A DNA stretch of 64,000 nucleotides from the NCBI GenBank assembly GCA_046292385.1, contig JBKBRF010000007.1, positions 1 to 64,000 of the forward strand, in the 5' to 3' direction. This DNA is from Armatimonadota bacterium (GTDB lineage: Bacteria; Armatimonadota; SYMT01). Under the pieces are notes generated by a model. It searched no databases. It was not told the origin of the DNA and worked only from the letters and a program-made list of their open reading frames with translations. Made by a program: the position numbers and the translations under genes. Positions 1 to 64,000 of this stretch are shown here, piece by piece; position 1 is the stretch's first letter, and the number at the start of each line of letters is the position of its first letter.

Positions 1-89
1 AGTTTGAAGATGGGAAACGCACCAAGTGCCTGGCGGCGATGAGCCGCGAGCGGGCAGCGGAACGCGAGTGGGAGAAGGTCGCCGCCTGA
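1..89 (+). CDS. 3' end of an unknown CDS (partial)
   Basis: Frame from position 3 reads FEDGKRTKCLAAMSRERAAEREWEKVAA, stop TGA at 87-89. Confidence 0.45.
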   Translation, partial: FEDGKRTKCLAAMSRERAAEREWEKVAA

Positions 90-124
90 TCCGCTTTTAC
101 ACACCTATTGACAAGAGCTCCTCG

Positions 125-745
125 CGGGTTCGGAGGTGTTGCCCCTCCAAAGACATTGCGGTGGTAGCTAATGCAAGGTCGAAGCAGCGACCTCCTTGCT
201 GAAGCCGCCTTCGGCGGCCACCATCCTACGCCCGCGCCCCTACGGATTGGCCACCAACGTCCGGTGGAACCGGCTTCGACCTCCGATCCATGCCACCGTC
301 ACTGCGGGGTCACCTGGCGTTCACTGACGGGTGAGTCGACATCCACATGGCCCCGGAACGTCGTTGTTGGCCTAACAATTGGTCCGTACTTCCGGCCTCT
401 CCAGGCACGGTGAGGTACGGATTCCTGGTCCTAGCGGCAGGACTTTTCGCAGGAGCATGCAGCAGTGTGCCCGGAACACCCGCACGACCACATCGCGGAG
501 GGTGACCGGCTAAGTCGAACGGCCGTTACCCTCCTGCTAAAGGCGCGGCGGTCACCGCGCACAGGCCAGAACCCTAGGCTCCTGCCCTAACGGCGTCTGT
601 CACAGGTACGATGCCGGCGGTGACTGCGGCCTGGAGCACGGACGCGGATGAGAATCGGCTTCCCATCCCGATCTCGCCGCCTCGGTTCGAGAGCTCCGAC
701 GGGTAACGTGGGAGGGAGCGATCAGGCCCCCCTCACCCTTCCCGG
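125..745. ncRNA. Candidate large structured non-coding RNA or ssDNA element upstream of the polymerase
   Basis: No credible CDS; nested stems 241-246/383-388, 249-259/362-372, 296-301/325-330, 497-506/525-534, 173-178/194-199, hairpin 204-218. Confidence 0.35.
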
Positions 746-756
746 AGTTTTCCTGT

Positions 757-2157
757 TTGAGTTACATCTATGCCCCCCAGGCTGTGTCCCGAGAGTTGCG
801 CGATGCCGCTCTGGACCTCCACCCCGCCCTGCGAGGAGATGACCCTCGCGTCCAGCAGTTCCGACGCCTCTACGGGCACTTCTTGTTCTGCAACTACCTC
901 GACGAGCACGGACGGATCATCACTCCTCACCGGACGGTCCAGGTGGTATCCGAAGTGACGGCTCACCGAAAGGGAAAAGGAACCGGCGCGGTCCTTCGGG
1001 AGTTCAACGAGCAGGTCATGCCTATCGACCTGTCTGGCTACAGTAGGGAGTATGGGCTGGCCCGAACAGTGGACCCGCAGTTCCCCGCGGAGATCCTGTG
1101 GTTGAAGTCAAAGAGCCTGCCGCGGGATCCGGAGTTGCCGCGCGACCGCGTCGACTTTGCGACGGGTGAACGCGTTTCGGCCTTCGCCTCACACCAACGG
1201 GCCGCCGACTACGCGTCTCGGCTCCAGCAACAGCTCGTTGTCCCGCTCCACGGTCATACCGCGGAGCTGGCTGGGATCCTCAACGACCAGCCGCGACACG
1301 CGCTGCTGAAGCAGATCCGCCGCGGATGGGACGCCACGAGGCAGTACGTTCAGGAGCTGCCACACGGTCTCTGCCGCCACCTAACCGAAAACATTCTGCT
1401 ACACCTGCTGGAGTTCTCGCCGGTCCCGCAGTACAGTGCGGTGGAGCGGTCGCCGCGGCTGTTCGCCCAGGGGGTGAATCTCACCCAAACACCGCGGGAA
1501 GGGCGGGGACATCTTCTCGGGGGCACGCTACTCGACCTCCGCTGCGCTCAGCTCGCGATCGTGGCGACCCTCTGGGGGGTGGACGAACTCCGGCAGTTCC
1601 TGGCGGACGGAGGCGCCATCTGGAAGGAGCTTCTGGGGCACGTCGGCCTCGGGGATCAGCTCGAGAGGTTTAAGCCCGTGCTCAAGGAGGCGGTCTACGG
1701 TACCATCTACGGGGCGAAGCGCCACAACGTGCTGCGGGAGCTCTCCCGCGGTCGGCCCGCGGCGCCCGGCGTGGGAGACGAGAGGGCGAAGACGCTGCTC
1801 GAGCACCCGTTCATGCAGGTACTGTTCGACCGCCGGGAAGCCAGGCAAGCGCAGATCCTTGACGACGGCGGCGTACGCAACGCCTTCGGCCAGTGGATTC
1901 CGTGTACCACTGGCCACCCGCATGAACTCCGCTCCCTCCTCTGCCAGCAGGTTCAGAGTTTCGAGATGCGGCTGATGCTCACGCTGGTGCCGGTGTTGCG
2001 GGACGAGCGCAACCTGCGCCCGCTCGCGTGGCTGCACGACGGGCTCGTCGTTCACGTAACGGACGACACGAAGTACACGCGAATCATCGCCCGGATGAAA
2101 CGCGTTGTTCAGGTCGAAGCGGACCGACTGGGCTTCCCCACCGGACTGGACCACTAG
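757..2157 (+). CDS. Divergent superfamily-A DNA polymerase (TV-Pol-like, no exonuclease domain)
   Basis: RLFAQGVNLTQTPREGR (PolA motif 2-like), motif A LLD260LRCAQLAIV, motif B KPVLK310EAVY314GTIYG, QSFE helix, motif C WLH427D428GL; TTG start with GGAG at 744-747. Confidence 0.75.
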   Translation: MSYIYAPQAVSRELRDAALDLHPALRGDDPRVQQFRRLYGHFLFCNYLDEHGRIITPHRTVQVVSEVTAHRKGKGTGAVLREFNEQVMPIDLSGYSREYGLARTVDPQFPAEILWLKSKSLPRDPELPRDRVDFATGERVSAFASHQRAADYASRLQQQLVVPLHGHTAELAGILNDQPRHALLKQIRRGWDATRQYVQELPHGLCRHLTENILLHLLEFSPVPQYSAVERSPRLFAQGVNLTQTPREGRGHLLGGTLLDLRCAQLAIVATLWGVDELRQFLADGGAIWKELLGHVGLGDQLERFKPVLKEAVYGTIYGAKRHNVLRELSRGRPAAPGVGDERAKTLLEHPFMQVLFDRREARQAQILDDGGVRNAFGQWIPCTTGHPHELRSLLCQQVQSFEMRLMLTLVPVLRDERNLRPLAWLHDGLVVHVTDDTKYTRIIARMKRVVQVEADRLGFPTGLDH

Positions 2158-2746
2158 GCTCTTAGGAACCTGTAATCCGATTCTTGAGGCGGAGGGCGAC
2201 GCGGGGCACCCGACCAGCGGCCCCCAGGCCACCGGGAGGGGGCGGGAGGCCCCCACCCAGGGAGGCCCGGGCGTATGTGTCCCCCCAACTACCAGATTCG
2301 TGGCTAGATTCTCTTCACCGGCATGCTAACTTGCCCTGCTGGGGCGATAGCGGCTGTTGCACGACTGCCTGGCGTATCAACGGGTCGCTGCCGCGGGAGC
2401 CGCTTGCGGGCGCAGACAAGCGCTCCGCTAACGGTGGCATCGCCCGGAACGCTGTTACACCCAAGGGATGATGACCGGGACGTGGCGTCCTCGATGGCTT
2501 CAAGAGTTCGTCAGCGGCGCGATTCCAGGGGAGCGCTACCGAGGACGCCCGCCGGTTCCACTCCGGCGCACTCCGCTGCCGTTTTCACGAGAGAGCTAGT
2601 CAACGGTTCCTGGCACCCGGGTCCGGGAACCGGCATCTCCCAAACCACTAATCGCCCGGGTATCGAGTCGCCCTGCGGTCAGAGACCCGCTCAACCAAGG
2701 AAGGAGTTCTCAAACAATAGTGTGAACCTCGCGCTGAGGTTCCGCC

Positions 2747-5700
2747 GTGCCCCCCGCCAAACCCCTCGTCCGCGCTACCCAGATCGGTGAGTTCATCCGC
2801 CACGGCGGCTGCGAGCGCCGTTTCAAGCTTGCCTTCAACGACTATGAGCTCGCGAACGCGCTCCCCTTCTTCTTCCAGCTCTCCACCACCATCGACCCGG
2901 TCCTCTCCGAGGCCGGCCGGCGCCGCGAGCGTGAGTGGGAGGAGCTAGTCCAAAGCGCCGGACTGGTAGATCTGTGCCGCTACGAGGAGCGGGAGGGCGA
3001 GGAGAAGACGCCCTGGGACGCCTTTGCGGCGCTGGCCGCGGCGCTGCCGGCGGGCACCAGTGGCTACGGCCGCGAGATCGAGGTCCGAGGGGAGATCGGC
3101 GGCTTCGCGGTGGTGGGCCGCATCGACTTCGTCCTGCTCCTCTGGACCGGGGACCGGTTCCGTCTCCGGCTTGTGGAGTGCAAAGCCAGCCGCCGCGACC
3201 GCACCTACCATCGCGTCCAGCTCGTCCTCTATCTCCTGATCCTGCGTCAGCTCCTCGCCGAGCAGCCCCTCGTGATCGACGGAGTTCCGGTCGCGCCCCA
3301 GGACCTGGAGTGCGTGGTCGCGCGGATCGACGAAGCGACCGACACGGTCCACGACGTGCTCGCGCTGCCGCCGCTGGACCTCTCCATGGAAGAAGCCGAC
3401 GTCCTCCGGCTGCTCGCCGCGAACGGTCCGCTCCAGCGCGTGCTCGCCACGGAGCTGGACGCGCTTCCGTTCCAGCTCGACTCGCGCTGCGACGACTGCG
3501 CTCTCCATGTCCACTGCCTCGCAGAGAGCGCTCGCCAGCGCCGGGTGGAGCTCCTGGGCGTTGACCCGAGCACTGCCCGCACGCTGCGGCAGGCCAGGAT
3601 CACCAGCCTTGACGACGTCGCCGAGCTCGACCTCGACAGCCCGGCGGCAGCCCGGATCCGCCGGGACCCCGGTTTCAGCGGCAACCTGGCAACCCTCGTG
3701 CTGAAGGCGCGGGCGCGGCGGCGCACCCTGCCAGGTGGCGACGGCGATCCGGAGGACCTGGAGGTGATGCCGCTCCCTCATAGCGGCAGCGGACAGCTCC
3801 CGGCCCACCTTCTCGATTCCGGCCGCCTCGTGCGCGTGTTTGTCTCGATCAGCTTTGACTACGTCGAGAACCGCGTCGGCGCGGTGGCCGCACACGTCAC
3901 CCGCAGTGACCGGCCGCTCTCGACACTGTTCCGCCAGGACGAGCAGGGGCGCTGGCGTCCGGACCCCGCCCCACGCGAGCAGTGGAAGGAAGACGGGAAT
4001 CCCGAGTGGCGGGAGCGTCCCGTGCAGGGCCAGGAGGTGGTCGGCGTCCTGCCCCAGGCGTGGTCCGGGGACTACGGCGCCGACACCGACCGCGAGCGGG
4101 ACCTGCTGCAGCGCTTCTTTGCGCGGCTCACCCAGGCGATCGGAAGCTACTGCCCTTCCGGTGAGGCGCCGGTCCACCTCTACTTCTGGAGCCGCGGCGA
4201 GGTCACGCGCCTGGTAGAAGCGTGCTCCCGCTGCGGAGGCGACCTGCTGGGACACCTCCGAGAGTTGCTCGGCTGCCGGGCCCCGCTCGAGCAGTTGATC
4301 TACTCCGTGCTGAAGGACGAGGTGGAGCACCGGTACGCGCTCGGCTGGTCCGGCAACGGACTGGTCGTCGCCAGCTCCCTCAAGTGGTTCGGGAGGCGCT
4401 TCCACTACACGCGCCGCGTCGGCGAGGAGGTCGTTGCGCTCGATCGGATCTTCGCCCAGGACCTTTTTGACTTCAAGACGACGCTCCGCTTCCGTGGAGA
4501 GAGGCCGGGGCAGCCGTGGCGGCCACCCGACGACACCGAGGCGGACCGTCACGCGTTCGAGGTTCACGCCTGCTTCGAGGACGCGCTGCCGGCGCCGTAC
4601 TGGCGGGCCGCTTGGGGCACCCTACCGGACCCGGAGGAGCCGAAAGTCCGGGTACGGCTGGACCCGAAGATCCGGGCGGCGCTGCGCCGCTACCGCCAGG
4701 CGGGCAGCCGACGCCTGCTCCGCGCCTATCTGGCCTCCCGCGTGCAGGCGCTGCGCTGGATCGAGGAGTCGATCAAGTTCAAGAACGACGGGATTCAAAA
4801 GCCGCCGCTGCGAGTAGACCGGCTCGCCAACTTCCAGCTCGGCGTCAACGACACCGCCCGCGCCGCGCTCGACTTCCTCTGGCTGGAGCAGCACGTCAAG
4901 GTGAACGACTGGTTGGCAACCCACCTTCTACCCCCGGTCACCCGCGTCCCCGAAGGTAAGACCGTCCCGCTCCGCAACCTCCGCGCCGTAGACGACAACG
5001 TGCTAGAGGCACAAATCGACCTCTCCGGCTACCCGTTCGACCGGGCCGCCCTGGAGACACGCTGTAGCTTCGCCGAGGGTGCCTTCGTACGCGTCAGCCC
5101 GTGCAGCGACGACCCCGCCCGCGGCCAGACGGTGAAGCAGCTCCTGCTGGCTGGCACCACCTGTGTAATCGAGCGGCTCGACTGGGAAGCCGGCGTCGTC
5201 CGTCTCGCCGTCCGACCTAACCGCGGGTCCGATCGGTACCTCCTCCGGAGCGGGGCATGGTCGACCGATCGGGATCCGTACCCGCACGCTACCATGGACG
5301 AGAGCCCCAGCGACTTCGTCGGCGGCCGGGTCGACGCCCGGCTACAGACCGGGCTCGGCTCGCACGCGTACTCCTGGTTCGACCCGACCGGGGCGCAACT
5401 CCCCGCCCAGGAGCCGCTCGAGGCGGAGCTCGCACTCCGATACGAGAGCCTGCTCCGCTCCTGGGCCGGGGCCAATTGCCCGCTGGCGGAGGACCAGCTC
5501 CGCGCCGCGCTCGACGGCTTGGGGGCGCGGGTGCAGCTTCTGCAGGGACCCCCTGGGACCGGTAAGACCCAGAGTACGGCGATAGCGATCCTGCTCCGGG
5601 TCCTGGCGCGGTATAGACCCGGCGACGTGGTGCTCGTGACGGGCAATACCCACCTCGCGGTCGATACGCTGCTCTCCCGCGTGCTCGCGCTGCTCCCCGC

Positions 5701-6910
5701 GTGGGAGGCGCACGTGACCGCGCAGGGACTCACGATGCCGCGTCTCCGCGTCGCGCGGGTCCACTCGTCGTTCTTCGGCACGCCCAGCACGGACGATCCG
5801 GTCGACCTCGGCGCCGATCGCTGCCACGTGCGGGTGCAGGAGTTGCAGGATGACGGCGTGCTGCTCCTCGGCGGCACCCCGGGAGCGCTGCTCAAGATGG
5901 CGGCCAATCTCGGCAAGTATCTTCCGTGGAAGCAGGAGCCGAACCGGTTCCAGGCGTCTCTGCTCGTCGTCGACGAAGCGTCGATGCTCCTCTTCCCGCA
6001 CTTCCTGGCGCTGACGTCGCTGACGCGGCAGGACGGGCAGATCCTGCTGGCCGGAGACCACCGACAGCTCGCGCCGATCATCGGACACGACTGGGAGAAC
6101 GAGGACCGGCCCACGGCCGTGCTCTACCAGCCGCACGTCTCCGCCTACGAGGCGGTCCAGCGCCTGAAGCTGGTGCAGGGTCTCCAGGACAACCAGATCC
6201 TACGCAGCGGCCTCCGCTACACCTTCCGGTTGCCGGCGCCGATCCGCGAGCTCCTCACGCGGCTCTACCGGCGCGACGGCCTGGAGTTGGAGGGGCGCAC
6301 CGACCCGGCCGGAGGTGGCGCTCCGCTGCCGACTTCGCCATGGGAGGCGCTCTGGAACGCGGAGGGCGGGTTGTTCCTGGTCACCCACGACGAGCGCAAC
6401 TCCAAGCAGTCGAACCCCATGGAAGCAGCGCTCATCCAGGAGATCCTGGCCGCGGGGGAGCGCCTGGGTCGGCTCGAGCCCGGCTCGGTCGGCATCGTAA
6501 TGCCGCACCGCTCGCAACGGGCGCTCCTGAAGCACGGGCTGCAGCAGTTCGACGGCGCCGTCGATGTGCTGGACACGGTGGAGCGACTGCAGGGCGGCGA
6601 GCGGGAGACGATCCTGGTCTCCGCCACCGCGAGTGACCCGACCGTGATCGCCGCTCGGGCCGACTTTCTCCTGAATCTCAACCGGGCGAACGTGGCGTTC
6701 AGCCGCGCGAAGCGGCGGCTGATCGTGGTGTGCGCGGAGTCACTCCTGACCCACATCGCGCCCGAGGTCGAGCACTACGAAGCGGCGGTCCTCTGGAAGG
6801 GGCTGCGGTCCCTCTGCTCGGAACCGGTAGCGCGGGTGACGCTCGGAGAGCATCGGGCTGAGCTGTGGAGGTATCCGCGCGGGGGTCCGTCGGGTGCCGG
6901 GTCTGGCTGA
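2747..6910 (+). CDS. Cas4/RecB-like PD-(D/E)XK Fe-S nuclease fused to a Dna2/UPF1-like SF1 helicase (TM0106-like architecture)
   Basis: GRID..LVECK..QLVLY nuclease motifs; N-terminal Cys plus CDDCALHVHC; HhH-like LLGVDPSTARTL; helicase motifs QGPPGTGKT, VDEAS, AGDHRQL, DTVERLQGGER, NRANVAFSRAKRR. Confidence 0.9.
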   Translation: MPPAKPLVRATQIGEFIRHGGCERRFKLAFNDYELANALPFFFQLSTTIDPVLSEAGRRREREWEELVQSAGLVDLCRYEEREGEEKTPWDAFAALAAALPAGTSGYGREIEVRGEIGGFAVVGRIDFVLLLWTGDRFRLRLVECKASRRDRTYHRVQLVLYLLILRQLLAEQPLVIDGVPVAPQDLECVVARIDEATDTVHDVLALPPLDLSMEEADVLRLLAANGPLQRVLATELDALPFQLDSRCDDCALHVHCLAESARQRRVELLGVDPSTARTLRQARITSLDDVAELDLDSPAAARIRRDPGFSGNLATLVLKARARRRTLPGGDGDPEDLEVMPLPHSGSGQLPAHLLDSGRLVRVFVSISFDYVENRVGAVAAHVTRSDRPLSTLFRQDEQGRWRPDPAPREQWKEDGNPEWRERPVQGQEVVGVLPQAWSGDYGADTDRERDLLQRFFARLTQAIGSYCPSGEAPVHLYFWSRGEVTRLVEACSRCGGDLLGHLRELLGCRAPLEQLIYSVLKDEVEHRYALGWSGNGLVVASSLKWFGRRFHYTRRVGEEVVALDRIFAQDLFDFKTTLRFRGERPGQPWRPPDDTEADRHAFEVHACFEDALPAPYWRAAWGTLPDPEEPKVRVRLDPKIRAALRRYRQAGSRRLLRAYLASRVQALRWIEESIKFKNDGIQKPPLRVDRLANFQLGVNDTARAALDFLWLEQHVKVNDWLATHLLPPVTRVPEGKTVPLRNLRAVDDNVLEAQIDLSGYPFDRAALETRCSFAEGAFVRVSPCSDDPARGQTVKQLLLAGTTCVIERLDWEAGVVRLAVRPNRGSDRYLLRSGAWSTDRDPYPHATMDESPSDFVGGRVDARLQTGLGSHAYSWFDPTGAQLPAQEPLEAELALRYESLLRSWAGANCPLAEDQLRAALDGLGARVQLLQGPPGTGKTQSTAIAILLRVLARYRPGDVVLVTGNTHLAVDTLLSRVLALLPAWEAHVTAQGLTMPRLRVARVHSSFFGTPSTDDPVDLGADRCHVRVQELQDDGVLLLGGTPGALLKMAANLGKYLPWKQEPNRFQASLLVVDEASMLLFPHFLALTSLTRQDGQILLAGDHRQLAPIIGHDWENEDRPTAVLYQPHVSAYEAVQRLKLVQGLQDNQILRSGLRYTFRLPAPIRELLTRLYRRDGLELEGRTDPAGGGAPLPTSPWEALWNAEGGLFLVTHDERNSKQSNPMEAALIQEILAAGERLGRLEPGSVGIVMPHRSQRALLKHGLQQFDGAVDVLDTVERLQGGERETILVSATASDPTVIAARADFLLNLNRANVAFSRAKRRLIVVCAESLLTHIAPEVEHYEAAVLWKGLRSLCSEPVARVTLGEHRAELWRYPRGGPSGAGSG

Positions 6911-6974
6911 AAGCTCCAGGCTCACCTGGTTCGACGTCGAACTAGGGTAGTCGAGAAGCAGCCCACGGAGGCTG

Positions 6975-7247
6975 CTACCGCTCGCCGCGACGAAGTCGGG
7001 GGCGAGTCACCTGTGCCGAGGGCTCATCGGCCAGCGCCTCTGCCCGGGTAATGAGCTCGGCGGCGCTCAGCCCAAGCGCGTCCGCCAGTCGGAAGACCAT
7101 GCTGATCGTGGCGCTGTACTGCCCGTTCTCCAGGTAGCTGATGTACGGACGCGTGCAGTCGATCGCCTCCGCCAGCTTCTCCTGGGAGAGGCCGGCGTTC
7201 TGACGCAACTCGCGCAGCACTTGCCCGAACGCCGCTTCCGGGGTCAC
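6975..7247 (-). CDS. XRE-family HTH transcriptional regulator
   Basis: FGQVLRELRQNAGLSQEKLA..YISYLENG..LADALG, typical HTH_3 pattern. Confidence 0.9.
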   Translation of the reverse strand: MTPEAAFGQVLRELRQNAGLSQEKLAEAIDCTRPYISYLENGQYSATISMVFRLADALGLSAAELITRAEALADEPSAQVTRPRLRRGER

Positions 7248-7295
7248 CGCCCATTCTCCCGCCTGGGTTCACGCATTCAGGGAGAGTTTGGAAGT

Positions 7296-7328
7296 TTGAC
7301 GTTCCGGTGACCGTCTAGTAAACTTTAC
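7296..7328 (+). promoter_or_regulatory. Sigma70-type promoter with overlapping palindromic operator
   Basis: TTGACG (7296-7301), 17 nt spacer, TAAACT (7319-7324); palindrome GTAAA-C-TTTAC at 7318-7328. Confidence 0.65.
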
Positions 7329-7401
7329 ATGCAGCGCTCGGGATGCCGGAGGGGGGACGGGCGCTAGTGCGATCAGCTACTACCACCCTTCCGATCGAGG
7401 G

Positions 7402-7740
7402 ATGATGCCGAGTATCTGGACCGTGAGCTACGTTCACCGCGACGGGATCGACGTGTCGACCTACAGCTCCGAGGAGGCTGCCTACCAGGGCGCTGCCATT
7501 ACGATCGCCAACCAGGTGGAGAACTGGGGTACGGAGCTCAAAGGTGAGACGCTGGCCGAGTTGTTCCTCGGCGGGCAGTACCGGGAGATGGTGAATCGCT
7601 GGCAGGAGCAGCAGCGCCCCGGACCCTGGGGTGAGCCCGAGCGATTGGAGTTCGAGCAAGACGACGTAGACGCGCCGCTTGCCGCGCTCGAGCAGGTCCA
7701 GGAGAAGGTGCGCCGCTGGCTGCGCGAGGACGAGGCGTGA
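7402..7740 (+). CDS. Hypothetical protein (112 aa)
   Basis: GAGG RBS, coding-like codon bias, downstream of the 7296 promoter. Confidence 0.7.
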   Translation: MMPSIWTVSYVHRDGIDVSTYSSEEAAYQGAAITIANQVENWGTELKGETLAELFLGGQYREMVNRWQEQQRPGPWGEPERLEFEQDDVDAPLAALEQVQEKVRRWLREDEA

Positions 7741-7832
7741 GCCTGGGGCCTGGGTGAAGGCCGGAACACCCAAGCTGATCTTCAGGCGGACGTGGATCGC
7801 GAGCGATGCTGAACGGGAGATGGAGAAGCGAC

Positions 7833-8690
7833 ATGGAAGCAAGAGCGAACCAGTATCGAATGGAGTATCTGCCGACGGGAGCCCTAGATCTCGACCCGCA
7901 GCAGTCCGGAAAGCGGAGAGATGAGCCCCGCCGGCTCGCCAGCCTCAAAGCGAACATCCAGCAGCGCGGATTACTGCACCCCCTCCTGGCACGACCGTAT
8001 CGGGATGATCCGGAGCGTTTTCGCGTCTACGCGGGAGGACGCCGGCTACTCGCCCTGAGACAGTTGCAGGCTGAACTTCCGGGAGAGTGGGACTTCGTAC
8101 CCTGCTTCATCACGGAGGGCCAAGGCGATGTAGAGGCCCTGGTGGACTCGATCTCGGAGAACGTCCACCGCCAGGACCTCACCGCGCTGGAGAAGGGAGA
8201 GAACATCCTCCAACTGATCGCCGCGGGCCTCAACATGAAGCAGATTGCTCCGATCGTGAACCTGGACTACGGCTTGATCCGGGACTATGCCGCAGGAACG
8301 CGGCACGCCATCGCATGCCCCGATCTCATGGAACTCGATCGGCAGAAGCCGATCCCGGAACGGATCCTGAAGGTGCTCCCGAAGGATCCCGAGCTACTCG
8401 ACTGGACGACCGCCCTATGGCGCGACTGGGAGGGAGACGTGGAGCCCCTCGCGAAGCGCATCACCCGCAAGCGGAAGGGCATCGAGTCTCCGGAGATCCC
8501 GGGAGGGCGGGGAGCATCTCGGATCGACCGCTTCCAGGCGTGCGTCAAGAGTCTTACCGCCGTCTGCGCGACGAACCTGCTGGAACTGGGGCCTCTCACC
8601 GCCGCGGAAGCCGTAGAGGTCCAACGCCTCCAACATTGGCTCGGACTCACCGCCACTCACCTCCAGTCGTTCGCCGCCCCGACCGAGTAG
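7833..8690 (+). CDS. ParB/RepB/Spo0J-family protein; start uncertain (7806, 7833 or 7860)
   Basis: LKANIQQRGLLHPLLARP..VYAGGRRLLA..SISENVHRQDLTALE (ParB N-terminal domain) followed by an HTH-like segment. Confidence 0.85.
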   Translation: MEARANQYRMEYLPTGALDLDPQQSGKRRDEPRRLASLKANIQQRGLLHPLLARPYRDDPERFRVYAGGRRLLALRQLQAELPGEWDFVPCFITEGQGDVEALVDSISENVHRQDLTALEKGENILQLIAAGLNMKQIAPIVNLDYGLIRDYAAGTRHAIACPDLMELDRQKPIPERILKVLPKDPELLDWTTALWRDWEGDVEPLAKRITRKRKGIESPEIPGGRGASRIDRFQACVKSLTAVCATNLLELGPLTAAEAVEVQRLQHWLGLTATHLQSFAAPTE

Positions 8691-8869
8691 TACTGCCAGC
8701 TACCATCCCACGACAGCCAAGTGATCCGAATCGGGCTAACGACCGCGTCCGACCCGCAGGCGGAAGAAGTAGTACGCGCGGAGGTAGCTCCTTCACGCGT
8801 ACCCACGCGGCCCCTCACGCGCCCGGGCATCCCCTCACGGCCCCCGCTGGTCGTCGCTGGTCTCGGCGG

Positions 8870-9754
8870 CTAAGGTCCGTCCTTACGCAGCGTGAGCACA
8901 AACCGACCCGGCGTTACGCCGGTGGTCTTGCGCGGCGTGTGGCAGCCGAGACTATCCTGGAACAGGAGCCCGCGTCGATGATCGCAGCCCGGCAGTTCGC
9001 CGGCGTCGAGTGCCGCCCAGACCTCGCGGTCCTTGAGCAGCAGGGCGTCGACGCGCCGCTGGCTGTAGGGAACCGTGAACACCTTGAAGGGGGCGTTGAG
9101 CAGCCCCTTCGGGTCGTCGTAGGTCTGGGGCTCTTTCCCGTAGTACTTCGGGTCGACGTCCTTGCCCCAGTACATGATCATCACGTCGGGCGGGGTCGCG
9201 AGCGGCTTGCCGCCGAGACGCTCGTGCTGGAACCACGGCTGCGTCACGAAGTGGCTGTAGAGCATCGTCTGGCCGAGGTGCTCGTCCTTCGGCTGGACCA
9301 GCTTCTTGAACGCCGAGTCCTTGATCTCAGCCTTCAGGATCTCGCCGCTGTCCGGGTGCTCGTCCAGGATGAAGCGGTCTCGCGCCGTGATCGACTTCAC
9401 GTCGACGATGTAGCGCTTCCCCTGCGGGTCGTCGTCGTCCGTCACCTCGTAGGTCTCGAAGACCTCCCCGGTGCTCTTCACCCGGACCTTCTTGCGGCGC
9501 AGCGGCCGCGAGAGGCCGTTCAGCGTGCCGCGCAGGCGGTGCTCGTCGCTCTTGAGCGCGACCTCGAACAACCCGTTGAAGCCGAAGTGGCCGTGCTCGT
9601 CGATCGTGGGCTCCCCGTCGATCCACCCGAGGGCGCCGGTATTGCGGAACCCGGCGAGCGGTAGTCCGCGGCGGCGCCAGGAGAGAGAGATTCCCGCGGC
9701 TTCCAGGTGCTGGATTCTCTCGCTCCCGACGTGTCCCGCATCATAACCGGTCAC
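8870..9754 (-). pseudogene. Phage-type Cas4-like PD-(D/E)XK nuclease, probably degraded
   Basis: RGTLNGL (motif II, Asn where Asp is expected), YIVDVKS, HLGQTMLY; strong GC3 only from ~9000 to ~9650; ends look non-native. Confidence 0.5.
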
Positions 9755-9840
9755 CGTCGTGCAGGCCTACTGGACCTTAGGGGCCCTCTTATTGGTGACA
9801 CTCGCCCGGTCCGGCGGGCCTGTCGCCCGCGCTCGCGCCA

Positions 9841-10047
9841 GTCTAAGACTTCGTATCTCTTCGGAGGTAACTCAGGTTCTTTAGCTAGTACCGCTCCCTA
9901 CGAAGTCTTTCGCTCTATCCCTTCGGGTACTAGAGTTCTACCCAGTAATAGAGGGTGCAGATTGTGCTCCCGCCGGACCCCAACCCATTCGGAGCCGGAA
10001 GCCCCGGGTTAAGCAGGGGAGCTAGGGGTCGGTGGAAGCCGCACCTT
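9841..10047. other. AT-richer structured non-coding block with CTTCGG hairpin loops
   Basis: Perfect 11-bp IR 9845-9855/9899-9909; CTC-TTCG-GAG 9857-9866; CC-TTCG-GG ~9920-9927; IR 9913-9918/9948-9953. Confidence 0.5.
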
Positions 10048-10063
10048 TATGATTGGACGGAGC

Positions 10064-10330
10064 TCAACCGAACCTTACGGTGATTTCTGCGGCGATCGCG
10101 ATCGTCGGGGTGCTCCACGTGAGCGGCAGCACGTACTGCGCTACCAGGAAGCCGGTCTGCTCGTTGTCGATCCCGACGTAGCCGCCGAACTAGAACCCCG
10201 GAGGCGCGGTCCGGGTACTTCCGCCCGAAGTCGTCGGCCAGCTCCAGGAAACCGGTCACGCGCCCGAAGTCCGACTCGTCGACCACGCTGGACAGCTTGA
10301 GGAACAGGGGGTCGATCCCATGAACTGGTG
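10064..10330 (-). pseudogene. Gene remnant with a frameshift and an in-frame stop
   Basis: GC3-biased frame DPLFLKLSSVVDESDFGRVTGFLELADDFGRKYPDRAS shifts near 10196-10201 to GF*FGGYVGIDNEQTGFLVAQYVLPLTWSTPTIAIAAEITVRFG*; TAG at 10190-10192. Confidence 0.5.
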
Positions 10331-10616
10331 GCTTGCCTCGCCCTAACCGATCACCTGCAGCGTGATCGCCCCTGACCGCGTGACCTCGACGAGAGAAGCT
10401 CCACCGGTCCGATCTCCAGGCGCCCGCTGGAGCCGGCCAAGCCACCCCGCACCCGAGTTCACCGCCCCAACGACGGGGGCCTCTGGGTCACCGACACCGC
10501 GAGTGTCACCCATGCGTCGGACCCCTAAGGTCCAGGTAGGAACACCCCTCCGCGCCGTGCTACGATCCGGACCACAGAGGCGGGTGAGTAGTGAGCCCGC
10601 CGCGGAGATCATCACG

Positions 10617-11795
10617 ATGGACCTGATCAAGCTCGAAGGGGAGTTCCTTCGGCACCTCGCCGCGCGACAGAAGTGTAGCGCGGCCACCGTCAAGACGTAT
10701 CGTTCGGCCTTCCGACAGGCCTGGCGCTGCACCCAGATGATGGGCGTGGAACTGGACACCGAGGCACTCGACTACACCTGGGCCGACCTGCTGGTCGACT
10801 GGTGGTGCGGAGAGCAGAAGCTCGGCCCGCGAACGGTGCATCGGAACGTCACCGCCCTGCGCTCCATGTTCGCGTTCGCCCGGAAGCGGCGCTGGACCGA
10901 GCGCGACCCGTTCGCCCACCTCGACCTCCCTGACAAAGGTGCGGTCGAGCGGGTCCACCTCACCACCGACGACCAGAACGCGCTGGTGCGGGCCGCCGCC
11001 CATCTTCCCGATCCGCGCTTCGCGGCCATGGCCAGGGCCCTAGTCCTGACGCAGCTCACCGTGGGGACCCGGGTGAGCGAACTCCTCGACCTGAAAGTCA
11101 GCGACCTCGATCTCTGTCAGCAGGTGGTTCACATTAACCACGGCAAGGGAGACCAGGAGCGCGAGGTCGTGCTAGACGACCGGGCCACGGCGGCACTGGA
11201 GGTCTGGCTGCAGGTACGTCGGCAGTGGCTCGACACGCGGCAGGAGTCCGGACGCTTCCGGGGTGGGGAGCCGGAGGCGGTTTGGTTAGCGGATCGGGGG
11301 CGCCGCCTCTCCTCCCAGGGCGTCTACGCGCTCCTGGATGAGCTCACCGCCGGCACGCCCCTGGCCGGAAAGGTCCGCATCCATGACCTGCGCCACGCGA
11401 CCGCAAAGCGCTGGTTCCGGGATGGCGTGCCGCTGGAGCAGATCCAGCAGCGGCTGGGGCACTCCAGCCGAAGCACCACGGAGCAGTACATCCGGGGCGC
11501 GAGCCCGAACACCCGCCTCTGGGCCGAACGCTGCGGACTTCCGGAAACCGCCGCCCGCGGAGACAGCCCACACGCTCTCGGAGCGCCCGCCGCCGGTGAT
11601 CGCCCTCCGGTGCCGACCCCCGCTCCGAAGAACTCCGAACTCCCGCGACCGGGCCGATCGTTCCGCCCGCAACACCCGCTCGTGGCGCAGCACCTGCAGA
11701 ACCTGCGGGAGCGGATGCTCGCGCACGCGACCGGGGCTCACCCCCTCCCCTTCCAGCCACCGCTCTTCCCGGGGCTTCGGCCGCACCGCCGGTAG
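10617..11795 (+). CDS. Tyrosine recombinase/integrase (XerC-like) with a Pro-rich C-terminal tail
   Basis: SAATVKTY core-binding region; catalytic set GTRVSEL, GKGD, HDLRH, LGH, TTEQY; ATG 10617 preferred over 10362. Confidence 0.92.
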   Translation: MDLIKLEGEFLRHLAARQKCSAATVKTYRSAFRQAWRCTQMMGVELDTEALDYTWADLLVDWWCGEQKLGPRTVHRNVTALRSMFAFARKRRWTERDPFAHLDLPDKGAVERVHLTTDDQNALVRAAAHLPDPRFAAMARALVLTQLTVGTRVSELLDLKVSDLDLCQQVVHINHGKGDQEREVVLDDRATAALEVWLQVRRQWLDTRQESGRFRGGEPEAVWLADRGRRLSSQGVYALLDELTAGTPLAGKVRIHDLRHATAKRWFRDGVPLEQIQQRLGHSSRSTTEQYIRGASPNTRLWAERCGLPETAARGDSPHALGAPAAGDRPPVPTPAPKNSELPRPGRSFRPQHPLVAQHLQNLRERMLAHATGAHPLPFQPPLFPGLRPHRR

Positions 11796-11823
11796 GGACG
11801 GTACGCGCCGGACTATCCGGGCT

Positions 11824-11859
11824 CTCGACCCGCTCGCGCCACTCCGCTGGCGGGTCGAG
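11824..11859 (+). terminator. Hairpin downstream of the integrase
   Basis: Perfect 10-bp IR CTCGACCCGC/GCGGGTCGAG; no U-tract. Confidence 0.35.
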
Positions 11860-11951
11860 CCCGGCCCGTGCCGCGAACCGAGACTCGAGCCCGCTGAGTC
11901 ATGGTGAGAATCGCCTGGCTCCGCTGGACTCTACACGTGAAGAAGACCCGA

Positions 11952-11980
11952 TTGACAGGCCTCAGGGGATCGGCTAGACT
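11952..11980 (+). promoter_or_regulatory. Sigma70 promoter of tRNA-Gly
   Basis: TTGACA, 17 nt spacer, TAGACT, about 90 nt upstream of the tRNA. Confidence 0.8.
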
Positions 11981-12069
11981 ACCGATGGCTCAGGTCCACC
12001 GGAGACAGACGGGCGAGTCCAGAATCTAGGGTTCAACTCGTAGGCACACCGGACCGGAGATTCTGCCAC

Positions 12070-12141
12070 GCGGGAGTAGTTCAGTGGTAGAACGTCAGCT
12101 TCCCAAGCTGAATGTCGTGGGTTCGAGTCCCATCTCCCGCT
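12070..12141 (+). tRNA. tRNA-Gly(CCC), CCA not encoded
   Basis: Acceptor GCGGGAG/CTCCCGC, D-loop AGTGGTA, anticodon loop TTCCCAA, T-arm GGTTCGAGTCC. Confidence 0.97.
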
Positions 12142-12145
12142 TCAC

Positions 12146-12162
12146 CCCCTGACTTTCAGGGG
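12146..12162 (+). terminator. Hairpin after the tRNA; second IR at 12184-12205
   Basis: CCCCTGA-CTT-TCAGGGG; then CAGGTTC-N8-GAACCTG. Confidence 0.45.
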
Positions 12163-12311
12163 TAGAGTCTAAAACCACACCTCCAGGTTCGGTAGGTAGA
12201 ACCTGAAATCGACCCTCGTTCTCACGGGCTGCGGCCCAGTGAGCGGCGAGGGTTTTTCTACGCTCCTGGCCGTGCCGACGCAGCGGCGAGCTCGACGACC
12301 GCCGTGGTCTC

Positions 12312-13175
12312 TCAGGCTCGGGCGCGCATCCAGTCCAGAATCTCCTGGAAGATCCGTTCCCGCTCCCGTTCCCGCAGCAGCTCGTGGAGGAGCCCGGGGT
12401 AGCTGCGGTAGGTCTTGTCCCGGGAGCCGGCCGCCTCGTACAGCTCTCGCGCGGCGGCGGGGTCCGCCACCGGGTCGTCCTCGCCCATCAGGACCAGCAG
12501 CGGCTGCCGCAGGTCTCCCGCGTGACGCAGGGTCTCCTCCTGCGCGCGCACGCAGCCGAGATACCAGCGCGGGGTGGCGATCGGCAGAATGTACGGGTCG
12601 TGGCCCGACTCGGAGCGCATCTCGTCGTCCGAAGACATCCAGTCGCCCTTGAGGCCGGTCGGGATCGGCAGCCACGGCAGGAGCGGATCGACCACCCGCG
12701 CCAGCCAGGTCTTGTACGCCGGCACCTGGAACCGGGTGCGCAGGTACGGGGCGCAGAGGATGCAGCCGGCCATTTCGGAGAGGCCGTGCTCCAGCGCGTC
12801 GGCCAGCACCAGCCCGCCATGGCTGTGCCCCAGGAGAAAGAGCGGCGTGTCGCCGCGGTCCTCCGCGCGAAGGCCCTCGCACCGGAGCAGCGCCTCCACG
12901 TCCTCCCGGTAGTCATGCCAGTCCCGCACGAAGCCGCGGCGGCCGGACGAGCGGCCCTGGCCGCGGAAGTCGAGCGCGTGACCTTCCACGCCGCGCTCCG
13001 CCAGCCACCGGAGGACGTGCCGATGCCGGCCGGAGTGCTCGCCGTAGCCGTGGAGCAGCGCCAGGTGCGCCCACGGCGCGGCGGGGCGGACGCGGATCCG
13101 GTGGAGCGACTGCTCCCCGCAGCGGATCGTCTCCTCGGACTCGCTAATGCGGGAGGGAGAAAGCACGGCGCTCAT
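12312..13175 (-). CDS. Alpha/beta hydrolase (lysophospholipase/monoacylglycerol lipase family)
   Basis: LLHGYGEHSGR, DFRGQGRS, GHSHGG, LHELLRE; ATGA overlap with the upstream gene. Confidence 0.88.
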   Translation of the reverse strand: MSAVLSPSRISESEETIRCGEQSLHRIRVRPAAPWAHLALLHGYGEHSGRHRHVLRWLAERGVEGHALDFRGQGRSSGRRGFVRDWHDYREDVEALLRCEGLRAEDRGDTPLFLLGHSHGGLVLADALEHGLSEMAGCILCAPYLRTRFQVPAYKTWLARVVDPLLPWLPIPTGLKGDWMSSDDEMRSESGHDPYILPIATPRWYLGCVRAQEETLRHAGDLRQPLLVLMGEDDPVADPAAARELYEAAGSRDKTYRSYPGLLHELLRERERERIFQEILDWMRARA

Positions 13176-13987
13176 GGCGCCGTGATCAGCTCGACGATGG
13201 ATTGTCCCTTCCCCGTCTTCCAGACCCCGCAACGCCCGCCTCCCTGGCTGAACCCGAGCTCCGCCGCGGTGCCGTCCATCCGCAGCACCGGATGGTAGAA
13301 CTCCGATACCTGCTCCGACTCACCGGTGACGTAATGCCCAATCAGGGCGCGGCGGAAACGGTCGGCGCTCCGGTTGGGGTAGCTGCCGTGGATCAGGGAG
13401 CCGTGGAAGAAGAGGACGTCTCCCGGCTGCATCAGTATGGGAGCCACCTCGGTTCCCTCCGGCACGTGCACCGTCACGTCGGTGAAGCTCACCGTGGTGT
13501 CGGCGCGCTGGGTGCAGAGCAGCGGCAGCGTGTGGCTGCCGGGGACCACCTGCAGGCAGCCGTTCTCCTCGTCGCACGGATCGAGCGCCAGCCACGCCGC
13601 CATACAGGTGCCGGGGCGCGCGCGGAGGTACGCCTGGTCCTGGTGCAGCGCCTGCCCGCGGGCGCCGGGCGGCTTGAAGTAGAGCATCGTCTGCACCGCC
13701 AGCGGCTCCCGCCCCAGCAGCGCCGTCATCCACCGGGCCAGCCGCGCGTCGAGCAGCCACCGCAGGCTTGTCTCGTCCCAACGGTGCATGTGGATCAGGC
13801 GCGGGTACCGCCGCAGCGGGTCGCTCGCGTCGGGATTGACCCCGGAGAAGTCGCCGGGGTAGGCCCCCGCCTCCCGCAGCGCCATGTAGTGCTCCGCCAG
13901 GCTCCGCACCTCTGCGGGGGAGAACAGGCTTCTCGCCACGGCGTAACCGTGACGCTGGTACTGCTCCAGATCGGTCTGGCTCGGCAT
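13172..13987 (-). CDS. Phytanoyl-CoA dioxygenase (PhyH) family protein
   Basis: KPPG..LHQD, WLALD..ENGCLQVVPGSH, HGSYPN..R. Confidence 0.9.
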   Translation of the reverse strand: MPSQTDLEQYQRHGYAVARSLFSPAEVRSLAEHYMALREAGAYPGDFSGVNPDASDPLRRYPRLIHMHRWDETSLRWLLDARLARWMTALLGREPLAVQTMLYFKPPGARGQALHQDQAYLRARPGTCMAAWLALDPCDEENGCLQVVPGSHTLPLLCTQRADTTVSFTDVTVHVPEGTEVAPILMQPGDVLFFHGSLIHGSYPNRSADRFRRALIGHYVTGESEQVSEFYHPVLRMDGTAAELGFSQGGGRCGVWKTGKGQSIVELITAP

Positions 13988-14080
13988 GACGCTCCATCCC
14001 CGCGGTAATCCCACTCCTTATTCTTAATTCTTACCGTAAGTACGCCGGGGCACCGCCTATACTACGTGCAGACCCAACCA

Positions 14081-14317
14081 ATGGCCGGACGCCGTCGTTC
14101 GGCCGAGATAGCGAGACTGCCCGTGCGCTGTGACGTCTGCGGCCGACGACTTCCGCTGCGGGACCTCCTGCGTCAGCTAGTAATGGACGCGCGCCCCACC
14201 TATCCGATCCGGGACCTGACGGGCGAACGCCGGGAGCAGCGGGTACGTTGGCTCTGTCCGGCGTGCGCGCGCCGCGCCGAGCGGCACCGGGCGGAGCAGC
14301 CGGATCCGCAGCCTTGA
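14081..14317 (+). CDS. Small hypothetical protein with two CxxC pairs (possible Zn ribbon)
   Basis: CDVC and CPAC; fills an otherwise empty gap. Confidence 0.45.
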   Translation: MAGRRRSAEIARLPVRCDVCGRRLPLRDLLRQLVMDARPTYPIRDLTGERREQRVRWLCPACARRAERHRAEQPDPQP

Positions 14318-14424
14318 GGCGTGCGGGCTCCCCGCGCCGCGCCCCTGTCTCGCCGAGGCGCCGTGATAAGCTTTCCAGGCCCCGGCGGCCCTTGAAGGGC
14401 TGTTTGGACCCACGGAAACCACTT

Positions 14425-14583
14425 CGTAGTGCGTATCGCGTATTGCGTAGCGAGCCGCCTGCACCGCTCTACATCGCGTCGTGCCGGGCGATTCGCTGCA
14501 GAGACGCTCCGCTCGGCACGACGTTCTGGTGCAGCGGGATAAGCGCCTCGTTACGCAATACGCGATGCGGAATACGCAATACG
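14425..14583. repeat. Miniature palindromic element, CGTATTG family, copy 1
   Basis: (CGTATTG)n-like left arm and (CAATACG)n-like right arm; interior resembles 35326-35499. Confidence 0.75.
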
Positions 14584-14611
14584 CCACCCTCGCCGCCACG
14601 GAATAGACACT

Positions 14612-15787
14612 ATGGTAAAGCCCGCCTCCCGGCTGGGAAAGATTCCCCCTTACCTCTTCGGCGAGATCGCTCGCCTCAAGGCCCAGGCGATCGCCGAGGG
14701 ACGCGACCTGGTCGATCTCGGCATCGGCGACCCGGACCAGCCGACCCCGCAGCCGATCATCGACGCGCTCTGCCGGTCGGTCACCGACCCGGAGACGCAC
14801 CGCTACGACGAGACCCCGGCCGGCTGGGTGCCGTTCCTGGAGGCAGTCGCCGCGTGGTACCGCCGCCGCTTCGACGTGGAGATCGACCCCAAGAAGGAAG
14901 CGCTGCTCCTGATCGGCTCCAAAGAAGGCCTGGCGCACCTGGCGTGGGCCTACATCGAGCAGGGGGACCTCTCCCTCGTGCCGGACCCCGGCTACACCGT
15001 CTACAAGGTGAACACGCTGATGGCGGGCGGCGACGTCTACGAGATGCCGCTGCTGCGGGAGAACGGCTTCCTGCCGGACCTGACCCAGATCCCGACCGAC
15101 GCGGCGAAGCGCGCGAAGCTGCTCTTCCTGAATTACCCGAACAACCCCACCGGCGCCGTCGCCCCGCTCTCGTTCTTCAACGACGTGGTCCGCTTCGCGA
15201 AGGAGCACGACCTCATCGTGGCGCACGACTGCGCCTACAGCGAGGTCTACTACGACGACTACCGGCCGCCGAGCTTCCTCCAGGCGGAGGGCGCGAAGGA
15301 GGTCGGCATCGAGCTCCACAGCCTTTCCAAGACGTTCAACATGACCGGCTGGCGCCTCGGCTACGCGGTCGGCAACCCGGAGGTGATCGGCGTGCTCAAC
15401 AAGATGAAGAGCAACGTCGACAGCAAGCAGTTCCCGGCGGTCGACCTGGCCGGCGCCTACGCGCTGGAGCACCCGGAGCTGAGCCGGGAGACGCTGGCGC
15501 TCTACCAGCGGCGTCGCGACGTGCTGGTCGCCGGCCTGAAGCGGATCGGCTTCGACATCGAAGCGCCCCAGGCTTCGTTCTACATCTGGCTCCCGGTGCC
15601 GAGCGGCATGACCTCCGTGGAGTTCGCCAAGCTCTGCCTGGAGAAGGCGGGCGTGCTCGTGATCCCCGGCAACGGCTACGGCGCGCACGGCGAAGGCTAC
15701 GTCCGGATGTCGCTCACCGTCAACGGAGACCAGAACGGCGAGCGGATGGAAGAAGCAGTCCGCCGGCTGGAAGCGCTTGGGGTCTAG
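14612..15787 (+). CDS. dapL: LL-diaminopimelate aminotransferase
   Basis: PPYLFGEI, DLGIGDPD, IGSKEGLAH, NYPNNPTG, SLSKTFNMTGWRLG, KSNVDS. Confidence 0.85.
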   Translation: MVKPASRLGKIPPYLFGEIARLKAQAIAEGRDLVDLGIGDPDQPTPQPIIDALCRSVTDPETHRYDETPAGWVPFLEAVAAWYRRRFDVEIDPKKEALLLIGSKEGLAHLAWAYIEQGDLSLVPDPGYTVYKVNTLMAGGDVYEMPLLRENGFLPDLTQIPTDAAKRAKLLFLNYPNNPTGAVAPLSFFNDVVRFAKEHDLIVAHDCAYSEVYYDDYRPPSFLQAEGAKEVGIELHSLSKTFNMTGWRLGYAVGNPEVIGVLNKMKSNVDSKQFPAVDLAGAYALEHPELSRETLALYQRRRDVLVAGLKRIGFDIEAPQASFYIWLPVPSGMTSVEFAKLCLEKAGVLVIPGNGYGAHGEGYVRMSLTVNGDQNGERMEEAVRRLEALGV

Positions 15788-16005
15788 GGTCTAGGGTCCA
15801 GGGTGTAGGGTCGGTGGGGGCAGGGTGCGCCTTTCGTGAGCCACTACCTCTGTTCTGCGCGTGACCGAGCCTTACACGCGCGTTAGCCCTGGGCGGAAGA
15901 GGGGCGATCGGTGACCCCATCGCCCGATACGTGCACGGAGCTGCCCGAATGGCGAACCCGCCCCCGCAAGCTCTAGACCCTAAACCCTATCCCCTAAACC
16001 CTGGA
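15783..16005. repeat. TAGGGTC/TAAACCC heptamer inverted-repeat element
   Basis: TAGGGTC-like tandem on the left, complementary ACCCTAA-like tandem on the right. Confidence 0.65.
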
Positions 16006-16010
16006 ACGAA

Positions 16011-16625
16011 GTGACCGACCTGATCCTCGACCACGTCTCCAAGCGCTTCGGCGCGCGGACGGTGCTGCGGAACGTGTGCGCGGAGGTGCGCGCGGGGGAA
16101 GCGCTCGTCGTGACGGGGCACAACGGCTCCGGCAAGTCGACCCTCCTCACGATCATCGCGGGCCTGCTGGGAGCGGATGGAGGCGCGGTGCGGGTGCGGG
16201 AAGAGGGGCGGGAGCTGGAGCCGGAGGAGCTGCGGCACAGGGTCAGCCTGGTGGCGCCGGACCTCACCCTCTACCCGGAGCTGACCGCCCTGGAGAACCT
16301 GGAGTTCTTCGCCCGGGTGCGCGGTCTGCCGTGGAGCCGCGCGGGCGGAGAGGCGCTGCTGGAGCGCGTGGGGCTGGCCGGACGCGGCCCGGACCTGAGC
16401 GGGACCTTCTCCTCCGGCATGCGGGTGCGGCTGAAGTACGCCGTGGCGCTCCAGAGCGACCCGAGCGTGCTGCTGCTCGACGAGCCGACCGCCATGCTCG
16501 ACGTCGGCGGCGCGCGGATCGTGGAAGAGATCATCGCGGAGCAGCGGAAGCGAGGCCTGCTGGTGCTCGCCACCAACGACCCGGACGAGACGCGCCACGG
16601 CGACCTCTTCCTGCACCTGGGGTGA
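16011..16625 (+). CDS. ccmA: Heme exporter ATP-binding protein
   Basis: GHNGSGKST, FSSGM, LLLDEP; first gene of the ccm cluster. Confidence 0.85.
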   Translation: MTDLILDHVSKRFGARTVLRNVCAEVRAGEALVVTGHNGSGKSTLLTIIAGLLGADGGAVRVREEGRELEPEELRHRVSLVAPDLTLYPELTALENLEFFARVRGLPWSRAGGEALLERVGLAGRGPDLSGTFSSGMRVRLKYAVALQSDPSVLLLDEPTAMLDVGGARIVEEIIAEQRKRGLLVLATNDPDETRHGDLFLHLG

Positions 16626-16630
16626 TCTTC

Positions 16631-16705
16631 AGGGCGGAGTGCAGAGGACGGAGTGCGGAATTCAGACCCCTCGTACGAGAGGTTCGGTCCTCTGCACTCC
16701 GCCCT
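16631..16705. repeat. GAGTGC-family palindromic element between ccmA and ccmB
   Basis: Perfect 19-bp IR 16631-16649/16687-16705; followed by a CCCCTTCC..GGAAGGGG REP-like hairpin at ~16757-16780. Confidence 0.7.
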
Positions 16706-16819
16706 CGTCCCTCTGTCCTCAGGTGAGGGGAGCTATTGGTGTTGTGCCTGCCTGCTCCCCCTTCCACTTCAGGGAAGGGGGCTGGGGGGTTAGGCCGCGT
16801 GAGAAGGGCGTAACTTCCC

Positions 16820-17605
16820 GTGGAACACGGCAGCGGAGCGAGCACCGCGCAAAACTGGTGGAGCGAAGTGCGGGCGGTCTTTACCAAAGACCTCCGCTCC
16901 GAGCTCCGGACGCGCGCGGCGGTCGCCACGATCCTGCTCTTCGCCGTCGTCACGCTGATCGTCATCAGCCTGATGGTACCCACGGAGGGCCGCGGGCTCA
17001 CGCACGAGCTGGTGCCGGACTACCGGGAGCTCCTCCGCCGGGACCCGAACGCCGAGCTCTTCCGGATGACGCTCAACGAGACGGTGGTCCGGGCCTATCT
17101 TCTCTCGGCGCTGCTCTGGGTGGTGCTCTTCTTCAGCGCGATGGCGGGCCTCCCCCGGACCTTCGTGAAGGAAGAGGAGATGCGGACCGCCGGCGCGCTG
17201 CGCCTCTACGCGCGGCCGAGCGCGGTCTTCGCCGGGAAGCTCGCCTTCAACTGCGTCCTCAGCCTGGTCGTCGTGCTGGTCGTCCTGCCGCTCTTCCTGG
17301 TTCTCTTCCGGCCCCGCGTGGTAGACTGGGGCCTCTTCCTGGCCCACCTCCCCCTCGGGGCGCTGGGCATGGCGGGGAGTGCGACGATCCTGGGCGCGAT
17401 CGTGGCCCGGGCCGGCGGCAAGAGCTACCTGATGCTGCCGCTGGCGTTCCCGGTGCTGCTGCCGGTGCTCGCCTTCGCGATCGATGGCACCGCCGCCGCG
17501 GTCCTGGGAAAAGAGGGCAACCGGATCATCGCCCTCGTGTCCTATCTGGTGGCGATGACTACCGTCTCTGCGCTTCTCTTTGAGCGGGTGTGGAGTGATA
17601 GTTGA
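16820..17605 (+). CDS. ccmB: Heme exporter permease
   Basis: KDLRSELRTR, LLWV..FFSAM, FVKEEE, LAFPVLLPVL; multiple TM helices. Confidence 0.88.
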   Translation: MEHGSGASTAQNWWSEVRAVFTKDLRSELRTRAAVATILLFAVVTLIVISLMVPTEGRGLTHELVPDYRELLRRDPNAELFRMTLNETVVRAYLLSALLWVVLFFSAMAGLPRTFVKEEEMRTAGALRLYARPSAVFAGKLAFNCVLSLVVVLVVLPLFLVLFRPRVVDWGLFLAHLPLGALGMAGSATILGAIVARAGGKSYLMLPLAFPVLLPVLAFAIDGTAAAVLGKEGNRIIALVSYLVAMTTVSALLFERVWSDS

Positions 17606-17657
17606 AGCGTCCCGTTTTCCGGAACTTGGCGCCTCGCCGTGCGTAAACTGAGTACGA

Positions 17658-18434
17658 ATGGCAAATCGCGTCGATAAGTCGGGAGGAATGGCCCTGGCAC
17701 CCTGGAAGTGGCTGCTGCTGCCGTGGATGGCGGCGGTGATCTGCATGGCCTACCTGTGGGCCGGAGACCTGCCGCAGTTCCAGTCGCCGCAGACGGCTCG
17801 CATCATCTTCTGGCACGTGCCGATGGCGATGCTCTCGCTGGTCTGGTTCTGGGTCGCCGCGTTCTACTCGTTCCGCTATCTCACCCGCAGGGATGAAATG
17901 GACGACGTCAAGGCGTCCCGGGCGGCGGAGGTAGGGCTGCTGCTCACCGTGCTCGCTACGCTCACCGGCGCCGTCTTCTCCAAGATGCAGTGGGCGGGCG
18001 GCCTGAACAGCCCCTGGTACGAAGGATACTGGCAGTGGGATCCGCAGCAGATCTCGATCCTGCTGGTGATCGTCTACTTCGCGGCCTACTTCGCGCTCCG
18101 GCTCTCGATCGACGACGAGACGCAGCGCGGACGGTTTTCCGCGGTCTACGCCCTGATCGGCGCGGCGGCGGTGCCGTTTATCTACTTTGTGCTGCCGAAG
18201 CTGCCGGTCTTTGGAACCACGATCCACCCGGAGAGCGTCATTCGTAAGGGAATGGACGTTCCGTACCGGGTGACCTACTGGAGCGCCACCTTCGGATTCC
18301 TCGGGATCTCGCTCTGGGCCTACCAGCTCCGCCTGCGGGTGGAAGCGCTCGCGGCGCGGCGCGCGGCAAAGGGAACCCTGATAGAGACGACCACCCGGAC
18401 GGAAGCGGTGCGCAAGCCGGTGACGGAGCCCTGA
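17658..18434 (+). CDS. ccmC: Heme exporter protein C
   Basis: RIIFWHVP, WWD-type WYEGYWQWDP, IHP; alternative start 17688. Confidence 0.88.
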   Translation: MANRVDKSGGMALAPWKWLLLPWMAAVICMAYLWAGDLPQFQSPQTARIIFWHVPMAMLSLVWFWVAAFYSFRYLTRRDEMDDVKASRAAEVGLLLTVLATLTGAVFSKMQWAGGLNSPWYEGYWQWDPQQISILLVIVYFAAYFALRLSIDDETQRGRFSAVYALIGAAAVPFIYFVLPKLPVFGTTIHPESVIRKGMDVPYRVTYWSATFGFLGISLWAYQLRLRVEALAARRAAKGTLIETTTRTEAVRKPVTEP

Positions 18435-18435
18435 G

Positions 18436-18543
18436 ATGGAGATTTATGTCGTCCTCGCGACGAGCCTGATCGTCTGGATTGCGCTGTTTGCCTACATAGC
18501 CCGGGTCGACGCCCGGCTGAAGGACCTGGAGAATCGGGAATGA
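18436..18543 (+). CDS. ccmD: CcmD-like small membrane protein (35 aa, absent from the ORF track)
   Basis: MEIYVVLATSLIVWIALFAYIARVDARLKDLENRE; between ccmC and ccmE, ATGA overlap with ccmE. Confidence 0.8.
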   Translation: MEIYVVLATSLIVWIALFAYIARVDARLKDLENRE

Positions 18544-19010
18544 GCTCGCGAACCGGCAAGAAGCGGAACCTCGTGATGGGGCTGGCCCTGGTGGCGGTCT
18601 GCGCCGTGATCGGCGCGGTGTCGCTCGGCGGCTCCACGAAAGACTCGGTGGCGTTTGCGGAGCTTCCCAAGCGCGCGGGCGAGCCGTGCACCGTCTACGG
18701 CGTGCTGGACGCCCGCTCGATCAAGCCGATCAAGGGGGCCAACCTGGTGGAGTTCACCCTTCTGGAAGAGGAGACCAACCGGCCGCTCAAGGTGGTGTAC
18801 GACAACCCGCGCATCGCCCTGCCGGCCAACTTCCCGAACGCGTCCCACGCCAAGGCGAACGGCACGTACGACCCGGTCGACGGCCGCTTCGAGTGCAACG
18901 AAGTGCTCACCAAGTGCCCGTCCAAGTACGACAAGGGCGACGTGGAGATCGAGCGGGAGCAGCTCACCAAGCAGTGGCAGGCGCAGACCGGCCAGACCGT
19001 TACCAAGTAA
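18540..19010 (+). CDS. ccmE: Heme chaperone CcmE, CxxxY variant
   Basis: N-terminal TM anchor; VLTKCPSKY. Confidence 0.88.
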   Translation: MSSRTGKKRNLVMGLALVAVCAVIGAVSLGGSTKDSVAFAELPKRAGEPCTVYGVLDARSIKPIKGANLVEFTLLEEETNRPLKVVYDNPRIALPANFPNASHAKANGTYDPVDGRFECNEVLTKCPSKYDKGDVEIEREQLTKQWQAQTGQTVTK

Positions 19011-19238
19011 AGAGCCATCCTGGGGAGCGGAGCCGCGCGGCTTTTCCTCCCTGCCTTCCGCGGCCTCCTATCGGAACATCTAACCAGAAGGCGCTTGCTT
19101 TACCCCCGCGCCTGAATCCGATACGCTAGGCGCGGCTTGCGCGGCTGTCCCTCCCGCCCGGGAGGGCGCGCCGACCGATTTACGGTGTGATCTACCCGCG
19201 GGTCAGCCCCGGGGAACGCCGGCGTCCGGAGTTTTATT

Positions 19239-21914
19239 GTGGATCTCTCGCAGCTTCAGTTCTCGTCGCCCTGGCTCGGGCTTCCTGTGACCTTTGGCAA
19301 CCTTGCCATCTGGGCGGGACTCGCCAGCGCGATTACCTGCGTGGTGCTCTACTGGACCGCCATGGTGCGGACCATGCGCCGGCCGGCAGACCCGGAGACC
19401 GCCTCGGAGACCGCCCGGGAAGGCGGTAAGAAGAACGGCAAGCGCGCCGCCTCGGCAGAGGCGGAGACGCCCTACGACCGCCGCACGGAGGCGGTGGGCC
19501 GCTGGGCACGCCGGTTCTTCTACCTCACCTCCGCCTGTATGGTGGTCGGCGCCGTTTCGCTCTGGACCGTCGTGCTCGGCCAGCAGTACACCGTCCAGTA
19601 CGTCTGGAAGAACAGCAACCCGGAGCTCCCGTTCGGCTTCCGGTTCGCGTCGTTCTGGGCCGACCAGGAAGGCACCTTCTTCCTCTGGGGTCTGCTGAAC
19701 GTCATTCTCGGCTCGGTGCTGATCTGGCGGACCCGCGGCGAAGAGCGCTGGGTGATGCCGTTCTTCACGCTGGTGCAGGTCTCGCTCTTCACCCTGCTCG
19801 CCTTCATGAACCCGTTCTGGATTCAGGAAGCGAAGCAGGTCAAGGCGCTGCTGGAGAGCATCCCGGGCGCGCCGGAGAACGTGGCGTCGTTCCTGCCGAG
19901 CACCGGTTGGGACCACACGCTCTACTACTTCGGCTGGGGCAAGTACCTCCACCCGCAGTGGATTACCGCGAACGGTCTGAACGAGCAGCTCCGCAACTTC
20001 TGGATGTGCATCCATCCGCCCACGCTCTTCGTCGGCTACGCGACGATGATGATGCCCGCCTGCTTCGCGATGGCGGCGCTGATGCGGCGGGACTACGACA
20101 GCTGGACCACCAAGGCGGCCCCGTGGCTGGCGTTCGGCTGGGGCGTGCTCGGCTTCGGCATCTTCCTGGGCGCCTACTGGGCCTACGAGACGCTCGGCTG
20201 GGGCGGCTACTGGAGCTGGGACCCGGTGGAGAACTCGTCGCTGCTGCCGTGGCTCGGCGCCACCACGCTGCTGCACGGCCTCCTGGCGCAGCGGGCCCGC
20301 GGCAACTTCAAGCAGGCGAACCTCTTCATCGGGATCACCCTCGGCACCCTCGTGCTGCTCGGCTCCTTCCTGGTGCGCAGCGGCGTGCTGTCGGAGACTT
20401 CCGTCCACTCCTTCGCCACGCCGCAGAAGGCGGTCTTCAACACGCTCCTCGGCGTCCTGGCGCTCTGGTTCGTCCTCAGCCTGGCGATCTGGGTCTGGCG
20501 CTTCAAGGACATCCAGTCCGAGATCGCCTATGAGAACCTCTGGGAGCGCCACTTCGGCTTCTTCCTCGGCCTGATCGTCCTCTCCGCCACCGCCGTGGTG
20601 GTGCTTTTCGGGGTGACGCTGCCGATCTGGAAGCCGTGGATCCCGATGCTGGGCGGTAAGACCAACGTCGACTACACCTTCTACAACAAGGCGCTGCTGC
20701 CGGTGGTCTACGTGATGGTGCTGCTCATGACGCTCACCCCGCTGATGCCGTGGCGGCAGTCGCGGGAGGGTGAGACGCGCATCAAGCCGTTCAGCAAGGT
20801 GATTCTGGGGCTCACCGGCCTGGTGACCGTTTTCTTCGCCTTCGCGGCAGTGCGCGCGTGGCAGGGCGGCTTCCGCACCCACCTCGACAGTCCGCCTTCT
20901 TACGTGAACGACCCGGCCTACATCGCCGTAGGGCTGCTCCTGGCGCTCGGTTTCATCGCCAACGCCGTCTGTCTCAAGCGCGCGGCGCGCGGCGGGTTCC
21001 TCCAGACCGGCGGCTGGGTCACCCACATCGGCTTCCTGGTGATGCTCGCCGGCGTGGTGGTGACGAGCCGCTTCAACACGGTGCACCAGGCGCAGGGCCT
21101 GCAGCCCGGCCAGAGCGCGACGCTGCTGGGGCGGCAGTTCACCTTCATCGGCGAGGAGAAGGGCGACGAGAAAAAGGGCATCCGCGACCGGATGCTGATC
21201 GACATGACGGTGAACGGCAAGACGACCCGCCTCGACCCGCCGGCGTTCATCTCGAACCAGGGTGGCCGTCCGCAGGCGATGGTCTGGCCGGAGATCCTGA
21301 ACGAGTGGATCGGCGGTGCCTGGGGTGACGTCTACGTCGCGCCGATGGGACCGGTCAACCCGCTCGGCGGCACCGTGTTCCTGGAAGGCGTGAAGAGCGG
21401 CGATCCCGAGCCGCAGCTGACGGCGGTACAGCTCCGTGAGGGCAACCCGGAGGAGATCGTCGGGATCCGCGTGCTCGGGTTCGACAACACCGGGCGTGAG
21501 CAGGGCCGCTTCGCCGCGAAGGTGATGCTGAGCGTCAACGGCGTAGAGAGAGAGCTGCTCGCCCCGATGGAGACCGGCCCGCGCGGGCCGGAGCCGGTAC
21601 CCGTGCCGGTAGAAGGGCTGAACCAGGGCACCGGCTACTCGCTGCTGTTCCGGAACGTCGACGCGAACACCGGGAGCTACGACTTCGCGCTGGTGCCGGA
21701 CGAGCCGATCACGCTCGGCTCCTTCCAGGTGCTGCACGTGCCGGGGATCCAGGTGCTCTGGTTCGGGAACTGGATGATGTGGGGCGGCGCCCTGATGGTC
21801 TTCTTCTACCGGCGCAAGCTGGCGCGGAAGGAGGTGCCGGTGAAGGCGGTGGGTGAGCCGGCGCGGGGACCGAAGCCGCCGAAGACGGCGCCCGAGCTGG
21901 CCGGCGCGGAGTAG
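19239..21914 (+). CDS. ccmF: Cytochrome c-type biogenesis heme lyase
   Basis: IHPPTLFVGY, WAYETLGWGGYWSWDPVENSSLLPW, SVHSFA. Confidence 0.93.
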   Translation: MDLSQLQFSSPWLGLPVTFGNLAIWAGLASAITCVVLYWTAMVRTMRRPADPETASETAREGGKKNGKRAASAEAETPYDRRTEAVGRWARRFFYLTSACMVVGAVSLWTVVLGQQYTVQYVWKNSNPELPFGFRFASFWADQEGTFFLWGLLNVILGSVLIWRTRGEERWVMPFFTLVQVSLFTLLAFMNPFWIQEAKQVKALLESIPGAPENVASFLPSTGWDHTLYYFGWGKYLHPQWITANGLNEQLRNFWMCIHPPTLFVGYATMMMPACFAMAALMRRDYDSWTTKAAPWLAFGWGVLGFGIFLGAYWAYETLGWGGYWSWDPVENSSLLPWLGATTLLHGLLAQRARGNFKQANLFIGITLGTLVLLGSFLVRSGVLSETSVHSFATPQKAVFNTLLGVLALWFVLSLAIWVWRFKDIQSEIAYENLWERHFGFFLGLIVLSATAVVVLFGVTLPIWKPWIPMLGGKTNVDYTFYNKALLPVVYVMVLLMTLTPLMPWRQSREGETRIKPFSKVILGLTGLVTVFFAFAAVRAWQGGFRTHLDSPPSYVNDPAYIAVGLLLALGFIANAVCLKRAARGGFLQTGGWVTHIGFLVMLAGVVVTSRFNTVHQAQGLQPGQSATLLGRQFTFIGEEKGDEKKGIRDRMLIDMTVNGKTTRLDPPAFISNQGGRPQAMVWPEILNEWIGGAWGDVYVAPMGPVNPLGGTVFLEGVKSGDPEPQLTAVQLREGNPEEIVGIRVLGFDNTGREQGRFAAKVMLSVNGVERELLAPMETGPRGPEPVPVPVEGLNQGTGYSLLFRNVDANTGSYDFALVPDEPITLGSFQVLHVPGIQVLWFGNWMMWGGALMVFFYRRKLARKEVPVKAVGEPARGPKPPKTAPELAGAE

Positions 21915-21992
21915 GGTGTGAGCGCGGCTGTCGCTGCCGGACGCCAGGGCCATGCGGTCCTGGCGTCCGCGGCATGGGGTGTGGAAAAGAGC

Positions 21993-23294
21993 GTGCGCGT
22001 AGTCCTGACCGGCTTGAGCCATAAGACGGCCCCGGTAGAGCTTCGAGAGAAGCTCTCCCTCTACGGTCGCTCCACCGAGCAGACGCTCCACGGCTTGCGA
22101 GACGCCGCCGGCATGGCGGAGTGCGCGGTCCTGAGCACCTGCAACCGCACCGAGTTCTACGGGATCAGCGCGGACGAGGACTGGCAGGAGCACGTGCTGG
22201 AGCTGACTGCCCGCACCGCCGGCGTCTCCCCCGGCCACCTGCAGGAGCATCTCTACTCCTACGAAGGGACGCCGGCGGTCCGCCACCTCTTCCGGGTCGC
22301 CTCCGGTCTCGACTCGATGGTGCTCGGCGAGGGACAGATCCTCTCGCAGGTCAAGGACGCGCTCCAGACGGCGCAGGAGGCCGGCACCTCCGGGACCGTC
22401 ATCCACGCGCTCTTCCAGCACGCTATCAGCAGTGGAAAGCGCGCCCGCTCCGAGACCGAGATCGGCCGCGGGGCGGTCTCCATCAGCCTCGCCGCGGTCC
22501 AGTTGGCGAAGCAGATCTTCCAGAGCCTGGACGGGCACGTGGTGCTGCTGATCGGCGCCGGGGAGACCGGCGAGCAGACCGCCCGGATGCTGCTGGCGGA
22601 CAACGCCCGGCCGAAGCTGGTCGTCTGCAACCGCACCCAGGAGCGCGCGGAGGCGCTGGCGGCCCAGTACAGCGGGGCAACCGTACCGTATGATCGTCTC
22701 GGCGATGCCCTGGCGCGCGCCGACATCGTGATCAGCTCTACCGGCTCTCCCGAGCCGATCCTGCCGCTGCCGCTGGCCAAACAGGTGATGCGCGCCCGGC
22801 GCGGCCGCCCGATGTTCCTGATCGACATCGCCGTGCCGCGCGACGTCGACCCGGTCGTGGGGGAGCTGGATGACGTCTACCTCTATAACATCGACGACCT
22901 CCAGGAAGTGGTGGAGAAGAGCCGCGCCGGCCGCCAGGCGGAGGCGGAGCGGGTGGAAGGGCTGATCGAGGAAGAGATCCGCAAGTTCCAGAGCTGGTCC
23001 CGCGGGCTGGAGGTGGCGCCGACGATCCGGCAGCTCCAGGAACTGGCGGAGCAGATCATCCGGGGCGAGCACGACCGCGTCGGCGGTCGGCTCTCCCACC
23101 TGAGCCAGCGCGACCAGGACATGGTCGACGCGCTGGTCCGCGGCGTGGTGAACAAGCTGCTGCGCGGGCCGATCGTCCGCCTCAAGCAGGCCGCCGACTC
23201 CGGCAACGGCTACCGGGAAGTGGAGAGTGTCCGCGCGATCTTCGGACTGCACGGCGACGATCCTGCCGCCGCCGACGAGCGGAGGGCGCCATGA
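21993..23294 (+). CDS. hemA: Glutamyl-tRNA reductase
   Basis: GLSHKTAPVELRE, LSTCNRTE, GLDSMVLGEGQILSQVK, IGAGE, IDIAVPRD. Confidence 0.95.
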   Translation: MRVVLTGLSHKTAPVELREKLSLYGRSTEQTLHGLRDAAGMAECAVLSTCNRTEFYGISADEDWQEHVLELTARTAGVSPGHLQEHLYSYEGTPAVRHLFRVASGLDSMVLGEGQILSQVKDALQTAQEAGTSGTVIHALFQHAISSGKRARSETEIGRGAVSISLAAVQLAKQIFQSLDGHVVLLIGAGETGEQTARMLLADNARPKLVVCNRTQERAEALAAQYSGATVPYDRLGDALARADIVISSTGSPEPILPLPLAKQVMRARRGRPMFLIDIAVPRDVDPVVGELDDVYLYNIDDLQEVVEKSRAGRQAEAERVEGLIEEEIRKFQSWSRGLEVAPTIRQLQELAEQIIRGEHDRVGGRLSHLSQRDQDMVDALVRGVVNKLLRGPIVRLKQAADSGNGYREVESVRAIFGLHGDDPAAADERRAP

Positions 23295-24256
23295 AGCTGG
23301 AGACCTTCCTGTTCGGTGCCGCGCTCTTCTGTTACTTCGCCAGCAGCGTCGGCTACCACGCGCATCTCTTCACCGGCAACGAGCGCGCGCGCACCTTCGC
23401 GAACGTGCTGGCGGCGGTCGGCCTGGGGGTCCACACCGGCGGGCTCGGCGTCTGGTGTACCACCCACGAGCTCTCGATCCTGCGCGACCCCGCGATGCCG
23501 TTCGCGCTGGTCGCCTACTTCCTGGCGCTGGTGCAGACGGCGGTCGCCTTCGCGCGCCGGTGGACCGCGCTCGGCTCGCTGGTGATGCCGATCGCCTTCG
23601 TGGCGCTCTTCTACGCGGAGATGCACACACCCGGGAGCACGGTCCAGGCCCCTCCCGCCACGCGGCTGCTCTCACCGCACGTGATGGTGCTGCTGCTCGG
23701 CTTCGCGGCGTTCGCCCTCGCCTTCTGTCTCGCCGTTCTTTACCTGGCGCAGAGCCGCCTGCTGAAGACGAAGCAGGTCCGCGGCGCCTTCAAGCGCCTG
23801 CCGCCGCTGGAGAGCGTGAACAACGCGGCCCACTGGCTCGCCGCGATCGGCTTCTCCATGCTCACGCTCGGGATCATCACCGGCGCCATGGCCGCGCCCC
23901 AGACCTGGGGCCCGCAGTGGTACCTGCACCCCCGCGCCCTGCCCAGCCTGGTCACCAGCGTGGTGGCGTGGTTCATCTACGCCTCCTATCTCGGCACCAG
24001 CGTGCTGCTCGGCTGGCGGGGCCGGAAGACGACCTACTTCCTGATCGCCGGCTTTGTGATGGTGCTGGTGGCGTTCTTCGCCACGCTGGCGCGGCCCAAG
24101 ACCGTCCCGCATCAGAATGCCCGCCACGCGTACGCTCTGGTCGAAGTCCTGCCGTCGAGTGGCGGTTCCGGCGACTCGGGATCAGTCGAGCGGCGCGACT
24201 CGAGATCCGTGAGCGAGGCGCGCAGCCGGAACAGGCAAACGGCGCCGGAGCTATAG
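23291..24256 (+). CDS. Cytochrome c assembly (CcsA/HemX-like) membrane protein
   Basis: About 8 TM helices, LYLAQSRLLK, LPPLE, GWRGRK; hydrophilic C-terminal tail of doubtful origin. Confidence 0.82.
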   Translation: MKLETFLFGAALFCYFASSVGYHAHLFTGNERARTFANVLAAVGLGVHTGGLGVWCTTHELSILRDPAMPFALVAYFLALVQTAVAFARRWTALGSLVMPIAFVALFYAEMHTPGSTVQAPPATRLLSPHVMVLLLGFAAFALAFCLAVLYLAQSRLLKTKQVRGAFKRLPPLESVNNAAHWLAAIGFSMLTLGIITGAMAAPQTWGPQWYLHPRALPSLVTSVVAWFIYASYLGTSVLLGWRGRKTTYFLIAGFVMVLVAFFATLARPKTVPHQNARHAYALVEVLPSSGGSGDSGSVERRDSRSVSEARSRNRQTAPEL

Positions 24257-24258
24257 AC

Positions 24259-26193
24259 ATGGTGCCAGCACGACCGACCTCCGGGCTTCTCACGTTCCGC
24301 GAGCTGTGGCAGCGACTGAACGGAGAAGATGAAGGCACGGAGATCGAAGCAAAACACGGATCGCAGGTGGGAGATTCTGCACTGGAGACCGTGTCCGCCT
24401 TCAGCAACGAGCCGCACCGAGGGGGAGGCTATCTGATCTTCGGCCTGCGTCAACGGCCTGACTGCCTCTTCCCGGACTACGAGCTGATCGGCGTAGACAG
24501 TCCGGAGCGGGTCGTAACGGAGCTTGCCACCCGCTGCAATACGGAATTCAACCACCCGATCCGACCCCGTATCTATCAGGAGCGAGTCTCCGACAAGACG
24601 GTAGTGGTGGCGCATATCGCGGAAGCTCAGCCGCAGCAGAAGCCGGTGTTCATCAAGCGGAAGGGTCAGCAACTCGGGACCTTCCGCCGCATCGGGTCTA
24701 CCGACACGATCTGTTCCGACGAGGACCTGGCCTACTTCTACCAGGAGCAGACGCACCGGACCTACGATGAGACTCTGGTTCCGGACGCCTCGCTAGACGA
24801 TCTGGATCCGGAGATGTTTCAAGAGTACCGCCGGCTGCGGGCGACGGTGAACCCCGGAGCTGCCGAGCTTGGCTACACCGATGCCGAGCTGGCGTACGCC
24901 CTGAATGCGGCGGGACGACGGGATGGACGGCTGGTGCCTACTCTTGCCGGAATCCTCGTCTTCGGCACACGGGCTGCGGTTCGCAGGTTTCTTCTATCCA
25001 TGCGCGTCGACTACATTCGCGTGGAAGGACGGGAGTGGGTTCCCGATCCCCAGAACCGCTACCAGGCTGTAGAGATTCTCGACCCCCTTCTGCGCGCCAT
25101 TCCTCGTGCTATCAGCCAGATCCTGGACGATCTGCCCAAGGCGTTTCATCTCCCTGCCGGTCAGGATCGGCGTCAGGACATCCCGGCAATCCCCCGAGAC
25201 GCGATCCGGGAGGTGGTAGTCAACGCCGTGATGCACCGGACGTACCGGGTGAGAGGGGCGATCCAGATCATCCGCTACGCCAATCGCCTGGAGATCCGTA
25301 ATCCGGGTGTGTCCCTGGTGCCGGACGACCGGCTTGGAGAGCCGGGCTCGATCACGCGAAACGAGAAGATCGCAGCGATCCTGCACGAGACCCAGTATGC
25401 CGAGACGAAAGGGACGGGGATCCGGGCGATCCGGACGCTGATGGACCAATATGGCCTGGCGCCACCTTTCTTCGAATCGGACCGGGTGCGGGATAGCTTC
25501 ACGGCCTATTTCCTGTTCCATCACCTCCTGAGCCCGGACGATCTCGCCTGGCTGGATGGCTTCCGCGACCTCAAACTCTCTCCCGAGGAACAGAAGGCAC
25601 TAGTCTACCTCCGGGAGATCGGCGCGCTCAGCAATGCGTTGTACCGAGCGATCAACCGAGTCGATCCCCAGACGGCGGGTCGTGATCTCTACCGGTTGCG
25701 AGAGCTGCGTTTGCTTCAGCAGCGTGGCCAGGGCCGGGGCACGTACTACGTGGCTACACCGGAGCTTCAGGAGACCTACCTCGACGTAGCACCAGGGCGA
25801 GGTCCGGCAGTCAAATCTGACGAGCTAGAGGCCAAATCTGACGAGCTGGGCGCCAAATCTGACGAGCTGGGCGCCAAATCTGACGAGCTAGGGGCCAAAT
25901 CTGATGACCTCGCGAGCGACAGTCTCCCTCCTGACCTCCTGGTGGCCGTCGCGCAGCTGGCCGGCAAGGCTCCAGAGGCCCGCGTTCGCGCCGCCTTACT
26001 GCAGGCCTGTGCGGTCCGTCCGATGACGGCAGAGGAACTGGGGCGCCTGACCGAAAGGGACCCGCGTTACCTTCGACACCACTACCTGCGCCCCTTGATC
26101 AAGGCAGGGCTGATCCAGTATCGGTTTCCCGAGGAGCCGACCCACCCTTTGCAAGCTTACACAACGGTCGACACTCCATCCCGGAAGGACTGA
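24259..26193 (+). CDS. AlbA_2/Schlafen + HATPase_c_4 (RecG-C-like) + wHTH protein
   Basis: IEAK, ETVSAFSN..GGGYLIFG, REVVVNAVMHRTY, LEIRNPG, RNEKIA, ETKGTGI, GQGRGTYY. Confidence 0.88.
   Translation: MVPARPTSGLLTFRELWQRLNGEDEGTEIEAKHGSQVGDSALETVSAFSNEPHRGGGYLIFGLRQRPDCLFPDYELIGVDSPERVVTELATRCNTEFNHPIRPRIYQERVSDKTVVVAHIAEAQPQQKPVFIKRKGQQLGTFRRIGSTDTICSDEDLAYFYQEQTHRTYDETLVPDASLDDLDPEMFQEYRRLRATVNPGAAELGYTDAELAYALNAAGRRDGRLVPTLAGILVFGTRAAVRRFLLSMRVDYIRVEGREWVPDPQNRYQAVEILDPLLRAIPRAISQILDDLPKAFHLPAGQDRRQDIPAIPRDAIREVVVNAVMHRTYRVRGAIQIIRYANRLEIRNPGVSLVPDDRLGEPGSITRNEKIAAILHETQYAETKGTGIRAIRTLMDQYGLAPPFFESDRVRDSFTAYFLFHHLLSPDDLAWLDGFRDLKLSPEEQKALVYLREIGALSNALYRAINRVDPQTAGRDLYRLRELRLLQQRGQGRGTYYVATPELQETYLDVAPGRGPAVKSDELEAKSDELGAKSDELGAKSDELGAKSDDLASDSLPPDLLVAVAQLAGKAPEARVRAALLQACAVRPMTAEELGRLTERDPRYLRHHYLRPLIKAGLIQYRFPEEPTHPLQAYTTVDTPSRKD
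25810..25914 (+). repeat. In-frame 21-bp tandem repeat x5 (AKSDELG)
   Basis: Consensus GCCAAATCTGACGAGCTGGGC. Confidence 0.95.
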
Positions 26194-26194
26194 G

Positions 26195-27187
26195 TTGAAC
26201 GAAAGAACCCTCCGTATCGCTACGCGCCGCAGCAAGCTCGCCCTGGCCCAGAGCCACTGGATCCAGGCGCAGCTCGAGGCGCGCCACCCCGGGCTGCGGG
26301 TGGAGCTGCGGGAGTATGTCACCCGCGGGGACCAGATCCAGGACGTGCCGCTCCACCAGGTCGGCGGGAAGGGCCTCTTCACCAAGGAGGTGGAGGACGC
26401 GCTGCTCTCCGGTGAGGCGGACCTGGCAGTCCACAGCCTCAAGGATCTTCCCTCCGAACAGCCGGAAGGGCTGATCCTGGCGGCGGTGCCGGAGCGGGAA
26501 GATCCCCGCGACGCGCTGGTGCTGCCGGCGGGTGCTGCGGTGCCCGAGGCGGTATCGATCGATCCGCTGGTTCCCTCTCCCGCGCTGGCGGCGCTTCCCT
26601 CCGGCGCCCGCGTCGGCAGCAGCTCGCTGCGGCGCAGCTCCCAGCTCCTGCACGCGCGCCCGGACCTCCGGGTGGAGAGCGTGCGCGGGAACGTCGACAC
26701 CCGCCTGCGGAAGCTGGACGAGGGGCAGTACGACGTCCTGATCCTCGCCGCGGCGGGCCTCCGGCGGCTGGGGCTGGAGAGTCGCATCTCCGCGCCGCTG
26801 CCGGTGGAGCTGAGTACCCCGGCGCCGGGACAGGGGGCACTCGGAATCGAGTGCCGCGCGGACGACCCGGTGACTCGGGAGCTGCTGGCGGTGCTCGACC
26901 ACGCGCCGACTCGCCACGCGGTGCTCGCGGAGCGCGCGCTGATGGAGGCGTTCGGCGGCGGCTGCTCCATCCCGCTCGGCGGCTACGCGCGGATCGACGG
27001 CGAGGTGATGCACGTCCTCGGGGTGGTCGCCTCCGCGGACGGGAGCTGCGTCTTCCGGGAGGCGACCTCCGGCCGGGTGGAGGAGGCCGCGGAGTTGGGC
27101 CGCACCGTGGCTCGGCAGCTCATCGAGGCGGGCGCGGGCGAGATCATCCGACCGGCGGGAGATGCCGGCGCGGGGAGCCCGGATTGA
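26195..27187 (+). CDS. hemC: Hydroxymethylbilane synthase
   Basis: RIATRRSKLALAQ, GGKGLFTKE, VHSLKD, SSLRR, GGGCSIP. Confidence 0.96.
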   Translation: MNERTLRIATRRSKLALAQSHWIQAQLEARHPGLRVELREYVTRGDQIQDVPLHQVGGKGLFTKEVEDALLSGEADLAVHSLKDLPSEQPEGLILAAVPEREDPRDALVLPAGAAVPEAVSIDPLVPSPALAALPSGARVGSSSLRRSSQLLHARPDLRVESVRGNVDTRLRKLDEGQYDVLILAAAGLRRLGLESRISAPLPVELSTPAPGQGALGIECRADDPVTRELLAVLDHAPTRHAVLAERALMEAFGGGCSIPLGGYARIDGEVMHVLGVVASADGSCVFREATSGRVEEAAELGRTVARQLIEAGAGEIIRPAGDAGAGSPD

Positions 27188-27219
27188 CAGGGCCGCTCCC
27201 GCGGGACGACAATTCCCCC

Positions 27220-28728
27220 GTGGCTGGCAAGGTTTATCTGGTGGGGGCGGGCCCCGGCGACCCGGAGCTGTTGACGCTGAAGGGGAAGCGTGCCCTGGAG
27301 CAGGCGGACGTGGTGGTGTACGACCGCCTCGCCAATCCGCGGCTGCTGGAGCACGCGCGACCCGACGCGGAGCGCGTCTACGTCGGCAAAGAATCGCAGC
27401 GGCACCCGGTGCCGCAGCCGGACATCACCGCCCTGGTGGTGGAACGGGCGCGCGCCGGCCTCACCGTCTGCCGGCTCAAGGGCGGAGACCCGTTCATCTT
27501 CGGCCGCGGCGGGGAGGAGGCGGAAGCGCTCGCCGCCGCCGGCATCGAGTGGGAATATGTCCCCGGAGTCACCTCCGCAGTGGCGGTCCCCGGCTATGCC
27601 GGGATCCCGGTGACCTACCGGGGTCTCTGTGCTACCTTCGCCGTGGTGACGGCGCACGAGGATCCCACCAAGGGCCCGTCGACTATTCGCTGGGAGCAGC
27701 TGGCCGGCAGCGCCGACACGATGCTCTTCATGATGGGAGCGGAGCGCCTGCCGCTGATCGTGGAGAACCTGCTCCGTCACGGGCGCGCGCCGGAGACGCC
27801 GGCCGCGGTGGTGAGCCAGGGCTCGCATCCCACGCAGCGGGTGATCAGCGGCACGCTCGGCACGCTCCTGGAGCGCTGCCGCGCCGTGAACTCCGAGCTC
27901 TCGGAGCTGGCGCCGGCGGTGGTGGTGGTGGGAGAGGTCGCCCGCCTGCGGGAGCGGCTCCGCTGGTGGGACAACCGGCCGCTGTTCGGCAAGCGGATCG
28001 TGGTGACCCGCCCGCGCGAGCAGGCGGAGGGTCTCGTGGAGGTGCTCGCGCAGGAAGGCGCCGAGCCGATTCTTTGTCCCACCATCCGCATTCAGCCGAT
28101 CCCCGACCCCGATCTGCGCGGCCTCGACCGGGGCTACGACTGGGTGGTCTTCACGAGTGTCAATGGGGTATACTCCGTCGCGAATGCCCTCCGTGTTGCC
28201 GGTGGAGACATCCGCCGCCTGGGCAGCGCCCGGATCGCCGCCATCGGCCCCGGAACCGCACACGCCGCCGAGGCGGCCGGGCTGCGGGTCGACTTCATCC
28301 CCTCCCGCTTCGTCGCGGAGCAGGTGGCGGAAGAGTTCCCGGAACCGGTGGCCGGGCTGCGGGTCTTGATCCCTCGGGCCCGCGAGGCTCGCGAGGTGCT
28401 TCCGGAGGTCTGGCGCTCGCAGGGGGCGGAGGTCGACGTCGTCCCCGTCTACGAGAGCGTCTCCGATAGCTCCGGATTCGCGGAGCTGCGGCAGCGGCTG
28501 GCGGAGGGCGGAGTCGATGCGGTCACCTTCACCGCCTCGTCAACCGTCCGCAACTTCGCGCGCGAGATCGCACCCAGCGAGCTAGGCCGGGCTGCGGTAG
28601 TATGCATTGGGCCGATCACGGCGGAAGCGGCGCGCGCGCACCGGTTTCCCGTGGACGCAGTGGCCGAGCCGTACACTATACCGGGACTGGTCGCTACCCT
28701 CCGGCGGCTCTTCCTCGGGAACGAATAA
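27220..28728 (+). CDS. cobA: Fused uroporphyrinogen-III C-methyltransferase and synthase (CobA-HemD); alternative start TTG 27184
   Basis: VYLVGAGPGDPELLT, RLKGGDPFIFGRGGEE, then VVTRP, VFTSVNG, FTASSTV. Confidence 0.93.
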   Translation: MAGKVYLVGAGPGDPELLTLKGKRALEQADVVVYDRLANPRLLEHARPDAERVYVGKESQRHPVPQPDITALVVERARAGLTVCRLKGGDPFIFGRGGEEAEALAAAGIEWEYVPGVTSAVAVPGYAGIPVTYRGLCATFAVVTAHEDPTKGPSTIRWEQLAGSADTMLFMMGAERLPLIVENLLRHGRAPETPAAVVSQGSHPTQRVISGTLGTLLERCRAVNSELSELAPAVVVVGEVARLRERLRWWDNRPLFGKRIVVTRPREQAEGLVEVLAQEGAEPILCPTIRIQPIPDPDLRGLDRGYDWVVFTSVNGVYSVANALRVAGGDIRRLGSARIAAIGPGTAHAAEAAGLRVDFIPSRFVAEQVAEEFPEPVAGLRVLIPRAREAREVLPEVWRSQGAEVDVVPVYESVSDSSGFAELRQRLAEGGVDAVTFTASSTVRNFAREIAPSELGRAAVVCIGPITAEAARAHRFPVDAVAEPYTIPGLVATLRRLFLGNE

Positions 28729-28738
28729 ACAGTCACGC

Positions 28739-29833
28739 ATGAGCTCCCCCGCGCCAGAGCCCCAGGCCCCCCACCTGGGGGCGATATCGTTTGCCGCCCG
28801 CGCCATGGCTGCCCACCCGGAGCCGCCGGAGGCGCTCTGGACCCTGATCTGCGCCCTGCGAGAAGATCTTCCGATCGATCGGGTGGGGGTCTTCCTCTTC
28901 GATCCGGTCAGCCGTCTTCTCGACCGGGTGGTCGGGATTGACCGCTACGGGGAGCGGGAGGACGCCGGAGATACGGTCGACGTCGACCGCAACCATGGCC
29001 CGCTGGCGCGCGTGGCCCGCGGCGAGCTTCCGTACGTGCACTCGGAGGACGCGCCGCGCGACTATCCCGCTTCCCGGTTCCAGGAAGGGGTGCGGGCGGT
29101 GATGGCGATCCCGATCATCGCCAGTGACGAGCTCCTCGGCGTGATCTCGGTAGACAACTGCCTCACCGCGCGCCCGCTCCCCGCCTCGCTGCTCGACCCG
29201 CTCTTCCTCTATGCCGGGCTGGCGGCGCTGCCCCTCTTCGCCCTGTATCAGAAGCGCGAGCGGCGGCGGACGGAAGAGGCGCGCCGCGCGATGCTGGGCG
29301 ATCTGCTCGCTTCGATCACCGGCGGGAAGATCCTGCTCTTCTCCACGGAAGAGCTCGACGCGGAGTGGCCGGGGCTGAACGAGGCGATCTACATCAGCCG
29401 CGCCGAAGACGTGAAGCGGGTGCGGGAGGCGGTCCACACCACCGCCCGGACGGCGGGGCTCCCGGAAGAGCGCGCGGCCGACCTCGGTCTCTGCGCCTCC
29501 GAAGCCGCCACCAACGCCCTCCTGCACGGCAACGGAGGCGCCGCCTCCGTAGAGGCCCACGACGGGACGATCCGCGTGCGGATCGCGGACCGCGGCCAGG
29601 GGATCCCGCTGGAAGATCTGCCCCAGGCGACCCTCAAGGCCGGCTGGTCGCGCCACCGTGAGGAAGGCAAGCGCACCCTCGGCCTCGGCTTTACGCTGAT
29701 CTACAAGACCGCCGACCGGGTTCTGCTCTCCACCGGCTCGGAAGGCACCACCGTGCTGATCGAGATGCGGGCCGGCAGCGAGCAAGACGAAGAAGCCGAG
29801 CTCCTCGAGTGGGGCGAGGCGATCAGCTTCTGA
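28739..29833 (+). CDS. GAF domain plus RsbW/RsbT-like anti-sigma kinase (HATPase_c_2)
   Basis: PIIASDELLGVISVDN (GAF); SEAATNALLHG, DRGQGI, LGLG, GTTV. Confidence 0.8.
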   Translation: MSSPAPEPQAPHLGAISFAARAMAAHPEPPEALWTLICALREDLPIDRVGVFLFDPVSRLLDRVVGIDRYGEREDAGDTVDVDRNHGPLARVARGELPYVHSEDAPRDYPASRFQEGVRAVMAIPIIASDELLGVISVDNCLTARPLPASLLDPLFLYAGLAALPLFALYQKRERRRTEEARRAMLGDLLASITGGKILLFSTEELDAEWPGLNEAIYISRAEDVKRVREAVHTTARTAGLPEERAADLGLCASEAATNALLHGNGGAASVEAHDGTIRVRIADRGQGIPLEDLPQATLKAGWSRHREEGKRTLGLGFTLIYKTADRVLLSTGSEGTTVLIEMRAGSEQDEEAELLEWGEAISF

Positions 29834-29836
29834 ATC

Positions 29837-29980
29837 GAGGGTGTAGCGTCTAGGCGGTAGCGTGTAGGGCTGGCGGAGGCGGCTTCGCCCCGCGATCGGC
29901 CCTGCGCTCGCCCGAAAGCACCGTCCACTCCGTCCCCGCGTGGCGCACCCGCAGCCGCAAAACCTAAACGCTACACCCTC
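29837..29980. repeat. TAGCG-family palindromic element
   Basis: 18-bp IR with one mismatch, GAGGGTGTAGCGTCTAGG/CCTAAACGCTACACCCTC. Confidence 0.65.
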
Positions 29981-29992
29981 AGGAGGGGGAGA

Positions 29993-31651
29993 ATGTCACG
30001 TTACGCCCTCGGCCTTGATTTCGGCACCGAGTCAGGCCGCGCACTCCTGGTCGACATTTCGGACGGCCGCGAAGTCGCCACCGCCATCCACCCTTACCCG
30101 CACGGGGTGGTGGACGAGCAGCTTCCGGACGGCGGCCCGCGGCTGGAGCCGGACTGGGCGCTCCAGGACCCGGACGACTACTGGGCGGTGCTGGAGGTGG
30201 TGGTGCCGGAGGTGCTGCGGCAGTCGGGCGCGTCCGCGGACGAGGTGATCGGAATCGGGGTCGACTTCACCGCCTGCACGCTGCTGCCGGTGCTGGCCGA
30301 CGGCACGCCGCTCTCCCGCCTGCCGGAGCACCGGCAGCAGCCGCACGCCTGGGGCAAGCTCTGGAAGCACCATGCCGCCCAGCCGGAGGCGGAGCGGATC
30401 AACGAGCTGGCGGCGGAGCGCGGGGAGTCGTTCCTCGCGCGCTACGGCGGTAAGACCTCCTCGGAGTGGCTCTTCGCCAAGGCGTGGCAGCTCCTGGACG
30501 AAGCCCCGGAGCTGTACGACCGCGCGGAGCGGCTGGTGGAAGCCGGCGACTGGCTGGTGTGGCAGCTCACCGGCCGGGAAGTCCGCAGTGCCTGCCAGGC
30601 CGGCTACAAGGGGATGTGGAGCCGCTCCGAGGGCTATCCGTCCGCGGAGTTCCTGGCGGCGCTACACCCGCGCCTCGCCTCCCTGCCGGAAGAGAAGCTC
30701 CGGGGCGAGGTGCTTCCGGTCGGCGCCCGCGCCGGAGAGCTGACCGAAGCGGCCGCGCGGCGGCTGGGGCTGCGTCCCGGGACCGCGGTCGCCGTCTCCC
30801 TGATCGACGCGCACGCCGGCGTGCCCGCGGCCGGCGTCTCCGGCCCCGGAAAGATGCTCCTGATCCTCGGCACCTCCTGCTGTCACCTGGTGCTCGGCCA
30901 GGAAGAGAAGAGCTTCGAGGGGATCGCCGGCGTGGTGCAGGACGGCATCCTCCCCGGCTTCCTCGGCTACGAGGCGGGGCAGCCGGCCACCGGCGACATC
31001 CTCGCCTGGCACACGCGGCACGCGCTCCCCGCGGCCTACGCGCGGGAAGCGGAAGACCGCGGAGTCAGCCCGCACCAGGTGCTGGTGGAGAAGGCCGCCA
31101 CGCTGCGCCCGGGGGAGACCGGCCTGCTCGCGCTCGATTGGTGGAACGGCAACCGGAGCGTGTTGATGGATGCCGACCTCTCCGGCGCGCTGATCGGCCT
31201 GACGCTCGATACGCGCGCCGAGGATATCTACCGCGCGCTGATCGAGGGAACCGCCTTCGGGACCCGCGCGATCCTGGAGAACTTCGCGCGCAACGGCGTG
31301 GAGGTGGAGGAGATCATCGCCGCCGGCGGCCTCTCGGAGAAGAACGAGCTGCTGATGCAGATCTACGCCGACGTCACCGGCCGCCCGATCCGCCTCGCCC
31401 GCAGCGGGCAGGCCTGCGCCCTCGGCGCCGCCATCCTGGGGGCGGTCGCCGCCGGAGAGGCAGACGGCGGCTACGGCGACCTCCCCACGGCGGTGGAGCG
31501 AATGGGCGGCGTGAAAGAGCGCTGCTACACCCCCGACCCGGCCGCGCACGAGCTCTACAGCCAGCTCTTCCGGGAGTGGATGCGCCTCCACGACTACTTC
31601 GGCCGCGGCGGCAACGAGGTGCTCAAGACGCTGCGGGCCTTGAGGGGGTAG
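29993..31651 (+). CDS. araB: Ribulokinase
   Basis: GLDFGTESGRA, GVDFTACT, KLWKHHAAQ, LDWWNGNRS. Confidence 0.92.
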   Translation: MSRYALGLDFGTESGRALLVDISDGREVATAIHPYPHGVVDEQLPDGGPRLEPDWALQDPDDYWAVLEVVVPEVLRQSGASADEVIGIGVDFTACTLLPVLADGTPLSRLPEHRQQPHAWGKLWKHHAAQPEAERINELAAERGESFLARYGGKTSSEWLFAKAWQLLDEAPELYDRAERLVEAGDWLVWQLTGREVRSACQAGYKGMWSRSEGYPSAEFLAALHPRLASLPEEKLRGEVLPVGARAGELTEAAARRLGLRPGTAVAVSLIDAHAGVPAAGVSGPGKMLLILGTSCCHLVLGQEEKSFEGIAGVVQDGILPGFLGYEAGQPATGDILAWHTRHALPAAYAREAEDRGVSPHQVLVEKAATLRPGETGLLALDWWNGNRSVLMDADLSGALIGLTLDTRAEDIYRALIEGTAFGTRAILENFARNGVEVEEIIAAGGLSEKNELLMQIYADVTGRPIRLARSGQACALGAAILGAVAAGEADGGYGDLPTAVERMGGVKERCYTPDPAAHELYSQLFREWMRLHDYFGRGGNEVLKTLRALRG

Positions 31652-31668
31652 GGAGCTGTCCGAACCTC

Positions 31669-31924
31669 AAAGGGGATAAGGGGATGGGTTGGGGATAAGG
31701 GGGATGGACCGCCAACCGAACTTAGCTCCTACTCCGACTCAGTTCGGCTGAACCTGTCTCTCGGACACAAGGGGATGGATTCAGGGCGGAGTTCAGAGTG
31801 CGGAGTGCAGAGGACCGGACCCACCGTAACATTGCAGTTCGGGAATCCGCACGCCGCCCTCTGCCCTCATCCCTTTGCCCTTCTAACATCCCCCTATCCC
31901 CAGTAACATCCCCTTATCCCCTTT
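31669..31924. repeat. Composite palindromic element: GGGGATA outer arms with GAGTGC units inside
   Basis: Perfect 18-bp IR 31669-31686/31907-31924. Confidence 0.7.
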
Positions 31925-31954
31925 TCTTACACTTCCACTCCATCGTTATTCCCA

Positions 31955-32680
31955 GTGCATCGCTTCTACGTGAACGCTCACCTCACGGAGGCCGGGGAGC
32001 TGGTCTCGCTGCCGAAGGAGGTGGCGCACCAGCTCTCCCGGGTGCTGCGCCTGCGTCCCGGCGCGAAGCTGATGCTGTTCTGCGGGGACGACCACGAGTG
32101 CGAGGCGGTGCTGGAGACGCTAAGTCCCGGCGCGGCGACTGCCCGCCTCCTCTCCCGGCACGCCCCGGGGACGGAGCTCTCCTGCGGGCTTCACGTGGCG
32201 GTCTCCGCCCTGAAGGGCGAGAAGCTCGACTGGACCGTCCAGAAGCTGACGGAGCTGGGGGCGGCCCGCATTACCCTGATGCAGACCGAGCGGACCATCG
32301 TCGCGCCGGGCGAGGAGCGCTGGTCGCGCCGGCTGGAGCGCTACGCCCGCATCGCGCAGGAGGCGGCGGAGCAGTCCGGACGGGTCCGGCTGCCGCAGGT
32401 GGCAGGCCCCCTCACCCTGGCACAGGTGCTGGAGGCGGAGCGCGAGACCCGGCGCCTCTTTCTCGATCCCTGGGGATCGTCCACCCTTGCCCAGGCGCTA
32501 CAGCCGGCGCCGGAGCGTCTCACCCTGCTGATCGGGCCGGAAGGCGGCTTCTCGGAGGCGGAGACCGCGCTGGCGCGGGAGCAGGGCGCGGAGCCGGTCC
32601 GCCTCGGCACCCGCACTATGCGGGCGGAGACCGCCGCCCTCGCCGCCGCCGCCGCCGTGGTGCTGGCCGTCGACTCCTGA
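31955..32680 (+). CDS. rsmE: 16S rRNA m3U1498 methyltransferase
   Basis: HQLSRVLRL, QKLTELG, EAAEQSGR, IGPEGGFS, MRAETA. Confidence 0.95.
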   Translation: MHRFYVNAHLTEAGELVSLPKEVAHQLSRVLRLRPGAKLMLFCGDDHECEAVLETLSPGAATARLLSRHAPGTELSCGLHVAVSALKGEKLDWTVQKLTELGAARITLMQTERTIVAPGEERWSRRLERYARIAQEAAEQSGRVRLPQVAGPLTLAQVLEAERETRRLFLDPWGSSTLAQALQPAPERLTLLIGPEGGFSEAETALAREQGAEPVRLGTRTMRAETAALAAAAAVVLAVDS

Positions 32681-32911
32681 GTGGCTCGAGCGGCGTCGCT
32701 GCTCGCCCGGCGCGCTTGACGACGGCGACTTCACCCGAGAAAAGGGCCGCGCAAGGATGCTGTCGGCAAGTCAGCGAGCAGGTGGATCCCCGGCAGCCGG
32801 GAGCGCACGGGCAGAGCAGACGAGGCAGGAGTTCCGACCGGCGGTGTCTGACGGCTTCCGGGGCGCGGATCTCCCTACCTCCGGCCAGTCCGGCCGCGCC
32901 CTCTCATCGCC

Positions 32912-33358
32912 ATGGTCAAAGTCGTCGTCATTCACGGGCCGAACCTGAATCTCCTGGGGCTCCGGGAGCCGGAGGTCTACGGCGCGCTCAATCTGGAGCA
33001 GATCAACGAGCGCATCACGGAAGTCGCCCGCGCCGAGGGAATTGAGGTGCGGATCAGCCAGTCGAACCTGGAAGGCGAGATCATCAACGCCATCCACGGC
33101 GCGCTCGACTGGGCGGACGCCATTCTCATCAACCCCGGAGCCTATACTCATACGTCGGTGGCGATCCGCGACGCGATCACCGCGGTGCGGCTGCCGACCG
33201 TCGAGGTGCACATGAGCAACGTCCACCGGCGGGAGAGCTTCCGCCACCACTCGTACGTCAGCCCGGTGGTGGTCGGGCAGATCGTCGGCTTCGGGCCGGA
33301 CAGCTACCTGCTGGGGCTGCTGGCGGCAAAGCGGACGGTAGAGGAGATGCGACGATGA
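32912..33358 (+). CDS. aroQ: Type II 3-dehydroquinate dehydratase
   Basis: GPNLNLLGLREPEVYG, INPGAYTHTS, EVHMSN..RE.FRH. Confidence 0.96.
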   Translation: MVKVVVIHGPNLNLLGLREPEVYGALNLEQINERITEVARAEGIEVRISQSNLEGEIINAIHGALDWADAILINPGAYTHTSVAIRDAITAVRLPTVEVHMSNVHRRESFRHHSYVSPVVVGQIVGFGPDSYLLGLLAAKRTVEEMRR

Positions 33359-34434
33359 CCCCGCGCCTTCAGCGGCTGCGCCAGGTGCTCGCCGAGAAGG
33401 AGCTCCGCGGCGCGCTGATCACCGATGCCGGCCACGTCGGCTATCTTTCCGGCTTCACCGGCAGCACCGCCGCGCTGCTGGTGCTCCCGGAGCGCGCCGT
33501 GTTCATCACCGACTCCCGCTACACTGCCCAGGCGGCGCGGGAGTGCCCCGGCTTCGAGCTGGCGCAGACCAGCTCCGGCGGCACCTACCAGGACGCCATC
33601 GCGGAGAAGGCGAAGGAGCTCGGCGCAACCGAGCTGGCGATCGAAGGCGACCTGGTCACCGTCTCGCAGCTCGAGAAGCTGAAGGAGAAGCTGGAGGGCG
33701 TGGAGCTGAAGCCGGTGGAGGGGCTGGTGGCGGAGCTCCGGCGGATAAAGGACGCCGAAGAGCTCGCCAGCATCCGCGTGGCCTGCGGGATCGTCGACCG
33801 CTCCTTCGAGTTCATCCTCGGGCTGCTCCGGCCGGGCGTCTCCGAGCGGGAGATCGCGATCGAGCTGGAGTACTTCATGAAGAAGTCGGGCAGCGAGAAG
33901 GAGGCCTTCGACACGATCGTCGCCTCCGGGCACCGCTCCGCCCTGCCGCACGGACGCGCCTCCGAGAAGCTGCTGGAAGCGGGCGACTTCATCACCTTCG
34001 ACTTCGGCGCTCGCGTCGGCGGCTACCACAGCGACCTCACCCGCACCGTGGTCCTCGGCTCCGCCACCGAGCGGCAGCGGGAGGTCTACGGCGTAGTGCT
34101 GGAAGCGCAGCTCGCGGCGCTCGACGCGATCCGCGCCGGTGCCGAGGGGAAGGCGGTCGACGCGGTCGCCCGGGAGATCATCGCCGGCCGCGGCTTCGGA
34201 GAGAACTTCGGCCACGGCCTGGGGCACGGCCTGGGACGCCACGTCCACGACCACCCCGCGCTCTCCCCGCTCTCCACCGTCACGCTGGAGCCGGGGATGG
34301 TGGTGACCGTGGAGCCTGGCGTCTACCTGGACGGCTGGGGCGGGGTCCGCATCGAGGACGACGTGGTGGTCACCGAGACCGGCTGCGAGATCCTCACCTC
34401 CGCGCCCAAGCAGTTGATCGAAGTCCCCGTGTAA
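33355..34434 (+). CDS. Xaa-Pro peptidase (M24 family)
   Basis: YLSGFTGS, TDSRY, SDLTRT, HGLGHG, TVEPG, GVRIED. Confidence 0.93.
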   Translation: MTPRLQRLRQVLAEKELRGALITDAGHVGYLSGFTGSTAALLVLPERAVFITDSRYTAQAARECPGFELAQTSSGGTYQDAIAEKAKELGATELAIEGDLVTVSQLEKLKEKLEGVELKPVEGLVAELRRIKDAEELASIRVACGIVDRSFEFILGLLRPGVSEREIAIELEYFMKKSGSEKEAFDTIVASGHRSALPHGRASEKLLEAGDFITFDFGARVGGYHSDLTRTVVLGSATERQREVYGVVLEAQLAALDAIRAGAEGKAVDAVAREIIAGRGFGENFGHGLGHGLGRHVHDHPALSPLSTVTLEPGMVVTVEPGVYLDGWGGVRIEDDVVVTETGCEILTSAPKQLIEVPV

Positions 34435-34544
34435 GGCGTTTCGTGCTTCGGGCGCCGAAGCTCCGCAGGGAAGGGGGTAGACTTTACCCCCTTCGTGGGC
34501 ATACTCACCTATCGCCGTCCGCGCCGCGGAGGGGGAAAGCGGAG

Positions 34545-35324
34545 ATGTCCAGTCACCACACCACCGACTGGCGCGTCGCCCGGGACGTCGCCGAGTACGG
34601 GTGGCACACCATCGGGATCGAGGAGGATGAGGAGGGGCCTCCGTTCGCCTACTCCGTCGGCTTCGTCCGCACGCTCGGCCACCCGGAGGTGCTGGTCGCG
34701 GGCCTGGAGCCGCACCTGGGGCACGACATCCTCTCCACCATCGCCGCGGAGGTGCGGGAAGGGCAGCAGTTCGAGCCGGAACGGGAGTACGAGGAAATCC
34801 TGGACGGGTTCCTCTGCGCGTTCAAGCGGGTCGACCCACAGTTCTACGCCCGTTTCCTCGGCTGCGGCCTGCGGTACTACCAGCGAGAGTTCCCCTGTCT
34901 CCAGTGCGTCTGGCCGGATAAGCTGGGCCGCTTTCCCTGGAACGAGGGCGCGCCGCCCTGGTTCCGCCTGCGGCAGCCGCTCCTCTGCTGCGATCTGGTC
35001 CATCTCTCCCACTGCCGGGAGTTCTGCCACCTGGACGATCCGGACTGGCCGTTCCCGCCCCCGCGCCGGGCTCGGGTGCGCACCACCGGAGCGATCGCCA
35101 GCGGCGGTGAGTGCGCGCGCTGCGTGGTCCACGGCGTCGCTCGGGACGACTGGCGCTTCCTCCCCGATCCGTCGGCGCGGCTCCGGGACGCGATCGAAAT
35201 CTCGCTGTCCGAGCTGGTCACGCGCGATCCCTCGCTGACGTCACTGGCCGACCTGCCGCCCGAGTGGATGGCCTGGCGAGAGGCGCCGGGCAGCCCCTGG
35301 CGCCGCGCCCCGTTTGACGAGTGA
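34545..35324 (+). CDS. DUF4262-domain protein with a C-terminal immunity-like domain
   Basis: PFAYSVG..HPEVLVAGL..QCVWPD..GRFPW; tail DDWRF..DPSL..LADLP.W.AWR. Confidence 0.72.
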   Translation: MSSHHTTDWRVARDVAEYGWHTIGIEEDEEGPPFAYSVGFVRTLGHPEVLVAGLEPHLGHDILSTIAAEVREGQQFEPEREYEEILDGFLCAFKRVDPQFYARFLGCGLRYYQREFPCLQCVWPDKLGRFPWNEGAPPWFRLRQPLLCCDLVHLSHCREFCHLDDPDWPFPPPRRARVRTTGAIASGGECARCVVHGVARDDWRFLPDPSARLRDAIEISLSELVTRDPSLTSLADLPPEWMAWREAPGSPWRRAPFDE

Positions 35325-35325
35325 A

Positions 35326-35499
35326 TCGTATTCCGTATTGCGTATTGCGTAGCGGCGGGTTTCGTCCGCTCCGCCGTACGTCGTGCCGCGCGTGATGCTG
35401 CCTTCTGGTGTCCATTGACCCGGGGGCGCTTCGCCCGGCAAGACGTCCACGCAGAGCGGCAGCGGCTGAACGCTACGCAATACGCAATACGGAATACGA
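35326..35499. repeat. Miniature palindromic element, CGTATTG family, copy 2
   Basis: Perfect 29-bp terminal IR 35326-35354/35471-35499. Confidence 0.85.
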
Positions 35500-35604
35500 C
35501 CTCCGTTTCCCCCACGGCATGTTCCGGGTACAAGCGGGCGTCGGCCGGCGGGAAGGCCCGCACCGGAAGCGGGGTGTGCGCCGGCGAACGCAAGGGAGGC
35601 GAGG

Positions 35605-35865
35605 ATGGACCTGCTTGGATTTCTACTGCTGCTGGTGGTGGCGGCCGTGGCGGGCGCCTGCGGGGAGCTGATCGCGGGCGGAAAGGTGCCGGGCGGCATG
35701 CTCGGGTCGATGGTTGCCGGCCTGATCGGCGCCTGGATCGGCGGCATGCTGGTGCGCGTGGGGCCGGTGCTCTGGGGGATCCAGATCATCCCGGCGATCC
35801 TCGGCGCGGCGATCTTCGTGCTGATCCTGCGGCTGCTGACCTCCAGCCGCCAGCGCATGACGTAA
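35605..35865 (+). CDS. GlsB/YeaQ/YmgE family membrane protein
   Basis: GGMLGSMVAGLIGAWIG..IIPAILGAAIFV; GGAGG RBS. Confidence 0.85.
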   Translation: MDLLGFLLLLVVAAVAGACGELIAGGKVPGGMLGSMVAGLIGAWIGGMLVRVGPVLWGIQIIPAILGAAIFVLILRLLTSSRQRMT

Positions 35866-36026
35866 TCGTTCGAGCTCCGGCTCGATTGAGAGGCGGGTGC
35901 GGACCCTGGCATACGGTCCGCACCCGTCTCGCTGCGTACGGGCCGCCGGGCCGGGCGCCTCCACCGGCAGGAGTCCGCCCCGGTGCGGTACAACTTCCCG
36001 GCGGTGTTTCTCTGGAGGTTCAGCCC

Positions 36027-36857
36027 GTGCAGACGCAGTTCAAGACGATCCCGATGCAGGACGAGCTCGCGCAGATGGAGCGCAACCTGCGCTTCATCCC
36101 CAGCGAGGTGACCGATCCGCGCGTCCTCACCCGCGAGCAGGTGGAGAGCTACAACCGGGACGGCTACCTCAAGCCGCTGCCGGTCTTCTCGTCGGAGGAG
36201 ATCGCGGAGCACCGGGGCTATCTGGACGACCTCCTCGCCCGCGTGCTCGCCGCCGGCGGCAGCAGCTACTCGATCAGCACCGCCCACCTGAAGCACGGCC
36301 AGGTCTACGACCTCCTCACCCACCCGCGCATCGTCGCCTACGTGCGCGACCTGCTGGGTGAGAACGTCGTCGGCTGGGGCTCGCACTACTTCTGCAAGAT
36401 GCCGGGCGACGGGAAGGTGGTCCACTGGCACCAGGACGCCAGCTACTGGCCGCTGAACCCCTCCCGCACCGTCACCGTGTGGCTCGCCATCGATGACGCG
36501 GACGTGGAGAACGCCTGCATGCGCTACATTCCCGGCTCGCACCACCACGGTCACCTGACCTACCGCCTGACGGAAGAGACGGAGGACGCGGTGCTGAACC
36601 AGGAGGTGGAGAACGCGGAGCGGTACGGGGCGCCGGTCGACGTGGAGCTGAAGGCCGGCGAGATCTCGATGCACAGCGACCTGCTGCTCCACGGCTCCCG
36701 CGCGAACGAATCGAGCCGCCGGCGCTGCGGCCTGACCCTCCGCTACTGCGCCGCGGAAGTGCGCGCCGGGCTCGACTGGAACCTGAAGGGCGTCGTCGTC
36801 AGCGGCAGCGACCCGTCCGGCCACTGGGCCAACCCGCCCCGCCCCGAGAACGACTGA
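36027..36857 (+). CDS. PhyH family dioxygenase
   Basis: WHQDASYW, WLAIDD..ENACMRYIPGSH, HGS..N..RRCG; GGAGG RBS. Confidence 0.9.
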   Translation: MQTQFKTIPMQDELAQMERNLRFIPSEVTDPRVLTREQVESYNRDGYLKPLPVFSSEEIAEHRGYLDDLLARVLAAGGSSYSISTAHLKHGQVYDLLTHPRIVAYVRDLLGENVVGWGSHYFCKMPGDGKVVHWHQDASYWPLNPSRTVTVWLAIDDADVENACMRYIPGSHHHGHLTYRLTEETEDAVLNQEVENAERYGAPVDVELKAGEISMHSDLLLHGSRANESSRRRCGLTLRYCAAEVRAGLDWNLKGVVVSGSDPSGHWANPPRPEND

Positions 36858-36924
36858 GTTCCTGACCCATTACGCCCGTTCGGATCGGCGGTCGGTTGGG
36901 TAGAAGTCGAGCCGGAGGGTAGAG

Positions 36925-37035
36925 ATGTACTACTTCGGCTCGCTGGGGTTCATGATCCTGGGCTTCCTGGCGCTCGCGGTGCTCATCGTCGGCGCGGGCC
37001 AGGTAGCCCGGATGTTCCGCTCCCGCCGACGGTAA
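36925..37035 (+). CDS. Small single-TM protein (36 aa, absent from the ORF track)
   Basis: GGAGG RBS; MYYFGSLGFMILGFLALAVLIVGAGQVARMFRSRRR; core-like codon usage. Confidence 0.6.
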   Translation: MYYFGSLGFMILGFLALAVLIVGAGQVARMFRSRRR

Positions 37036-37062
37036 GCCGGCCGGCGAAAGCCACAGAAAAGC

Positions 37063-37134
37063 GTTACAGGTTGCAGGCTCGTCCCCGGGAGAGGGGTTCG
37101 AAACCTGCAACTTGCTAACTTGCTAACCTGAAAC
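37063..37134. repeat. CAGGTTG/AACCTGC family element; relatives at ~38875, 45764, 48398, 51457 and 61470
   Basis: Heptamer tandems on both arms; GGGGTTCG(A/G)AACCTGC shared in inverted form with the ~51480 copy. Confidence 0.75.
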
Positions 37135-37142
37135 GCGCGAGA

Positions 37143-38750
37143 TTACCAGCGGGCGGCGCGGGCCGGCTCCGGCAGCGGGTAGCGCTCCAGGTACTCCTCG
37201 TAGGTGCCGAGGAAGTTCACCAGTGCGTCCGAAGTAAACGCCAGCACGCGCGTCGCCACGTCGGAGATCAGGTCCCGGTCGTGCGAGACGAGGAGCACCG
37301 TGCCGGTGAAGAGCGAGAGCCCTTCGCCAAGCGCGTTCACCGACTCCAGGTCGAGGTGGTTGGTCGGCTCGTCGAAGATCAGCACCGGGTTCTGCTGCAG
37401 CATCAGCTTCGCCAGGAGCAGCCGCGCCGTCTCACCCCCGGAGAGCGCGGAGACCGGCTTCAGGCTCTCGTCGCCGCTGAAGAGCATCCGGCCGAGCACG
37501 CCGCGGACGAGCTGCTGGTCGCCGGTCGTCTCGAACTGCTGCAGCCACTCCAGGGCCGAGGTACCCGGCTCCGCCTCGATCCGGCTGTCCTGCGGGTAGT
37601 AGCCCCAGGTCATCCCGTTGCCCCAGCGGACCGAGCCCGCGTCCGGCGTCAGCTCCCCGATCAGCGTGCGGATCAGCGTGGTCTTCCCGGCGCCGTTCGG
37701 GCCGATGATCGCGATCTTGTCGCCGCGCATCACCTCGAGATCGACGTCCTTCAGCACCTGCTGGCCGTCGAAGCTCTTGCTGACCTGCTCCGCCACCACC
37801 GCCTCCCGGCCGGACGGCTTCTGCAGGTCGAACCGGATGTACGGCCGCTGGATGTTAGAGCGCTTCAGCTCCTGCGGCTGCAGGCGCTGGATCTCCTTGC
37901 GCCGGCTCTGCGCCTGGCTGGAGCGCTGACCCGCGCCGAAGCGGGCGATGAACTCCTGGAGCTGCGCGATCTTCTTCGCCTTGTCCCGGTTATTCGCTTC
38001 CACCTGCTCGCGCGACTGCAGCTTCTGCCGGACCATGTCATCGTAGTTGCCGGGGTAGACGATGATGGTCTCGTAGTCGATGTCCGCAATGTGGGTGCAG
38101 ACCGCGTTCAGGAAGTGGCGGTCGTGCGAGATCACGATCAGCGTGCCCTTGTACTCCTGCAGGAAGCCTTCGAGCCAGTGGATCGACTCCAGGTCCATGT
38201 GGTTGGTCGGCTCGTCCAGGAGCAGCGCTTCCGGCTCTCCGAAGGCGGCCTGGGCCAGCAGCACGCGGAACTTGAGGTCGCTGGGGAGCGTGCTCATCAG
38301 GTCGGTGTGGCGCTCCGCCGGGATGCCGACCCCCGCCAGGATCTCCGCCGCGTCCACTTCGGCCATGTAGCCGTTGTTGTCCGCGATGAAGTTCTCCAGG
38401 TCGCCTAGCCGCTCCATGTCGGCATCGGTGAGATCGCCCTTTTCGCAGAGCGCGTCCCGCTCCTGGAACGTCTTCCAGAGCTCCCCGTGGCCCATCATCA
38501 CCGTATCGATGATGCGCTCGTTGTCGAAGGCGAACTGGTCCTGGCGCAGCACCCCCACCCGGCGCGGCTTCTGGATGGTGCCGCGGTTCGACGGCTCCAC
38601 GTCGCCGGTGAGCATCTTCATGAAGGTGCTCTTGCCGGCGCCGTTCGGACCGGTGAGCCCATACCGGTTTCCCGGCGTGAACTTGACGGTCACGTCCTCG
38701 AACAGCGTGCGCGTTCCGAACGATTTGGTAACGTTGTTGACTGCAATCAT
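37143..38750 (-). CDS. ABC-F family ATPase (YbiT-like)
   Basis: Two ABC cassettes (GPNGAGKST, GPNGAGKTT, DEPTNH x2), no TM segments. Confidence 0.93.
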   Translation of the reverse strand: MIAVNNVTKSFGTRTLFEDVTVKFTPGNRYGLTGPNGAGKSTFMKMLTGDVEPSNRGTIQKPRRVGVLRQDQFAFDNERIIDTVMMGHGELWKTFQERDALCEKGDLTDADMERLGDLENFIADNNGYMAEVDAAEILAGVGIPAERHTDLMSTLPSDLKFRVLLAQAAFGEPEALLLDEPTNHMDLESIHWLEGFLQEYKGTLIVISHDRHFLNAVCTHIADIDYETIIVYPGNYDDMVRQKLQSREQVEANNRDKAKKIAQLQEFIARFGAGQRSSQAQSRRKEIQRLQPQELKRSNIQRPYIRFDLQKPSGREAVVAEQVSKSFDGQQVLKDVDLEVMRGDKIAIIGPNGAGKTTLIRTLIGELTPDAGSVRWGNGMTWGYYPQDSRIEAEPGTSALEWLQQFETTGDQQLVRGVLGRMLFSGDESLKPVSALSGGETARLLLAKLMLQQNPVLIFDEPTNHLDLESVNALGEGLSLFTGTVLLVSHDRDLISDVATRVLAFTSDALVNFLGTYEEYLERYPLPEPARAARW

Positions 38751-38918
38751 TTCAGAAGTATCGGATCCAAAAAAGAAGACGCGCGGGGCGCGTCATAGGC
38801 GGTCCAAGTATACCGGAAGCACCCCGCGCATGTGAAGGGCAGGGCGAAGGTCGCGAGAGCGCGCCGGAGCCTGTTACCTGCCAGCCTGCCACCTGCTGAC
38901 CTGCCAACTCCTCTACCG

Positions 38919-39380
38919 CTAACCGTGCAGCGCCGCGGCGACCAGCAGCATTCCGAGGGCCAGGAGGAGCGTGCGGGCGCCTCCCAGCAGCACGGTAGTC
39001 AGGGCGGTCTGCCCCAGCCTGCGCGCCATGCCCGGGCGCGGCTCTTCCTGATGGCGTCTCCGGGCCTCGGCGAGCTCTTCGTCGCTGAGCCGCCACTCCT
39101 CGGCGAACCGCATGATCCCTTCGGTCAACCGCAGTGAGGCGATGCAGAAGAGCAGCCCCAGCACGAGCGCGTAGGCGGCGGGGACTGCTACAAACCACGC
39201 AAGCGCCAGGGCGGAGACGCAATCGCAGAGCGGCAGCAGGATGAACGCAGCCCGCTCTCCCCACTGGCGGCGCGGCCGGGCCTCCGCGCGCAGGTAGGCG
39301 CGGGCGTGGCTGGCGAGGACAAACGCCAGGCAGACCACGGAGAGCGCGGAGGACGCCACCAGGGCCAGGAGCCAGGTCAT
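38919..39380 (-). CDS. Hypothetical membrane protein
   Basis: Three to four hydrophobic helices starting MTWLLAL. Confidence 0.6.
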   Translation of the reverse strand: MTWLLALVASSALSVVCLAFVLASHARAYLRAEARPRRQWGERAAFILLPLCDCVSALALAWFVAVPAAYALVLGLLFCIASLRLTEGIMRFAEEWRLSDEELAEARRRHQEEPRPGMARRLGQTALTTVLLGGARTLLLALGMLLVAAALHG

Positions 39381-39621
39381 CGGTAGAGGTTCACTCGTTA
39401 CTGTATGAACCACCACGCGTCTCGCCTGGTTACGGGTCGAGCCTCTGTACTCCCGCAGGCGTAGGCGGAACCTGGCGTGGGTATGCTGTAGAGCGCGTTG
39501 ACGCGCCGCACTGCTCCCGTTACGATTCACACGCTTCTCGCCCGCTGCCAGGCCGCGCGGTTGGTGAACCGCCGCGGAGGGACCGGCCTCTATACTGGAG
39601 TGGCGTGCTGTTCCCGAGGAA

Positions 39622-40860
39622 ATGGGTGGCCCTGTGATTGAAGCTGCTGCTCCACAAGAAGAGAAACCGTCCGCACCGGAGCTGCCGCAGGAGGCGGAGA
39701 CCAGCCCGGCGCGCCGCGGCTGGACCTTGCCCGCCGGGCTGGTCTTCAGCGCCGCCGTCCTCTCCCTCGCCGCGGCTGCCACCGCCCCGCCGCGGATCCC
39801 GGAAAGCGCGGCGAGCGTGTTCGCGCCAGCGTTTCAGTTGGAAGAGCTCCCCGGCCCCGCCGCGCGCGTGATGGGTGATACCTACGTGGAGGCACCCGAG
39901 TTGATGGGTCCGCCGGCGCCCGAGGCTCCGAAGTCCGTCCCGAACGGGCCCGCGGCGGCGCCGGCCCAGGTGGCGACCTTCGGCGGACCGGTCCGCGGCC
40001 CGCTCTGGAGCGGCACCCCGCTGCCGTGGCTCCCCTCCGGCCGGGCCCCGGCGATCCCGGCACCCGGCACCGCCATCCCGGTCGAGGCGCCGCGTCCCGC
40101 CGAGGAGCCGCAGCCGACTGCCGCCGCCGCGAAGCCCGAGAGCCCCGCCACCAGCTCCGAGCTGCCCGATCCGAAGAAGCTCGCCCTCTCCCGCCTGGCA
40201 CGGCCGGAGCTGGAAACGCTGAAGCTGGAGAAGCAGGCCGGGAAGGTGAGCGCCGCGGAGCCGCTGCGGGTGGAGCTCTCCCTGGCGGAAGCGGGGAAGA
40301 CGGTGGGGCCGGGCGATTCGCTCACGGTGCGTCTCGCCGCCACCGCGGCCTGCTACTTGGCCCTGATCCGCGTCGACGCGTCCGGTAAGGCGGCCACCGC
40401 CTTCCGCGCGCCCCTTCCCTCCCAGCGCCTCTCGCTCACGCTGAAAGCCGGGGCGGAGACGGGGGCGGAATACTTGCTCGCCGTCGCTTCCGTCAAGCCG
40501 CTCAGCGGCGCGCAGGTCTCCGCGGCGCTCAAGGCGTCCGGCAACAGCTTCCCCACCGTGCAGCTCGCCTCCGCCAACTCCGGAGCGGCCTGGAACGCCG
40601 CGCTGGCACACGCGGGGGCCCTGAGCGGCCCTGCCGCCCGCTGGGAGCGGTTCGAGTGGGCGGTCGACACCGCCGCGGTAGCGGTGCGCGCCCCGGAGAA
40701 GACGGTCGCCGTAAAGCCCGCGCCGGAGAAGCCGGCGCCGGAGAAGCCCGCCTCCGCCGCGGAGAAGCCGTCCCCCGGCAAGCCGGCGGAGAGCGTGCTC
40801 CCGGAAGAGAAGCTCCCGGAGAAGGCGCCCGCCGACGATGGGAGCGCGCTGCCGGACTAG
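39622..40860 (+). CDS. Pro/Ala-rich membrane-anchored protein, possible DUF4384-like domain
   Basis: TM segment, low-complexity linker, GDSLTV..CYLALI..G.E.LLAVAS. Confidence 0.6.
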   Translation: MGGPVIEAAAPQEEKPSAPELPQEAETSPARRGWTLPAGLVFSAAVLSLAAAATAPPRIPESAASVFAPAFQLEELPGPAARVMGDTYVEAPELMGPPAPEAPKSVPNGPAAAPAQVATFGGPVRGPLWSGTPLPWLPSGRAPAIPAPGTAIPVEAPRPAEEPQPTAAAAKPESPATSSELPDPKKLALSRLARPELETLKLEKQAGKVSAAEPLRVELSLAEAGKTVGPGDSLTVRLAATAACYLALIRVDASGKAATAFRAPLPSQRLSLTLKAGAETGAEYLLAVASVKPLSGAQVSAALKASGNSFPTVQLASANSGAAWNAALAHAGALSGPAARWERFEWAVDTAAVAVRAPEKTVAVKPAPEKPAPEKPASAAEKPSPGKPAESVLPEEKLPEKAPADDGSALPD

Positions 40861-40911
40861 ATGAGGGATGAAGGATGAGTTTCCCGGACCCTGCGACCGG
40901 TGCGCTCTTCT

Positions 40912-41418
40912 CTACACCCTCGACGCCGAGCCCTCTAGCTCCAGCAGCCGCTGCTTCGTCTCCAGGCCGTAGGCGTAGCCGGTGAGCTTGCCGCCCGAGC
41001 CGATGATGCGGTGGCAGGGGACGATCAGGCAGATCGGGTTGGCGCCGTTGGCGGCGCCGACCGCCCGGGAAGCGGTGGGGCGGCCGACGGCGGCGGCGAT
41101 CTCTCCGTAGCTCCGCGTCTCGCCGTAAGGAACGGCGGCCACCGCCTCCCACACCTGCCGCTGGAACGGCGTGCCTTTTGGGTCCAGCGGCAGGTCGAAT
41201 TCCTTGCGGCGGCCGGTGAGGTACTCGCGGAGCTGGCGGACTACCTTCGCACAGGCCTGGTCGCCGGAAGCGACGATGTCGTCCTCGTACCGGTCGCAGA
41301 GCCGGTTATAGGCGGCAGAGGGCTCGTCCAGGGAGACGAAGCAGACCCCGTCCGGCGTCACGGCGACGGTCGTGGGGCCGACCAGCGGCAGCTCTTCGGT
41401 GGTGTAGGCGACGATCAT
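40912..41418 (-). CDS. ogt: Methylated-DNA-protein-cysteine methyltransferase
   Basis: GTPFQRQVW, RAVGAANGANP, PCHR. Confidence 0.95.
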   Translation of the reverse strand: MIVAYTTEELPLVGPTTVAVTPDGVCFVSLDEPSAAYNRLCDRYEDDIVASGDQACAKVVRQLREYLTGRRKEFDLPLDPKGTPFQRQVWEAVAAVPYGETRSYGEIAAAVGRPTASRAVGAANGANPICLIVPCHRIIGSGGKLTGYAYGLETKQRLLELEGSASRV

Positions 41419-41427
41419 GGGAGCGGC

Positions 41428-41459
41428 AAGAAGAAGGGCCGCCCCTAGCGGGGCGGCCC
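41428..41459 (-). terminator. Intrinsic terminator after murA
   Basis: 10-bp GC stem 41436-41459 followed by TTCTTCTT on the minus strand. Confidence 0.7.
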
Positions 41460-41487
41460 GGTCGATCTCGGTCAGACCGGTACGGTC

Positions 41488-42828
41488 TTATACGACGGTC
41501 GCGTCCGGCTTGCCTGCCGGGGCTGCCAGCGTCGGTAGCGCCAGGTCGCGCTCGGCGGCGGTGCGGGTGATCTCCGCGCCGACCGACTGCAGCTTCTCCA
41601 CGAGCGCGTCGTAGCCGCGGTCCACGTGCTCCACGCCGCCGATGGTGCTCTCCCCCTCGGCTGCGAGCGCGGCCACGATCATCGCGGCCCCGGCGCGCAG
41701 GTCGGTCGAGGTCACCACGGCGCCGGTCAACTGCGGCACGCCGTGCACGAAGGCGGTGCGGCCTTCCACGCGGACGTCGGCGCCCATCCGCTGCAGCTCG
41801 CTGACGTAGCGGAACCGGTTCTCGAAGACCCGGTCGGTCACCATCGCCGCGCCCTCGCTCACGGAGAGCAGGGCGACCATCGGCTGCTGCATGTCGGTCG
41901 GGAAGCCAGGGTGCGGCATCGCCAGGATGTCGACCGCCCGGCAGCGCCCCTTCATGCTCACACGCAGGCGCCCGGGGGCGTTCTCGTCCTCATCGAGCTG
42001 CTCCAGCGTGACGCCCATGTCCCGCAGCTTCACCAGCACCGGCTGCAGGTGCGCCGGCACCACGTTCTCCAGGATCAGGTCGCCCCGGGTGATGGCCGCC
42101 GCGCACGCGTAGGTGCCCGCTTCCATCCGGTCCGGGATCACGGAGTACTCGGCCCCCGCCCGGAGCTGCTTCACGCCCTCGATAATGACGGTCGAGGTGC
42201 CGGCGCCGGTCACCTGGCCGCCCAGGCTGCAGAGGAAGTGGGCCAGGTCGACCACTTCCGGCTCCGTAGCGGCGTTCTCGATGATCGTCACGCCCTCCGC
42301 CATGCAGGCGGCGGTCATCAGGTGGGTCGTGGCGCCCGCGCTCGGGAAGTCGAGGTAGATCCGCGCGCCGACCAGCTTCTCGGCCGAAGCTTCCACGATG
42401 CCGCCGTCGTTCCGCACGTCGGCGCCCAGCGCCCGCAGACCCTTGATGTGGAAGTCGACCGGCCGGGCGCCGATGTCGCACCCGCCGGGCTGGGCCACGC
42501 GGGCATGGCCCAGGCGCGCCAGCATCGGGCCGAGGACGTAGAATGAAGCGCGCATCTTGCGCACCAGCTCTTCCGGCGCGCTCGTCCGGCAGAAGCCGGT
42601 GGCGTCGATCTTCACCACACCGTCGGTGCTGAAGCGCACCTCTGCTCCCACCTCCTGGAGCATCTCCGCCATGGTGTGGATGTCCCGGATGTCCGGGACG
42701 TTGTGGAGCGTGGTGACGCCGTCTACCAGCAAGCAGGCCGCCATCAACGGCAGACTGGCGTTCTTGCTGCCGCTTACTCGAATGGAGCCCTGCAAAGGAA
42801 TGCCACCGCGAACGTAAATCTTATCCAC
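41488..42828 (-). CDS. murA: UDP-N-acetylglucosamine 1-carboxyvinyltransferase
   Basis: GSKNASLP, KMRAS, PGGCDIGARP, PGFPTDMQ, DLRAGAA. Confidence 0.97.
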   Translation of the reverse strand: MDKIYVRGGIPLQGSIRVSGSKNASLPLMAACLLVDGVTTLHNVPDIRDIHTMAEMLQEVGAEVRFSTDGVVKIDATGFCRTSAPEELVRKMRASFYVLGPMLARLGHARVAQPGGCDIGARPVDFHIKGLRALGADVRNDGGIVEASAEKLVGARIYLDFPSAGATTHLMTAACMAEGVTIIENAATEPEVVDLAHFLCSLGGQVTGAGTSTVIIEGVKQLRAGAEYSVIPDRMEAGTYACAAAITRGDLILENVVPAHLQPVLVKLRDMGVTLEQLDEDENAPGRLRVSMKGRCRAVDILAMPHPGFPTDMQQPMVALLSVSEGAAMVTDRVFENRFRYVSELQRMGADVRVEGRTAFVHGVPQLTGAVVTSTDLRAGAAMIVAALAAEGESTIGGVEHVDRGYDALVEKLQSVGAEITRTAAERDLALPTLAAPAGKPDATVV

Positions 42829-43145
42829 TGGTTCCTGCCTCCCTACTGAAACCGGGTTACTTCGAAGCGCATATACCCGGCTCCGGCGGGTTACACGTCC
42901 TCACGCGAAATAGTCGGTGAATCCGCGGCAAGCAAACAGTGGTTCGTTTGGATGGCGGCTTCTCATTCAAAAGCGGGATCCTCCACCGGTCCTGTGCAGC
43001 GGCCCGATCGGCGTCCGACCGAGAGTCCGCGCGGATGATAGCCGGGCGGGCTGGCGGTCGTCAACTTCTGCAGCGGGAGTACGTCCGGCTCCGTTCCCTG
43101 CTCTGTTAGTGGCCCGAAGCGGCGCCGAAGTTCGGTTTCCCCGGC

Positions 43146-44561
43146 TCAATCTTCTCTCCGGGCGAGCGCCGCGTGCGCCAGCTCCACTCCCACCCCCTGC
43201 AGGCGGATCCGCCGCTTCCCGGCGGGCAGCCCCACTCGCACCGTCGGGCACTCGTCCAGGGTGGCGACGAGTTGCTCGCCGCTCCGCCGCACCGTCAGCG
43301 TGTGCCACGCCTCGGCGCGGAACCCGGCCGGCAGTGCCGCGGAGGCGCTCCCCACGCGGAGCTTGCCGTCTGCGATCCATACCTCCAGGTCCCCGACCGC
43401 CGCGCCCCAGCGGCCGCCGGACTGCGTGGCACGGCCGGAGCACTCCAGTACGAACCGGTCCTGCGGCTCCTCTAACTCCAGGATAGACCTGTCCCCGCGG
43501 GATTGGAGCCCCTCCTCTCCGCGCTCCCAGCCCGCCGCGCCGCTCCACTCGTCGCCCGGCGGCGCCTCGTCGAACCACGAGAGGTAGTCCGGCATCCTCG
43601 GCGCCGGCTGCGGCGTAGAGGTCGGCCCGGCGCAGGCCGGCCGGCCGTCGTGCCAGACCAGCCGGTCGATGCGCGGGTAGCGCGCGGTGCACTCGTGGTC
43701 CCAGCCGTGGTAGACCATCCACTGCGACTGCAGGTCCGGTCCCAGCACCACGGAGTTGTGGCCGGGGCCGATGACGCGGCCGGGATCGGTGCGGAGCACC
43801 TGCGGCCCTGTCGCGTTGGCGTCGTCCACCCACGGCCCAAAGGGATGGTCGGCGAACGCATAGGCAACACCGTAGTTCGGATTCTCCCACCGGCCGCCGC
43901 TGTAGAGGAGGCAGTAGCGGTCCCCGACCGGCAGCACGAACGGTCCCTCGACGGTGTACCAATCGAGGTTGCCCTTGATCGCCCGCTCCAGCTCGAACAC
44001 CTGCCAGTCCGCGTACGGGCGCAGCACCTCCTGGCGCTCTCCCGCCAGCCGGTCCATCGTGATGAGCCGGTCGACCACCAGCCCGGTGCCGGAGAAGGGC
44101 GGCGTCAGCCAGTCGCGCGCGTAGAACAGGTACCACTGGCCGTCCCGCGGATCCCGGAACGGGTGGCCGTCGATCGCGAACGCTTCGGTGGGGGTCAGGT
44201 CGACGTCGCAGTCCCGCCACGGGCCGAGCGGATGCTCCGCCACCGCGACCCGCAGGTGGTGGTCCGGCGACTCGCCGTTTCCGAGCGCGTAGTAGAGGTA
44301 GAAGCGCCCTTCCGAGTAGGCCACTTCCGGGGCCCAGTAGTCTTCCTTGTCCGGAAACTTCAGCGGGTCGAGCACTCCGCCGCGCGGCTCCCAGTGGACC
44401 AGATCCCGCGAGGTGAGCATCTGCATGGCGCGGCCGTCCGGCGCGTAGTCGGTCGCGTAAGCGTAGTAGCGGCCGTTGAAGCGGAGCACGAACGGGTCGG
44501 GAAAGTTGCGGTCGTAGACCGGGTTCTGGTAGGTCCCGGCGGTTCGGGTCGGTTGGCTCAA
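43146..44561 (-). CDS. Glycoside hydrolase family 43 with an additional C-terminal domain
   Basis: NPV..FPDPFV, WAPEV, AIDG, VEGPF, GPGHNS. Confidence 0.9.
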   Translation of the reverse strand: MSQPTRTAGTYQNPVYDRNFPDPFVLRFNGRYYAYATDYAPDGRAMQMLTSRDLVHWEPRGGVLDPLKFPDKEDYWAPEVAYSEGRFYLYYALGNGESPDHHLRVAVAEHPLGPWRDCDVDLTPTEAFAIDGHPFRDPRDGQWYLFYARDWLTPPFSGTGLVVDRLITMDRLAGERQEVLRPYADWQVFELERAIKGNLDWYTVEGPFVLPVGDRYCLLYSGGRWENPNYGVAYAFADHPFGPWVDDANATGPQVLRTDPGRVIGPGHNSVVLGPDLQSQWMVYHGWDHECTARYPRIDRLVWHDGRPACAGPTSTPQPAPRMPDYLSWFDEAPPGDEWSGAAGWERGEEGLQSRGDRSILELEEPQDRFVLECSGRATQSGGRWGAAVGDLEVWIADGKLRVGSASAALPAGFRAEAWHTLTVRRSGEQLVATLDECPTVRVGLPAGKRRIRLQGVGVELAHAALARRED

Positions 44562-44608
44562 CGTTATCGTCCTGGCAAGGGGAGAGTGCGATCGCTAAAG
44601 ACCTAATC

Positions 44609-45724
44609 TTACCGCTGCTCCAGCGGCGGGACGGAGCGGGGCTCCGGTCCGATGTACTTCGCACGGGGGCGGATCAACCGGTTGGCGTCGAGCTGCTCGA
44701 TCACGTGGGCGCACCAGCCGCTCGTCCGGGCGGCGACGAAGATCGGCGTGTAGAGATCCGGAGGGACGCCGAGCAGGTGGTAGACCCAGGCGCAGGGGAA
44801 GTCGACGTTCGGCTTCAATCCCTTCTCCCTCTCCACCGTCTCCTGGATCGCGTCGGCGGTCTCGAGCCAGTGGAGGTCTCCGCGCGCGCGGGCCAGGTGC
44901 TCGCCCACTTCGCGCAGGATCACGGCCCGGCTGTCGCCCTGGCGGACCACCCGGTGGCCGAACCCCATAATCCGCTCCCGCCGCCCCAGCCGCTCCCGGA
45001 CCCAGGCATCCGCCCGCTCCGGGGAGCCGACCTCCCGCAGCATCGCCAGCGCCGCCTCGTTGGCGCCGCCGTGCAGCGGCCCCTTCAGCGCTCCGATCGC
45101 GGCGACGATCCCGGAGTGGAGATCGGAGAGGGTGGAGACGACCACCCGCGCGGCGAAGGTCGAGGCGTTCAGCTCGTGCTCCGCGTAGAGGATGAGCGAG
45201 ACGTCCATCGCCCGCACCGCCTCTGGGTCCGGCTCGCGCCCGGTCAGGCTCCGGAGCAGGTAGGCGGCCTGGCCCTCCTCCGGGCGGGGCGCCGGCGCCG
45301 TCTCGCCCCGCCGTGCCGCGTGCCACTCGGCCAGGAGGGCAGGAAGCTGGGCGAGGAGCCGGATCGACTTCCGCACGTTCGCGTCGTGGGAGCCGTCGCC
45401 CACCTCCGGCTCGAAGTGCGCCTGCAGGCTGACGGCGGAGCGGAGCGCGTCCATCGGCGGCGCGCCGGCCGGGATCCGGCGGACCAGCTCCCGAAGCTCC
45501 GCGGGAACGGCGCGAGACCGCGCCAGCTGCGAGCTGAAGTCGCGCAGCGCCTCCCGGCCGGGCAGTTCTCCGCAGAGCAGGAGGTGTGCGACCTCTTCGA
45601 AGCTGCAGCTCCGGGCGAGCTCCGCAATCGGGTAGCCGCGGTAGAAGAGCCCCTCCTCCGTGATGGTGCAGATCGAGGTCTCCCCGGCGATGACCCCTTC
45701 CAACCCGGGACTGAAGTCGCTCAT
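44609..45724 (-). CDS. prpC: 2-methylcitrate synthase (citrate synthase family)
   Basis: GLEGV, YAEHELNASTF, GPLHGGANE, MGFGHRV, PNVDF; next to prpB. Confidence 0.85.
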   Translation of the reverse strand: MSDFSPGLEGVIAGETSICTITEEGLFYRGYPIAELARSCSFEEVAHLLLCGELPGREALRDFSSQLARSRAVPAELRELVRRIPAGAPPMDALRSAVSLQAHFEPEVGDGSHDANVRKSIRLLAQLPALLAEWHAARRGETAPAPRPEEGQAAYLLRSLTGREPDPEAVRAMDVSLILYAEHELNASTFAARVVVSTLSDLHSGIVAAIGALKGPLHGGANEAALAMLREVGSPERADAWVRERLGRRERIMGFGHRVVRQGDSRAVILREVGEHLARARGDLHWLETADAIQETVEREKGLKPNVDFPCAWVYHLLGVPPDLYTPIFVAARTSGWCAHVIEQLDANRLIRPRAKYIGPEPRSVPPLEQR

Positions 45725-45858
45725 CTCGCCCTCCTCGGGTCCCCGGTGAAAACCACTGGCTGCTGCAGGTTGACCCCGCGTCAGGCGGAGCTCGGAACCT
45801 GCAAACCTGCAACCTGCGAACCTGTTCACTCACGAGGCCGCAGCCCTGGCGGCGGCGA

Positions 45859-46722
45859 CTACTCGTATCCGGCGATCTTCTCGTCCAGCGCGGCGTACTC
45901 CGCGTAGCGCACCAGCTCGTACAGCTCCGCCCGGGTCTGCATCCGGTCCAGGAAGCCCTGCTGCGTCCCTTCCGCCGCCAGCCGGGAGAACGCCTCTTCC
46001 ACCGCCTTCATCGCCACGCGGAACGCCGTCATCGGAAAGAGCGCCAGCCGGTAGCCGAGCTCCCCGAGCTCCGCCACCGAGAGGTACGGCGTCTTCCCGA
46101 ACTCGGTGATGTTGGCGAGCAGCGGCACCCGGATCTCCCGGGCGAAGAGCGCCAGCTCCTCCCGAGAGCGCAGCCCTTCCGGGAAGATCACGTCGGCGCC
46201 CGCCGCCACGTACCGCTGCGCCCGCGCCAGCGCCGCCTCCACCCCTTCCACCGCCGCCGCGTCGGTGCGCGCGATCACCACGAAGTCAGGATCGCGCCGC
46301 GCCTCGACCGCCGCCGCGACCTTCCGCTCCATCTCCTCCGGCGACACCAGCCGCTTGCCCGCCAGGTGTCCACACCGCTTGGGGCTCTCCTGGTCCTCTA
46401 GATGCATACCCCCAATCCCGGCCCCTTCGAACTCCCGAACGGTGCGCATCACGTTCAGCACTTCGCCGAAGCCGGTGTCGGCATCCACGATCACCGGCAG
46501 GGAGACCGCCTCCGCGGTATAGCGGGCGTGCCGCACCACCTCTTCCAGCGACATCAGCCCCACGTCCGGAAAGCCCGCCACCCCGTTGGCGGTCCCGGCC
46601 CCCGAGACGTAGACCGCGGAGAACCCGGCGCGCTCCGCCAGCAGCGCCGTCGCCGCGTTGAACACGCCCGGAACGGCGTGCGTCCCACTCTCCAGCAGTC
46701 TCCGCAGCGCCCGGGCACTCAT
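45859..46722 (-). CDS. prpB: Methylisocitrate lyase
   Basis: VDADTGFG, EDQ..PKRCGH, ARTDA, ANITEFGKTP. Confidence 0.93.
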   Translation of the reverse strand: MSARALRRLLESGTHAVPGVFNAATALLAERAGFSAVYVSGAGTANGVAGFPDVGLMSLEEVVRHARYTAEAVSLPVIVDADTGFGEVLNVMRTVREFEGAGIGGMHLEDQESPKRCGHLAGKRLVSPEEMERKVAAAVEARRDPDFVVIARTDAAAVEGVEAALARAQRYVAAGADVIFPEGLRSREELALFAREIRVPLLANITEFGKTPYLSVAELGELGYRLALFPMTAFRVAMKAVEEAFSRLAAEGTQQGFLDRMQTRAELYELVRYAEYAALDEKIAGYE

Positions 46723-46761
46723 ACAGGCCTCCTCATCACCACCACTCTTGCACTACAATGA

Positions 46762-46782
46762 TGATACCGCGACCTGGTGTCA
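46762..46782. promoter_or_regulatory. Probable antitoxin operator palindrome
   Basis: TGATACC-N7-GGTGTCA just after TACAAT, upstream of the TA operon. Confidence 0.55.
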
Positions 46783-46797
46783 CGAGGGGTTATAGTG

Positions 46798-47049
46798 ATG
46801 GCCACGAGGAACTTGACTGTCCGACTGCCGGAAGAGCTTTTTGCTGAGAGCGAGAGCCTGGCAAGAGAGCGGAACGTGAGTCTGAACCGCCTGGTACAAG
46901 AAGGGCTCACGACCCTTCTCCGGGCTCAGCGTTACCAGCGACTCTACGAGGCGTTTGGCGAGCTGGGCGACGATCCGGATGAGATGGACGTAGAGTTCGC
47001 GGCTGAAGCGCAGTTCGAGGCGACCAGAGAAGATGAACGAGCAGCCTAG
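46798..47049 (+). CDS. Ribbon-helix-helix antitoxin
   Basis: NLTVRLPEEL..A....VSLN.LV, acidic C-terminus, overlaps the toxin gene. Confidence 0.8.
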   Translation: MATRNLTVRLPEELFAESESLARERNVSLNRLVQEGLTTLLRAQRYQRLYEAFGELGDDPDEMDVEFAAEAQFEATREDERAA

Positions 47050-47386
47050 CCGCGGCGAGATCTGGTGGGTCGACTGGTCGCCGGGTCGTGGTTCCGAACA
47101 GTTGGGACGCCGCCCTGCGCTCGTCATCCAGACTGACGCCGCAAACCAAAACCCGCGCTACGGCAACACCATCGTCGCTGCCATTTCGACGAAAGGACGC
47201 CCACTGCCGTTCCACGTACCGGTCACTCCCACCCAGGAAAGCGGTCTCTCCAGGCCATCCTGGGTGAAGTGCGAGCAAATCCTTACGGTCAGTAAGGAAC
47301 GGTTGCTACAGAGACTTGGCGCGCTTAACCCTGGGGAGCTAGCCCGAGTAGAGCAAGCGCTTCGCCTGGTTCTGGATCTGGATTAG
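47033..47386 (+). CDS. mazF: PemK/MazF family toxin
   Basis: RGEIWWVD..GSEQ..RRPALVIQ, CEQILTVSKERL. Confidence 0.93.
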   Translation: MNEQPSRGEIWWVDWSPGRGSEQLGRRPALVIQTDAANQNPRYGNTIVAAISTKGRPLPFHVPVTPTQESGLSRPSWVKCEQILTVSKERLLQRLGALNPGELARVEQALRLVLDLD

Positions 47387-47418
47387 CCTCTTCGGGCCTA
47401 ACCGTCTCCACCAGCAAC

Positions 47419-47566
47419 TCCCTCTGCGACTCCTCTGCGCCCTCGGCGGCCTCTGCGGTAAACCCTGGTTCGGACCGGGGCGCGCTACAGGACTCGTGAG
47501 GCGGACCAAGCCCGACCCCCTGGGTTCCGGTTCTCTCCGCGCACTCCGCGTCTCTGTGGTGAAAAA
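47419..47566. repeat. CTCTGCG/CACAGAG nonamer family element
   Basis: CTCTGCG units ending in GGTAAA and GGTGAAA; same family as 50015-50368. Confidence 0.6.
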
Positions 47567-47571
47567 CCCCG

Positions 47572-48360
47572 TTAGATCCCCTCCCCTGCCTCGCCGGTGA
47601 CCGGCCGGAGGGCCACGCAGTGCAGGTACGGCGTGCGGAGGCTGTCCAGGGAGACGTCGGAGCGGGGGCGGCCGGTCTCGTCCTCGCCGTAGATCCGCAG
47701 GTCGGCCAGGCCGGTGGCGGCGGCGAGGGCGCGCAGTTCCGGCAGGGTGTAGGCCCGGTAGCGGGCGGCGGGCAGGTCGCGCCGGGTACCGTCGGCCAGG
47801 ATGCAGCGGACACGGCTGACCACCGTCCCAGCGTCGAAGTCGAACCGGTGGCGCCGCACCACGTCGGTCCGCTCGATCAGCCGGTGCTCCGTCCGCGGCG
47901 CCCGCGCCCAGTAGTAGGGGTTGCAGGTAGCGAAGATGACCCGCCCGCCCGGCTTGAGGGCGGTCGCGACGGCGCGCATCATCGCCGCGTTGTCCGCGTC
48001 CGAGAAGGCGCCGAAGTCGAGCATCAGCGCGCCGTCGAAGACGCTCCGCTCCGGGAGGCTGCGGAGGTCCGCCTGGCGGAACTCGATCTCGGCGTGGTGC
48101 TCCCGCGCGGCGCCGCGGCCGAGAGAGAGCAGCCACTCCGCTTCCTCCACGGCGGTGACCTGGTAGCCCCACTGCGCCAGCCGCACGCTCACCGCGCCGG
48201 TCCCGCAGCCCAGCTCCAGCACCCGGCCGCCCGCGGGGAGGTCGAGCGTCTCCGTCAGGAACGGCAGCGACTCATCCGCTTCGTTGAAGTCCCCCATGTG
48301 CCCCAGGAACTCCAGCCCCGGGATCTGCCGCAAGTGCATCCGCCACCAGACGTGATTCAT
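47572..48360 (-). CDS. Class I SAM-dependent methyltransferase
   Basis: RVLELGCGTG, ADLR, LKPGGR. Confidence 0.88.
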   Translation of the reverse strand: MNHVWWRMHLRQIPGLEFLGHMGDFNEADESLPFLTETLDLPAGGRVLELGCGTGAVSVRLAQWGYQVTAVEEAEWLLSLGRGAAREHHAEIEFRQADLRSLPERSVFDGALMLDFGAFSDADNAAMMRAVATALKPGGRVIFATCNPYYWARAPRTEHRLIERTDVVRRHRFDFDAGTVVSRVRCILADGTRRDLPAARYRAYTLPELRALAAATGLADLRIYGEDETGRPRSDVSLDSLRTPYLHCVALRPVTGEAGEGI

Positions 48361-48608
48361 TCCCCCTCCGACCGTGCGCCCGCGGGCGCGATTGAGCTGT
48401 TGCAGGTTAGCAAGTTGGCAGGTTGCAGGTTAGATTCCGCCCGAAGGGGTTCGGAGCCCGGGAACCTGCAACCCGAAAACGGAACAGGGCAGGCTTAACG
48501 AAGCCATGCCGGAAGCACCCGGGTCGCCAGCGAGCAGGAGCGCGATCTCCCGTCTACGGAGGGTTCGGCTTTAGCCTTTAGCCTTTTGATTTTAGCCTTT
48601 AGGATCCC

Positions 48609-49955
48609 TCAGAGCTTCTGGCGCGCCTTCAGCTCCAGGTACCGGTTTACCACGGAGACGGAGAGCTCTTCCGGTGCGGAATCGAGGACCAGCGCCCCGA
48701 GCTTGTGCAGGCTCTCCTGGATCCGCCGCCGCTCGCCCAGCAGGTCGAGCGCCACGGTGCGCGCGTACATCTCCGCCGCGCTCTCCACCGGGCGCCGGGC
48801 GGCGGCGACCACTCGCTCGTCCTGCAGCGTCACGCAGAGCGGCAGGTGGGTAGGGAGCAGGAGCCGCAGGTAGGTTACCAGCTCCGCGGAAGTCTCTTCG
48901 TCGACCAGGTCGGTGAAGAAGACGACCAGCGACCGTCGCTTCACGCGGGTGGCGATCTGCTCCAGCGCGCCGCGGTAGTCGACGTGGCAGAGCCGCGCCT
49001 CCACGCCGTAGAGCAGCTCCAGGCACTGGCGGAGCTGCGGCTCGCCTTTGCCGAGCGGCAGGTAGGCGTCGACCTCATCCGAGACGATCATCAGCCCCAC
49101 GCGGTCGCCGGCCCGCAGCGCCACGTGCGCCAGCATCAGGGCGGCGTTGATCGCGTAGTCGAGCTTCGCCAGCTTCCCCACGCGGCCCGCCATCATCCGG
49201 CCCGCGTCGAGCACGATCAGCACGTTCTGGCTGCGCTCCACCTCGTAGACGCGGCTCATCGGGCGGTGGCGGCGGGCCGTCGCCTTCCAGTCGATCTGCC
49301 GGTACTCGTCGTCCGGGGTGTAGTCCCGGATCCGCTCGAACTCGGTGCCGCGCCCGATGTGGCGGGAGCGGTGGATGCCGAATTCACCCAGGCGGCTGCG
49401 GCGCGCCATCAGCTCGTACCGGGCGACCTCCCGCAGGTCGGGATAGGTGCGCACCTCCGCCGGGGCGGGGAGGGTCCACTGCCGCACCGCCAGTCCCGGC
49501 GCGTGCTCCACGCGGAGGTGCAGGTCGCCCAGCTCGTACCGCCCCCGCGCCGGGGAAATGACGTGGTACGTCAGGGTCGCCTCCTCCTGCGACCGCAGGG
49601 TGAGCGAGCCGGGCAGCCCTTCCACGTCCCAGGTCGGCGGCAGGGTGTCCTGGATCGTGAGCCGCAGTGGGAAGCGGCTGTAGTTGCGCACCCGCAGCTC
49701 CACGCACTCCCGCTCCCCGAGCGAGAGCCGCTCCGGAGCCAGGCGCACCACCTCCACGTCTTTCGGACGGATCCCCAGCAGCGCGTTGCCCGCCATCAGC
49801 ACGCCGCAGACCGCCAGGTAGAGCAGCGCCACCGCGAAGAACGCGGGCGAGACGACCGCCAGCGCCGCCGGCGCCAGCCCCAGCGCCGCCAGCAGCAGCA
49901 TGCGGCGGCTGGGGAGCACGCGGGAGCGGAGGGCAGGAGCTTCGGCAGATGACAT
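48609..49955 (-). CDS. DUF58 (VWA-like) protein
   Basis: GTEFERIRDY..D..R.IDWKATARR, LDAGRMM, FTDL. Confidence 0.9.
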   Translation of the reverse strand: MSSAEAPALRSRVLPSRRMLLLAALGLAPAALAVVSPAFFAVALLYLAVCGVLMAGNALLGIRPKDVEVVRLAPERLSLGERECVELRVRNYSRFPLRLTIQDTLPPTWDVEGLPGSLTLRSQEEATLTYHVISPARGRYELGDLHLRVEHAPGLAVRQWTLPAPAEVRTYPDLREVARYELMARRSRLGEFGIHRSRHIGRGTEFERIRDYTPDDEYRQIDWKATARRHRPMSRVYEVERSQNVLIVLDAGRMMAGRVGKLAKLDYAINAALMLAHVALRAGDRVGLMIVSDEVDAYLPLGKGEPQLRQCLELLYGVEARLCHVDYRGALEQIATRVKRRSLVVFFTDLVDEETSAELVTYLRLLLPTHLPLCVTLQDERVVAAARRPVESAAEMYARTVALDLLGERRRIQESLHKLGALVLDSAPEELSVSVVNRYLELKARQKL

Positions 49956-50014
49956 AAGAGCGAAAGGCGGCGGACGCCTAAAGAAGTCCCCCACGCCGCC
50001 CCCGATCTCCTCTT

Positions 50015-50368
50015 CGAACCGGATTCACCACGGAGCGCACAGAGGGCACCGAGATTTCGAACCGGATTCACCGCAGGGAATTGAACCGCCAAGACGCCAA
50101 GCTCGCCAAGAGGGATGGGCCGGGTTCGCCTGTCGAGTACCGTACAGCGGCCCCGGGCCGAACCGATTTCACCGCAGAGATCGCGGAGAGCGCAGAGGGG
50201 ACGCAGAGAGGGGAAGAGAGGGTTAGGCCAGATCCGCTGACGAGTCCGTGAGCGGCCCCGGAGTTTCTCCTTCTGGTTCCCCTCTCTGCGCCCTCTGCGC
50301 TCTCTGCGGTGAAATCCCGTTCGGTTCCTCTCGGTGCCCTCTGTGCGCTCCGTGGTGAATCCGGTTCG
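50015..50368. repeat. Nested miniature inverted-repeat element
   Basis: Perfect 40-bp outer IR 50015-50054/50329-50368; perfect 16-bp inner IR 50165-50180/50301-50316; CGCCAAG triplet at ~50087-50110. Confidence 0.88.
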
Positions 50369-50454
50369 GAGGTCCCGGGGGTGGTTGGCTGCCGGGGAGA
50401 CACGGTATGATCTTCCTGCGCTTGCCCGGAACAGGCCGGCGAAGCGTACTGAGG

Positions 50455-51417
50455 ATGCGTGAGTCAGTGGAGCCGTTCTGCCCAGGACGATACGCCGCGA
50501 TCGATGTCGGGAGCCATTCGGTGCTGCTCCTGGTGGCCGACGTGGACGAAGAAGGCCGGTTGACGCCGGTGGCAGACGGCGCCCGCGCCACCCGTCTCAG
50601 CGAGCGGTACTACATCCGCAAGCGGCTGAGCCGTCCCGCGCGCGACCGCACCCTGGAGGCGATCTGCGACTTCAGCCGCATCGCGCGCCGCTGCGGCGCG
50701 GAGGGGATTGCCGCGGTCGGCACCTCCGTCCTGCGGGACGCGCCGAACGGCACCGAGTTCCGCTCGCAGGTCCGCCAGGAGTGCGGCCTCCCGATCGAGG
50801 TGATCACCGGCGAGCAGGAGGCGGAGCTGGCCTACGAGGGGAACCTTCACGACCGCCTTCTGCCGGCCTGCGACGGCGAGCGGGTCGTGATCGACGTCGG
50901 CGGCGGCAGCACGGAGCTGGTCCGCGGCATCGGCGGCACCCTCACCTCTCGCGTCAGCTTCCCGATCGGCGCGGTCCGCCTCACGGAGAGCTTCCTCCGG
51001 AGCGATCCGCCGTCCGCGGCGGAGTGCGCGGCGGCGGAGGCGGCGGTGGAGCAGGCGTTCTGCGACGTGGAGCCTCTGCTGCCCGCTTCGGTGCTGATCG
51101 GCTCCAGCGGCACGGTCTACAACCTCACTCGGGTCGCCATCGCGGGCGGACTGATCCCGGCGGAGAAGGTGCACGGCGCGGCGCTCCCGCATACGCGGGT
51201 GGCGGAGCTGGTCGACCTCTTCCGCAGCCTGCCGATCAAGTTTCGCAAGCGGGTCCCCGGGCTGGAGCCGGAGCGCGCCGACGTGATCTTCGCCGGCGCC
51301 ATGATCCTCCACCAGGTGATGGCGCGGCTCTCCGCCACGCAGCTGACCACCAGCAGCAACGGCGTCCGCCACGGCTGCATCTACAACATGGCCCGCCGCG
51401 CCCTGCTCAAGCGGTAA
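50455..51417 (+). CDS. Ppx/GppA family phosphatase (short form)
   Basis: AAIDVGSHS, GEQEA, DVGGGSTE, RADVIFAG. Confidence 0.9.
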   Translation: MRESVEPFCPGRYAAIDVGSHSVLLLVADVDEEGRLTPVADGARATRLSERYYIRKRLSRPARDRTLEAICDFSRIARRCGAEGIAAVGTSVLRDAPNGTEFRSQVRQECGLPIEVITGEQEAELAYEGNLHDRLLPACDGERVVIDVGGGSTELVRGIGGTLTSRVSFPIGAVRLTESFLRSDPPSAAECAAAEAAVEQAFCDVEPLLPASVLIGSSGTVYNLTRVAIAGGLIPAEKVHGAALPHTRVAELVDLFRSLPIKFRKRVPGLEPERADVIFAGAMILHQVMARLSATQLTTSSNGVRHGCIYNMARRALLKR

Positions 51418-51604
51418 GCTGCCGGGCTGCGCTCGACGAGATGGGTGGCTCGTTATCAGGTTGTCAGGTTACAGGTTGGCAGGTTCCGAACCCCGTCTCC
51501 GGAGTGCCTGACTTGCAGCTTGCCAACTTGCTAACCTACGAACCTGCGTGATGCGACAGGTCCGCCGTCTCTCGGCAGACAATCTCTCACCGGAGGTGGC
51601 CTCG

Positions 51605-52501
51605 ATGCGCGTTCTCAAGAGCCTGGGTGCGGTCCTCATCGGTGCGGCGGTCCTGGCCGCGGCTCCCGGAGCGAGTGAGGAAGGGCGGATGCTGCCGCTG
51701 ACCCTGCGCCGGCAGGTGGAAGCGGGCGGCCGGTTTACGCCGCAGGAGACGAAGGTCCGCTGGAAGCCTGCGGAGACGGCGGTGATCGTGATCGACATGT
51801 GGGACCGCCACTGGTGCGCCGGCGCGAATCGCCGCGGCGCGGAGCTGGCCCCGCGGGCGGACCGCTTCGTCGCCCGCGCCCGGGAAGCGGGAGCACTGAT
51901 CGTTCACGCCCCCAGCGGCTGCATGGAGGCGTACCGCGATCATCCCGCCCGCCGCCGCGCCCAGAGCGCCCCGCCTGCCCCGAACCTGCCGGAGGGCATC
52001 GAGAAGTGGTGCTACTCGATCCCGGCGGAGGAGCGCGGCAAGTACCCGCTGGACCAGACCGACGGCGGCTGCGACTGCCAGCCGAAATGCGCCACCAGCA
52101 ATCCCTGGAAGCGGCAGATGGACGCGATCCGCATCCGGGACGAGGACGCGATCAGCGACTCCGGGCCGGAGGTCTGGAACCTGCTGGAGCAGCGCGGCAT
52201 CCGCAACGTCCTGATTCTGGGGGTCCACACCAACATGTGCATCCTGGGCCGCCCGTTCGGGCTGCGGAACATGGCGCGCTTCGGGAAGAACGTCGCGCTC
52301 GTCCGCGACCTCACCGACACGATGTACAATCCCCGGGCCTGGCCCTACGTCGACCACTTCCGCGGAACCGGGCTGATCGTGGAGCATATCGAGAAGTACG
52401 TCTGCCCCACCGTCTCCTCGGAGCAGCTCCTCGGCGGGAAGCCGTTCCGCTTCCGTGAGGCTCCCACGCCGGAGCCGAAGCGCGGCAGCGACGCGGAATA
52501 G
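51605..52501 (+). CDS. Secreted isochorismatase/cysteine hydrolase family protein
   Basis: Signal peptide; IDMWDRHWC; GVHTNMCILGRPFG; RDLTD. Confidence 0.82.
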   Translation: MRVLKSLGAVLIGAAVLAAAPGASEEGRMLPLTLRRQVEAGGRFTPQETKVRWKPAETAVIVIDMWDRHWCAGANRRGAELAPRADRFVARAREAGALIVHAPSGCMEAYRDHPARRRAQSAPPAPNLPEGIEKWCYSIPAEERGKYPLDQTDGGCDCQPKCATSNPWKRQMDAIRIRDEDAISDSGPEVWNLLEQRGIRNVLILGVHTNMCILGRPFGLRNMARFGKNVALVRDLTDTMYNPRAWPYVDHFRGTGLIVEHIEKYVCPTVSSEQLLGGKPFRFREAPTPEPKRGSDAE

Positions 52502-52509
52502 ACCACGCG

Positions 52510-52821
52510 ATGAACCGGACCACCTTCAAATTCACGCTCGAGTTCCAGTCGGAAGATCCCCACTCCGACCACGCCCGGCTGGTCGAGTTGCTGAGCCGCG
52601 TGCCTGGGGTCGAAGCCGTCGCGACCGTCGAAGAGATTACCGAAGGCTGCCCGGTCGCCCGCCTGGCCGTCGACACGCACTTCCAGGACTCGCAGCAGGC
52701 CTGGAGCCTCTACAACCGGCTTACGCGGCAAATCCATACCTGCGCCGGCGTCTATCTCTGGAAGCGCGAGTGCCGCCTGGCCGAGATGCACGCGAGCGAA
52801 GAGGCGCTGCGGGAGAGCTGA
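52510..52821 (+). CDS. Hypothetical protein
   Basis: Coding-like codon usage, directly after the upstream gene. Confidence 0.6.
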   Translation: MNRTTFKFTLEFQSEDPHSDHARLVELLSRVPGVEAVATVEEITEGCPVARLAVDTHFQDSQQAWSLYNRLTRQIHTCAGVYLWKRECRLAEMHASEEALRES

Positions 52822-52966
52822 ACGCTCGGCCGGGATGGGGTGGAGAGCGGGGAGGCACGGGTGCGGCAACCCTCACCCGAACCGAAGGTGAACGGCTCGC
52901 CGGAAAACAACGCGGCCCGTCCCGGAGAGGGACGGGCCGCGCTCTTCGTTCGGACGGCTGCGGAGG

Positions 52967-53497
52967 TTACACACCTGCCTGGTAGAGGGCCTCCAGCCAG
53001 TAGTAACCACCATCCGCTCGGATGAGGGACTCGAGCCAGTGGGTGAAACTGGCTGCGATCGGTCGCCATTCGCGGGGCTGCTCGGAATGGATCCCGTCCA
53101 GGACGTGGCCGGTTTCCAGATCGAACGCGAGGAAATCGCCGGACCCGTTTACACGGGCGAAGACCGCGTAGCGCTCCAGGGCCTCAGTTCCGTAAAAGTC
53201 CTCTTCTTCCTCCTGCAGATCCACAATCAGCTCGGTCGACGCAATTCCGACCCCGTGCAGGCCGGACTCGTTGACGAACAGGTTGGCGCCGTTGGTGAAG
53301 CGCCAGAAGACCTGGAAGTCGACGGGGAGCTTGCGCCGCAGCCGCGTCTCCGCGGCGGCGACCGCCTGATCCTCCGCCGGAGGGAAGAGCATCACCTCAT
53401 ACCAGTCGGATACGCTGCCGGTCTCGACTCGCAGCCCACCGTCCGCATGGATGCGGCGGAGCTCTGCGAGTAACGGCGCCAGAGGATGACTGTCCAC
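52967..53497 (-). CDS. SMI1/KNR4 (SUKH) family protein
   Basis: PPA....AETRL..KLP.DF..F..FTNG..GD...FDL..IAASFTHWL. Confidence 0.85.
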   Translation of the reverse strand: MDSHPLAPLLAELRRIHADGGLRVETGSVSDWYEVMLFPPAEDQAVAAAETRLRRKLPVDFQVFWRFTNGANLFVNESGLHGVGIASTELIVDLQEEEEDFYGTEALERYAVFARVNGSGDFLAFDLETGHVLDGIHSEQPREWRPIAASFTHWLESLIRADGGYYWLEALYQAGV

Positions 53498-53652
53498 GGA
53501 AAGGCTCCTGCACCGGCGCTCCGAGAGGGGCCGCGCCGGACACCGCTCTGTTCCCCGCCCTGGGCACCGGTTCCTCCCGCCCGGTGCTATCGCGCATCTT
53601 TCACACGCCCGGTGGAGCCGCCGCTGCTCTGCCGGCGCGTCTTTTGAAGAGA

Positions 53653-53683
53653 GCGGACCCCGGGGAGCTCCCCCGGGGTCCGC
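53653..53683 (-). terminator. Hairpin after the DUF4139 gene
   Basis: GCGGACCCCGGGG/CCCCGGGGTCCGC 13-bp stem. Confidence 0.7.
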
Positions 53684-53690
53684 ACCTCGT

Positions 53691-55925
53691 CTAACCTACC
53701 GACAGGCTGTCGAGGTACTGCCGCAGCTCCTGCTGGGCTTCCGCCTCCTGCTGGCGCAGCCGCCGCTGCTCCGCGCGCAGCGTCTCGATCTGCGCCTCCT
53801 GCTCGGTCAGCTTCTGCACGTACTGCATGTAGAGCGGGCTGTTGCGGTCGAGCCGCTCCATGTTCTGGCGGATGCGGGCCTGCTCCGCGTCGATCTCCTT
53901 CAGCTCCGCCTCCACCGCGGCGCGGCGGCCCTGGAGCTCGGTGATCTTGCGGCGGCGCGTCACCAGCTCTTCCAGGGCACGCTTCACCTCCGGGCTGACG
54001 CGGTCGTTCCGCGTGTAGGTGAGGAGGAGGTCCAGGTCGGCGTCGAGCAGCGCTACCGTCTCCGTAACCGGCCGCTCCGTGCTGACGGTCAGCTTCTCCG
54101 TCTCCCCCGGGGCCACCGTCACCCGGAAGCGGTAGGCCTCCGGCGTGATCTCCGCGGCGGTTTTCGGCTGCGCCAGGTCGAAGCCCTCGTCCTTCGCCTG
54201 CTGCACCAGGAGCGTCTTTGCCGTCTTGCCCTTGTTGCGGAAGCTGTAGGTGCGGGTGAGGTGCTGCTTGCGGGTGATGTGCAGCACGCCGCTCTTGATG
54301 CTGATCGTCACGTTCTCCGCGCGGGGCTGCGGCCCTTCCTGGTCGGCAACCAGGTCGAGGTCCACCGCGTACGCGAGCAGCCGCTCCTCGCCCGGACCGA
54401 CGTGCCCCACCTGCGCGTCGCCCGCGTAGGCGTCGTCCTCGAAGACGGTGATCGGCCCGCCGGAGAGGTCGAGCCCGGTGGTGTTCTTCAGCCGGAAGCC
54501 GCGGAGCGCGTGCCGGGAATCGGCGCTCGGATCGAAGATCGAGAGCCGCTCGCCCTGGATGCCGGCGCCGACGATCGGCACCATCGCCGCCTTGCCGCGA
54601 GGGAGGGTGACCGGCTGCTGGATGGCGTACTCGAACAGCTCGCCGCGCTCCGCACCCTCCGCCTGAGCCTGGGTCCCCTCTACGCCCTCAATGGAGAGAC
54701 CGAGGTCCCGGCGACGCTCCCGGGAAAGCTGCTCCAGCGCGGCACGGTCGCTCGGCCCCGGCGCTCCCGCGGGTCCCGGCGGGCCCTGCGGTCCCCGGTC
54801 CCCGGCAGCGCCCGCCCGCGCGCCCAGGTTGACGCTGCCGGTAATCTTGGGCATGCGCGCGATCGTAGCGGCCGCCTTGGCATCCTCGAACACTTCTACC
54901 GCCTCACCGTAGAGCTGCGGGCGCGGAGAGCCGACCACCTGCGGCTGCACGACGGGGCGGGGGACGTAGAGCGGCTGGTAGAGGTCCTGGATGAAGCTGA
55001 TCGGCCGTCCGGAGACGAGCGAGAGCCGCACGTCGCGCCAGTCCTCCCCCGTCGTGTTCTCCACGATCGCCCAGCCCTGCAGATACGCGCCTCCGGCCCC
55101 GTTCGGCGCCGGCGCGGCCGGCTGCTGACCGGTGGCAGGCTGCCCGGGGGCGGGCTTGTCGTCCAGCACCAGGCGGTAGCTCGTCTTCCAGACCGGCGTC
55201 TCCTGCAGGTAGCCGGCCCGCACCTCCCGCGCCGCGTCACCGGTGAAGCGCAGCTCTACCTCTCGCTGCTCGTCGGAGAGGCCGGTCGCCAGGAGCGCCA
55301 GGCTGTCCCGCAGCTCGCGGTCGAGCCGCTCGTCCAGCAGCTGCACCTGCTGCACCGCCTCCAGCGGGACCGCCCGCAGGCCGGTCGCCGTCAGCACGTT
55401 CAGCACCTCCTGCTCCACCGGCGGGTGCCCGTCCCGCACCGGCGGCACCACTTTGCTGCTGACGCTGACCAGCCGCCCTTCCACCTGCTCCTTGGCGAGG
55501 TGGAGGCGCAGGCGGGCGCCCTGGAACTGCCGCAGGAGGGCGCCGAGCGAGACGCTGCTGCCGGTGGCGAGGGCGCGGACCCCGGGGCGGAGGAGGTGCG
55601 CGTCCTGCGTCGTGTACGTGACGGGGCGCACCTGCCCCTGCGGATCGATCAATACCAGGCTCTTCAGGATGTCGTTCACCTGGCCCGCCCGGAACGAGAG
55701 CTTGAGCGAGGTGGTGCCGCGGACGGTGCCGCGCCGCTGGAAGTAGCCGACGCCGCTGCTGAAGAGCACCACGTCCTTCAGCGGCAGCGGCTGCGCGGGG
55801 GCGGCGGGGCCGCCCTCCTGCGCCCGCAGCGGCGCCGCCGCCACCCCGCAGGAAAGCAGCGCGAGCGCCAATAGGGTCAAGCGCGGCGGGACAGTGCGCC
55901 GCGCGCGAACGTTCGTAAGGGACAT
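53691..55925 (-). CDS. Secreted DUF4139-like protein with a C-terminal coiled coil
   Basis: VVLFSSGVGYF, NDILKSL, WKTSYRL, LQGWAIVEN, LVSGRPISF. Confidence 0.8.
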   Translation of the reverse strand: MSLTNVRARRTVPPRLTLLALALLSCGVAAAPLRAQEGGPAAPAQPLPLKDVVLFSSGVGYFQRRGTVRGTTSLKLSFRAGQVNDILKSLVLIDPQGQVRPVTYTTQDAHLLRPGVRALATGSSVSLGALLRQFQGARLRLHLAKEQVEGRLVSVSSKVVPPVRDGHPPVEQEVLNVLTATGLRAVPLEAVQQVQLLDERLDRELRDSLALLATGLSDEQREVELRFTGDAAREVRAGYLQETPVWKTSYRLVLDDKPAPGQPATGQQPAAPAPNGAGGAYLQGWAIVENTTGEDWRDVRLSLVSGRPISFIQDLYQPLYVPRPVVQPQVVGSPRPQLYGEAVEVFEDAKAAATIARMPKITGSVNLGARAGAAGDRGPQGPPGPAGAPGPSDRAALEQLSRERRRDLGLSIEGVEGTQAQAEGAERGELFEYAIQQPVTLPRGKAAMVPIVGAGIQGERLSIFDPSADSRHALRGFRLKNTTGLDLSGGPITVFEDDAYAGDAQVGHVGPGEERLLAYAVDLDLVADQEGPQPRAENVTISIKSGVLHITRKQHLTRTYSFRNKGKTAKTLLVQQAKDEGFDLAQPKTAAEITPEAYRFRVTVAPGETEKLTVSTERPVTETVALLDADLDLLLTYTRNDRVSPEVKRALEELVTRRRKITELQGRRAAVEAELKEIDAEQARIRQNMERLDRNSPLYMQYVQKLTEQEAQIETLRAEQRRLRQQEAEAQQELRQYLDSLSVG

Positions 55926-56334
55926 GGAAGGGTTCTCCCGTCTGGCCGGCGCCGCAGCCCGGCAGCACTGGTGTGGCAACAGAAAGTTGGACGCCGCCCC
56001 GCGCGCCAGGGTTACCCCCCCTCTGGCTTAGCGGCCGGCTCGCTCACTGGTGAGGCCCGACTGGGTGCAAGGGAGAGTGGGAGAAACCGCCCTCGGGAGC
56101 AGGGCTCGCTTGCCGGGTACGGTAGCATTCCGGGAGCGCCATTGAGAAAGAGAATGAGAAGGAGAAAGAGTAGGAGTGTCCGTACCGGAAGGTTCGGATT
56201 CATCCCGCATTCTTCCGCCCTCATCCCTCTAGCTCCCGTGCTCTCCTTTGCACCGACTCAGTTCCGCGTGAGGCGGGCACTGGCGGGGGCGGGGTAAAAT
56301 AGCTTTCGTCATCGGAACCCAGAGGAGTGCACCC

Positions 56335-56601
56335 ATGCCGACCGGCAAGTCGGACCAGCCCGCCACTATCCAGGACGTGAAGAACGCCGCCGACGAAGTA
56401 CTGGCCCGCCTGAGCGGCCCGGAGCTCACCGCCTCCGGCCTGTTCCCCTTCGGAATCACGCAGATCGCCATCTCCGTAAAGGCGGGCGACGCCGAGATCA
56501 ACGTGCAGATCGCCGGACCGGACCACGCTCACGGGGACGAGGGCGAGTGGTTCGAAGAGGAGATGGGCGATCTGTTCGACGAGGATGACGACGAGCTCTA
56601 A
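56335..56601 (+). CDS. Small acidic hypothetical protein
   Basis: AGGAG RBS; overlaps the CheR start. Confidence 0.7.
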   Translation: MPTGKSDQPATIQDVKNAADEVLARLSGPELTASGLFPFGITQIAISVKAGDAEINVQIAGPDHAHGDEGEWFEEEMGDLFDEDDDEL

Positions 56602-57454
56602 CGACACCGCTGCTGTCTCCTCGGTGAGCGCCGCCCCGGCCAGGCTCCCGCGGCAACCCACGCCTGATCCCGAGCTGGAGTGGCTGATCGAGAGGATCTC
56701 CAGCGGGTATGGGTTCGACGTGCGCGCCTACAAGCGGTCGACGCTCTACCGCCGCATCCGGAAGCGCATGCACGACGCGCGCTGCGGGTCCCCCCGGGAG
56801 TATCTCTTGCGCCTGGAGGGGGACCCGGAGGAGCTGCAGCAGCTCCTCTCCACGCTGCTGATCAACATCACGGAGTTCTTCCGCGATCCCGAAGCGTGGG
56901 AAGCGCTGCGCCGGCTCGCGCTGGAGCCGCTCCTCCAGGACCGTGCTCCGGACCAGCCGGTGCGGGCCTGGAGCGTCGGCTGCGCCACTGGCGAGGAGGC
57001 GTACTCCCTCGCCATGCTGCTCTCCGGCTGGACCGACGCGGGGGGCACGCTCAAGCTGTTCGCCACCGACGTGAGCCAGCCGGCGCTGGCCGCGGCCCGG
57101 ACCGGCACCTACCCGCACTCCAGCCTCCGAAACGTCTCTCCGGACCGGCTGGAGCGGTTCTTCGAGCCGCGGACCTTCGGTTACGCCGTCCGGCGAGAGC
57201 TGCGCGCCGCCGTCACCTTCGGCGCTCACGACATCCTACGCGATCCCCCGATCTCCCGGCTCGATCTACTCGTCTGCCGAAACGTGCTGATCTATCTCGG
57301 GCGGGAGGCGCAGCATCAGGTGCTCCGCCGCTTCCACTACGCCCTCCGCGAAGGCGGCTGCCTCTTCCTGGGGAAGGCGGAGACCCTGATGACGCGCTCC
57401 CACCTGTTCGAGCCCCTCGATTCCCGCTACCGCATCTTCCGACGATTACCCTAG
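56585..57454 (+). CDS. cheR: CheR-family protein-glutamate O-methyltransferase
   Basis: YKRSTLYRR, TEFFRD, WSVGCATGEEAYS, CRNVLIY. Confidence 0.9.
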   Translation: MTTSSNDTAAVSSVSAAPARLPRQPTPDPELEWLIERISSGYGFDVRAYKRSTLYRRIRKRMHDARCGSPREYLLRLEGDPEELQQLLSTLLINITEFFRDPEAWEALRRLALEPLLQDRAPDQPVRAWSVGCATGEEAYSLAMLLSGWTDAGGTLKLFATDVSQPALAAARTGTYPHSSLRNVSPDRLERFFEPRTFGYAVRRELRAAVTFGAHDILRDPPISRLDLLVCRNVLIYLGREAQHQVLRRFHYALREGGCLFLGKAETLMTRSHLFEPLDSRYRIFRRLP

Positions 57455-57621
57455 CTCCGCTTTCGCCAGCGCGCCCTCCCGAACTGAGAAGCGGAACTCT
57501 CTCTGTCCCTCTGTCTCTCCGTCCAGCCGGCAGGCAGCGGCTCCCACCCCGGGCATGTTTTGAACCCGGACCCGCACGGAAAAATGCGAGTGCCGGGAGC
57601 TGAATGTAATGCGGATAGAAC

Positions 57622-58116
57622 ATGCTCGAAATTAAGCAAAAAGCTGGCGGGAAGGTACTGCTCCGGCTCCGCCAACCGACTCTACGCGGAGCTGATCTCC
57701 GGGGGCGGGACCTCTTCTGGGCTGACTTGCCGGGAACGGATCTTACCGGGGCGATTCTGGAGGACGCGGATATCGGTTACGCCGATCTCACCGGCGCCAC
57801 GCTGACTTCCGCACGCCTGCACTGCGCGAACCTTCAGCGCGCGCGCCTGGACCACGCCGTCCTCCATCAGGCCGACCTGCGCCAGGCGAACCTGCGCGGC
57901 GCCAGCCTGCGCGGTGCGACCCTGCGGGGGGCGAACCTGAGCGGAGCCAACCTGGCGGGGGCAGACCTGACCGACGCTGACTGCACCGGCGCCGTGGTGA
58001 CGGGCGTCTACTACGATCACACCACGCGCGGGGCGAGCGGATTCCTGACCCGGCTGCACGGCGAGGAGGACGAGGACGACGTGCAGAGCCCGTCCACCAA
58101 CTCAACGGCGCAGTAG
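57622..58116 (+). CDS. Pentapeptide repeat protein
   Basis: A(D/N)Lxx repeats. Confidence 0.92.
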   Translation: MLEIKQKAGGKVLLRLRQPTLRGADLRGRDLFWADLPGTDLTGAILEDADIGYADLTGATLTSARLHCANLQRARLDHAVLHQADLRQANLRGASLRGATLRGANLSGANLAGADLTDADCTGAVVTGVYYDHTTRGASGFLTRLHGEEDEDDVQSPSTNSTAQ

Positions 58117-58180
58117 CGATCGCCACGCCAGGGGTGGATCGGCGCAGGGCACGTCCGGGCTCCCGACAGCCCGCCCTACG

Positions 58181-58228
58181 AGTGAACTCGGGGCTACAGG
58201 GAGCGAAGCCCCGAAAGCTTTCGGGGCT
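58181..58228. repeat. REP-like unit with a perfect 22-bp palindrome
   Basis: AGTGAACTCGGGGCTAC, then AGCCCCGAAAGCTTTCGGGGCT (58207-58228). Confidence 0.55.
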
Positions 58229-58268
58229 GCCAAACCGCAGTCTGCGCGGGAAGCCTCTGCTGATTCCT

Positions 58269-59741
58269 TCAGGTTCCCTTCGCGTCCTTCGCGGAGACTT
58301 CGCGCCTTCGCGTTCGTTCGGGATCAGCACTCCGGATCGCGCGTCCGTTTCCCGGCCCGGGGACCAGCTTTCCGTCCCGCACGGCGAAGCGACCGTTGAC
58401 CAGCACGTGCCGGACACCGCGGCTGTACTGGCGGGCGTTCTGGAAGGTGGCCTGGTCCAGCACGGTGCGGGGGTCGAAGACGGTCACGTCGGCGTCCATG
58501 CCGGGAGAGAGGCGGCCCTTCCGCTTGAGCGCCGGGGCGCCCGGCTCGATCCGCTGCACCGGCTGCACCGTCATCTTGCGGAGAGCGGTCGCGAGCGGCA
58601 GCACCTTCCGCTCGCGGACGTAGCGGCCGAGCACGCGGGAGAAGGTGCCGGCCCCGCGCGGGTGACTCACCTCGCCCTCGCCGATCCAGCCGTCGCTGGC
58701 GACGGAGACGGCGGGATGACGCAGCGCCAGCTCGATCTCCGCTTCCGGAATCTGGTGGCAGGCGACGAAGCCGCCCATCTCCCGGAAGCGGGGGAAGCTC
58801 TGCTCCGTGACGCGCTCGCCGGTGGCGACCCAGACGAGGTCGTCGTAGCCGAGCAGGTACTTCTCCTGCCAGCCCGGGTCGAAGATGGCGCTCTGGATGC
58901 GCGTCATCCAGGCGTCGTACGGATAGATGTCGGCGGCGAGGTCGATCTTGCGGGCGCGGGCGCGGTCGAGCAGCGCCAGCGCCTCCTTTTGCCGGCGGAT
59001 CGCCATGCTCCCGATGTGGGCCACCTGCACCCGCGCGCCGGTGAGCGCGCCGGCGGCGATCAGCTCGTTGATCCCCTGGAACGGGTCGAGCAGGTGGGGC
59101 AGCCGGATGTGGGAGTGGACGCCGGTCCGGTGCCGCGCCGCCACCTCCGCCAGCGCGGTCACCTCCTGCCCACTGGTGCCGGGGATGTACTCCACCCCGA
59201 AGCCGACACCCAGCGCGCCCTCCCGGTGAGCGGTTTCCGCCAGGCGGGCCATGCGCGCGGTCTGCTCCGGCGTGGCGGGCGCGCCGCGGTCCGCCGCTCC
59301 CACCGCTTCCCGCAGCGAGCCGTGTCCCACCACGGTGCCGAAGTGGACCAGCGGCCGGCGGCGCGCCTGCTCCGCCAGCCAGTCCGCCACCTTTACCGGA
59401 CCTCCGTGCGTGGAGAGCACGGTCGTGACGCCGTCCATCACCTTGTAGGCGTCCCCCTCCGGATGAGTGCTGGAGAGGATGTCGACGAATCCCGGCGCGA
59501 CCACCAGGCCGCGCGCGTCGACTCGGACCCGTCCCCGCAGCCCGCGGCCGGAGGTCGTCTCCACGCGGCCGCCGCGGATGCCGATGTCGGCGGTACGATC
59601 GGTCCCGCTCGCCGGATCGATCACTCGCCCGCCGGAGAGCACCACGTCGTAGACCGGTCCGCCGGCCTGCCCGGAGGCGGATCCGGCGCCGAGGACCAGC
59701 GCCGCGCCGAGCGCAGCTAGCAAACGCACAGAGGGCTGCAC
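58269..59741 (-). CDS. Amidohydrolase (D-aminoacylase-like), probably exported; start approximate
   Basis: GGRVIDP, VVAPGFVD, ASDG, HPRGAGTFSRVL, DADVTVFDP. Confidence 0.85.
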   Translation of the reverse strand: MQPSVRLLAALGAALVLGAGSASGQAGGPVYDVVLSGGRVIDPASGTDRTADIGIRGGRVETTSGRGLRGRVRVDARGLVVAPGFVDILSSTHPEGDAYKVMDGVTTVLSTHGGPVKVADWLAEQARRRPLVHFGTVVGHGSLREAVGAADRGAPATPEQTARMARLAETAHREGALGVGFGVEYIPGTSGQEVTALAEVAARHRTGVHSHIRLPHLLDPFQGINELIAAGALTGARVQVAHIGSMAIRRQKEALALLDRARARKIDLAADIYPYDAWMTRIQSAIFDPGWQEKYLLGYDDLVWVATGERVTEQSFPRFREMGGFVACHQIPEAEIELALRHPAVSVASDGWIGEGEVSHPRGAGTFSRVLGRYVRERKVLPLATALRKMTVQPVQRIEPGAPALKRKGRLSPGMDADVTVFDPRTVLDQATFQNARQYSRGVRHVLVNGRFAVRDGKLVPGPGNGRAIRSADPERTRRREVSAKDAKGT

Positions 59742-60094
59742 TTTCTGGCGCTGGCTCGCATTTGGGAGTCGGCGCCCGCGTCTGCGGACGAGGCGGCAGC
59801 AAGCAGCGAGCATTTCGGGATGGCCCTCCGGAGCGCGGGCAGCGACTGGGCGGGAGCAGCCGCCTCGTCGTTCGTATTCTACGCGCGGCGGAGGCACGCT
59901 GTTCAGTGGCAAGCGGATCCACTGCCGGGCGAGCGGGCGCTGAAGGTGTGATCGGACAGGGGTTTGGAGTGTAAGGCCTTCGGGGATAAGGGGTTGGAGC
60001 CGGGACGGCAGCCGACGCGTGCGTGCCGCTGCCCGGTCGAGTTTACGCCCATCAATGCCGGCCTGCCCGGCCTGTCAGTTAGGAACAGCTTCTC

Positions 60095-61438
60095 ATGGTA
60101 GTCGATCAGTACGCGGGCGCGCCGCGAACCGGAGAGCACGAACGGCTGCGCCACAAGATCGCCACGCGCGAGGCGGAGATCTGCGTGGTAGGCCTGGGCT
60201 ACGTGGGGCTGCCGCTGGCCGTGGCGCTGGCGGAGGCGGGATTCCGCGTGCGCGGCCTCGACGTGGCGGCGGATAAGGTCCAGGAGCTCCGGGAAGGCCG
60301 CTCCTACATTCTCGACGTGCCGAGCGACTCGGTGGCGGCGCAGACGGAGGCGGGACGCTTCCGCGCGGAGACCGACGCCGCCTACGCGGTGCGCGGCGCG
60401 GACGTGATGATCATCACCGTCCCCACCCCCTACACTTCCAGCAAGCAGCCCGACCTGCGCTACGTGATGCACGCCTCCGAGACGATCCGGATGCACCTGC
60501 AGCCGGGAGCGCTGGTGGTCCTGGAGAGCACCACCTATCCGGGCACCACGGAGGAGATCGTGCAGCCGCGGCTGGAGGAGACCGGCCTGGTCTGCGGGCA
60601 GGACTTCCTCCTCGCCTACTCGCCGGAGCGGATCGAGCCGGGCAACCGGCGCTTCGGGCTGAAGAACACGCCGAAGATCGTCGGCGGCGTCACGCCGGAG
60701 GCGACCGAGCTGGCGGGAATGGTCTACGGCTCGATCATCGAGCAGATCGTGCCGGTGGAGAACCCGCGCGTGGCGGAGATGGCGAAGCTGCTGGAGAACA
60801 CCTTCCGGCACGTGAACATTGCGCTGGCGAACGAGATGGCGATCCTCTGCCGGGAGATGGACATCAACATCTGGCAGGTGATCGACGCCGCCGCCACCAA
60901 GCCGTTCGGCTTCATGCCGTTCTACCCGGGCCCCGGCGTGGGCGGGCACTGCATCCCGATCGATCCCTACTACTTCGCCTGGAAAGTGCAGGAGTTCCAG
61001 GGGTACGCCCGCTTCATCGAGCTGGCCGGGCAGGTGAACGACCAGATGCCGGAGATCGTGGCGCGGCGGGTGCAGGACGCGCTGAACGACCACGGCAAGA
61101 GCCTGAAAGGCGCCCGCGTGCTGGTGCTCGGCGCGGCGTATAAGAAAGACATCGACGACGTCCGGGAATCGCCCGCGCTGCACGTGATTGAGCGGCTCCA
61201 CAAAAAGGGCGCCGAGGTGAGCTACCACGACGACTACGTCGCCTCCCTCCGCACCGCCGCGGGAGAGCTGCGCTCCGTGCCGTTCAGCCCGGAGGTGCTC
61301 CGGGCGGCGGATGCGGTGGTGATCGTGACCGACCACACCAACATCCCGTACGGCGAGGTGCTGCGGCACGCCGCGCTGGTGATCGACACCCGCAACGCGA
61401 TGCGCGGCTACCGGGATCCGAAGATCGTCCGGTTGTAA
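60095..61438 (+). CDS. Nucleotide-sugar dehydrogenase (UDP-GlcNAc/ManNAc 6-dehydrogenase type)
   Basis: GLGYVGLP, ESTTYPGTT, SPERIEPGN, GVGGHCIP, YKKDIDD.RESP. Confidence 0.93.
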   Translation: MVVDQYAGAPRTGEHERLRHKIATREAEICVVGLGYVGLPLAVALAEAGFRVRGLDVAADKVQELREGRSYILDVPSDSVAAQTEAGRFRAETDAAYAVRGADVMIITVPTPYTSSKQPDLRYVMHASETIRMHLQPGALVVLESTTYPGTTEEIVQPRLEETGLVCGQDFLLAYSPERIEPGNRRFGLKNTPKIVGGVTPEATELAGMVYGSIIEQIVPVENPRVAEMAKLLENTFRHVNIALANEMAILCREMDINIWQVIDAAATKPFGFMPFYPGPGVGGHCIPIDPYYFAWKVQEFQGYARFIELAGQVNDQMPEIVARRVQDALNDHGKSLKGARVLVLGAAYKKDIDDVRESPALHVIERLHKKGAEVSYHDDYVASLRTAAGELRSVPFSPEVLRAADAVVIVTDHTNIPYGEVLRHAALVIDTRNAMRGYRDPKIVRL

Positions 61439-61761
61439 AGACCACTGCCGGCGAGGAAGTGGGCAGGGGGCAGGTTCGCGGCCAGGCACAAAGCTGGATT
61501 CGGAGCCGGCAACCTGGAACCTGACGGCCCGCCGGGCAAGTCAAAGTGAGAAGGGTGAGGCAGATCGAGGGCCGGGAGCAGCCGTCAGCGGCGCTCCCGG
61601 CCCTCGCGTTCCGGCGCCGGGTCCGGCCGCAGCCTGCCCGCTTGGCGGAGCGTCCCGTAGATCGCCGCGGGGCAGCCCGGCCGCATACGGAGGCAGCGCT
61701 CCACACGGGTGGAGAAGCGGCTGGCCGAGTGGAGAGGCTCCTGGGCAGGCAGAGGCGGCTC

Positions 61762-62229
61762 CTACTCGTAGTTGCCGTAGAAGGTCACCTCGATCCGGCG
61801 GACCTCTGCCGGGATGCCGGAGAGCTTGCGGACCCAGTTGCCGGAGCGGCTGTCGCCGAAGTAGATGCCTTCCTTCTCCAGGCCGGCGAAGTCGCGGGAG
61901 TAGAGCACCTGGTCGTCGCCGCTGTAGCCGCGCACTTCCACCCGCTCTCCCAGCAGCGCGAACGAGACCTGCCCGCGGCGAACGGTCCGCGAGACCCTCA
62001 CGGTCAGGCTGCCGGCGCTCCGGGTGCGGCGCAGCCGCAGGCGCGCCTCGGCGTCGCCGCCGCCGAACGACTGGTCGTACAGCTCGTAGACCAGCCCGCG
62101 GCGCTCTCCCAGGGAATCGAGCGAGTACCGCTCCAGGACCGGCAGCTCTTCCGCTGCCGGCGCGGCGGAAACGACCAGGGCGACGAGTACGAGACCAAGA
62201 CGGAGGGTGCGAGAGACGAGTGAAGACAT
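61762..62229 (-). CDS. Exported hypothetical protein
   Basis: Signal peptide, GC3 bias. Confidence 0.7.
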   Translation of the reverse strand: MSSLVSRTLRLGLVLVALVVSAAPAAEELPVLERYSLDSLGERRGLVYELYDQSFGGGDAEARLRLRRTRSAGSLTVRVSRTVRRGQVSFALLGERVEVRGYSGDDQVLYSRDFAGLEKEGIYFGDSRSGNWVRKLSGIPAEVRRIEVTFYGNYE

Positions 62230-62307
62230 CGGAGCGACTCCGGAATGAGTTCGACTGCTCGTTAGACTCGGCCGAGGCGGAAGTTGATGCGGAGCTTTCG
62301 AGCCGGG

Positions 62308-63171
62308 CTACTTCTTGCGCCGGAGGTGCTGGCCCAGGAACTCCAGCGTGGCGGCGTCGGCCTGGCGGGCGTGCGGAGAGTCGGCGGGCCAGCCGTGCCC
62401 GGCACCCTCCAGGATCAGGAGCTTGCTCTCCACGCCTTTCCCGCGGAGCGCGTCGTGGAGCAGGTGCGACTGCTCCTCCGGGTTCACCGTGTCGGCGTCG
62501 CCGTGGATGATCAGGAACGGCGGGGCCTCGCGGGTGACCATGCTCGCGGGCGAGGTGATCCGGTAGATCTCCTTCCGCTCTTCCGGCGAGCCGCCGAGCC
62601 AGGCGGTGAGGGGCCGGTGCGCCATCTCGATCTTCCACATCCGCACCAGCTCGTGCGCGCCGTAGAGGGCGACCACCGCCTCCGGCCGGCTGCGGAACCG
62701 CGCCAGCTCGCGGTCGCTGTTGTCCCGCGCCTTCCGCACCCCGATCAGGGCCGCCAGGTGCGCCCCCGCGGAGGCGCCCATCGCCGCCACCCGCCGCGGA
62801 TCGATGCCGTAGTCCCCCGCGTGCGCCCGCACCCAGCGCACCGCCCGCTGGCAGTCGTCGAAGGCGGCCGGGTAGGGGAACTGCGGCGCCAGCCGGTAGC
62901 CGACCGCGCACGCCGCATAGCCGTTTCGCGCCAGCCAGAGGCCGGTCTCCCGGTAGCCCGACTTGTTCCCGCCGATCCACCCGCCGCCGTGGATGAGCAG
63001 CACCGCCGGGTGCGGCCCCGTCCCTTCCGGGCGGTAGATGTCCATCAGCAGCCGGTAGCCGTCCGGCTCCCCGTAGAGGACGTCCTGCTCCACGCGCGGC
63101 TCGGCGGCGCGGGCACCGAGGGCGGAGAGGGCGAGAGCGGCGGGGGTAAGGAGGAGGGTGCGGCGGTTCAT
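62308..63171 (-). CDS. Alpha/beta hydrolase (HSL-like esterase), exported
   Basis: HGGGW, GASAG, HGDAD, GAGHG; NRR at the N-terminus. Confidence 0.9.
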   Translation of the reverse strand: MNRRTLLLTPAALALSALGARAAEPRVEQDVLYGEPDGYRLLMDIYRPEGTGPHPAVLLIHGGGWIGGNKSGYRETGLWLARNGYAACAVGYRLAPQFPYPAAFDDCQRAVRWVRAHAGDYGIDPRRVAAMGASAGAHLAALIGVRKARDNSDRELARFRSRPEAVVALYGAHELVRMWKIEMAHRPLTAWLGGSPEERKEIYRITSPASMVTREAPPFLIIHGDADTVNPEEQSHLLHDALRGKGVESKLLILEGAGHGWPADSPHARQADAATLEFLGQHLRRKK

Positions 63172-63234
63172 ACCTGTTGTTTCCCGCCGGAGCGAGAGAT
63201 CTCCTCGCCAGCTCGGCAGCCAAATACCGATGAC

Positions 63235-63600
63235 GTCTGGAGGCGCAGCCGTAGGCTGGGCTGGAGGACGGCGACTGTGACCCCCCTGGGAGCCAGGGGG
63301 GGTAGCTCGAAGGCTCCGGATCCAGCCCGTGAACCTCACCTTGGGTGCGATGGAGCGCGGTGGCGCGGGAAGAGGTTCTCGGAGCGACCCCCGCAGCGGT
63401 CTGCTAACGGAGCGAAGCGGAGTGTGAAAAGACCGCGGAGGGCCTGCGTCGCGGGAGGGCTGGATCCGGAGACAAGGGCTCGGGGTCGAACCCCGGGACC
63501 GACGCTGCTGCCCGGCAGGCCGCAGAAGCCGCGGCAACGCGACCGATGTCGGTCCTCGGTGCCAACACGGCTCGGCGATCCGCAGACAGGCTCATCCGGG
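63235..63600. other. Extensively base-paired non-coding element
   Basis: Perfect 15-bp IR 63314-63328/63457-63471 plus several flanking hairpins. Confidence 0.55.
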
Positions 63601-63738
63601 CTGAACACCCACTCTTTCACCGCACTCAGCCCTACCGCCGTGCTCCGCTGATCCTCCGCGTAGGAAGGCTGAACGACCCCGGGGCGCGAACTCAGCCTGG
63701 CCGGGATTTCCACCGCACGCCGACGCCCGAGGATAGCC

Positions 63739-64000
63739 ATGTCCAGCCGCCACTCCCTCTCCCGCCGGGAAGCCGTCCAGGCGCTCGCCGCCCTCGCGTC
63801 CGCTCCCGCCGCGGCGTTTGTCCCCGCCGCCGTAGAGGCCGCTCCGGGCGGGAAGGACGACGCGCGCGAGCGGCTGTTCGACGAGGGCTGGCGCTTCCAT
63901 CGCGGCGATGCCCCCGGCGCGGAGGCGGCGGGCTTCCCCGACGCGGAGTGGCGCACGGTCTCGCTGCCGCACGACTGGAGCATCGAAGACCTCCCGCCGC
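63739..64000 (+). CDS. GH2-type glycoside hydrolase with a Tat signal (5' part, runs off the window)
   Basis: SRREAV Tat motif; [25 protein letters not shown]. Confidence 0.85.

Follow-up and report, generated by a model that had tools for sequence, protein, structure and literature searches.

Genes and features of the locus

The window, that is, the whole 64,000-nucleotide stretch of Armatimonadota DNA that was analysed, starts at the first base of its contig. The features at its beginning are given below with their strand and the basis of the assignment.

1..120 (+): right end of a multi-copy insertion sequence (IS), with the 3' end of the transposase ORF (stop codon at 88-90) and the terminal inverted repeat; genome recurrence
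121..128 (no strand): 8-bp target-site duplication of the IS, CTCGCGGG; the same 8 nt precede the IS left end on contig C24
121..756 (no strand): non-coding block upstream of the polymerase gene; codon-position spread at most 0.11, no codon periodicity
757..2157 (+): minimal family-A polymerase, TV-Pol-like, 466 aa, TTG start; fold, profile, and conserved residues
2158..2746 (no strand): non-coding spacer between the polymerase and nuclease-helicase genes; codon-position spread at most 0.11, no codon periodicity
2747..6910 (+): DNA2/Cas4-like Fe-S nuclease-helicase, 1,387 aa; Pfam, conserved residues, and PDB match
6975..7247 (-): Xre/C-protein-like HTH regulator, 90 aa; Pfam HTH_31/HTH_3, PADLOC 'Control_protein' and HTH_VI models
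7402..7740 (+): small ORF, 112 aa, no family; coding by GC3
7806..8690 (+): ParB-like protein, 294 aa; PHROG ParB-like, E=5.9e-15
8870..9754 (-): ORF with very high GC3, 294 aa, no family; weak PHROG 'exonuclease' match, E=2e-4
10362..11795 (+): tyrosine integrase, 477 aa; Pfam Phage_integrase, E=1.3e-28
12066..12141 (+): tRNA-Gly(ccc), the gene itself at 12070-12141; tRNA search, exact repeat on C24

For the ParB-like protein, Pfam ParB_N (E=1.2e-5) fell just under its cut-off, as did NCBIfam parB_part under its own. Bases 1-120 recur at six other contig ends with 98-100% identity, with a partial seventh match, and contain one arm of an imperfect terminal inverted repeat, whose other arm lies in the IS left end at which contig C24 stops; the contig of the window begins at position 1 because the multi-copy IS breaks the assembly. 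Among seven IS right-end flanks, only that of the window (121..128) matches the 8 nt before the C24 left end, and the shared duplication thus joins the start of the window to the end of C24. The IS inserted 636 nt before the polymerase start codon, so that the upstream block, formerly part of a divergent intergenic region of about 0.8-0.9 kb, is truncated; the nearest upstream gene (on C24) runs on the opposite strand.

The original prediction had placed these genes in an integrase-bearing island, and such an island is indeed present, bounded by the tyrosine integrase and tRNA-Gly(ccc). Positions 12066-12104, which cover the 5' half of the tRNA through the anticodon and the 4 nt before it, are repeated exactly on C24, and this copy is likely the other end of the island; a frameshifted integrase fragment lies near that far end. 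Among the neighbours of the polymerase gene in the island are QatC-like, RmrA-like, and type IIG-like genes. Most likely, the region is a mosaic stretch of a tRNA-Gly-integrated defence island and not a single system.

A stripped-down family-A polymerase

The coding status of ORF 757-2157 was confirmed by its codon-position GC spread (0.29-0.46). No match to the protein was found in Pfam, NCBIfam, PADLOC, or PHROGs, no reverse transcriptase family matched it in Pfam or PADLOC, and a search of the PDB with the single sequence found nothing. For the Pfam family DNA_pol_A (PF00476), whose gathering threshold was not reached, there was no match at all, and one of 17 relatives scored 19.4 bits (cut-off, 34.3). 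Kinship with PF00476 is visible solely by fold and by profile comparison with the PDB. Of the 130 matches that a Foldseek search of the PDB with the predicted structure gave at E<=0.001, the best were all family-A polymerases (Taq, Klenow, Bst Pol I, Pol theta; TM by query about 0.4); a structure search of the ESM Atlas found PF00476 clusters at TM 0.52-0.55, and a profile of 70 family sequences matched Taq Pol I at E=6.1e-5.

The 70-sequence alignment has nine invariant columns, and ORF 757-2157 retains all nine residues. The key positions are R234, D260, K306/K310, Y314, G319, Q400/E403, and H427-D428-G429. When aligned to Taq Pol I through the profile, D260 corresponds to the motif A aspartate, K306/K310/Y314/G319 to motif B, and H427-D428 to motif C. 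D260 and D428, already singled out as key residues in the original prediction, are invariant in the 70 members, as is R234, which lies between modelled strands 225-228 and 235-238. The fingers motif reads KxxxK, with K306 conserved in at least 90% of the sequences and K310 invariant; the equivalent positions in Taq are R659 and K663.

The model places a helical N-terminal region (approximately residues 1-220) before the predicted thumb, palm, and fingers. The model has an overall pLDDT of 73 and falls below 50 in some segments, its N-terminal half being of low confidence; helices make up most of the first ~220 residues. Neither Pfam nor this mainly helical part of the model gave any sign of an exonuclease domain. 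Pfam found no fused domains in the 17 family members checked, and no longer fused forms were found, which is weak evidence. Judged by profile, conserved residues, and predicted fold, the protein is a genuine stripped-down family-A DNA polymerase of the type carried by integrating mobile elements, and its first description as an exonuclease-less, TV-Pol-like enzyme of 466 aa is borne out.

Relationship to TV-Pols

TV-Pols, which Iyer, Abhiman & Aravind (2008, Biol Direct 3:39; PMC2579912) reported from planctomycetes and numerous further phyla, are stand-alone proteins of 400-600 aa without an exonuclease and are not recognised by Pfam DNA_pol_A. They have a thumb, a beta-hairpin with an absolutely conserved arginine, two catalytic aspartates, and an RxxxK fingers motif, and an N-terminal all-helical domain defines their recombinase-linked subset (PMC2579912). 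Their genes adjoin lambda-type integrases, resolvases, or IS630/IS605 transposases in hot spots of mobile elements and restriction-modification (RM) genes (PMC2579912). ORF 757-2157 resembles them in its size, Pfam invisibility, predicted thumb, arginine (R234), two aspartates, lack of an exonuclease, and stand-alone form, and the loci of its family likewise have integrase, resolvase, or IS630-type transposase neighbours in RM and mobile-element surroundings. It differs in having KxxxK instead of RxxxK in the fingers, and its motif C is H-D-G.

In the Microcystis phage Ma-LMM01, a carrier of TV-Pol, the family HMM matched none of 311 ORFs (best E, 0.27). An hhalign comparison with its 506-aa ORF beside transposases gave a weak alignment (probability 0.64, 168 columns) that is collinear, with R234, D260, K310, G319, Q400, E403, and H-D-G on identical residues. 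ORF 757-2157 fits the published TV-Pol description, the link being one of features and the direct sequence link to a named TV-Pol having just E=0.089.

Distribution and genomic context of the polymerase family

The family comprises 1,521 representative clusters (defined at 50% identity) at E<=1e-3 and 919 at E<=1e-30. Whole-genome profile searches found it in 30 of the 401 genomes that were sampled from the phylum (~7%); two scans of genome contigs had given no relatives. The closest relatives are merely 29-40% identical to ORF 757-2157. A second copy in the same genome, a paralogue on contig C74, lies 3.4 kb from an integrase abutting tRNA-Ser. By tblastn, phage records gave no match and plasmids a single one, on a Deinococcus megaplasmid, where RefSeq annotates it as 'hypothetical protein'.

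Context was determined at 28 other loci, 20 from genomes and 8 from metagenomes (all that the metagenome scan yielded). A recombinase lay within 4.5 kb of the polymerase gene at 9 of the 20 genome loci (tyrosine integrase at seven, serine recombinase at one, IS630-type transposase at one) and at none of the remaining 11; three of the eight metagenome loci also had one nearby. Integrases were the sole neighbour cluster common to more than 3 of the 20 loci. Terminase and portal genes mark two loci as prophages, the polymerase gene lying in the early region. G021, a genome from the same taxonomic family, has an element of 5,089 bp with an integrase, a polymerase homologue, and two ORFs, and this element lies between two directly repeated, perfect 47-nt copies of the 3' part of tRNA-Gly(ccc). 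One ORF downstream of the polymerase gene in G021 encodes 116 aa. Around the tRNA-adjacent integrases of three loci (L041, L058, and L053), no att repeat of at least 13 nt was present within the DNA examined.

Known TV-Pol and CcPol systems have a helicase or SSB partner, whereas none is conserved with this family among the 20 loci. Some helicase occurs within 4.5 kb at five of them (UvrD, SNF2, and ResIII/DEAD families), and several of these helicases belong to other recognisable systems. Clustering by blastp at E<=1e-6 gave no conserved small partner across the 20 loci, a screen that poorly conserved OB-fold proteins would escape.

Defence genes are frequent among the other neighbours: type I RM and MmeI/Eco57I-like genes (L047), a Gabija-like OLD+UvrD pair (L043), DUF499/HEPN (L042), DUF4007 (L044), SMEK (L039), and Mrr (L058). 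Such company, the QatC-, RmrA-, and type IIG-like genes and the DNA2-like nuclease-helicase around ORF 757-2157 itself, and the lack of a conserved helicase or SSB partner would all suit a stand-alone anti-phage gene, one that, e.g., makes aberrant DNA or senses phage replication intermediates and is island cargo rather than a replicase. We consider this unlikely, however, as PADLOC has no match to the polymerase, recombinase linkage is its only recurrent association, two loci lie in prophage early regions, and the att-flanked G021 element, with only two small ORFs besides its integrase and polymerase genes, has the layout of a minimal mobile element and not of cargo. The gene could also be the inert relic of a decayed element with no present function in the island, given the IS near its start codon, the frameshifted integrase fragment in a mosaic island, and the absence of close relatives (best identity, 33-40%); its intact frame, strong codon periodicity, and full set of invariant family residues make this improbable.

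The nuclease-helicase is an unlinked neighbour

ORF 2747-6910 has at its N-terminus a PD-(D/E)XK nuclease with four Fe-S cysteines and at its C-terminus an SF1B helicase of the Upf1/DNA2 type; the ~600 aa between the two are uncharacterised. Pfam PDDEXK_1 and AAA_11/AAA_12 match the protein, and its best PDB sequence match is DNA2 (E=7.5e-11). C22/C248/C251/C257, D127/E144/K146, the Walker A motif (934-941), and DEAS (1076-1079, Walker B) are invariant in 15 sequences. Its initial assignment as a Cas4/Dna2-like Fe-S nuclease-helicase is thus upheld. No whole-protein PADLOC model matched, the hits to MkoA, MkoC, and DpdJ being confined to the helicase C-terminus. As far as the accounts of DNA2, the bacterial DNA2-like 'Bad', and Nhi-type proteins go (PMC7430649; bioRxiv 10.1101/776245), the combination of PD-(D/E)XK nuclease, four Fe-S cysteines, and SF1B helicase is shared with them; ORF 2747-6910 is set apart by its length of 1,387 aa and its uncharacterised middle.

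The linkage of this gene to the polymerase, on which the proposed system depended, did not materialise. No relative of the nuclease-helicase was found at the 20 genome or the 8 metagenome loci, and two of the 401 genomes have both genes against ~1.4 expected, i.e., chance level. Its orthologues, spread over many phyla at 46-64% identity, are solitary genes that lie next to housekeeping or otherwise unrelated genes, without the polymerase. With polymerase relatives so much less similar (see above), the two genes have discordant histories. On this distribution, the nuclease-helicase is an independently mobile, stand-alone gene and not a conserved partner of the polymerase; as cargo it probably has a role in defence or repair.

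A replication pair formed in this island only, by local recruitment of a helicase, would account for two adjacent, co-directional genes separated by 589 nt in which a simple scan found no terminator-like site. It would also agree with the general habit of mobile-element polymerases and primases of pairing with helicases and swapping these partners (PMC2579912), and with the presence of some helicase at five of the 20 loci. Those helicases, however, are of other families, and several come from other systems; TV-Pols are reportedly never linked to nucleases (PMC2579912), and a gap of 589 nt is long for an operon. Together with the solitary orthologues and the discordant histories, this makes such a pair highly improbable.

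The two non-coding blocks are probably ordinary intergenic DNA

The two blocks of ~600 nt that flank the polymerase gene had been described as ORF-poor and hairpin-dense. The first part of the description stands, as both are non-coding by their lack of codon periodicity, and ORF 2323-2790 in the downstream spacer has no coding signal; the second does not, since the folding z-scores lie within the range of controls. Relative to shuffled sequences, the global z was -1.96 (re-run, -2.64) for the upstream block and -1.64 (re-run, -1.29) for the downstream one, against values from +1.34 to -3.09 for four other intergenic stretches of ~600 nt in the window. In local 120-nt windows the mean z was -0.94/-0.28 (+/- strand) upstream and -0.09/-0.27 downstream, with no window in either block below -2.5, while windows inside coding sequence went down to -3.6. 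Neither block exceeds the other long intergenic stretches of the window in structure. Their size alone is also unexceptional, as 7 of the 45 gaps in the window found by a crude gene caller are at least 500 nt long.

Both blocks are unique in the genome. No Rfam match, no direct repeat standing out, and no iterons or tandem or inverted repeats above background were found in either, and a simple scan of 7.4 kb gave one sigma-70-like and one terminator-like site, neither of them within the blocks. A tblastn search for remnants of neighbour genes, with 498 ORFs from the 20 loci, gave chance-level matches alone (lowest E, 0.003).

The predicted conservation of flanking structure was likewise not seen. 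There was no similarity between the blocks and the flanks of the 20 homologous loci (21 loci compared), and the spacer 2158-2746 is not conserved upstream of the nuclease-helicase orthologues. The flanks of homologues, whose closest member has at most 40% protein identity, do not align. Their upstream 250 nt fold slightly better than coding controls (mean z, -1.16 versus -0.35; below -2 in 4/21 versus 3/21), so that some regulatory or RNA structure at individual polymerase loci is possible.

A retron-like system of three parts, with a structured RNA or single-stranded DNA template, a PolA-type polymerase, and the nuclease-helicase as effector, was suggested by the non-coding blocks on both sides of the polymerase gene, the z-scores of the upstream block, and the slight folding of the homologues' upstream flanks, but it is hardly credible for an enzyme that is not a reverse transcriptase, whose flanks have no Rfam match, outstanding repeats, or similarity among 21 loci, fold locally no better than coding DNA and globally less well than one control stretch, and are cut upstream by an IS, and whose supposed effector is missing from all 28 other loci. 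The likeness to retrons and DRT systems is superficial, consisting of a polymerase gene beside non-coding DNA and a nuclease-type gene; the enzyme class, the lack of a conserved structured RNA, and an effector candidate unlinked elsewhere all set the locus apart. The candidate new system has to be given up on the absence of linkage and of flank conservation, the two sequence-level results on which the original prediction had staked it.

A probable mobile-element replicase in a mosaic island

The explanation that we favour, and consider probable, is that a TV-Pol-type replicase of a mobile element, a separate nuclease-helicase carried as cargo, and ordinary junction DNA have come together in a mosaic tRNA-Gly island. 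ORF 757-2157 would then be the replication enzyme of an integrative mobile element, which the integrase would excise and the polymerase would copy. The nuclease-helicase would have arrived beside it only in this island, as horizontally mobile cargo, and the two blocks would be unremarkable junction and promoter DNA between modules that were acquired independently, the upstream one split by the IS. As neither the nuclease-helicase nor the blocks are conserved partners of the polymerase, there is no new three-part system. The other half of the original prediction, a replication module of the element, comes close to this explanation for the polymerase alone.

By analogy, the polymerase may prime DNA synthesis de novo, as does the related CcPol-MP, the PolA-SSB primase of SCCmec (Bebel et al. 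2020, eLife, PMC7581432). Experiments have established CcPol-MP as an A-family primase of mobile-element origin (Rice 2023, PMC10061031). CcPol does not have the TV-Pol N-terminal domain, depends on MP, a small OB-fold protein whose gene follows directly, and has a helicase in its operon. As far as the literature cited here goes, no other relative of this sort than CcPol-MP has been tested biochemically. Common to both is an A-family polymerase on an integrative mobile element near site-specific recombinases; unlike CcPol, ORF 757-2157 is followed by 589 nt without coding signal, so that no MP-like partner lies directly downstream. Pipolins, described as integrative elements that carry a primer-independent family-B polymerase and act as defence islands (PMC11551731), offer a second parallel, with an integrase beside a polymerase of putatively self-priming type, att repeats, and variable defence cargo. 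Since the polymerase is of family A here and of family B there, and priming is presumed here, the two would be analogous, not homologous.

More tentatively, and with some doubt, we suggest that TV-Pol-like polymerases with a helical N-terminus may mark a widespread class of small elements that integrate at tRNA genes and replicate themselves, the family-A equivalent of pipolins. Their minimal form would be ~5 kb (integrase, polymerase, two ORFs), they might grow into defence islands by taking up cargo such as the DNA2-like nuclease-helicase, and they might prime without an SSB partner of the CcPol type.

The proposed defence or retron-like system is three independently inherited pieces and is not worth pursuing as a system. 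What the locus does bring to light is a large polymerase family that is invisible to Pfam, NCBIfam, PADLOC, and PHROGs, although such proteins were described in the 2008 TV-Pol paper, and islands and prophages would be better annotated with a profile for this family. The att-flanked 5.1-kb element of G021 is a compact model for asking if family-A enzymes of this type act as primase-polymerases in the replication of islands after excision.

Organization of the locus and identity of the polymerase

The window begins at base 1 of its contig, C7, in a 91-contig, 7.0-Mb assembly with a GC content of 65 to 70%, in which GC content by codon position is a clean separator of coding and non-coding DNA. 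By this measure, the ORFs at 757-2157 (+) and 2747-6910 (+) are coding, the stretches at 121-756 and 2158-2746 show no codon periodicity, and the ORFs lying within those stretches (171-413 and 2323-2790, for example) lack a coding signal. The anatomy described in the original prediction, a polymerase ORF, two ORF-poor blocks, and a nuclease-helicase, is therefore real, and the features downstream, above all the integrase and the tRNA gene, confirm that it lies in an integrase-bearing island.

Features downstream of the nuclease-helicase gene (window coordinates, strand)
6975-7247, -, Xre-type HTH gene
7402-7740, +, 112-aa ORF
7806-8690, +, ParB-like gene
8870-9754, -, 294-aa ORF
10362-11795, +, tyrosine integrase
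12070-12141, +, tRNA-Gly(ccc)

Over 10060-10360, the roughly 300 nt leading up to the first possible start codon of the integrase, GC content by codon position gives a weak signal in the integrase frame; this integrase may once have been longer, or its 5' end may be damaged. Farther along, at 19203-26193, a 1,349-aa ORF (- strand) without a Pfam family has as its neighbour a 988-aa protein that carries Schlafen/AlbA_2, HATPase_c_4, and Fic-like C-terminal domains; this may be a further defence-type locus outside the island.

Searches of Pfam, NCBIfam, PADLOC, and PHROGs returned nothing for the 466-aa polymerase, nor did a single-sequence search of the PDB; a word-based search returned four relatives only (29 to 40% identity). 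A profile search of 1.84 billion representatives retrieved 1,521 relatives at E ≤ 1e-3, of which 919 also passed E ≤ 1e-30; nearly all were 430 to 600 aa long. For the AlphaFold model (pLDDT 73, pTM 0.61), a PDB search returned 130 chains at E ≤ 0.001, headed by Taq, Klenow, Bst Pol I, and Pol theta, and the Atlas's own model of the protein independently matched PF00476 clusters at TM 0.52 to 0.55. By sequence, a 70-member family profile matched Taq Pol I (E = 6.1e-5), and the alignment assigns D260 to the motif A aspartate, K306/K310/Y314/G319 to motif B, Q400 to the QG(T/S) glutamine, and H427-D428 to motif C. Nine columns are invariant in the 70 sequences (Y226, R234, D260, W289, K310, Q400, E403, D428, and G429), among them both aspartates that had been proposed for mutation, D260 and D428. 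No exonuclease domain was detected in the protein, and its N-terminal ~220 residues are predicted to be mostly helical. Its designation as an exonuclease-less family-A polymerase is upheld.

The protein fits the published description of the TV-Pol family (Iyer et al. 2008, PMC2579912), whose members are 400 to 600 aa in length and combine a thumb and an arginine on a beta-hairpin with two aspartates and, in the fingers, an RxxxK motif. According to the same study, TV-Pols are never linked to nucleases, and the genes of a subset with an N-terminal all-helical domain have an integrase, a resolvase, or an IS630/IS605 transposase beside them, at hot spots where mobile elements and restriction-modification (RM) operons gather. 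Our family HMM did not match Microcystis phage Ma-LMM01, and hhalign against its 506-aa ORF located beside transposases gave a weak alignment (E = 0.089), in which R, D, K, G, Q..E, and H-D-G are identical and in order. Because the match to this named member is weak, we refer to the polymerase as TV-Pol-like only, membership in the family being probable.

Association of the polymerase family with mobile elements

Matches to the polymerase profile occurred in 30 of the 401 genomes that were sampled from the phylum, and 20 genome loci and 8 metagenome loci were fetched for inspection of the context. When ORFs of at least 60 aa were clustered over the loci, integrases were the sole neighbour family present in more than three of them (eight loci). 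Pfam annotation of 136 neighbouring ORFs placed a recombinase within 4.5 kb of the polymerase in 9 of the 20 genome loci (tyrosine integrase in seven, serine recombinase in one, IS630-type transposase in one) and prophage terminase and portal genes within this distance in 2 of the 20. A recombinase was also present in 3 of the 8 metagenome loci.

The clearest case comes from a genome of the same taxonomic family (G021, contig C362, L040:7606-12741), where two perfectly matching 47-nt copies of the tRNA-Gly(ccc) 3' part, in direct orientation, enclose 5,089 bp that encode an integrase, a polymerase homologue, a 116-aa ORF, and a 329-aa ORF. This layout is that of a minimal integrative element, the polymerase being its main non-recombinase gene. 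Neither of the two ORFs matched Pfam, PHROG, or PADLOC; the 116-aa ORF occupies the position of the SSB partner in CcPol-MP operons. CcPol-MP of SCCmec, the only relative of this kind to have been tested biochemically, pairs an A-family polymerase with a small SSB and in that combination primes DNA synthesis (PMC10061031).

The window's own genome carries a second TV-Pol-like gene (contig C74, L041:8835-10319, - strand; 37% identity to the window protein); a tyrosine integrase (13767-14963), itself directly adjacent to tRNA-Ser(tga), is 3.4 kb away. The sole plasmid-borne homologue found, on Deinococcus peraridilitoris pDEIPE01 (NC_019789.1, L099:8932-10338, 29.6% identity), is annotated "hypothetical protein" and has IS630-related transposase genes, as well as small HTH genes, in its vicinity.

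The fold and residues of the polymerase, the size of its family, its linkage to recombinases, and the delimited G021 element are consistent with the reading that we favor, namely, that it is probably the replication enzyme of an integrative element. By analogy with the TV-Pol and CcPol literature, the integrase would excise the element at the tRNA repeats, and the TV-Pol-like enzyme, with all its catalytic positions intact, would copy the excised circle, possibly with de novo priming. That the gene serves instead as a stand-alone defence gene appears unlikely: defence-type genes are indeed numerous within 4.5 kb of its homologues in the 20 loci (including type I RM, MmeI/Eco57I-like, OLD+UvrD, DUF499/HEPN, DUF4007, SMEK, and Mrr), and the family that recurs is the integrases. 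A decayed relic is a still poorer prospect for a gene with such conserved residues, even one lying in an island with a broken integrase copy.

The nuclease-helicase as probable independent cargo

The 1,387-aa nuclease-helicase shares with 15 homologues, without variation, a PD-(D/E)XK domain, four cysteines arranged as in Cas4/AddB/DNA2, and the helicase motifs of SF1B. Its best PDB sequence match is DNA2, and the Cas4/Dna2-like identity proposed for it is genuine. Its profile matched 19 of the 401 genomes at E ≤ 1e-40, with full-length orthologues in G021, G345, G230, and G003 and fragments in G144, G001, and G074. Orthologues from Armatimonadota, Cyanobacteria, Myxococcota, Acidobacteriota, and Proteobacteria show 46 to 64% identity over the full length, and the neighbours of the orthologues are housekeeping or unrelated genes (for example, EutBC, MurJ, PPDK, P-type ATPase, a Z1-domain protein, and Mrr-TPR), with no polymerase homologue among them.

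The predicted linkage of the two genes did not withstand a co-occurrence check on homologues. By tblastn, relatives of the nuclease-helicase were found near the polymerase in 0 of 20 genome loci and 0 of 8 metagenome loci. Among the 401 genomes, both genes occur only in that of the window and in G021 (two versus about 1.4 expected by chance), and in G021 they reside on different contigs. Nor were the other island genes (HTH, ParB-like, and small ORFs) syntenic with either gene elsewhere. A local polymerase-helicase pairing, for which the adjacency in the window speaks, is thus improbable, slightly more so than a relic. The polymerase and the nuclease-helicase have evolved separately and adjoin each other in the present island only. 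Independent cargo is the best reading of the nuclease-helicase, which, by analogy with the DNA2-like Bad and Nhi, might serve in defence or repair as a single-gene enzyme.

The non-coding flanks

Both flanks of the polymerase gene (121-756 and 2158-2746) are unique in the genome, show no notable direct, inverted, or tandem repeats, and matched no Rfam family even at E ≤ 1. They had been described as hairpin dense. Their global folding z-scores of -1.96 and -1.64, respectively (-2.64 and -1.29 on a re-run), lie within the range of four other ~600-nt intergenic stretches of the window (+1.34 to -3.09), and in sliding 120-nt windows they never fell below -2.5, with coding DNA reaching -3.6. Stretches of this length are also not rare, since 7 of 45 gaps in the window measure at least 500 nt by a crude gene caller.

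Nor did sequence comparison reveal conserved flanks among homologues: the flanks of 21 polymerase loci have no sequence in common, remnants of neighbour ORFs from other loci were absent from the window's flanks, and conservation 5' of the nuclease-helicase orthologues starts only at the start codon. Across the family, the 250-nt upstream flanks had a mean z of -1.16 versus -0.35 for coding controls, with values below -2 in 4 of 21 and 3 of 21, respectively. This slightly better folding is not consistent between loci and would be expected from promoters, leaders, and terminators. A retron-like system, suggested by a polymerase set between two non-coding blocks, is accordingly very improbable, and the flanks are most likely junction and promoter DNA.

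Individual loci showed features of their own. Three exact tandem copies with a 134-nt period, iteron-like, lie 270 to 590 nt upstream of one TV-Pol homologue (L056:11654-11974), and no such repeats were seen in other loci. The 250 nt upstream of the polymerase gene in L044 (z = -5.4) and downstream of it in L050 (z = -5.1) fold far better than shuffles.

Extent of the island

The first 120 bases of the window form one end of a multi-copy IS, which is met again where other contigs end; contig C74 begins with the same IS end. In the window it is followed by CTCGCGGG, and the identical 8 nt precede the other IS end at the end of contig C24 of the same genome. Since, of seven IS right-end flanks examined, only the window's matches the 8 nt at C24, C24 and C7 are adjacent, with one IS copy between them; window 1-128 and L097:6691-6818 (the C24 end) are its two ends, which carry imperfect terminal inverted repeats and are flanked by a target-site duplication of 8 bp. 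The same IS terminates at least seven contigs on each side and so is a main cause of the assembly breaks.

Before the IS arrived, the polymerase was thus preceded by defence-type genes (L097:61-5714, C24:96061-101714). Nearest to it are a divergent 286-aa ORF and genes identified by PADLOC as QatC-like (E = 1.9e-40), an RmrA/CapP-like HTH-M78 peptidase (E = 2.5e-22), and a type IIG-like methyltransferase (E = 8e-51). About 42 kb from the C24 end, C24:60711-60750 (L095:4711-4750) holds an exact 39-nt copy of window 12066-12104, which takes in the 5' half of tRNA-Gly(ccc), up to and including the anticodon, and the 4 nt that precede it. To its left are the host genes SecDF and SMR, and to its right a 350-aa integrase and a frameshifted fragment 49% identical to the window integrase. 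Between this site and window ~12,100, GC falls from about 0.70 to 0.61-0.68. These features suggest a candidate composite island of about 54 kb in tRNA-Gly, although some genes of housekeeping type (PFK, RNase J, and CTP synthase) also lie in this interval.

What the original prediction observed is confirmed in part, for the polymerase, the nuclease-helicase, and the island, and its interpretation is supported in part, without the linkage and the flank structure. The region is not a new system; the polymerase, within a mosaic defence island, is probably a further member of a polymerase family that is already known, if poorly annotated.

Follow-up and report, generated by a model that had tools for sequence, protein, structure and literature searches.

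The TV-Pols, predicted to be prim-pols of mobile elements, are encoded by genes around which restriction-modification hot spots were noted earlier, and an ancestral enzyme combining RNA-priming with DNA-polymerase activities was proposed in the paper that describes them (PMC2579912). CcPol-MP, in the passages of PMC7581432 drawn on here, is an A-family polymerase that primes with dNTPs only; it is a proven case of a Pol I-type enzyme that starts DNA chains, and as of 2020, by the same passages, CcPol was the only TV-Pol-type enzyme tested biochemically. Like the related PolA-SSB primases, it comes from SCC and related elements of Bacillota and has no working proofreading (PMC7581432 and PMC10061031, in the parts used here). 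Pipolins, named in the introduction of PMC10061031, are integrative elements that carry their own polymerase, piPolB. Here we compare these systems with P0001, a gene close to the left end of the window, by which we mean the whole 64,000-nucleotide stretch of an Armatimonadota contig that was analysed. The coordinates of its features and of neighboring genes are given in Table 1.

Table 1 Features of the P0001 gene and of the element that carries it, in window coordinates
Feature	Position	Strand	Basis
Likely ribosome-binding site GGAG, 8 nt before the TTG	745..748	+	Read from sequence
Polymerase gene P0001, 466 aa, stand-alone family A (Pol I-like)	757..2157	+	ORF, profile and model
N-terminal domain, residues 1-150, unassigned fold	757..1206	+	Outside polymerase matches, which start at 150-165
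Thumb helices and beta-hairpin with R234, then R250; residues 151-256	1207..1524	+	Model, conservation
Motif A, residues 257-270, LLDLRCAQLAIVAT; catalytic D260, steric-gate position Q265	1525..1566	+	Conservation, alignment
Fingers O-helix with motif B, residues 299-319, K306xxxK310xxxY314GxxY318G319	1651..1713	+	Conservation, alignment
Q400-S-F-E403	1954..1965	+	Conservation, alignment
Motif C, L426-H427-D428-G429, second catalytic Asp at beta-turn	2032..2043	+	Conservation, model
Nuclease-helicase, 1387 aa, 590 nt downstream of the polymerase gene	2747..6910	+	Pfam PDDEXK_1, AAA_11, AAA_12
XRE-type HTH regulator	6975..7247	-	Pfam HTH_31, HTH_3
ParB-like protein	7806..8690	+	Pfam ParB_N below cut-off; NCBIfam parB_part 5e-12, below cut-off
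Tyrosine integrase, right end of element	10362..11795	+	Pfam Phage_integrase 1.3e-28; NCBIfam Xer-like below cut-offs
tRNA-Gly(CCC), likely integration site	12070..12141	+	ARAGORN; Rfam tRNA 74 bits

The reading frame begins with a TTG at position 757 and has coding-like GC contents at the three codon positions (0.72/0.42/0.81). In single-sequence searches the protein had no match in Pfam (E <= 1), NCBIfam, PHROGs or PADLOC, and the sole phmmer match in the PDB was due to chance (E 0.76). A promoter and terminator scan of positions 1-3000 gave nothing above shuffled sequences, Rfam detected a tRNA alone over positions 1-13000, and the repeat search of positions 1-2800 returned only short two-copy matches, which were taken as chance.

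A word-indexed homologue search returned four relatives only, and the family therefore looked rare. This was corrected by an exhaustive search, which found 1522 cluster representatives at E <= 1e-3 and 919 at E <= 1e-30, nearly all of them 430-550 aa in length (typically ~470 residues) and matched end to end. Judged by sequence, this large family is covered by none of the copies of Pfam, NCBIfam, PHROGs and PADLOC that were searched. It spans at least eight phyla, with named records from eight groups besides Armatimonadota, and members were present in 32 of 401 Armatimonadota genomes; several copies in other genomes are split or truncated. Plasmid records searched by tblastn gave a single match, a Deinococcus peraridilitoris megaplasmid, and two IMG/VR contigs carry a member, whereas none of 50,697 cultured phage records encodes a relative by tblastn. 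A pattern search of genome contigs with one family alignment gave 18 matches, none of them a relative, and another family alignment yielded 15 loci.

To identify the protein, a profile was built from 119 family members. Its best match in the PDB was KlenTaq (Taq Pol I, E 1.7e-6), and the distinct PDB sequences matched at E <= 1 were family A polymerases in 28 cases of 28 (18 Taq-type, one Pol nu, six Pol theta and three T7 DNA polymerase) with no RNA polymerase among them, an agreement with family A that lies far beyond chance. With a shallow structure model, Foldseek gave 122 PDB matches at E <= 0.001, and the best 50 of the 122 were all family A polymerases. A deep model of the whole protein (pLDDT 95.2, pTM 0.92) has the right-hand fold, with a thumb, an RRM-like palm and fingers inserted in the palm, and was aligned with Klenow by VIA-align at Z 17.1 and rmsd 3.8 (293 residues aligned, model residues 150-466). 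The first 13 rows of this structural alignment are family A DNA polymerases (Z 17.1-9.2) and the rows that follow are RNA polymerases at Z 8.6-8.9 (N4 RNAPII 8.9, T7 RNAP 8.7); in structure as in sequence, DNA polymerases are nearer to P0001 than are T7-like single-subunit RNA polymerases. Profile and models together confirm the predicted product as a divergent family A polymerase, as an earlier note made from the DNA letters had claimed, and the palm and fingers that the note proposed to look for are present.

The absence of an exonuclease and of a fused helicase, also claimed in that note, holds for P0001. The protein has 466 residues, no exonuclease domain was matched in Pfam, only 150 residues lie ahead of the polymerase fold and the structural matches span residues 150-466; a search for fused long forms of 957-2730 aa found none, which is weak evidence. 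The N-terminus was said to be unrecognized over ~230 residues. It indeed remains unassigned, but only over ~150 residues, as residues ~150-230 belong to the polymerase fold, in which they make up the thumb and the beginning of the palm. R103, V132 and G137 are conserved within this domain. Its structural neighbors are weak, with TM scores of 0.33-0.45 (RepA_N, ScpB, ArsR and Pox_D5) that all fall below the bar, and from the model it is possibly a winged-helix-like DNA-binding module.

Renumbering confirmed R234, D260, Q265, K306, K310, Y314, Y318, G319, Q400, E403, H427, D428 and G429; the local strings around the motif residues of P0001 are LDLRCAQLAIVA, KPVLKEAVYGTIYG, QSFE and WLHDG. Alignment of the profile with Taq reproduced the positions of motifs A, B and C and the residue mapping that had earlier been made by hand, including Gln265 at the place of the steric-gate Glu and Tyr314 at that of the O-helix Phe (residues that we take to be E710 and F762 in the Klenow numbering). 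In the model the thumb helices occupy residues 167-220 and the hairpin strands residues 225-238, and R234 (119/119) pairs with the Arg of the Taq TGRLSS segment; R250 is conserved in 117/119. Motif A aligns with Taq LDYSQIELRVLA, such that the invariant D260 (119/119) pairs with the Taq motif A Asp and position 265 with the Taq Glu five residues past that Asp. Position 265 is Gln in 112 and His in 7 of the 119 sequences and is never Glu. The motif B string aligns with Taq RRAAKTINFGVLYGM (RxxxKxxxFGxxYG) with Lys replacing the first Arg, and K306, K310 and G319 are conserved in 117, 119 and 115 sequences, respectively. Position 314 is Tyr in 115/119 and Phe in 4/119, and position 318 is Phe in 80/119 and Tyr in 38/119. 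Q400 (117/119) pairs with the Gln of Pol I QGTAAD, whereas E403 is both invariant (119/119) and family-specific. In motif C, which aligns with Taq VHDE, H427 (115/119) and D428 (119/119) are followed by G429 (118/119, Ser in the remaining sequence) at the place of the Pol I Glu (HDG vs HDE), and model strands 420-425 and 429-434 flank the turn. From these conserved motifs and the palm topology, D260 and D428 are predicted to lie in one active site. As the Gln/His gate and Tyr314 are near-universal among the 119 sequences, they are a family trait rather than a local oddity. Together with HDG and the invariant Glu403 they make up the signature that the family alignment shows.

The Pol I polymerase domain (Klenow/KlenTaq, PF00476) is thus the best match of P0001 in both structure and profile and shares its fold and motif order. 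The family nevertheless lies outside PF00476 as that model is drawn, with 0 of 91 members reaching the cut-off of 34.3 bits and 4 of 91 scoring 16-19 bits. P0001 differs further from Pol I in having no exonuclease domains, and its family has Gln for the gate Glu, Gly for the Glu of HDE and Lys for the motif B Arg, plus the extra Glu403.

The likeness to the TV-Pols (PMC2579912) extends to a minimal core with a helical thumb, the hairpin Arg, two palm Asp residues and basic xxxK fingers, to the absence of a nuclease and to length, TV-Pols being proteins of 400-600 residues. Moreover, one TV-Pol subset has an extra N-terminal domain (TV-PolN) and adjoins integrases, resolvases or transposases in restriction-modification hot spots, and the host phyla overlap (planctomycetes, verrucomicrobia, bacteroidetes and proteobacteria). 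When the family was compared by hhalign with homologues of Microcystis phage LMM01 MAP_030, a match of 86.2% (E 4.9e-6, 184 columns) was obtained that pairs R234, D260, K310, the Q..E spacing and HDG. MAP_030, a 506-aa protein encoded beside transposases, belongs to a family in which the gate residue is His. Judging by the size and motifs of MAP_030 and by the transposases next to it, we infer that it is the LMM01 TV-Pol of PMC2579912. In contrast, the HMMER profile of the P0001 family finds nothing in the LMM01 genome (best E 0.11-0.39), and the N-terminal halves have no detectable relation (hhalign 0.13% for the N-terminal 225 residues of the family against the N-terminal 205 of the LMM01 family). 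Motif B reads KxxxK in the P0001 family but RxxxK in the paper, and no D5-type SF3 helicase, to which the other TV-Pol subset is fused or linked, was found as a fusion or neighbor in the loci examined. These comparisons suggest that the catalytic core of the family is remotely related to the TV-Pol-type minimal polymerases of transposons and viruses, and members of the family may already be within the full alignment of that paper.

CcPol-MP and the PolA-SSB primases resemble P0001 in being A-family enzymes without working proofreading that are encoded on integrative elements near site-specific recombinases and a helicase gene, but they differ from it in several respects. CcPol keeps E174 and F225, the equivalents of Klenow E710 and F762, where P0001 has Q265 and Y314. 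It depends on MP, a small OB-fold protein whose gene sits between those for the polymerase and the helicase, whereas the 590-nt gap that follows P0001 holds only two Arg/Pro/Gly-rich frames and nothing credible as a gene. A BLASTP comparison of 69 candidate small downstream ORFs from 39 loci likewise revealed no partner common to the loci. Such SSBs, however, escape sequence comparison according to the PolA-SSB primase paper. The CcPols carry remnants of an exonuclease domain, whereas the N-terminus of P0001 is a different domain. The cases reported in those passages are all from Bacillota and go with large serine recombinases, whereas the P0001 family occurs in many other phyla, mostly with tyrosine integrases. 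The comparison with piPolB is one of lifestyle, an integrative element with its own polymerase and perhaps no separate primase; piPolB is a primer-independent family B enzyme unrelated to family A, and self-priming by the P0001 family is our conjecture.

The polymerase gene of the window rides as cargo on an integrative element, the end of which is formed by a tyrosine integrase next to tRNA-Gly. The integrase lies 8.2 kb from the polymerase gene, and past the tRNA housekeeping genes start at 12.3 kb with a GC3 of 0.87-0.95, compared with 0.77-0.88 in the element. As window base 1 is also the first base of the contig, the left part of the element is missing, and when the genome was searched for another copy of the tRNA end, no clear partner attachment site emerged. 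The downstream nuclease-helicase has an N-terminal Cas4/RecB-like PD-(D/E)xK domain, with C...CxxCx5C cysteines seen in its translation, and a C-terminal SF1 helicase that is MkoA-like by PADLOC. A second copy of the polymerase gene in the same genome (contig 74) is a paralogue, 37% identical, situated 3.4 kb from another integrase.

Mobile-element context recurs across the family. Among 39 loci scored within 6 kb of the gene, one tyrosine-integrase cluster was found in 12 and serine recombinases in three. One complete phage genome (25 kb, with terminal repeats) has its family member beside the integrase, as the only replication-type enzyme recognized among 27 ORFs, although further replication proteins may be hidden among the 16 ORFs that have no match at all. 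We put the reading that P0001 is a catalytically intact, mobile-element-encoded family A DNA polymerase, devoid of an exonuclease, that copies its element and possibly primes itself, slightly above even odds (roughly 0.53). Its location on mobile elements, its fold and the motifs of a two-Asp active site are established by the data given above; the remaining steps are a proposal. Excision or entry of the element would precede copying, P0001 would then copy the element DNA with dNTPs and without proofreading, and, judging from its context and the precedent of CcPol-MP, it may itself start chains. The N-terminal domain may hold the template or the origin, a task that in CcPol-MP falls to the separate MP/SSB subunit (PMC7581432, in the passages used here).

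Several observations sit uneasily with a replicase. There is no conserved partner, be it a helicase, an SSB or anything else: recombinases aside, the largest cluster is an SNF2 helicase in 4 of the 39 loci, and the nuclease-helicase of the window has no relative beside the polymerase gene in five other loci. The integrase-adjacent place in prophages, the lack of any relative in the 50,697 phage records and the split copies point the same way. A prophage gene next to an integrase is typically accessory rather than part of the replication module.

The many defence-gene neighbors mean that a defence role fits the loci equally well. P0001 could belong to, or cooperate with, a module that defends against phages or plasmids; its partner might be the nuclease-helicase next door or an SNF2 helicase of the DISARM or Hma type, for instance. 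It would there fill or extend DNA opened by the helicase-nuclease or make an invader-blocking product. Several loci have helicases near the gene, some of them fused to a nuclease or accompanied by one: SF1 plus Cas4-like in the window, UvrD plus PD-(D/E)xK in the paralogous element, and SNF2 plus NOV_C, SNF2 plus PLD or DrmD elsewhere. DrmD-type genes begin about 380-400 nt downstream in two loci (L051 and L054), HmaC ends 35 nt upstream in a third (L063), and HmaA/B, type I and IIG restriction-modification, DndH-like and AbiJ-like genes also adjoin. Nonetheless, we consider this role unlikely. The partner is not conserved, as the best cluster reaches only 4 of 39 loci that are possibly kin, the polymerase itself has no PADLOC match, and the complete 25-kb phage carries the gene with no recognized defence partner. 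Moreover, cargo of this kind is common on mobile elements, and restriction-modification hot spots had already been noted for TV-Pol genes (PMC2579912).

Rather less probable is that the enzyme serves establishment or repair of the element instead of its replication, by making the complementary strand of single-stranded DNA that has come in by transfer or by filling gaps after integration, excision or transposition. ArdC anti-restriction genes and orphan DNA methylases are each found within 6 kb in 3 of the 39 loci, the window has a ParB-like gene and another locus (L056) encodes a giant coupling-protein/HerA-like protein. Conjugative elements typically have genes of these types in the regions that enter first. 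The lack of proofreading and the mutator-like gate residue would also suit short patch synthesis. Such jobs, however, are normally done by host polymerases, the family is also found in tailed-phage genomes, and the element of the window, the left part of which is missing, showed neither a relaxase nor type IV secretion genes.

The earlier note had read Gln265 and Tyr314 as altered sugar-selection residues and suggested a primase-polymerase or a relaxed choice between NTPs and dNTPs. With a relaxed choice the enzyme would make RNA or mixed primers or be an RNA polymerase, which we regard as improbable. Tyr at the F762 position is the state found in T7 DNA polymerase and affects the use of ddNTPs rather than that of rNTPs. 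Position 318, at which T7 RNA polymerase presumably needs a Tyr for selecting ribonucleotides, is Phe in 80 of the 119 sequences, and Q400 is a Pol I-type residue. It is true that the Pol I Glu which excludes ribonucleotides is never present, that the structural matches include single-subunit RNA polymerases (Z 8.6-8.9) and that the ancestral enzyme proposed in the TV-Pol paper had RNA-priming activity (PMC2579912), but the match to DNA polymerases is about twice as strong as that to RNA polymerases (Z 17.1 vs 8.9). Gln is isosteric with Glu, and in the data of PMC3715850 used here Klenow E710Q behaves as a mutator, binds dNTPs weakly and has a fingers-closing constant on rUTP (0.056) that is not above that of the wild type (0.083). 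A changed gate therefore does not imply a relaxed sugar choice, the substitutions are family-wide, and CcPol-MP, the one tested relative, primes with dNTPs only (PMC7581432, as cited above). As Klenow E710Q is poor and error-prone, the natural Gln may instead mean a low-fidelity or specialised activity.

Although long spurious ORFs abound in GC-rich DNA and split copies occur in some other genomes, the notion that P0001 is an inactive relic or a chance frame has almost nothing left to it. Conservation already contradicts it, since 1522 clusters contain full-length homologues and the catalytic residues do not vary, and so do the coding-like GC pattern and a model of pLDDT 95.

Returning to a mobile-element polymerase, a bolder extension is that the family forms a distinct and widespread clade of self-sufficient Pol I-type replicases, in which the N-terminal domain substitutes for a separate SSB or primase and the Gln/His gate, HDG and Glu403 suit de novo starts. 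We hold this only tentatively, with the odds well against it. If true, the clade would mark out a class of integrative elements and small temperate phages, spread over many phyla, that replicate themselves, and it would be to family A what the pipolins with their piPolB are to family B. Independently of this, about 1,500 protein clusters carrying only the name 'hypothetical' prove to be Pol I-type polymerases, and the family is a marker of integrative elements, and of a number of small phages, across eight phyla or more. A profile made from its alignment would also improve the annotation of mobile elements. P0001 is a compact, single-chain and confidently modeled candidate for studying how the Pol I fold works without the gate and motif C Glu residues, and likewise for asking whether the enzyme primes and how it benefits its element.

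The 466-residue product of the polymerase ORF (P0001) was confirmed to be a real, intact, proofreading-free Pol I-type polymerase belonging to a large unannotated family on mobile elements. The GC content of its gene by codon position (0.72/0.42/0.81) is that expected of genuine genes in the window, whose overall GC content is 68%. Searched as a single sequence, P0001 gave no match of note among PDB sequences and none at E ≤ 1 in Pfam, PADLOC, PHROGs or NCBIfam. A word-indexed homologue search returned just four relatives, which were aligned with P0001 to give a shallow alignment (A1). When the A1 profile was run exhaustively with HMMER, the matches at E ≤ 1e-3 numbered 1522 cluster representatives, with 1285 remaining at ≤ 1e-10 and 919 at ≤ 1e-30; contrary to the impression given by the word-indexed result, this is a large family. 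Almost every one of the 150 matches listed has 430-550 residues and aligns over its whole length. A deeper alignment (A2) comprises 119 of 152 proteins; fragments, multi-segment matches and the longest sequences were set aside. R234, D260, W289, K310, E403 and D428 are invariant across all 119, and R103, V132, G137, Y226, R250, Q265, L282, K306, Y314, G319, R360, G378, Q400, H427 and G429 are kept at ≥ 90%. None of 91 family members reached the cut-off of any Pfam family, four of them scoring 16-19 bits with DNA_pol_A (cut-off 34.3).

The earlier note had called the protein a divergent superfamily-A polymerase from motifs aligned by hand, and both profile and structure comparisons bore this out. 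Against the PDB, the A2 profile matched 28 distinct sequences at E ≤ 1, every one a family A polymerase, the best being KlenTaq (E 1.7e-6, profile positions 232-466). In that alignment the partners of R234, D260 and Q265 are, respectively, the TGRLSS Arg, the motif A Asp and the Glu five residues past it; K306, K310, Y314, residue 318 and G319 lie on RxxxKxxxFGxxYG, Q400 pairs with the QGTAAD Gln, and H427-D428-G429 with HDE. The manual placement of D260, Q265, K306/K310/Y314 and H427-D428 was the same. We take the Klenow counterparts of these positions to include E710, F762, Y766 and D882.

For a P0001 model based on the shallow alignment (pLDDT 72.7), Foldseek reported 122 matches at E ≤ 0.001, and the 50 listed are without exception family A polymerases. 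The A2-based model had a pLDDT of 95.2 and a pTM of 0.92. When it was compared with 48,161 chains by VIA-align, Klenow (Z 17.1, rmsd 3.8, 293 residues aligned, model 150-466) was followed by 12 rows, all family A DNA polymerases (Z 16.9 to 9.2), and next by the RNA polymerases N4 RNAPII (8.9), T7 RNAP (8.7) and yeast mitochondrial RNAP (8.6). BFVD matches were phage family A polymerases, none of them close (TM ≤ 0.48). P0001 is present in the ESM Atlas, where the closest clusters are unnamed, some of tailed-phage origin, and the structure matches are Pol I clusters (TM 0.52-0.55). The predicted fold has a motif A strand (257-261), helical fingers (264-370) and a hairpin (420-434) with H427-D428 at its turn. 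This modelled topology is that of the Pol I palm, and D260 and D428 would lie close together.

An N-terminal stretch lacking assignment exists, as had been claimed; its length is about 150 rather than about 230 residues, because the structural polymerase matches (VIA-align) begin at residue 150-165. The ESM Atlas neighbours of residues 1-160 are of winged-helix type (RepA_N, ScpB, ArsR and the Pox_D5 C-terminal region) with TM values of 0.33-0.45, all below the bar of the tool, and a winged-helix-like domain may be taken as a lead only.

The altered residues first remarked on in P0001, Gln265 and Tyr314, recur family-wide. In A2 the gate position (residue 265) is Gln in 112 of 119 sequences, His in seven and Glu in none; position 314 is occupied by Tyr (115) or Phe (four), and at position 318 Phe (80) is commoner than Tyr (38). 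Motif C reads HDG, with Gly in 118 of the 119, and the invariant E403 lacks a counterpart in Pol I. Judged from the alignment, the gate Gln/His, Tyr314, HDG and E403 are family-level traits. According to the portions of PMC3715850 available, Klenow E710Q is a mutator with an overall Kd for the correct dNTP of 230 µM (wild type 0.83 µM), and the closing constant on rUTP is 0.056 for E710Q, compared with 0.083 (wild type) and 0.16 (E710A). CcPol, the sole relative to have been tested, retains Glu and Phe and uses dNTPs, as stated in the accessible part of PMC7581432. The gate Gln of the P0001 family does not by itself imply relaxed sugar selection. The evidence points to dNTP use, since the match to DNA polymerases is stronger than that to RNA polymerases and most members have Phe318.

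The polymerase gene sits in an integrative element, the left part of which is lost to the contig end: window base 1 is contig base 1. The two non-coding stretches flanking the gene contain no Rfam match, notable repeat or credible ORF.

Features of the integrative element and of the flanks of the polymerase gene
Feature	Position	Strand	Remarks
Non-coding stretch	89-756		~670 nt, flanks polymerase gene
GGAG	8 nt upstream of the P0001 TTG start	+	read from sequence
Polymerase ORF (P0001)	757..2157	+	466 aa, TTG start; ORF listing
Non-coding stretch	2158-2746		~590 nt, flanks polymerase gene
Cas4-like nuclease fused to SF1 helicase	2747-6910	+	1387 aa
XRE regulator	6975-7247	-	
Unknown protein	between XRE regulator and ParB-like gene		112 aa
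ParB-like gene	7806-8690		
Unknown protein	between ParB-like gene and integrase		294 aa
Tyrosine integrase	10362-11795		
tRNA-Gly(CCC)	12070-12141		3' of integrase in the window; tRNA 5' end toward element

The nuclease-helicase begins with a Cas4/RecB-like PD-(D/E)xK nuclease having one early Cys and a later CxxCx5C, a Cys arrangement typical of the iron-sulfur nucleases Cas4, AddB and Dna2, among others. Next come a helix-hairpin-helix, a long central part without assignment and, at the C-terminus, an SF1 helicase (AAA_11/AAA_12), an overall layout resembling that of Dna2, and the best PADLOC match is the C-terminus of MkoA. Past the tRNA lie housekeeping genes (hydrolase, aminotransferase, cytochrome c maturation, haem synthesis), with GC3 values of 0.87-0.95 versus 0.77-0.88 for the element genes; no clear second copy of the attachment site was found elsewhere in the assembly. 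Window positions 16011-28728, a housekeeping block unrelated to the polymerase, encode CcmA, B, C, E and F-like proteins for cytochrome c maturation and, for haem synthesis, glutamyl-tRNA reductase and a HemD/methylase fusion.

Contig 74 of the same genome carries a second polymerase copy, 37% identical to P0001 (locus L009 8835-10319, - strand), 3.4 kb from another tyrosine integrase beyond which are housekeeping genes; that element also has genes for an AAA ATPase and for a fusion of a UvrD-type helicase with a PD-(D/E)xK nuclease, besides several unknown ones. The family is carried by 5 of 61 relatives. At E ≤ 1e-10 a member is present in 32 of the phylum's 401 genomes, and in 28 of 300 when only high-quality genomes are counted; some hold two or three copies. 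Copies split into two frames or truncated were seen at L011 3536-5214 and in genomes G044, G126 and G143, as expected for decaying mobile-element cargo. Named records (15 loci) span Armatimonadota, Patescibacteria, betaproteobacteria, gammaproteobacteria, Rhodothermota, Bacteroidota, Planctomycetota, Verrucomicrobiota and Deinococcota, and the one plasmid record is from Deinococcus peraridilitoris, its family member annotated as hypothetical.

No cultured phage record matched by tblastn (50,697 records), and two IMG/VR contigs carry a member. One IMG/VR genome (G402, loci L071/L072) is that of a small tailed, temperate phage and is complete, with 25,156 bp, direct terminal repeats and completeness estimated at 100%; in it the family member adjoins the integrase. 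PHROG matches for 11 of its 27 distinct ORFs comprise the integrase, two HNH proteins, terminase small and large subunits, portal, adaptor, head protein, protease, tail and a homing endonuclease (GIY-YIG). As these 11 include no replication protein, the family member is the sole recognisable replication-type enzyme, with 16 ORFs lacking any family match (including proteins of 1147, 837 and 565 aa); a Pfam scan of 17 ORFs gave zero matches. Two divergent PolAs of large phages, as described in the available part of PMC11348598, were rejected as family members because no phage record matched the family.

Neighbourhoods were counted within 6 kb at 40 loci, 39 of which had the polymerase ORF, and shared neighbour clusters were named by Pfam. 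One tyrosine-integrase cluster occurred at 12 of the 39, often convergent and less than 2 kb away, an SNF2 helicase cluster at four, and serine recombinases, ArdC and a DNA methylase at three each. Since no relative of the nuclease-helicase adjoined the polymerase gene in five other loci and no small downstream ORF was common to the loci among 69 candidates, the polymerase has no fixed partner. Individual arrangements included an HmaC with an N-terminal HEPN domain ending 35 nt upstream of the polymerase gene (L063 2645-5974), HmaA plus HmaB 2.4 kb downstream (L047 1634-7623), and a DISARM-type DrmD helicase about 380-400 nt downstream on the same strand (L051 11745-14885, L054 11405-14242).

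TV-Pols are minimal family A polymerases of 400-600 residues in mobile elements that combine a bihelical thumb with a hairpin carrying Arg, two Asp residues and RxxxK; a subset with an extra N-terminal domain occurs in restriction-modification hot spots, close to integrases, resolvases or transposases (PMC2579912), a description that fits the P0001 family. Microcystis phage LMM01 is listed as a carrier (PMC2579912), and the A2 profile gave no significant match to its 162-kb genome. The best LMM01 candidate is the 506-aa hypothetical protein MAP_030; its gene neighbours two transposase genes, and its layout is like that of P0001 (Arg hairpin, D..H, KTAxLAVING, QHDG). An alignment of eight MAP_030 homologues (A3) found no polymerase in the PDB; compared with A2 by hhalign it scored 86.2% (E 4.9e-6, 184 columns), pairing R234, D260, K310, Q..E and HDG, and the N-terminal halves showed no detectable relation (0.13%). 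Compared through the published description and this one candidate representative, the family is best placed either within the TV-Pols, as a distant member, or beside them as a sister. CcPol-MP shows that a mobile-element Pol I-type enzyme, joined by an OB-fold protein, is able to prime with dNTPs, according to the available portions of PMC7581432 and PMC10061031; the P0001 family differs in apparently lacking that partner and in its gate residues. A full-text search on A-family polymerase primases of mobile elements gave no work beyond the TV-Pol and CcPol-MP papers.

The main rival reading is a defence-linked role for the polymerase, and PADLOC names among the neighbours are DrmD, HmaA/B/C, type IIG restriction-modification and DndH-like. 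Most likely, we infer, P0001 would serve as the DNA polymerase of the element itself, perhaps priming its own synthesis through the N-terminal domain.
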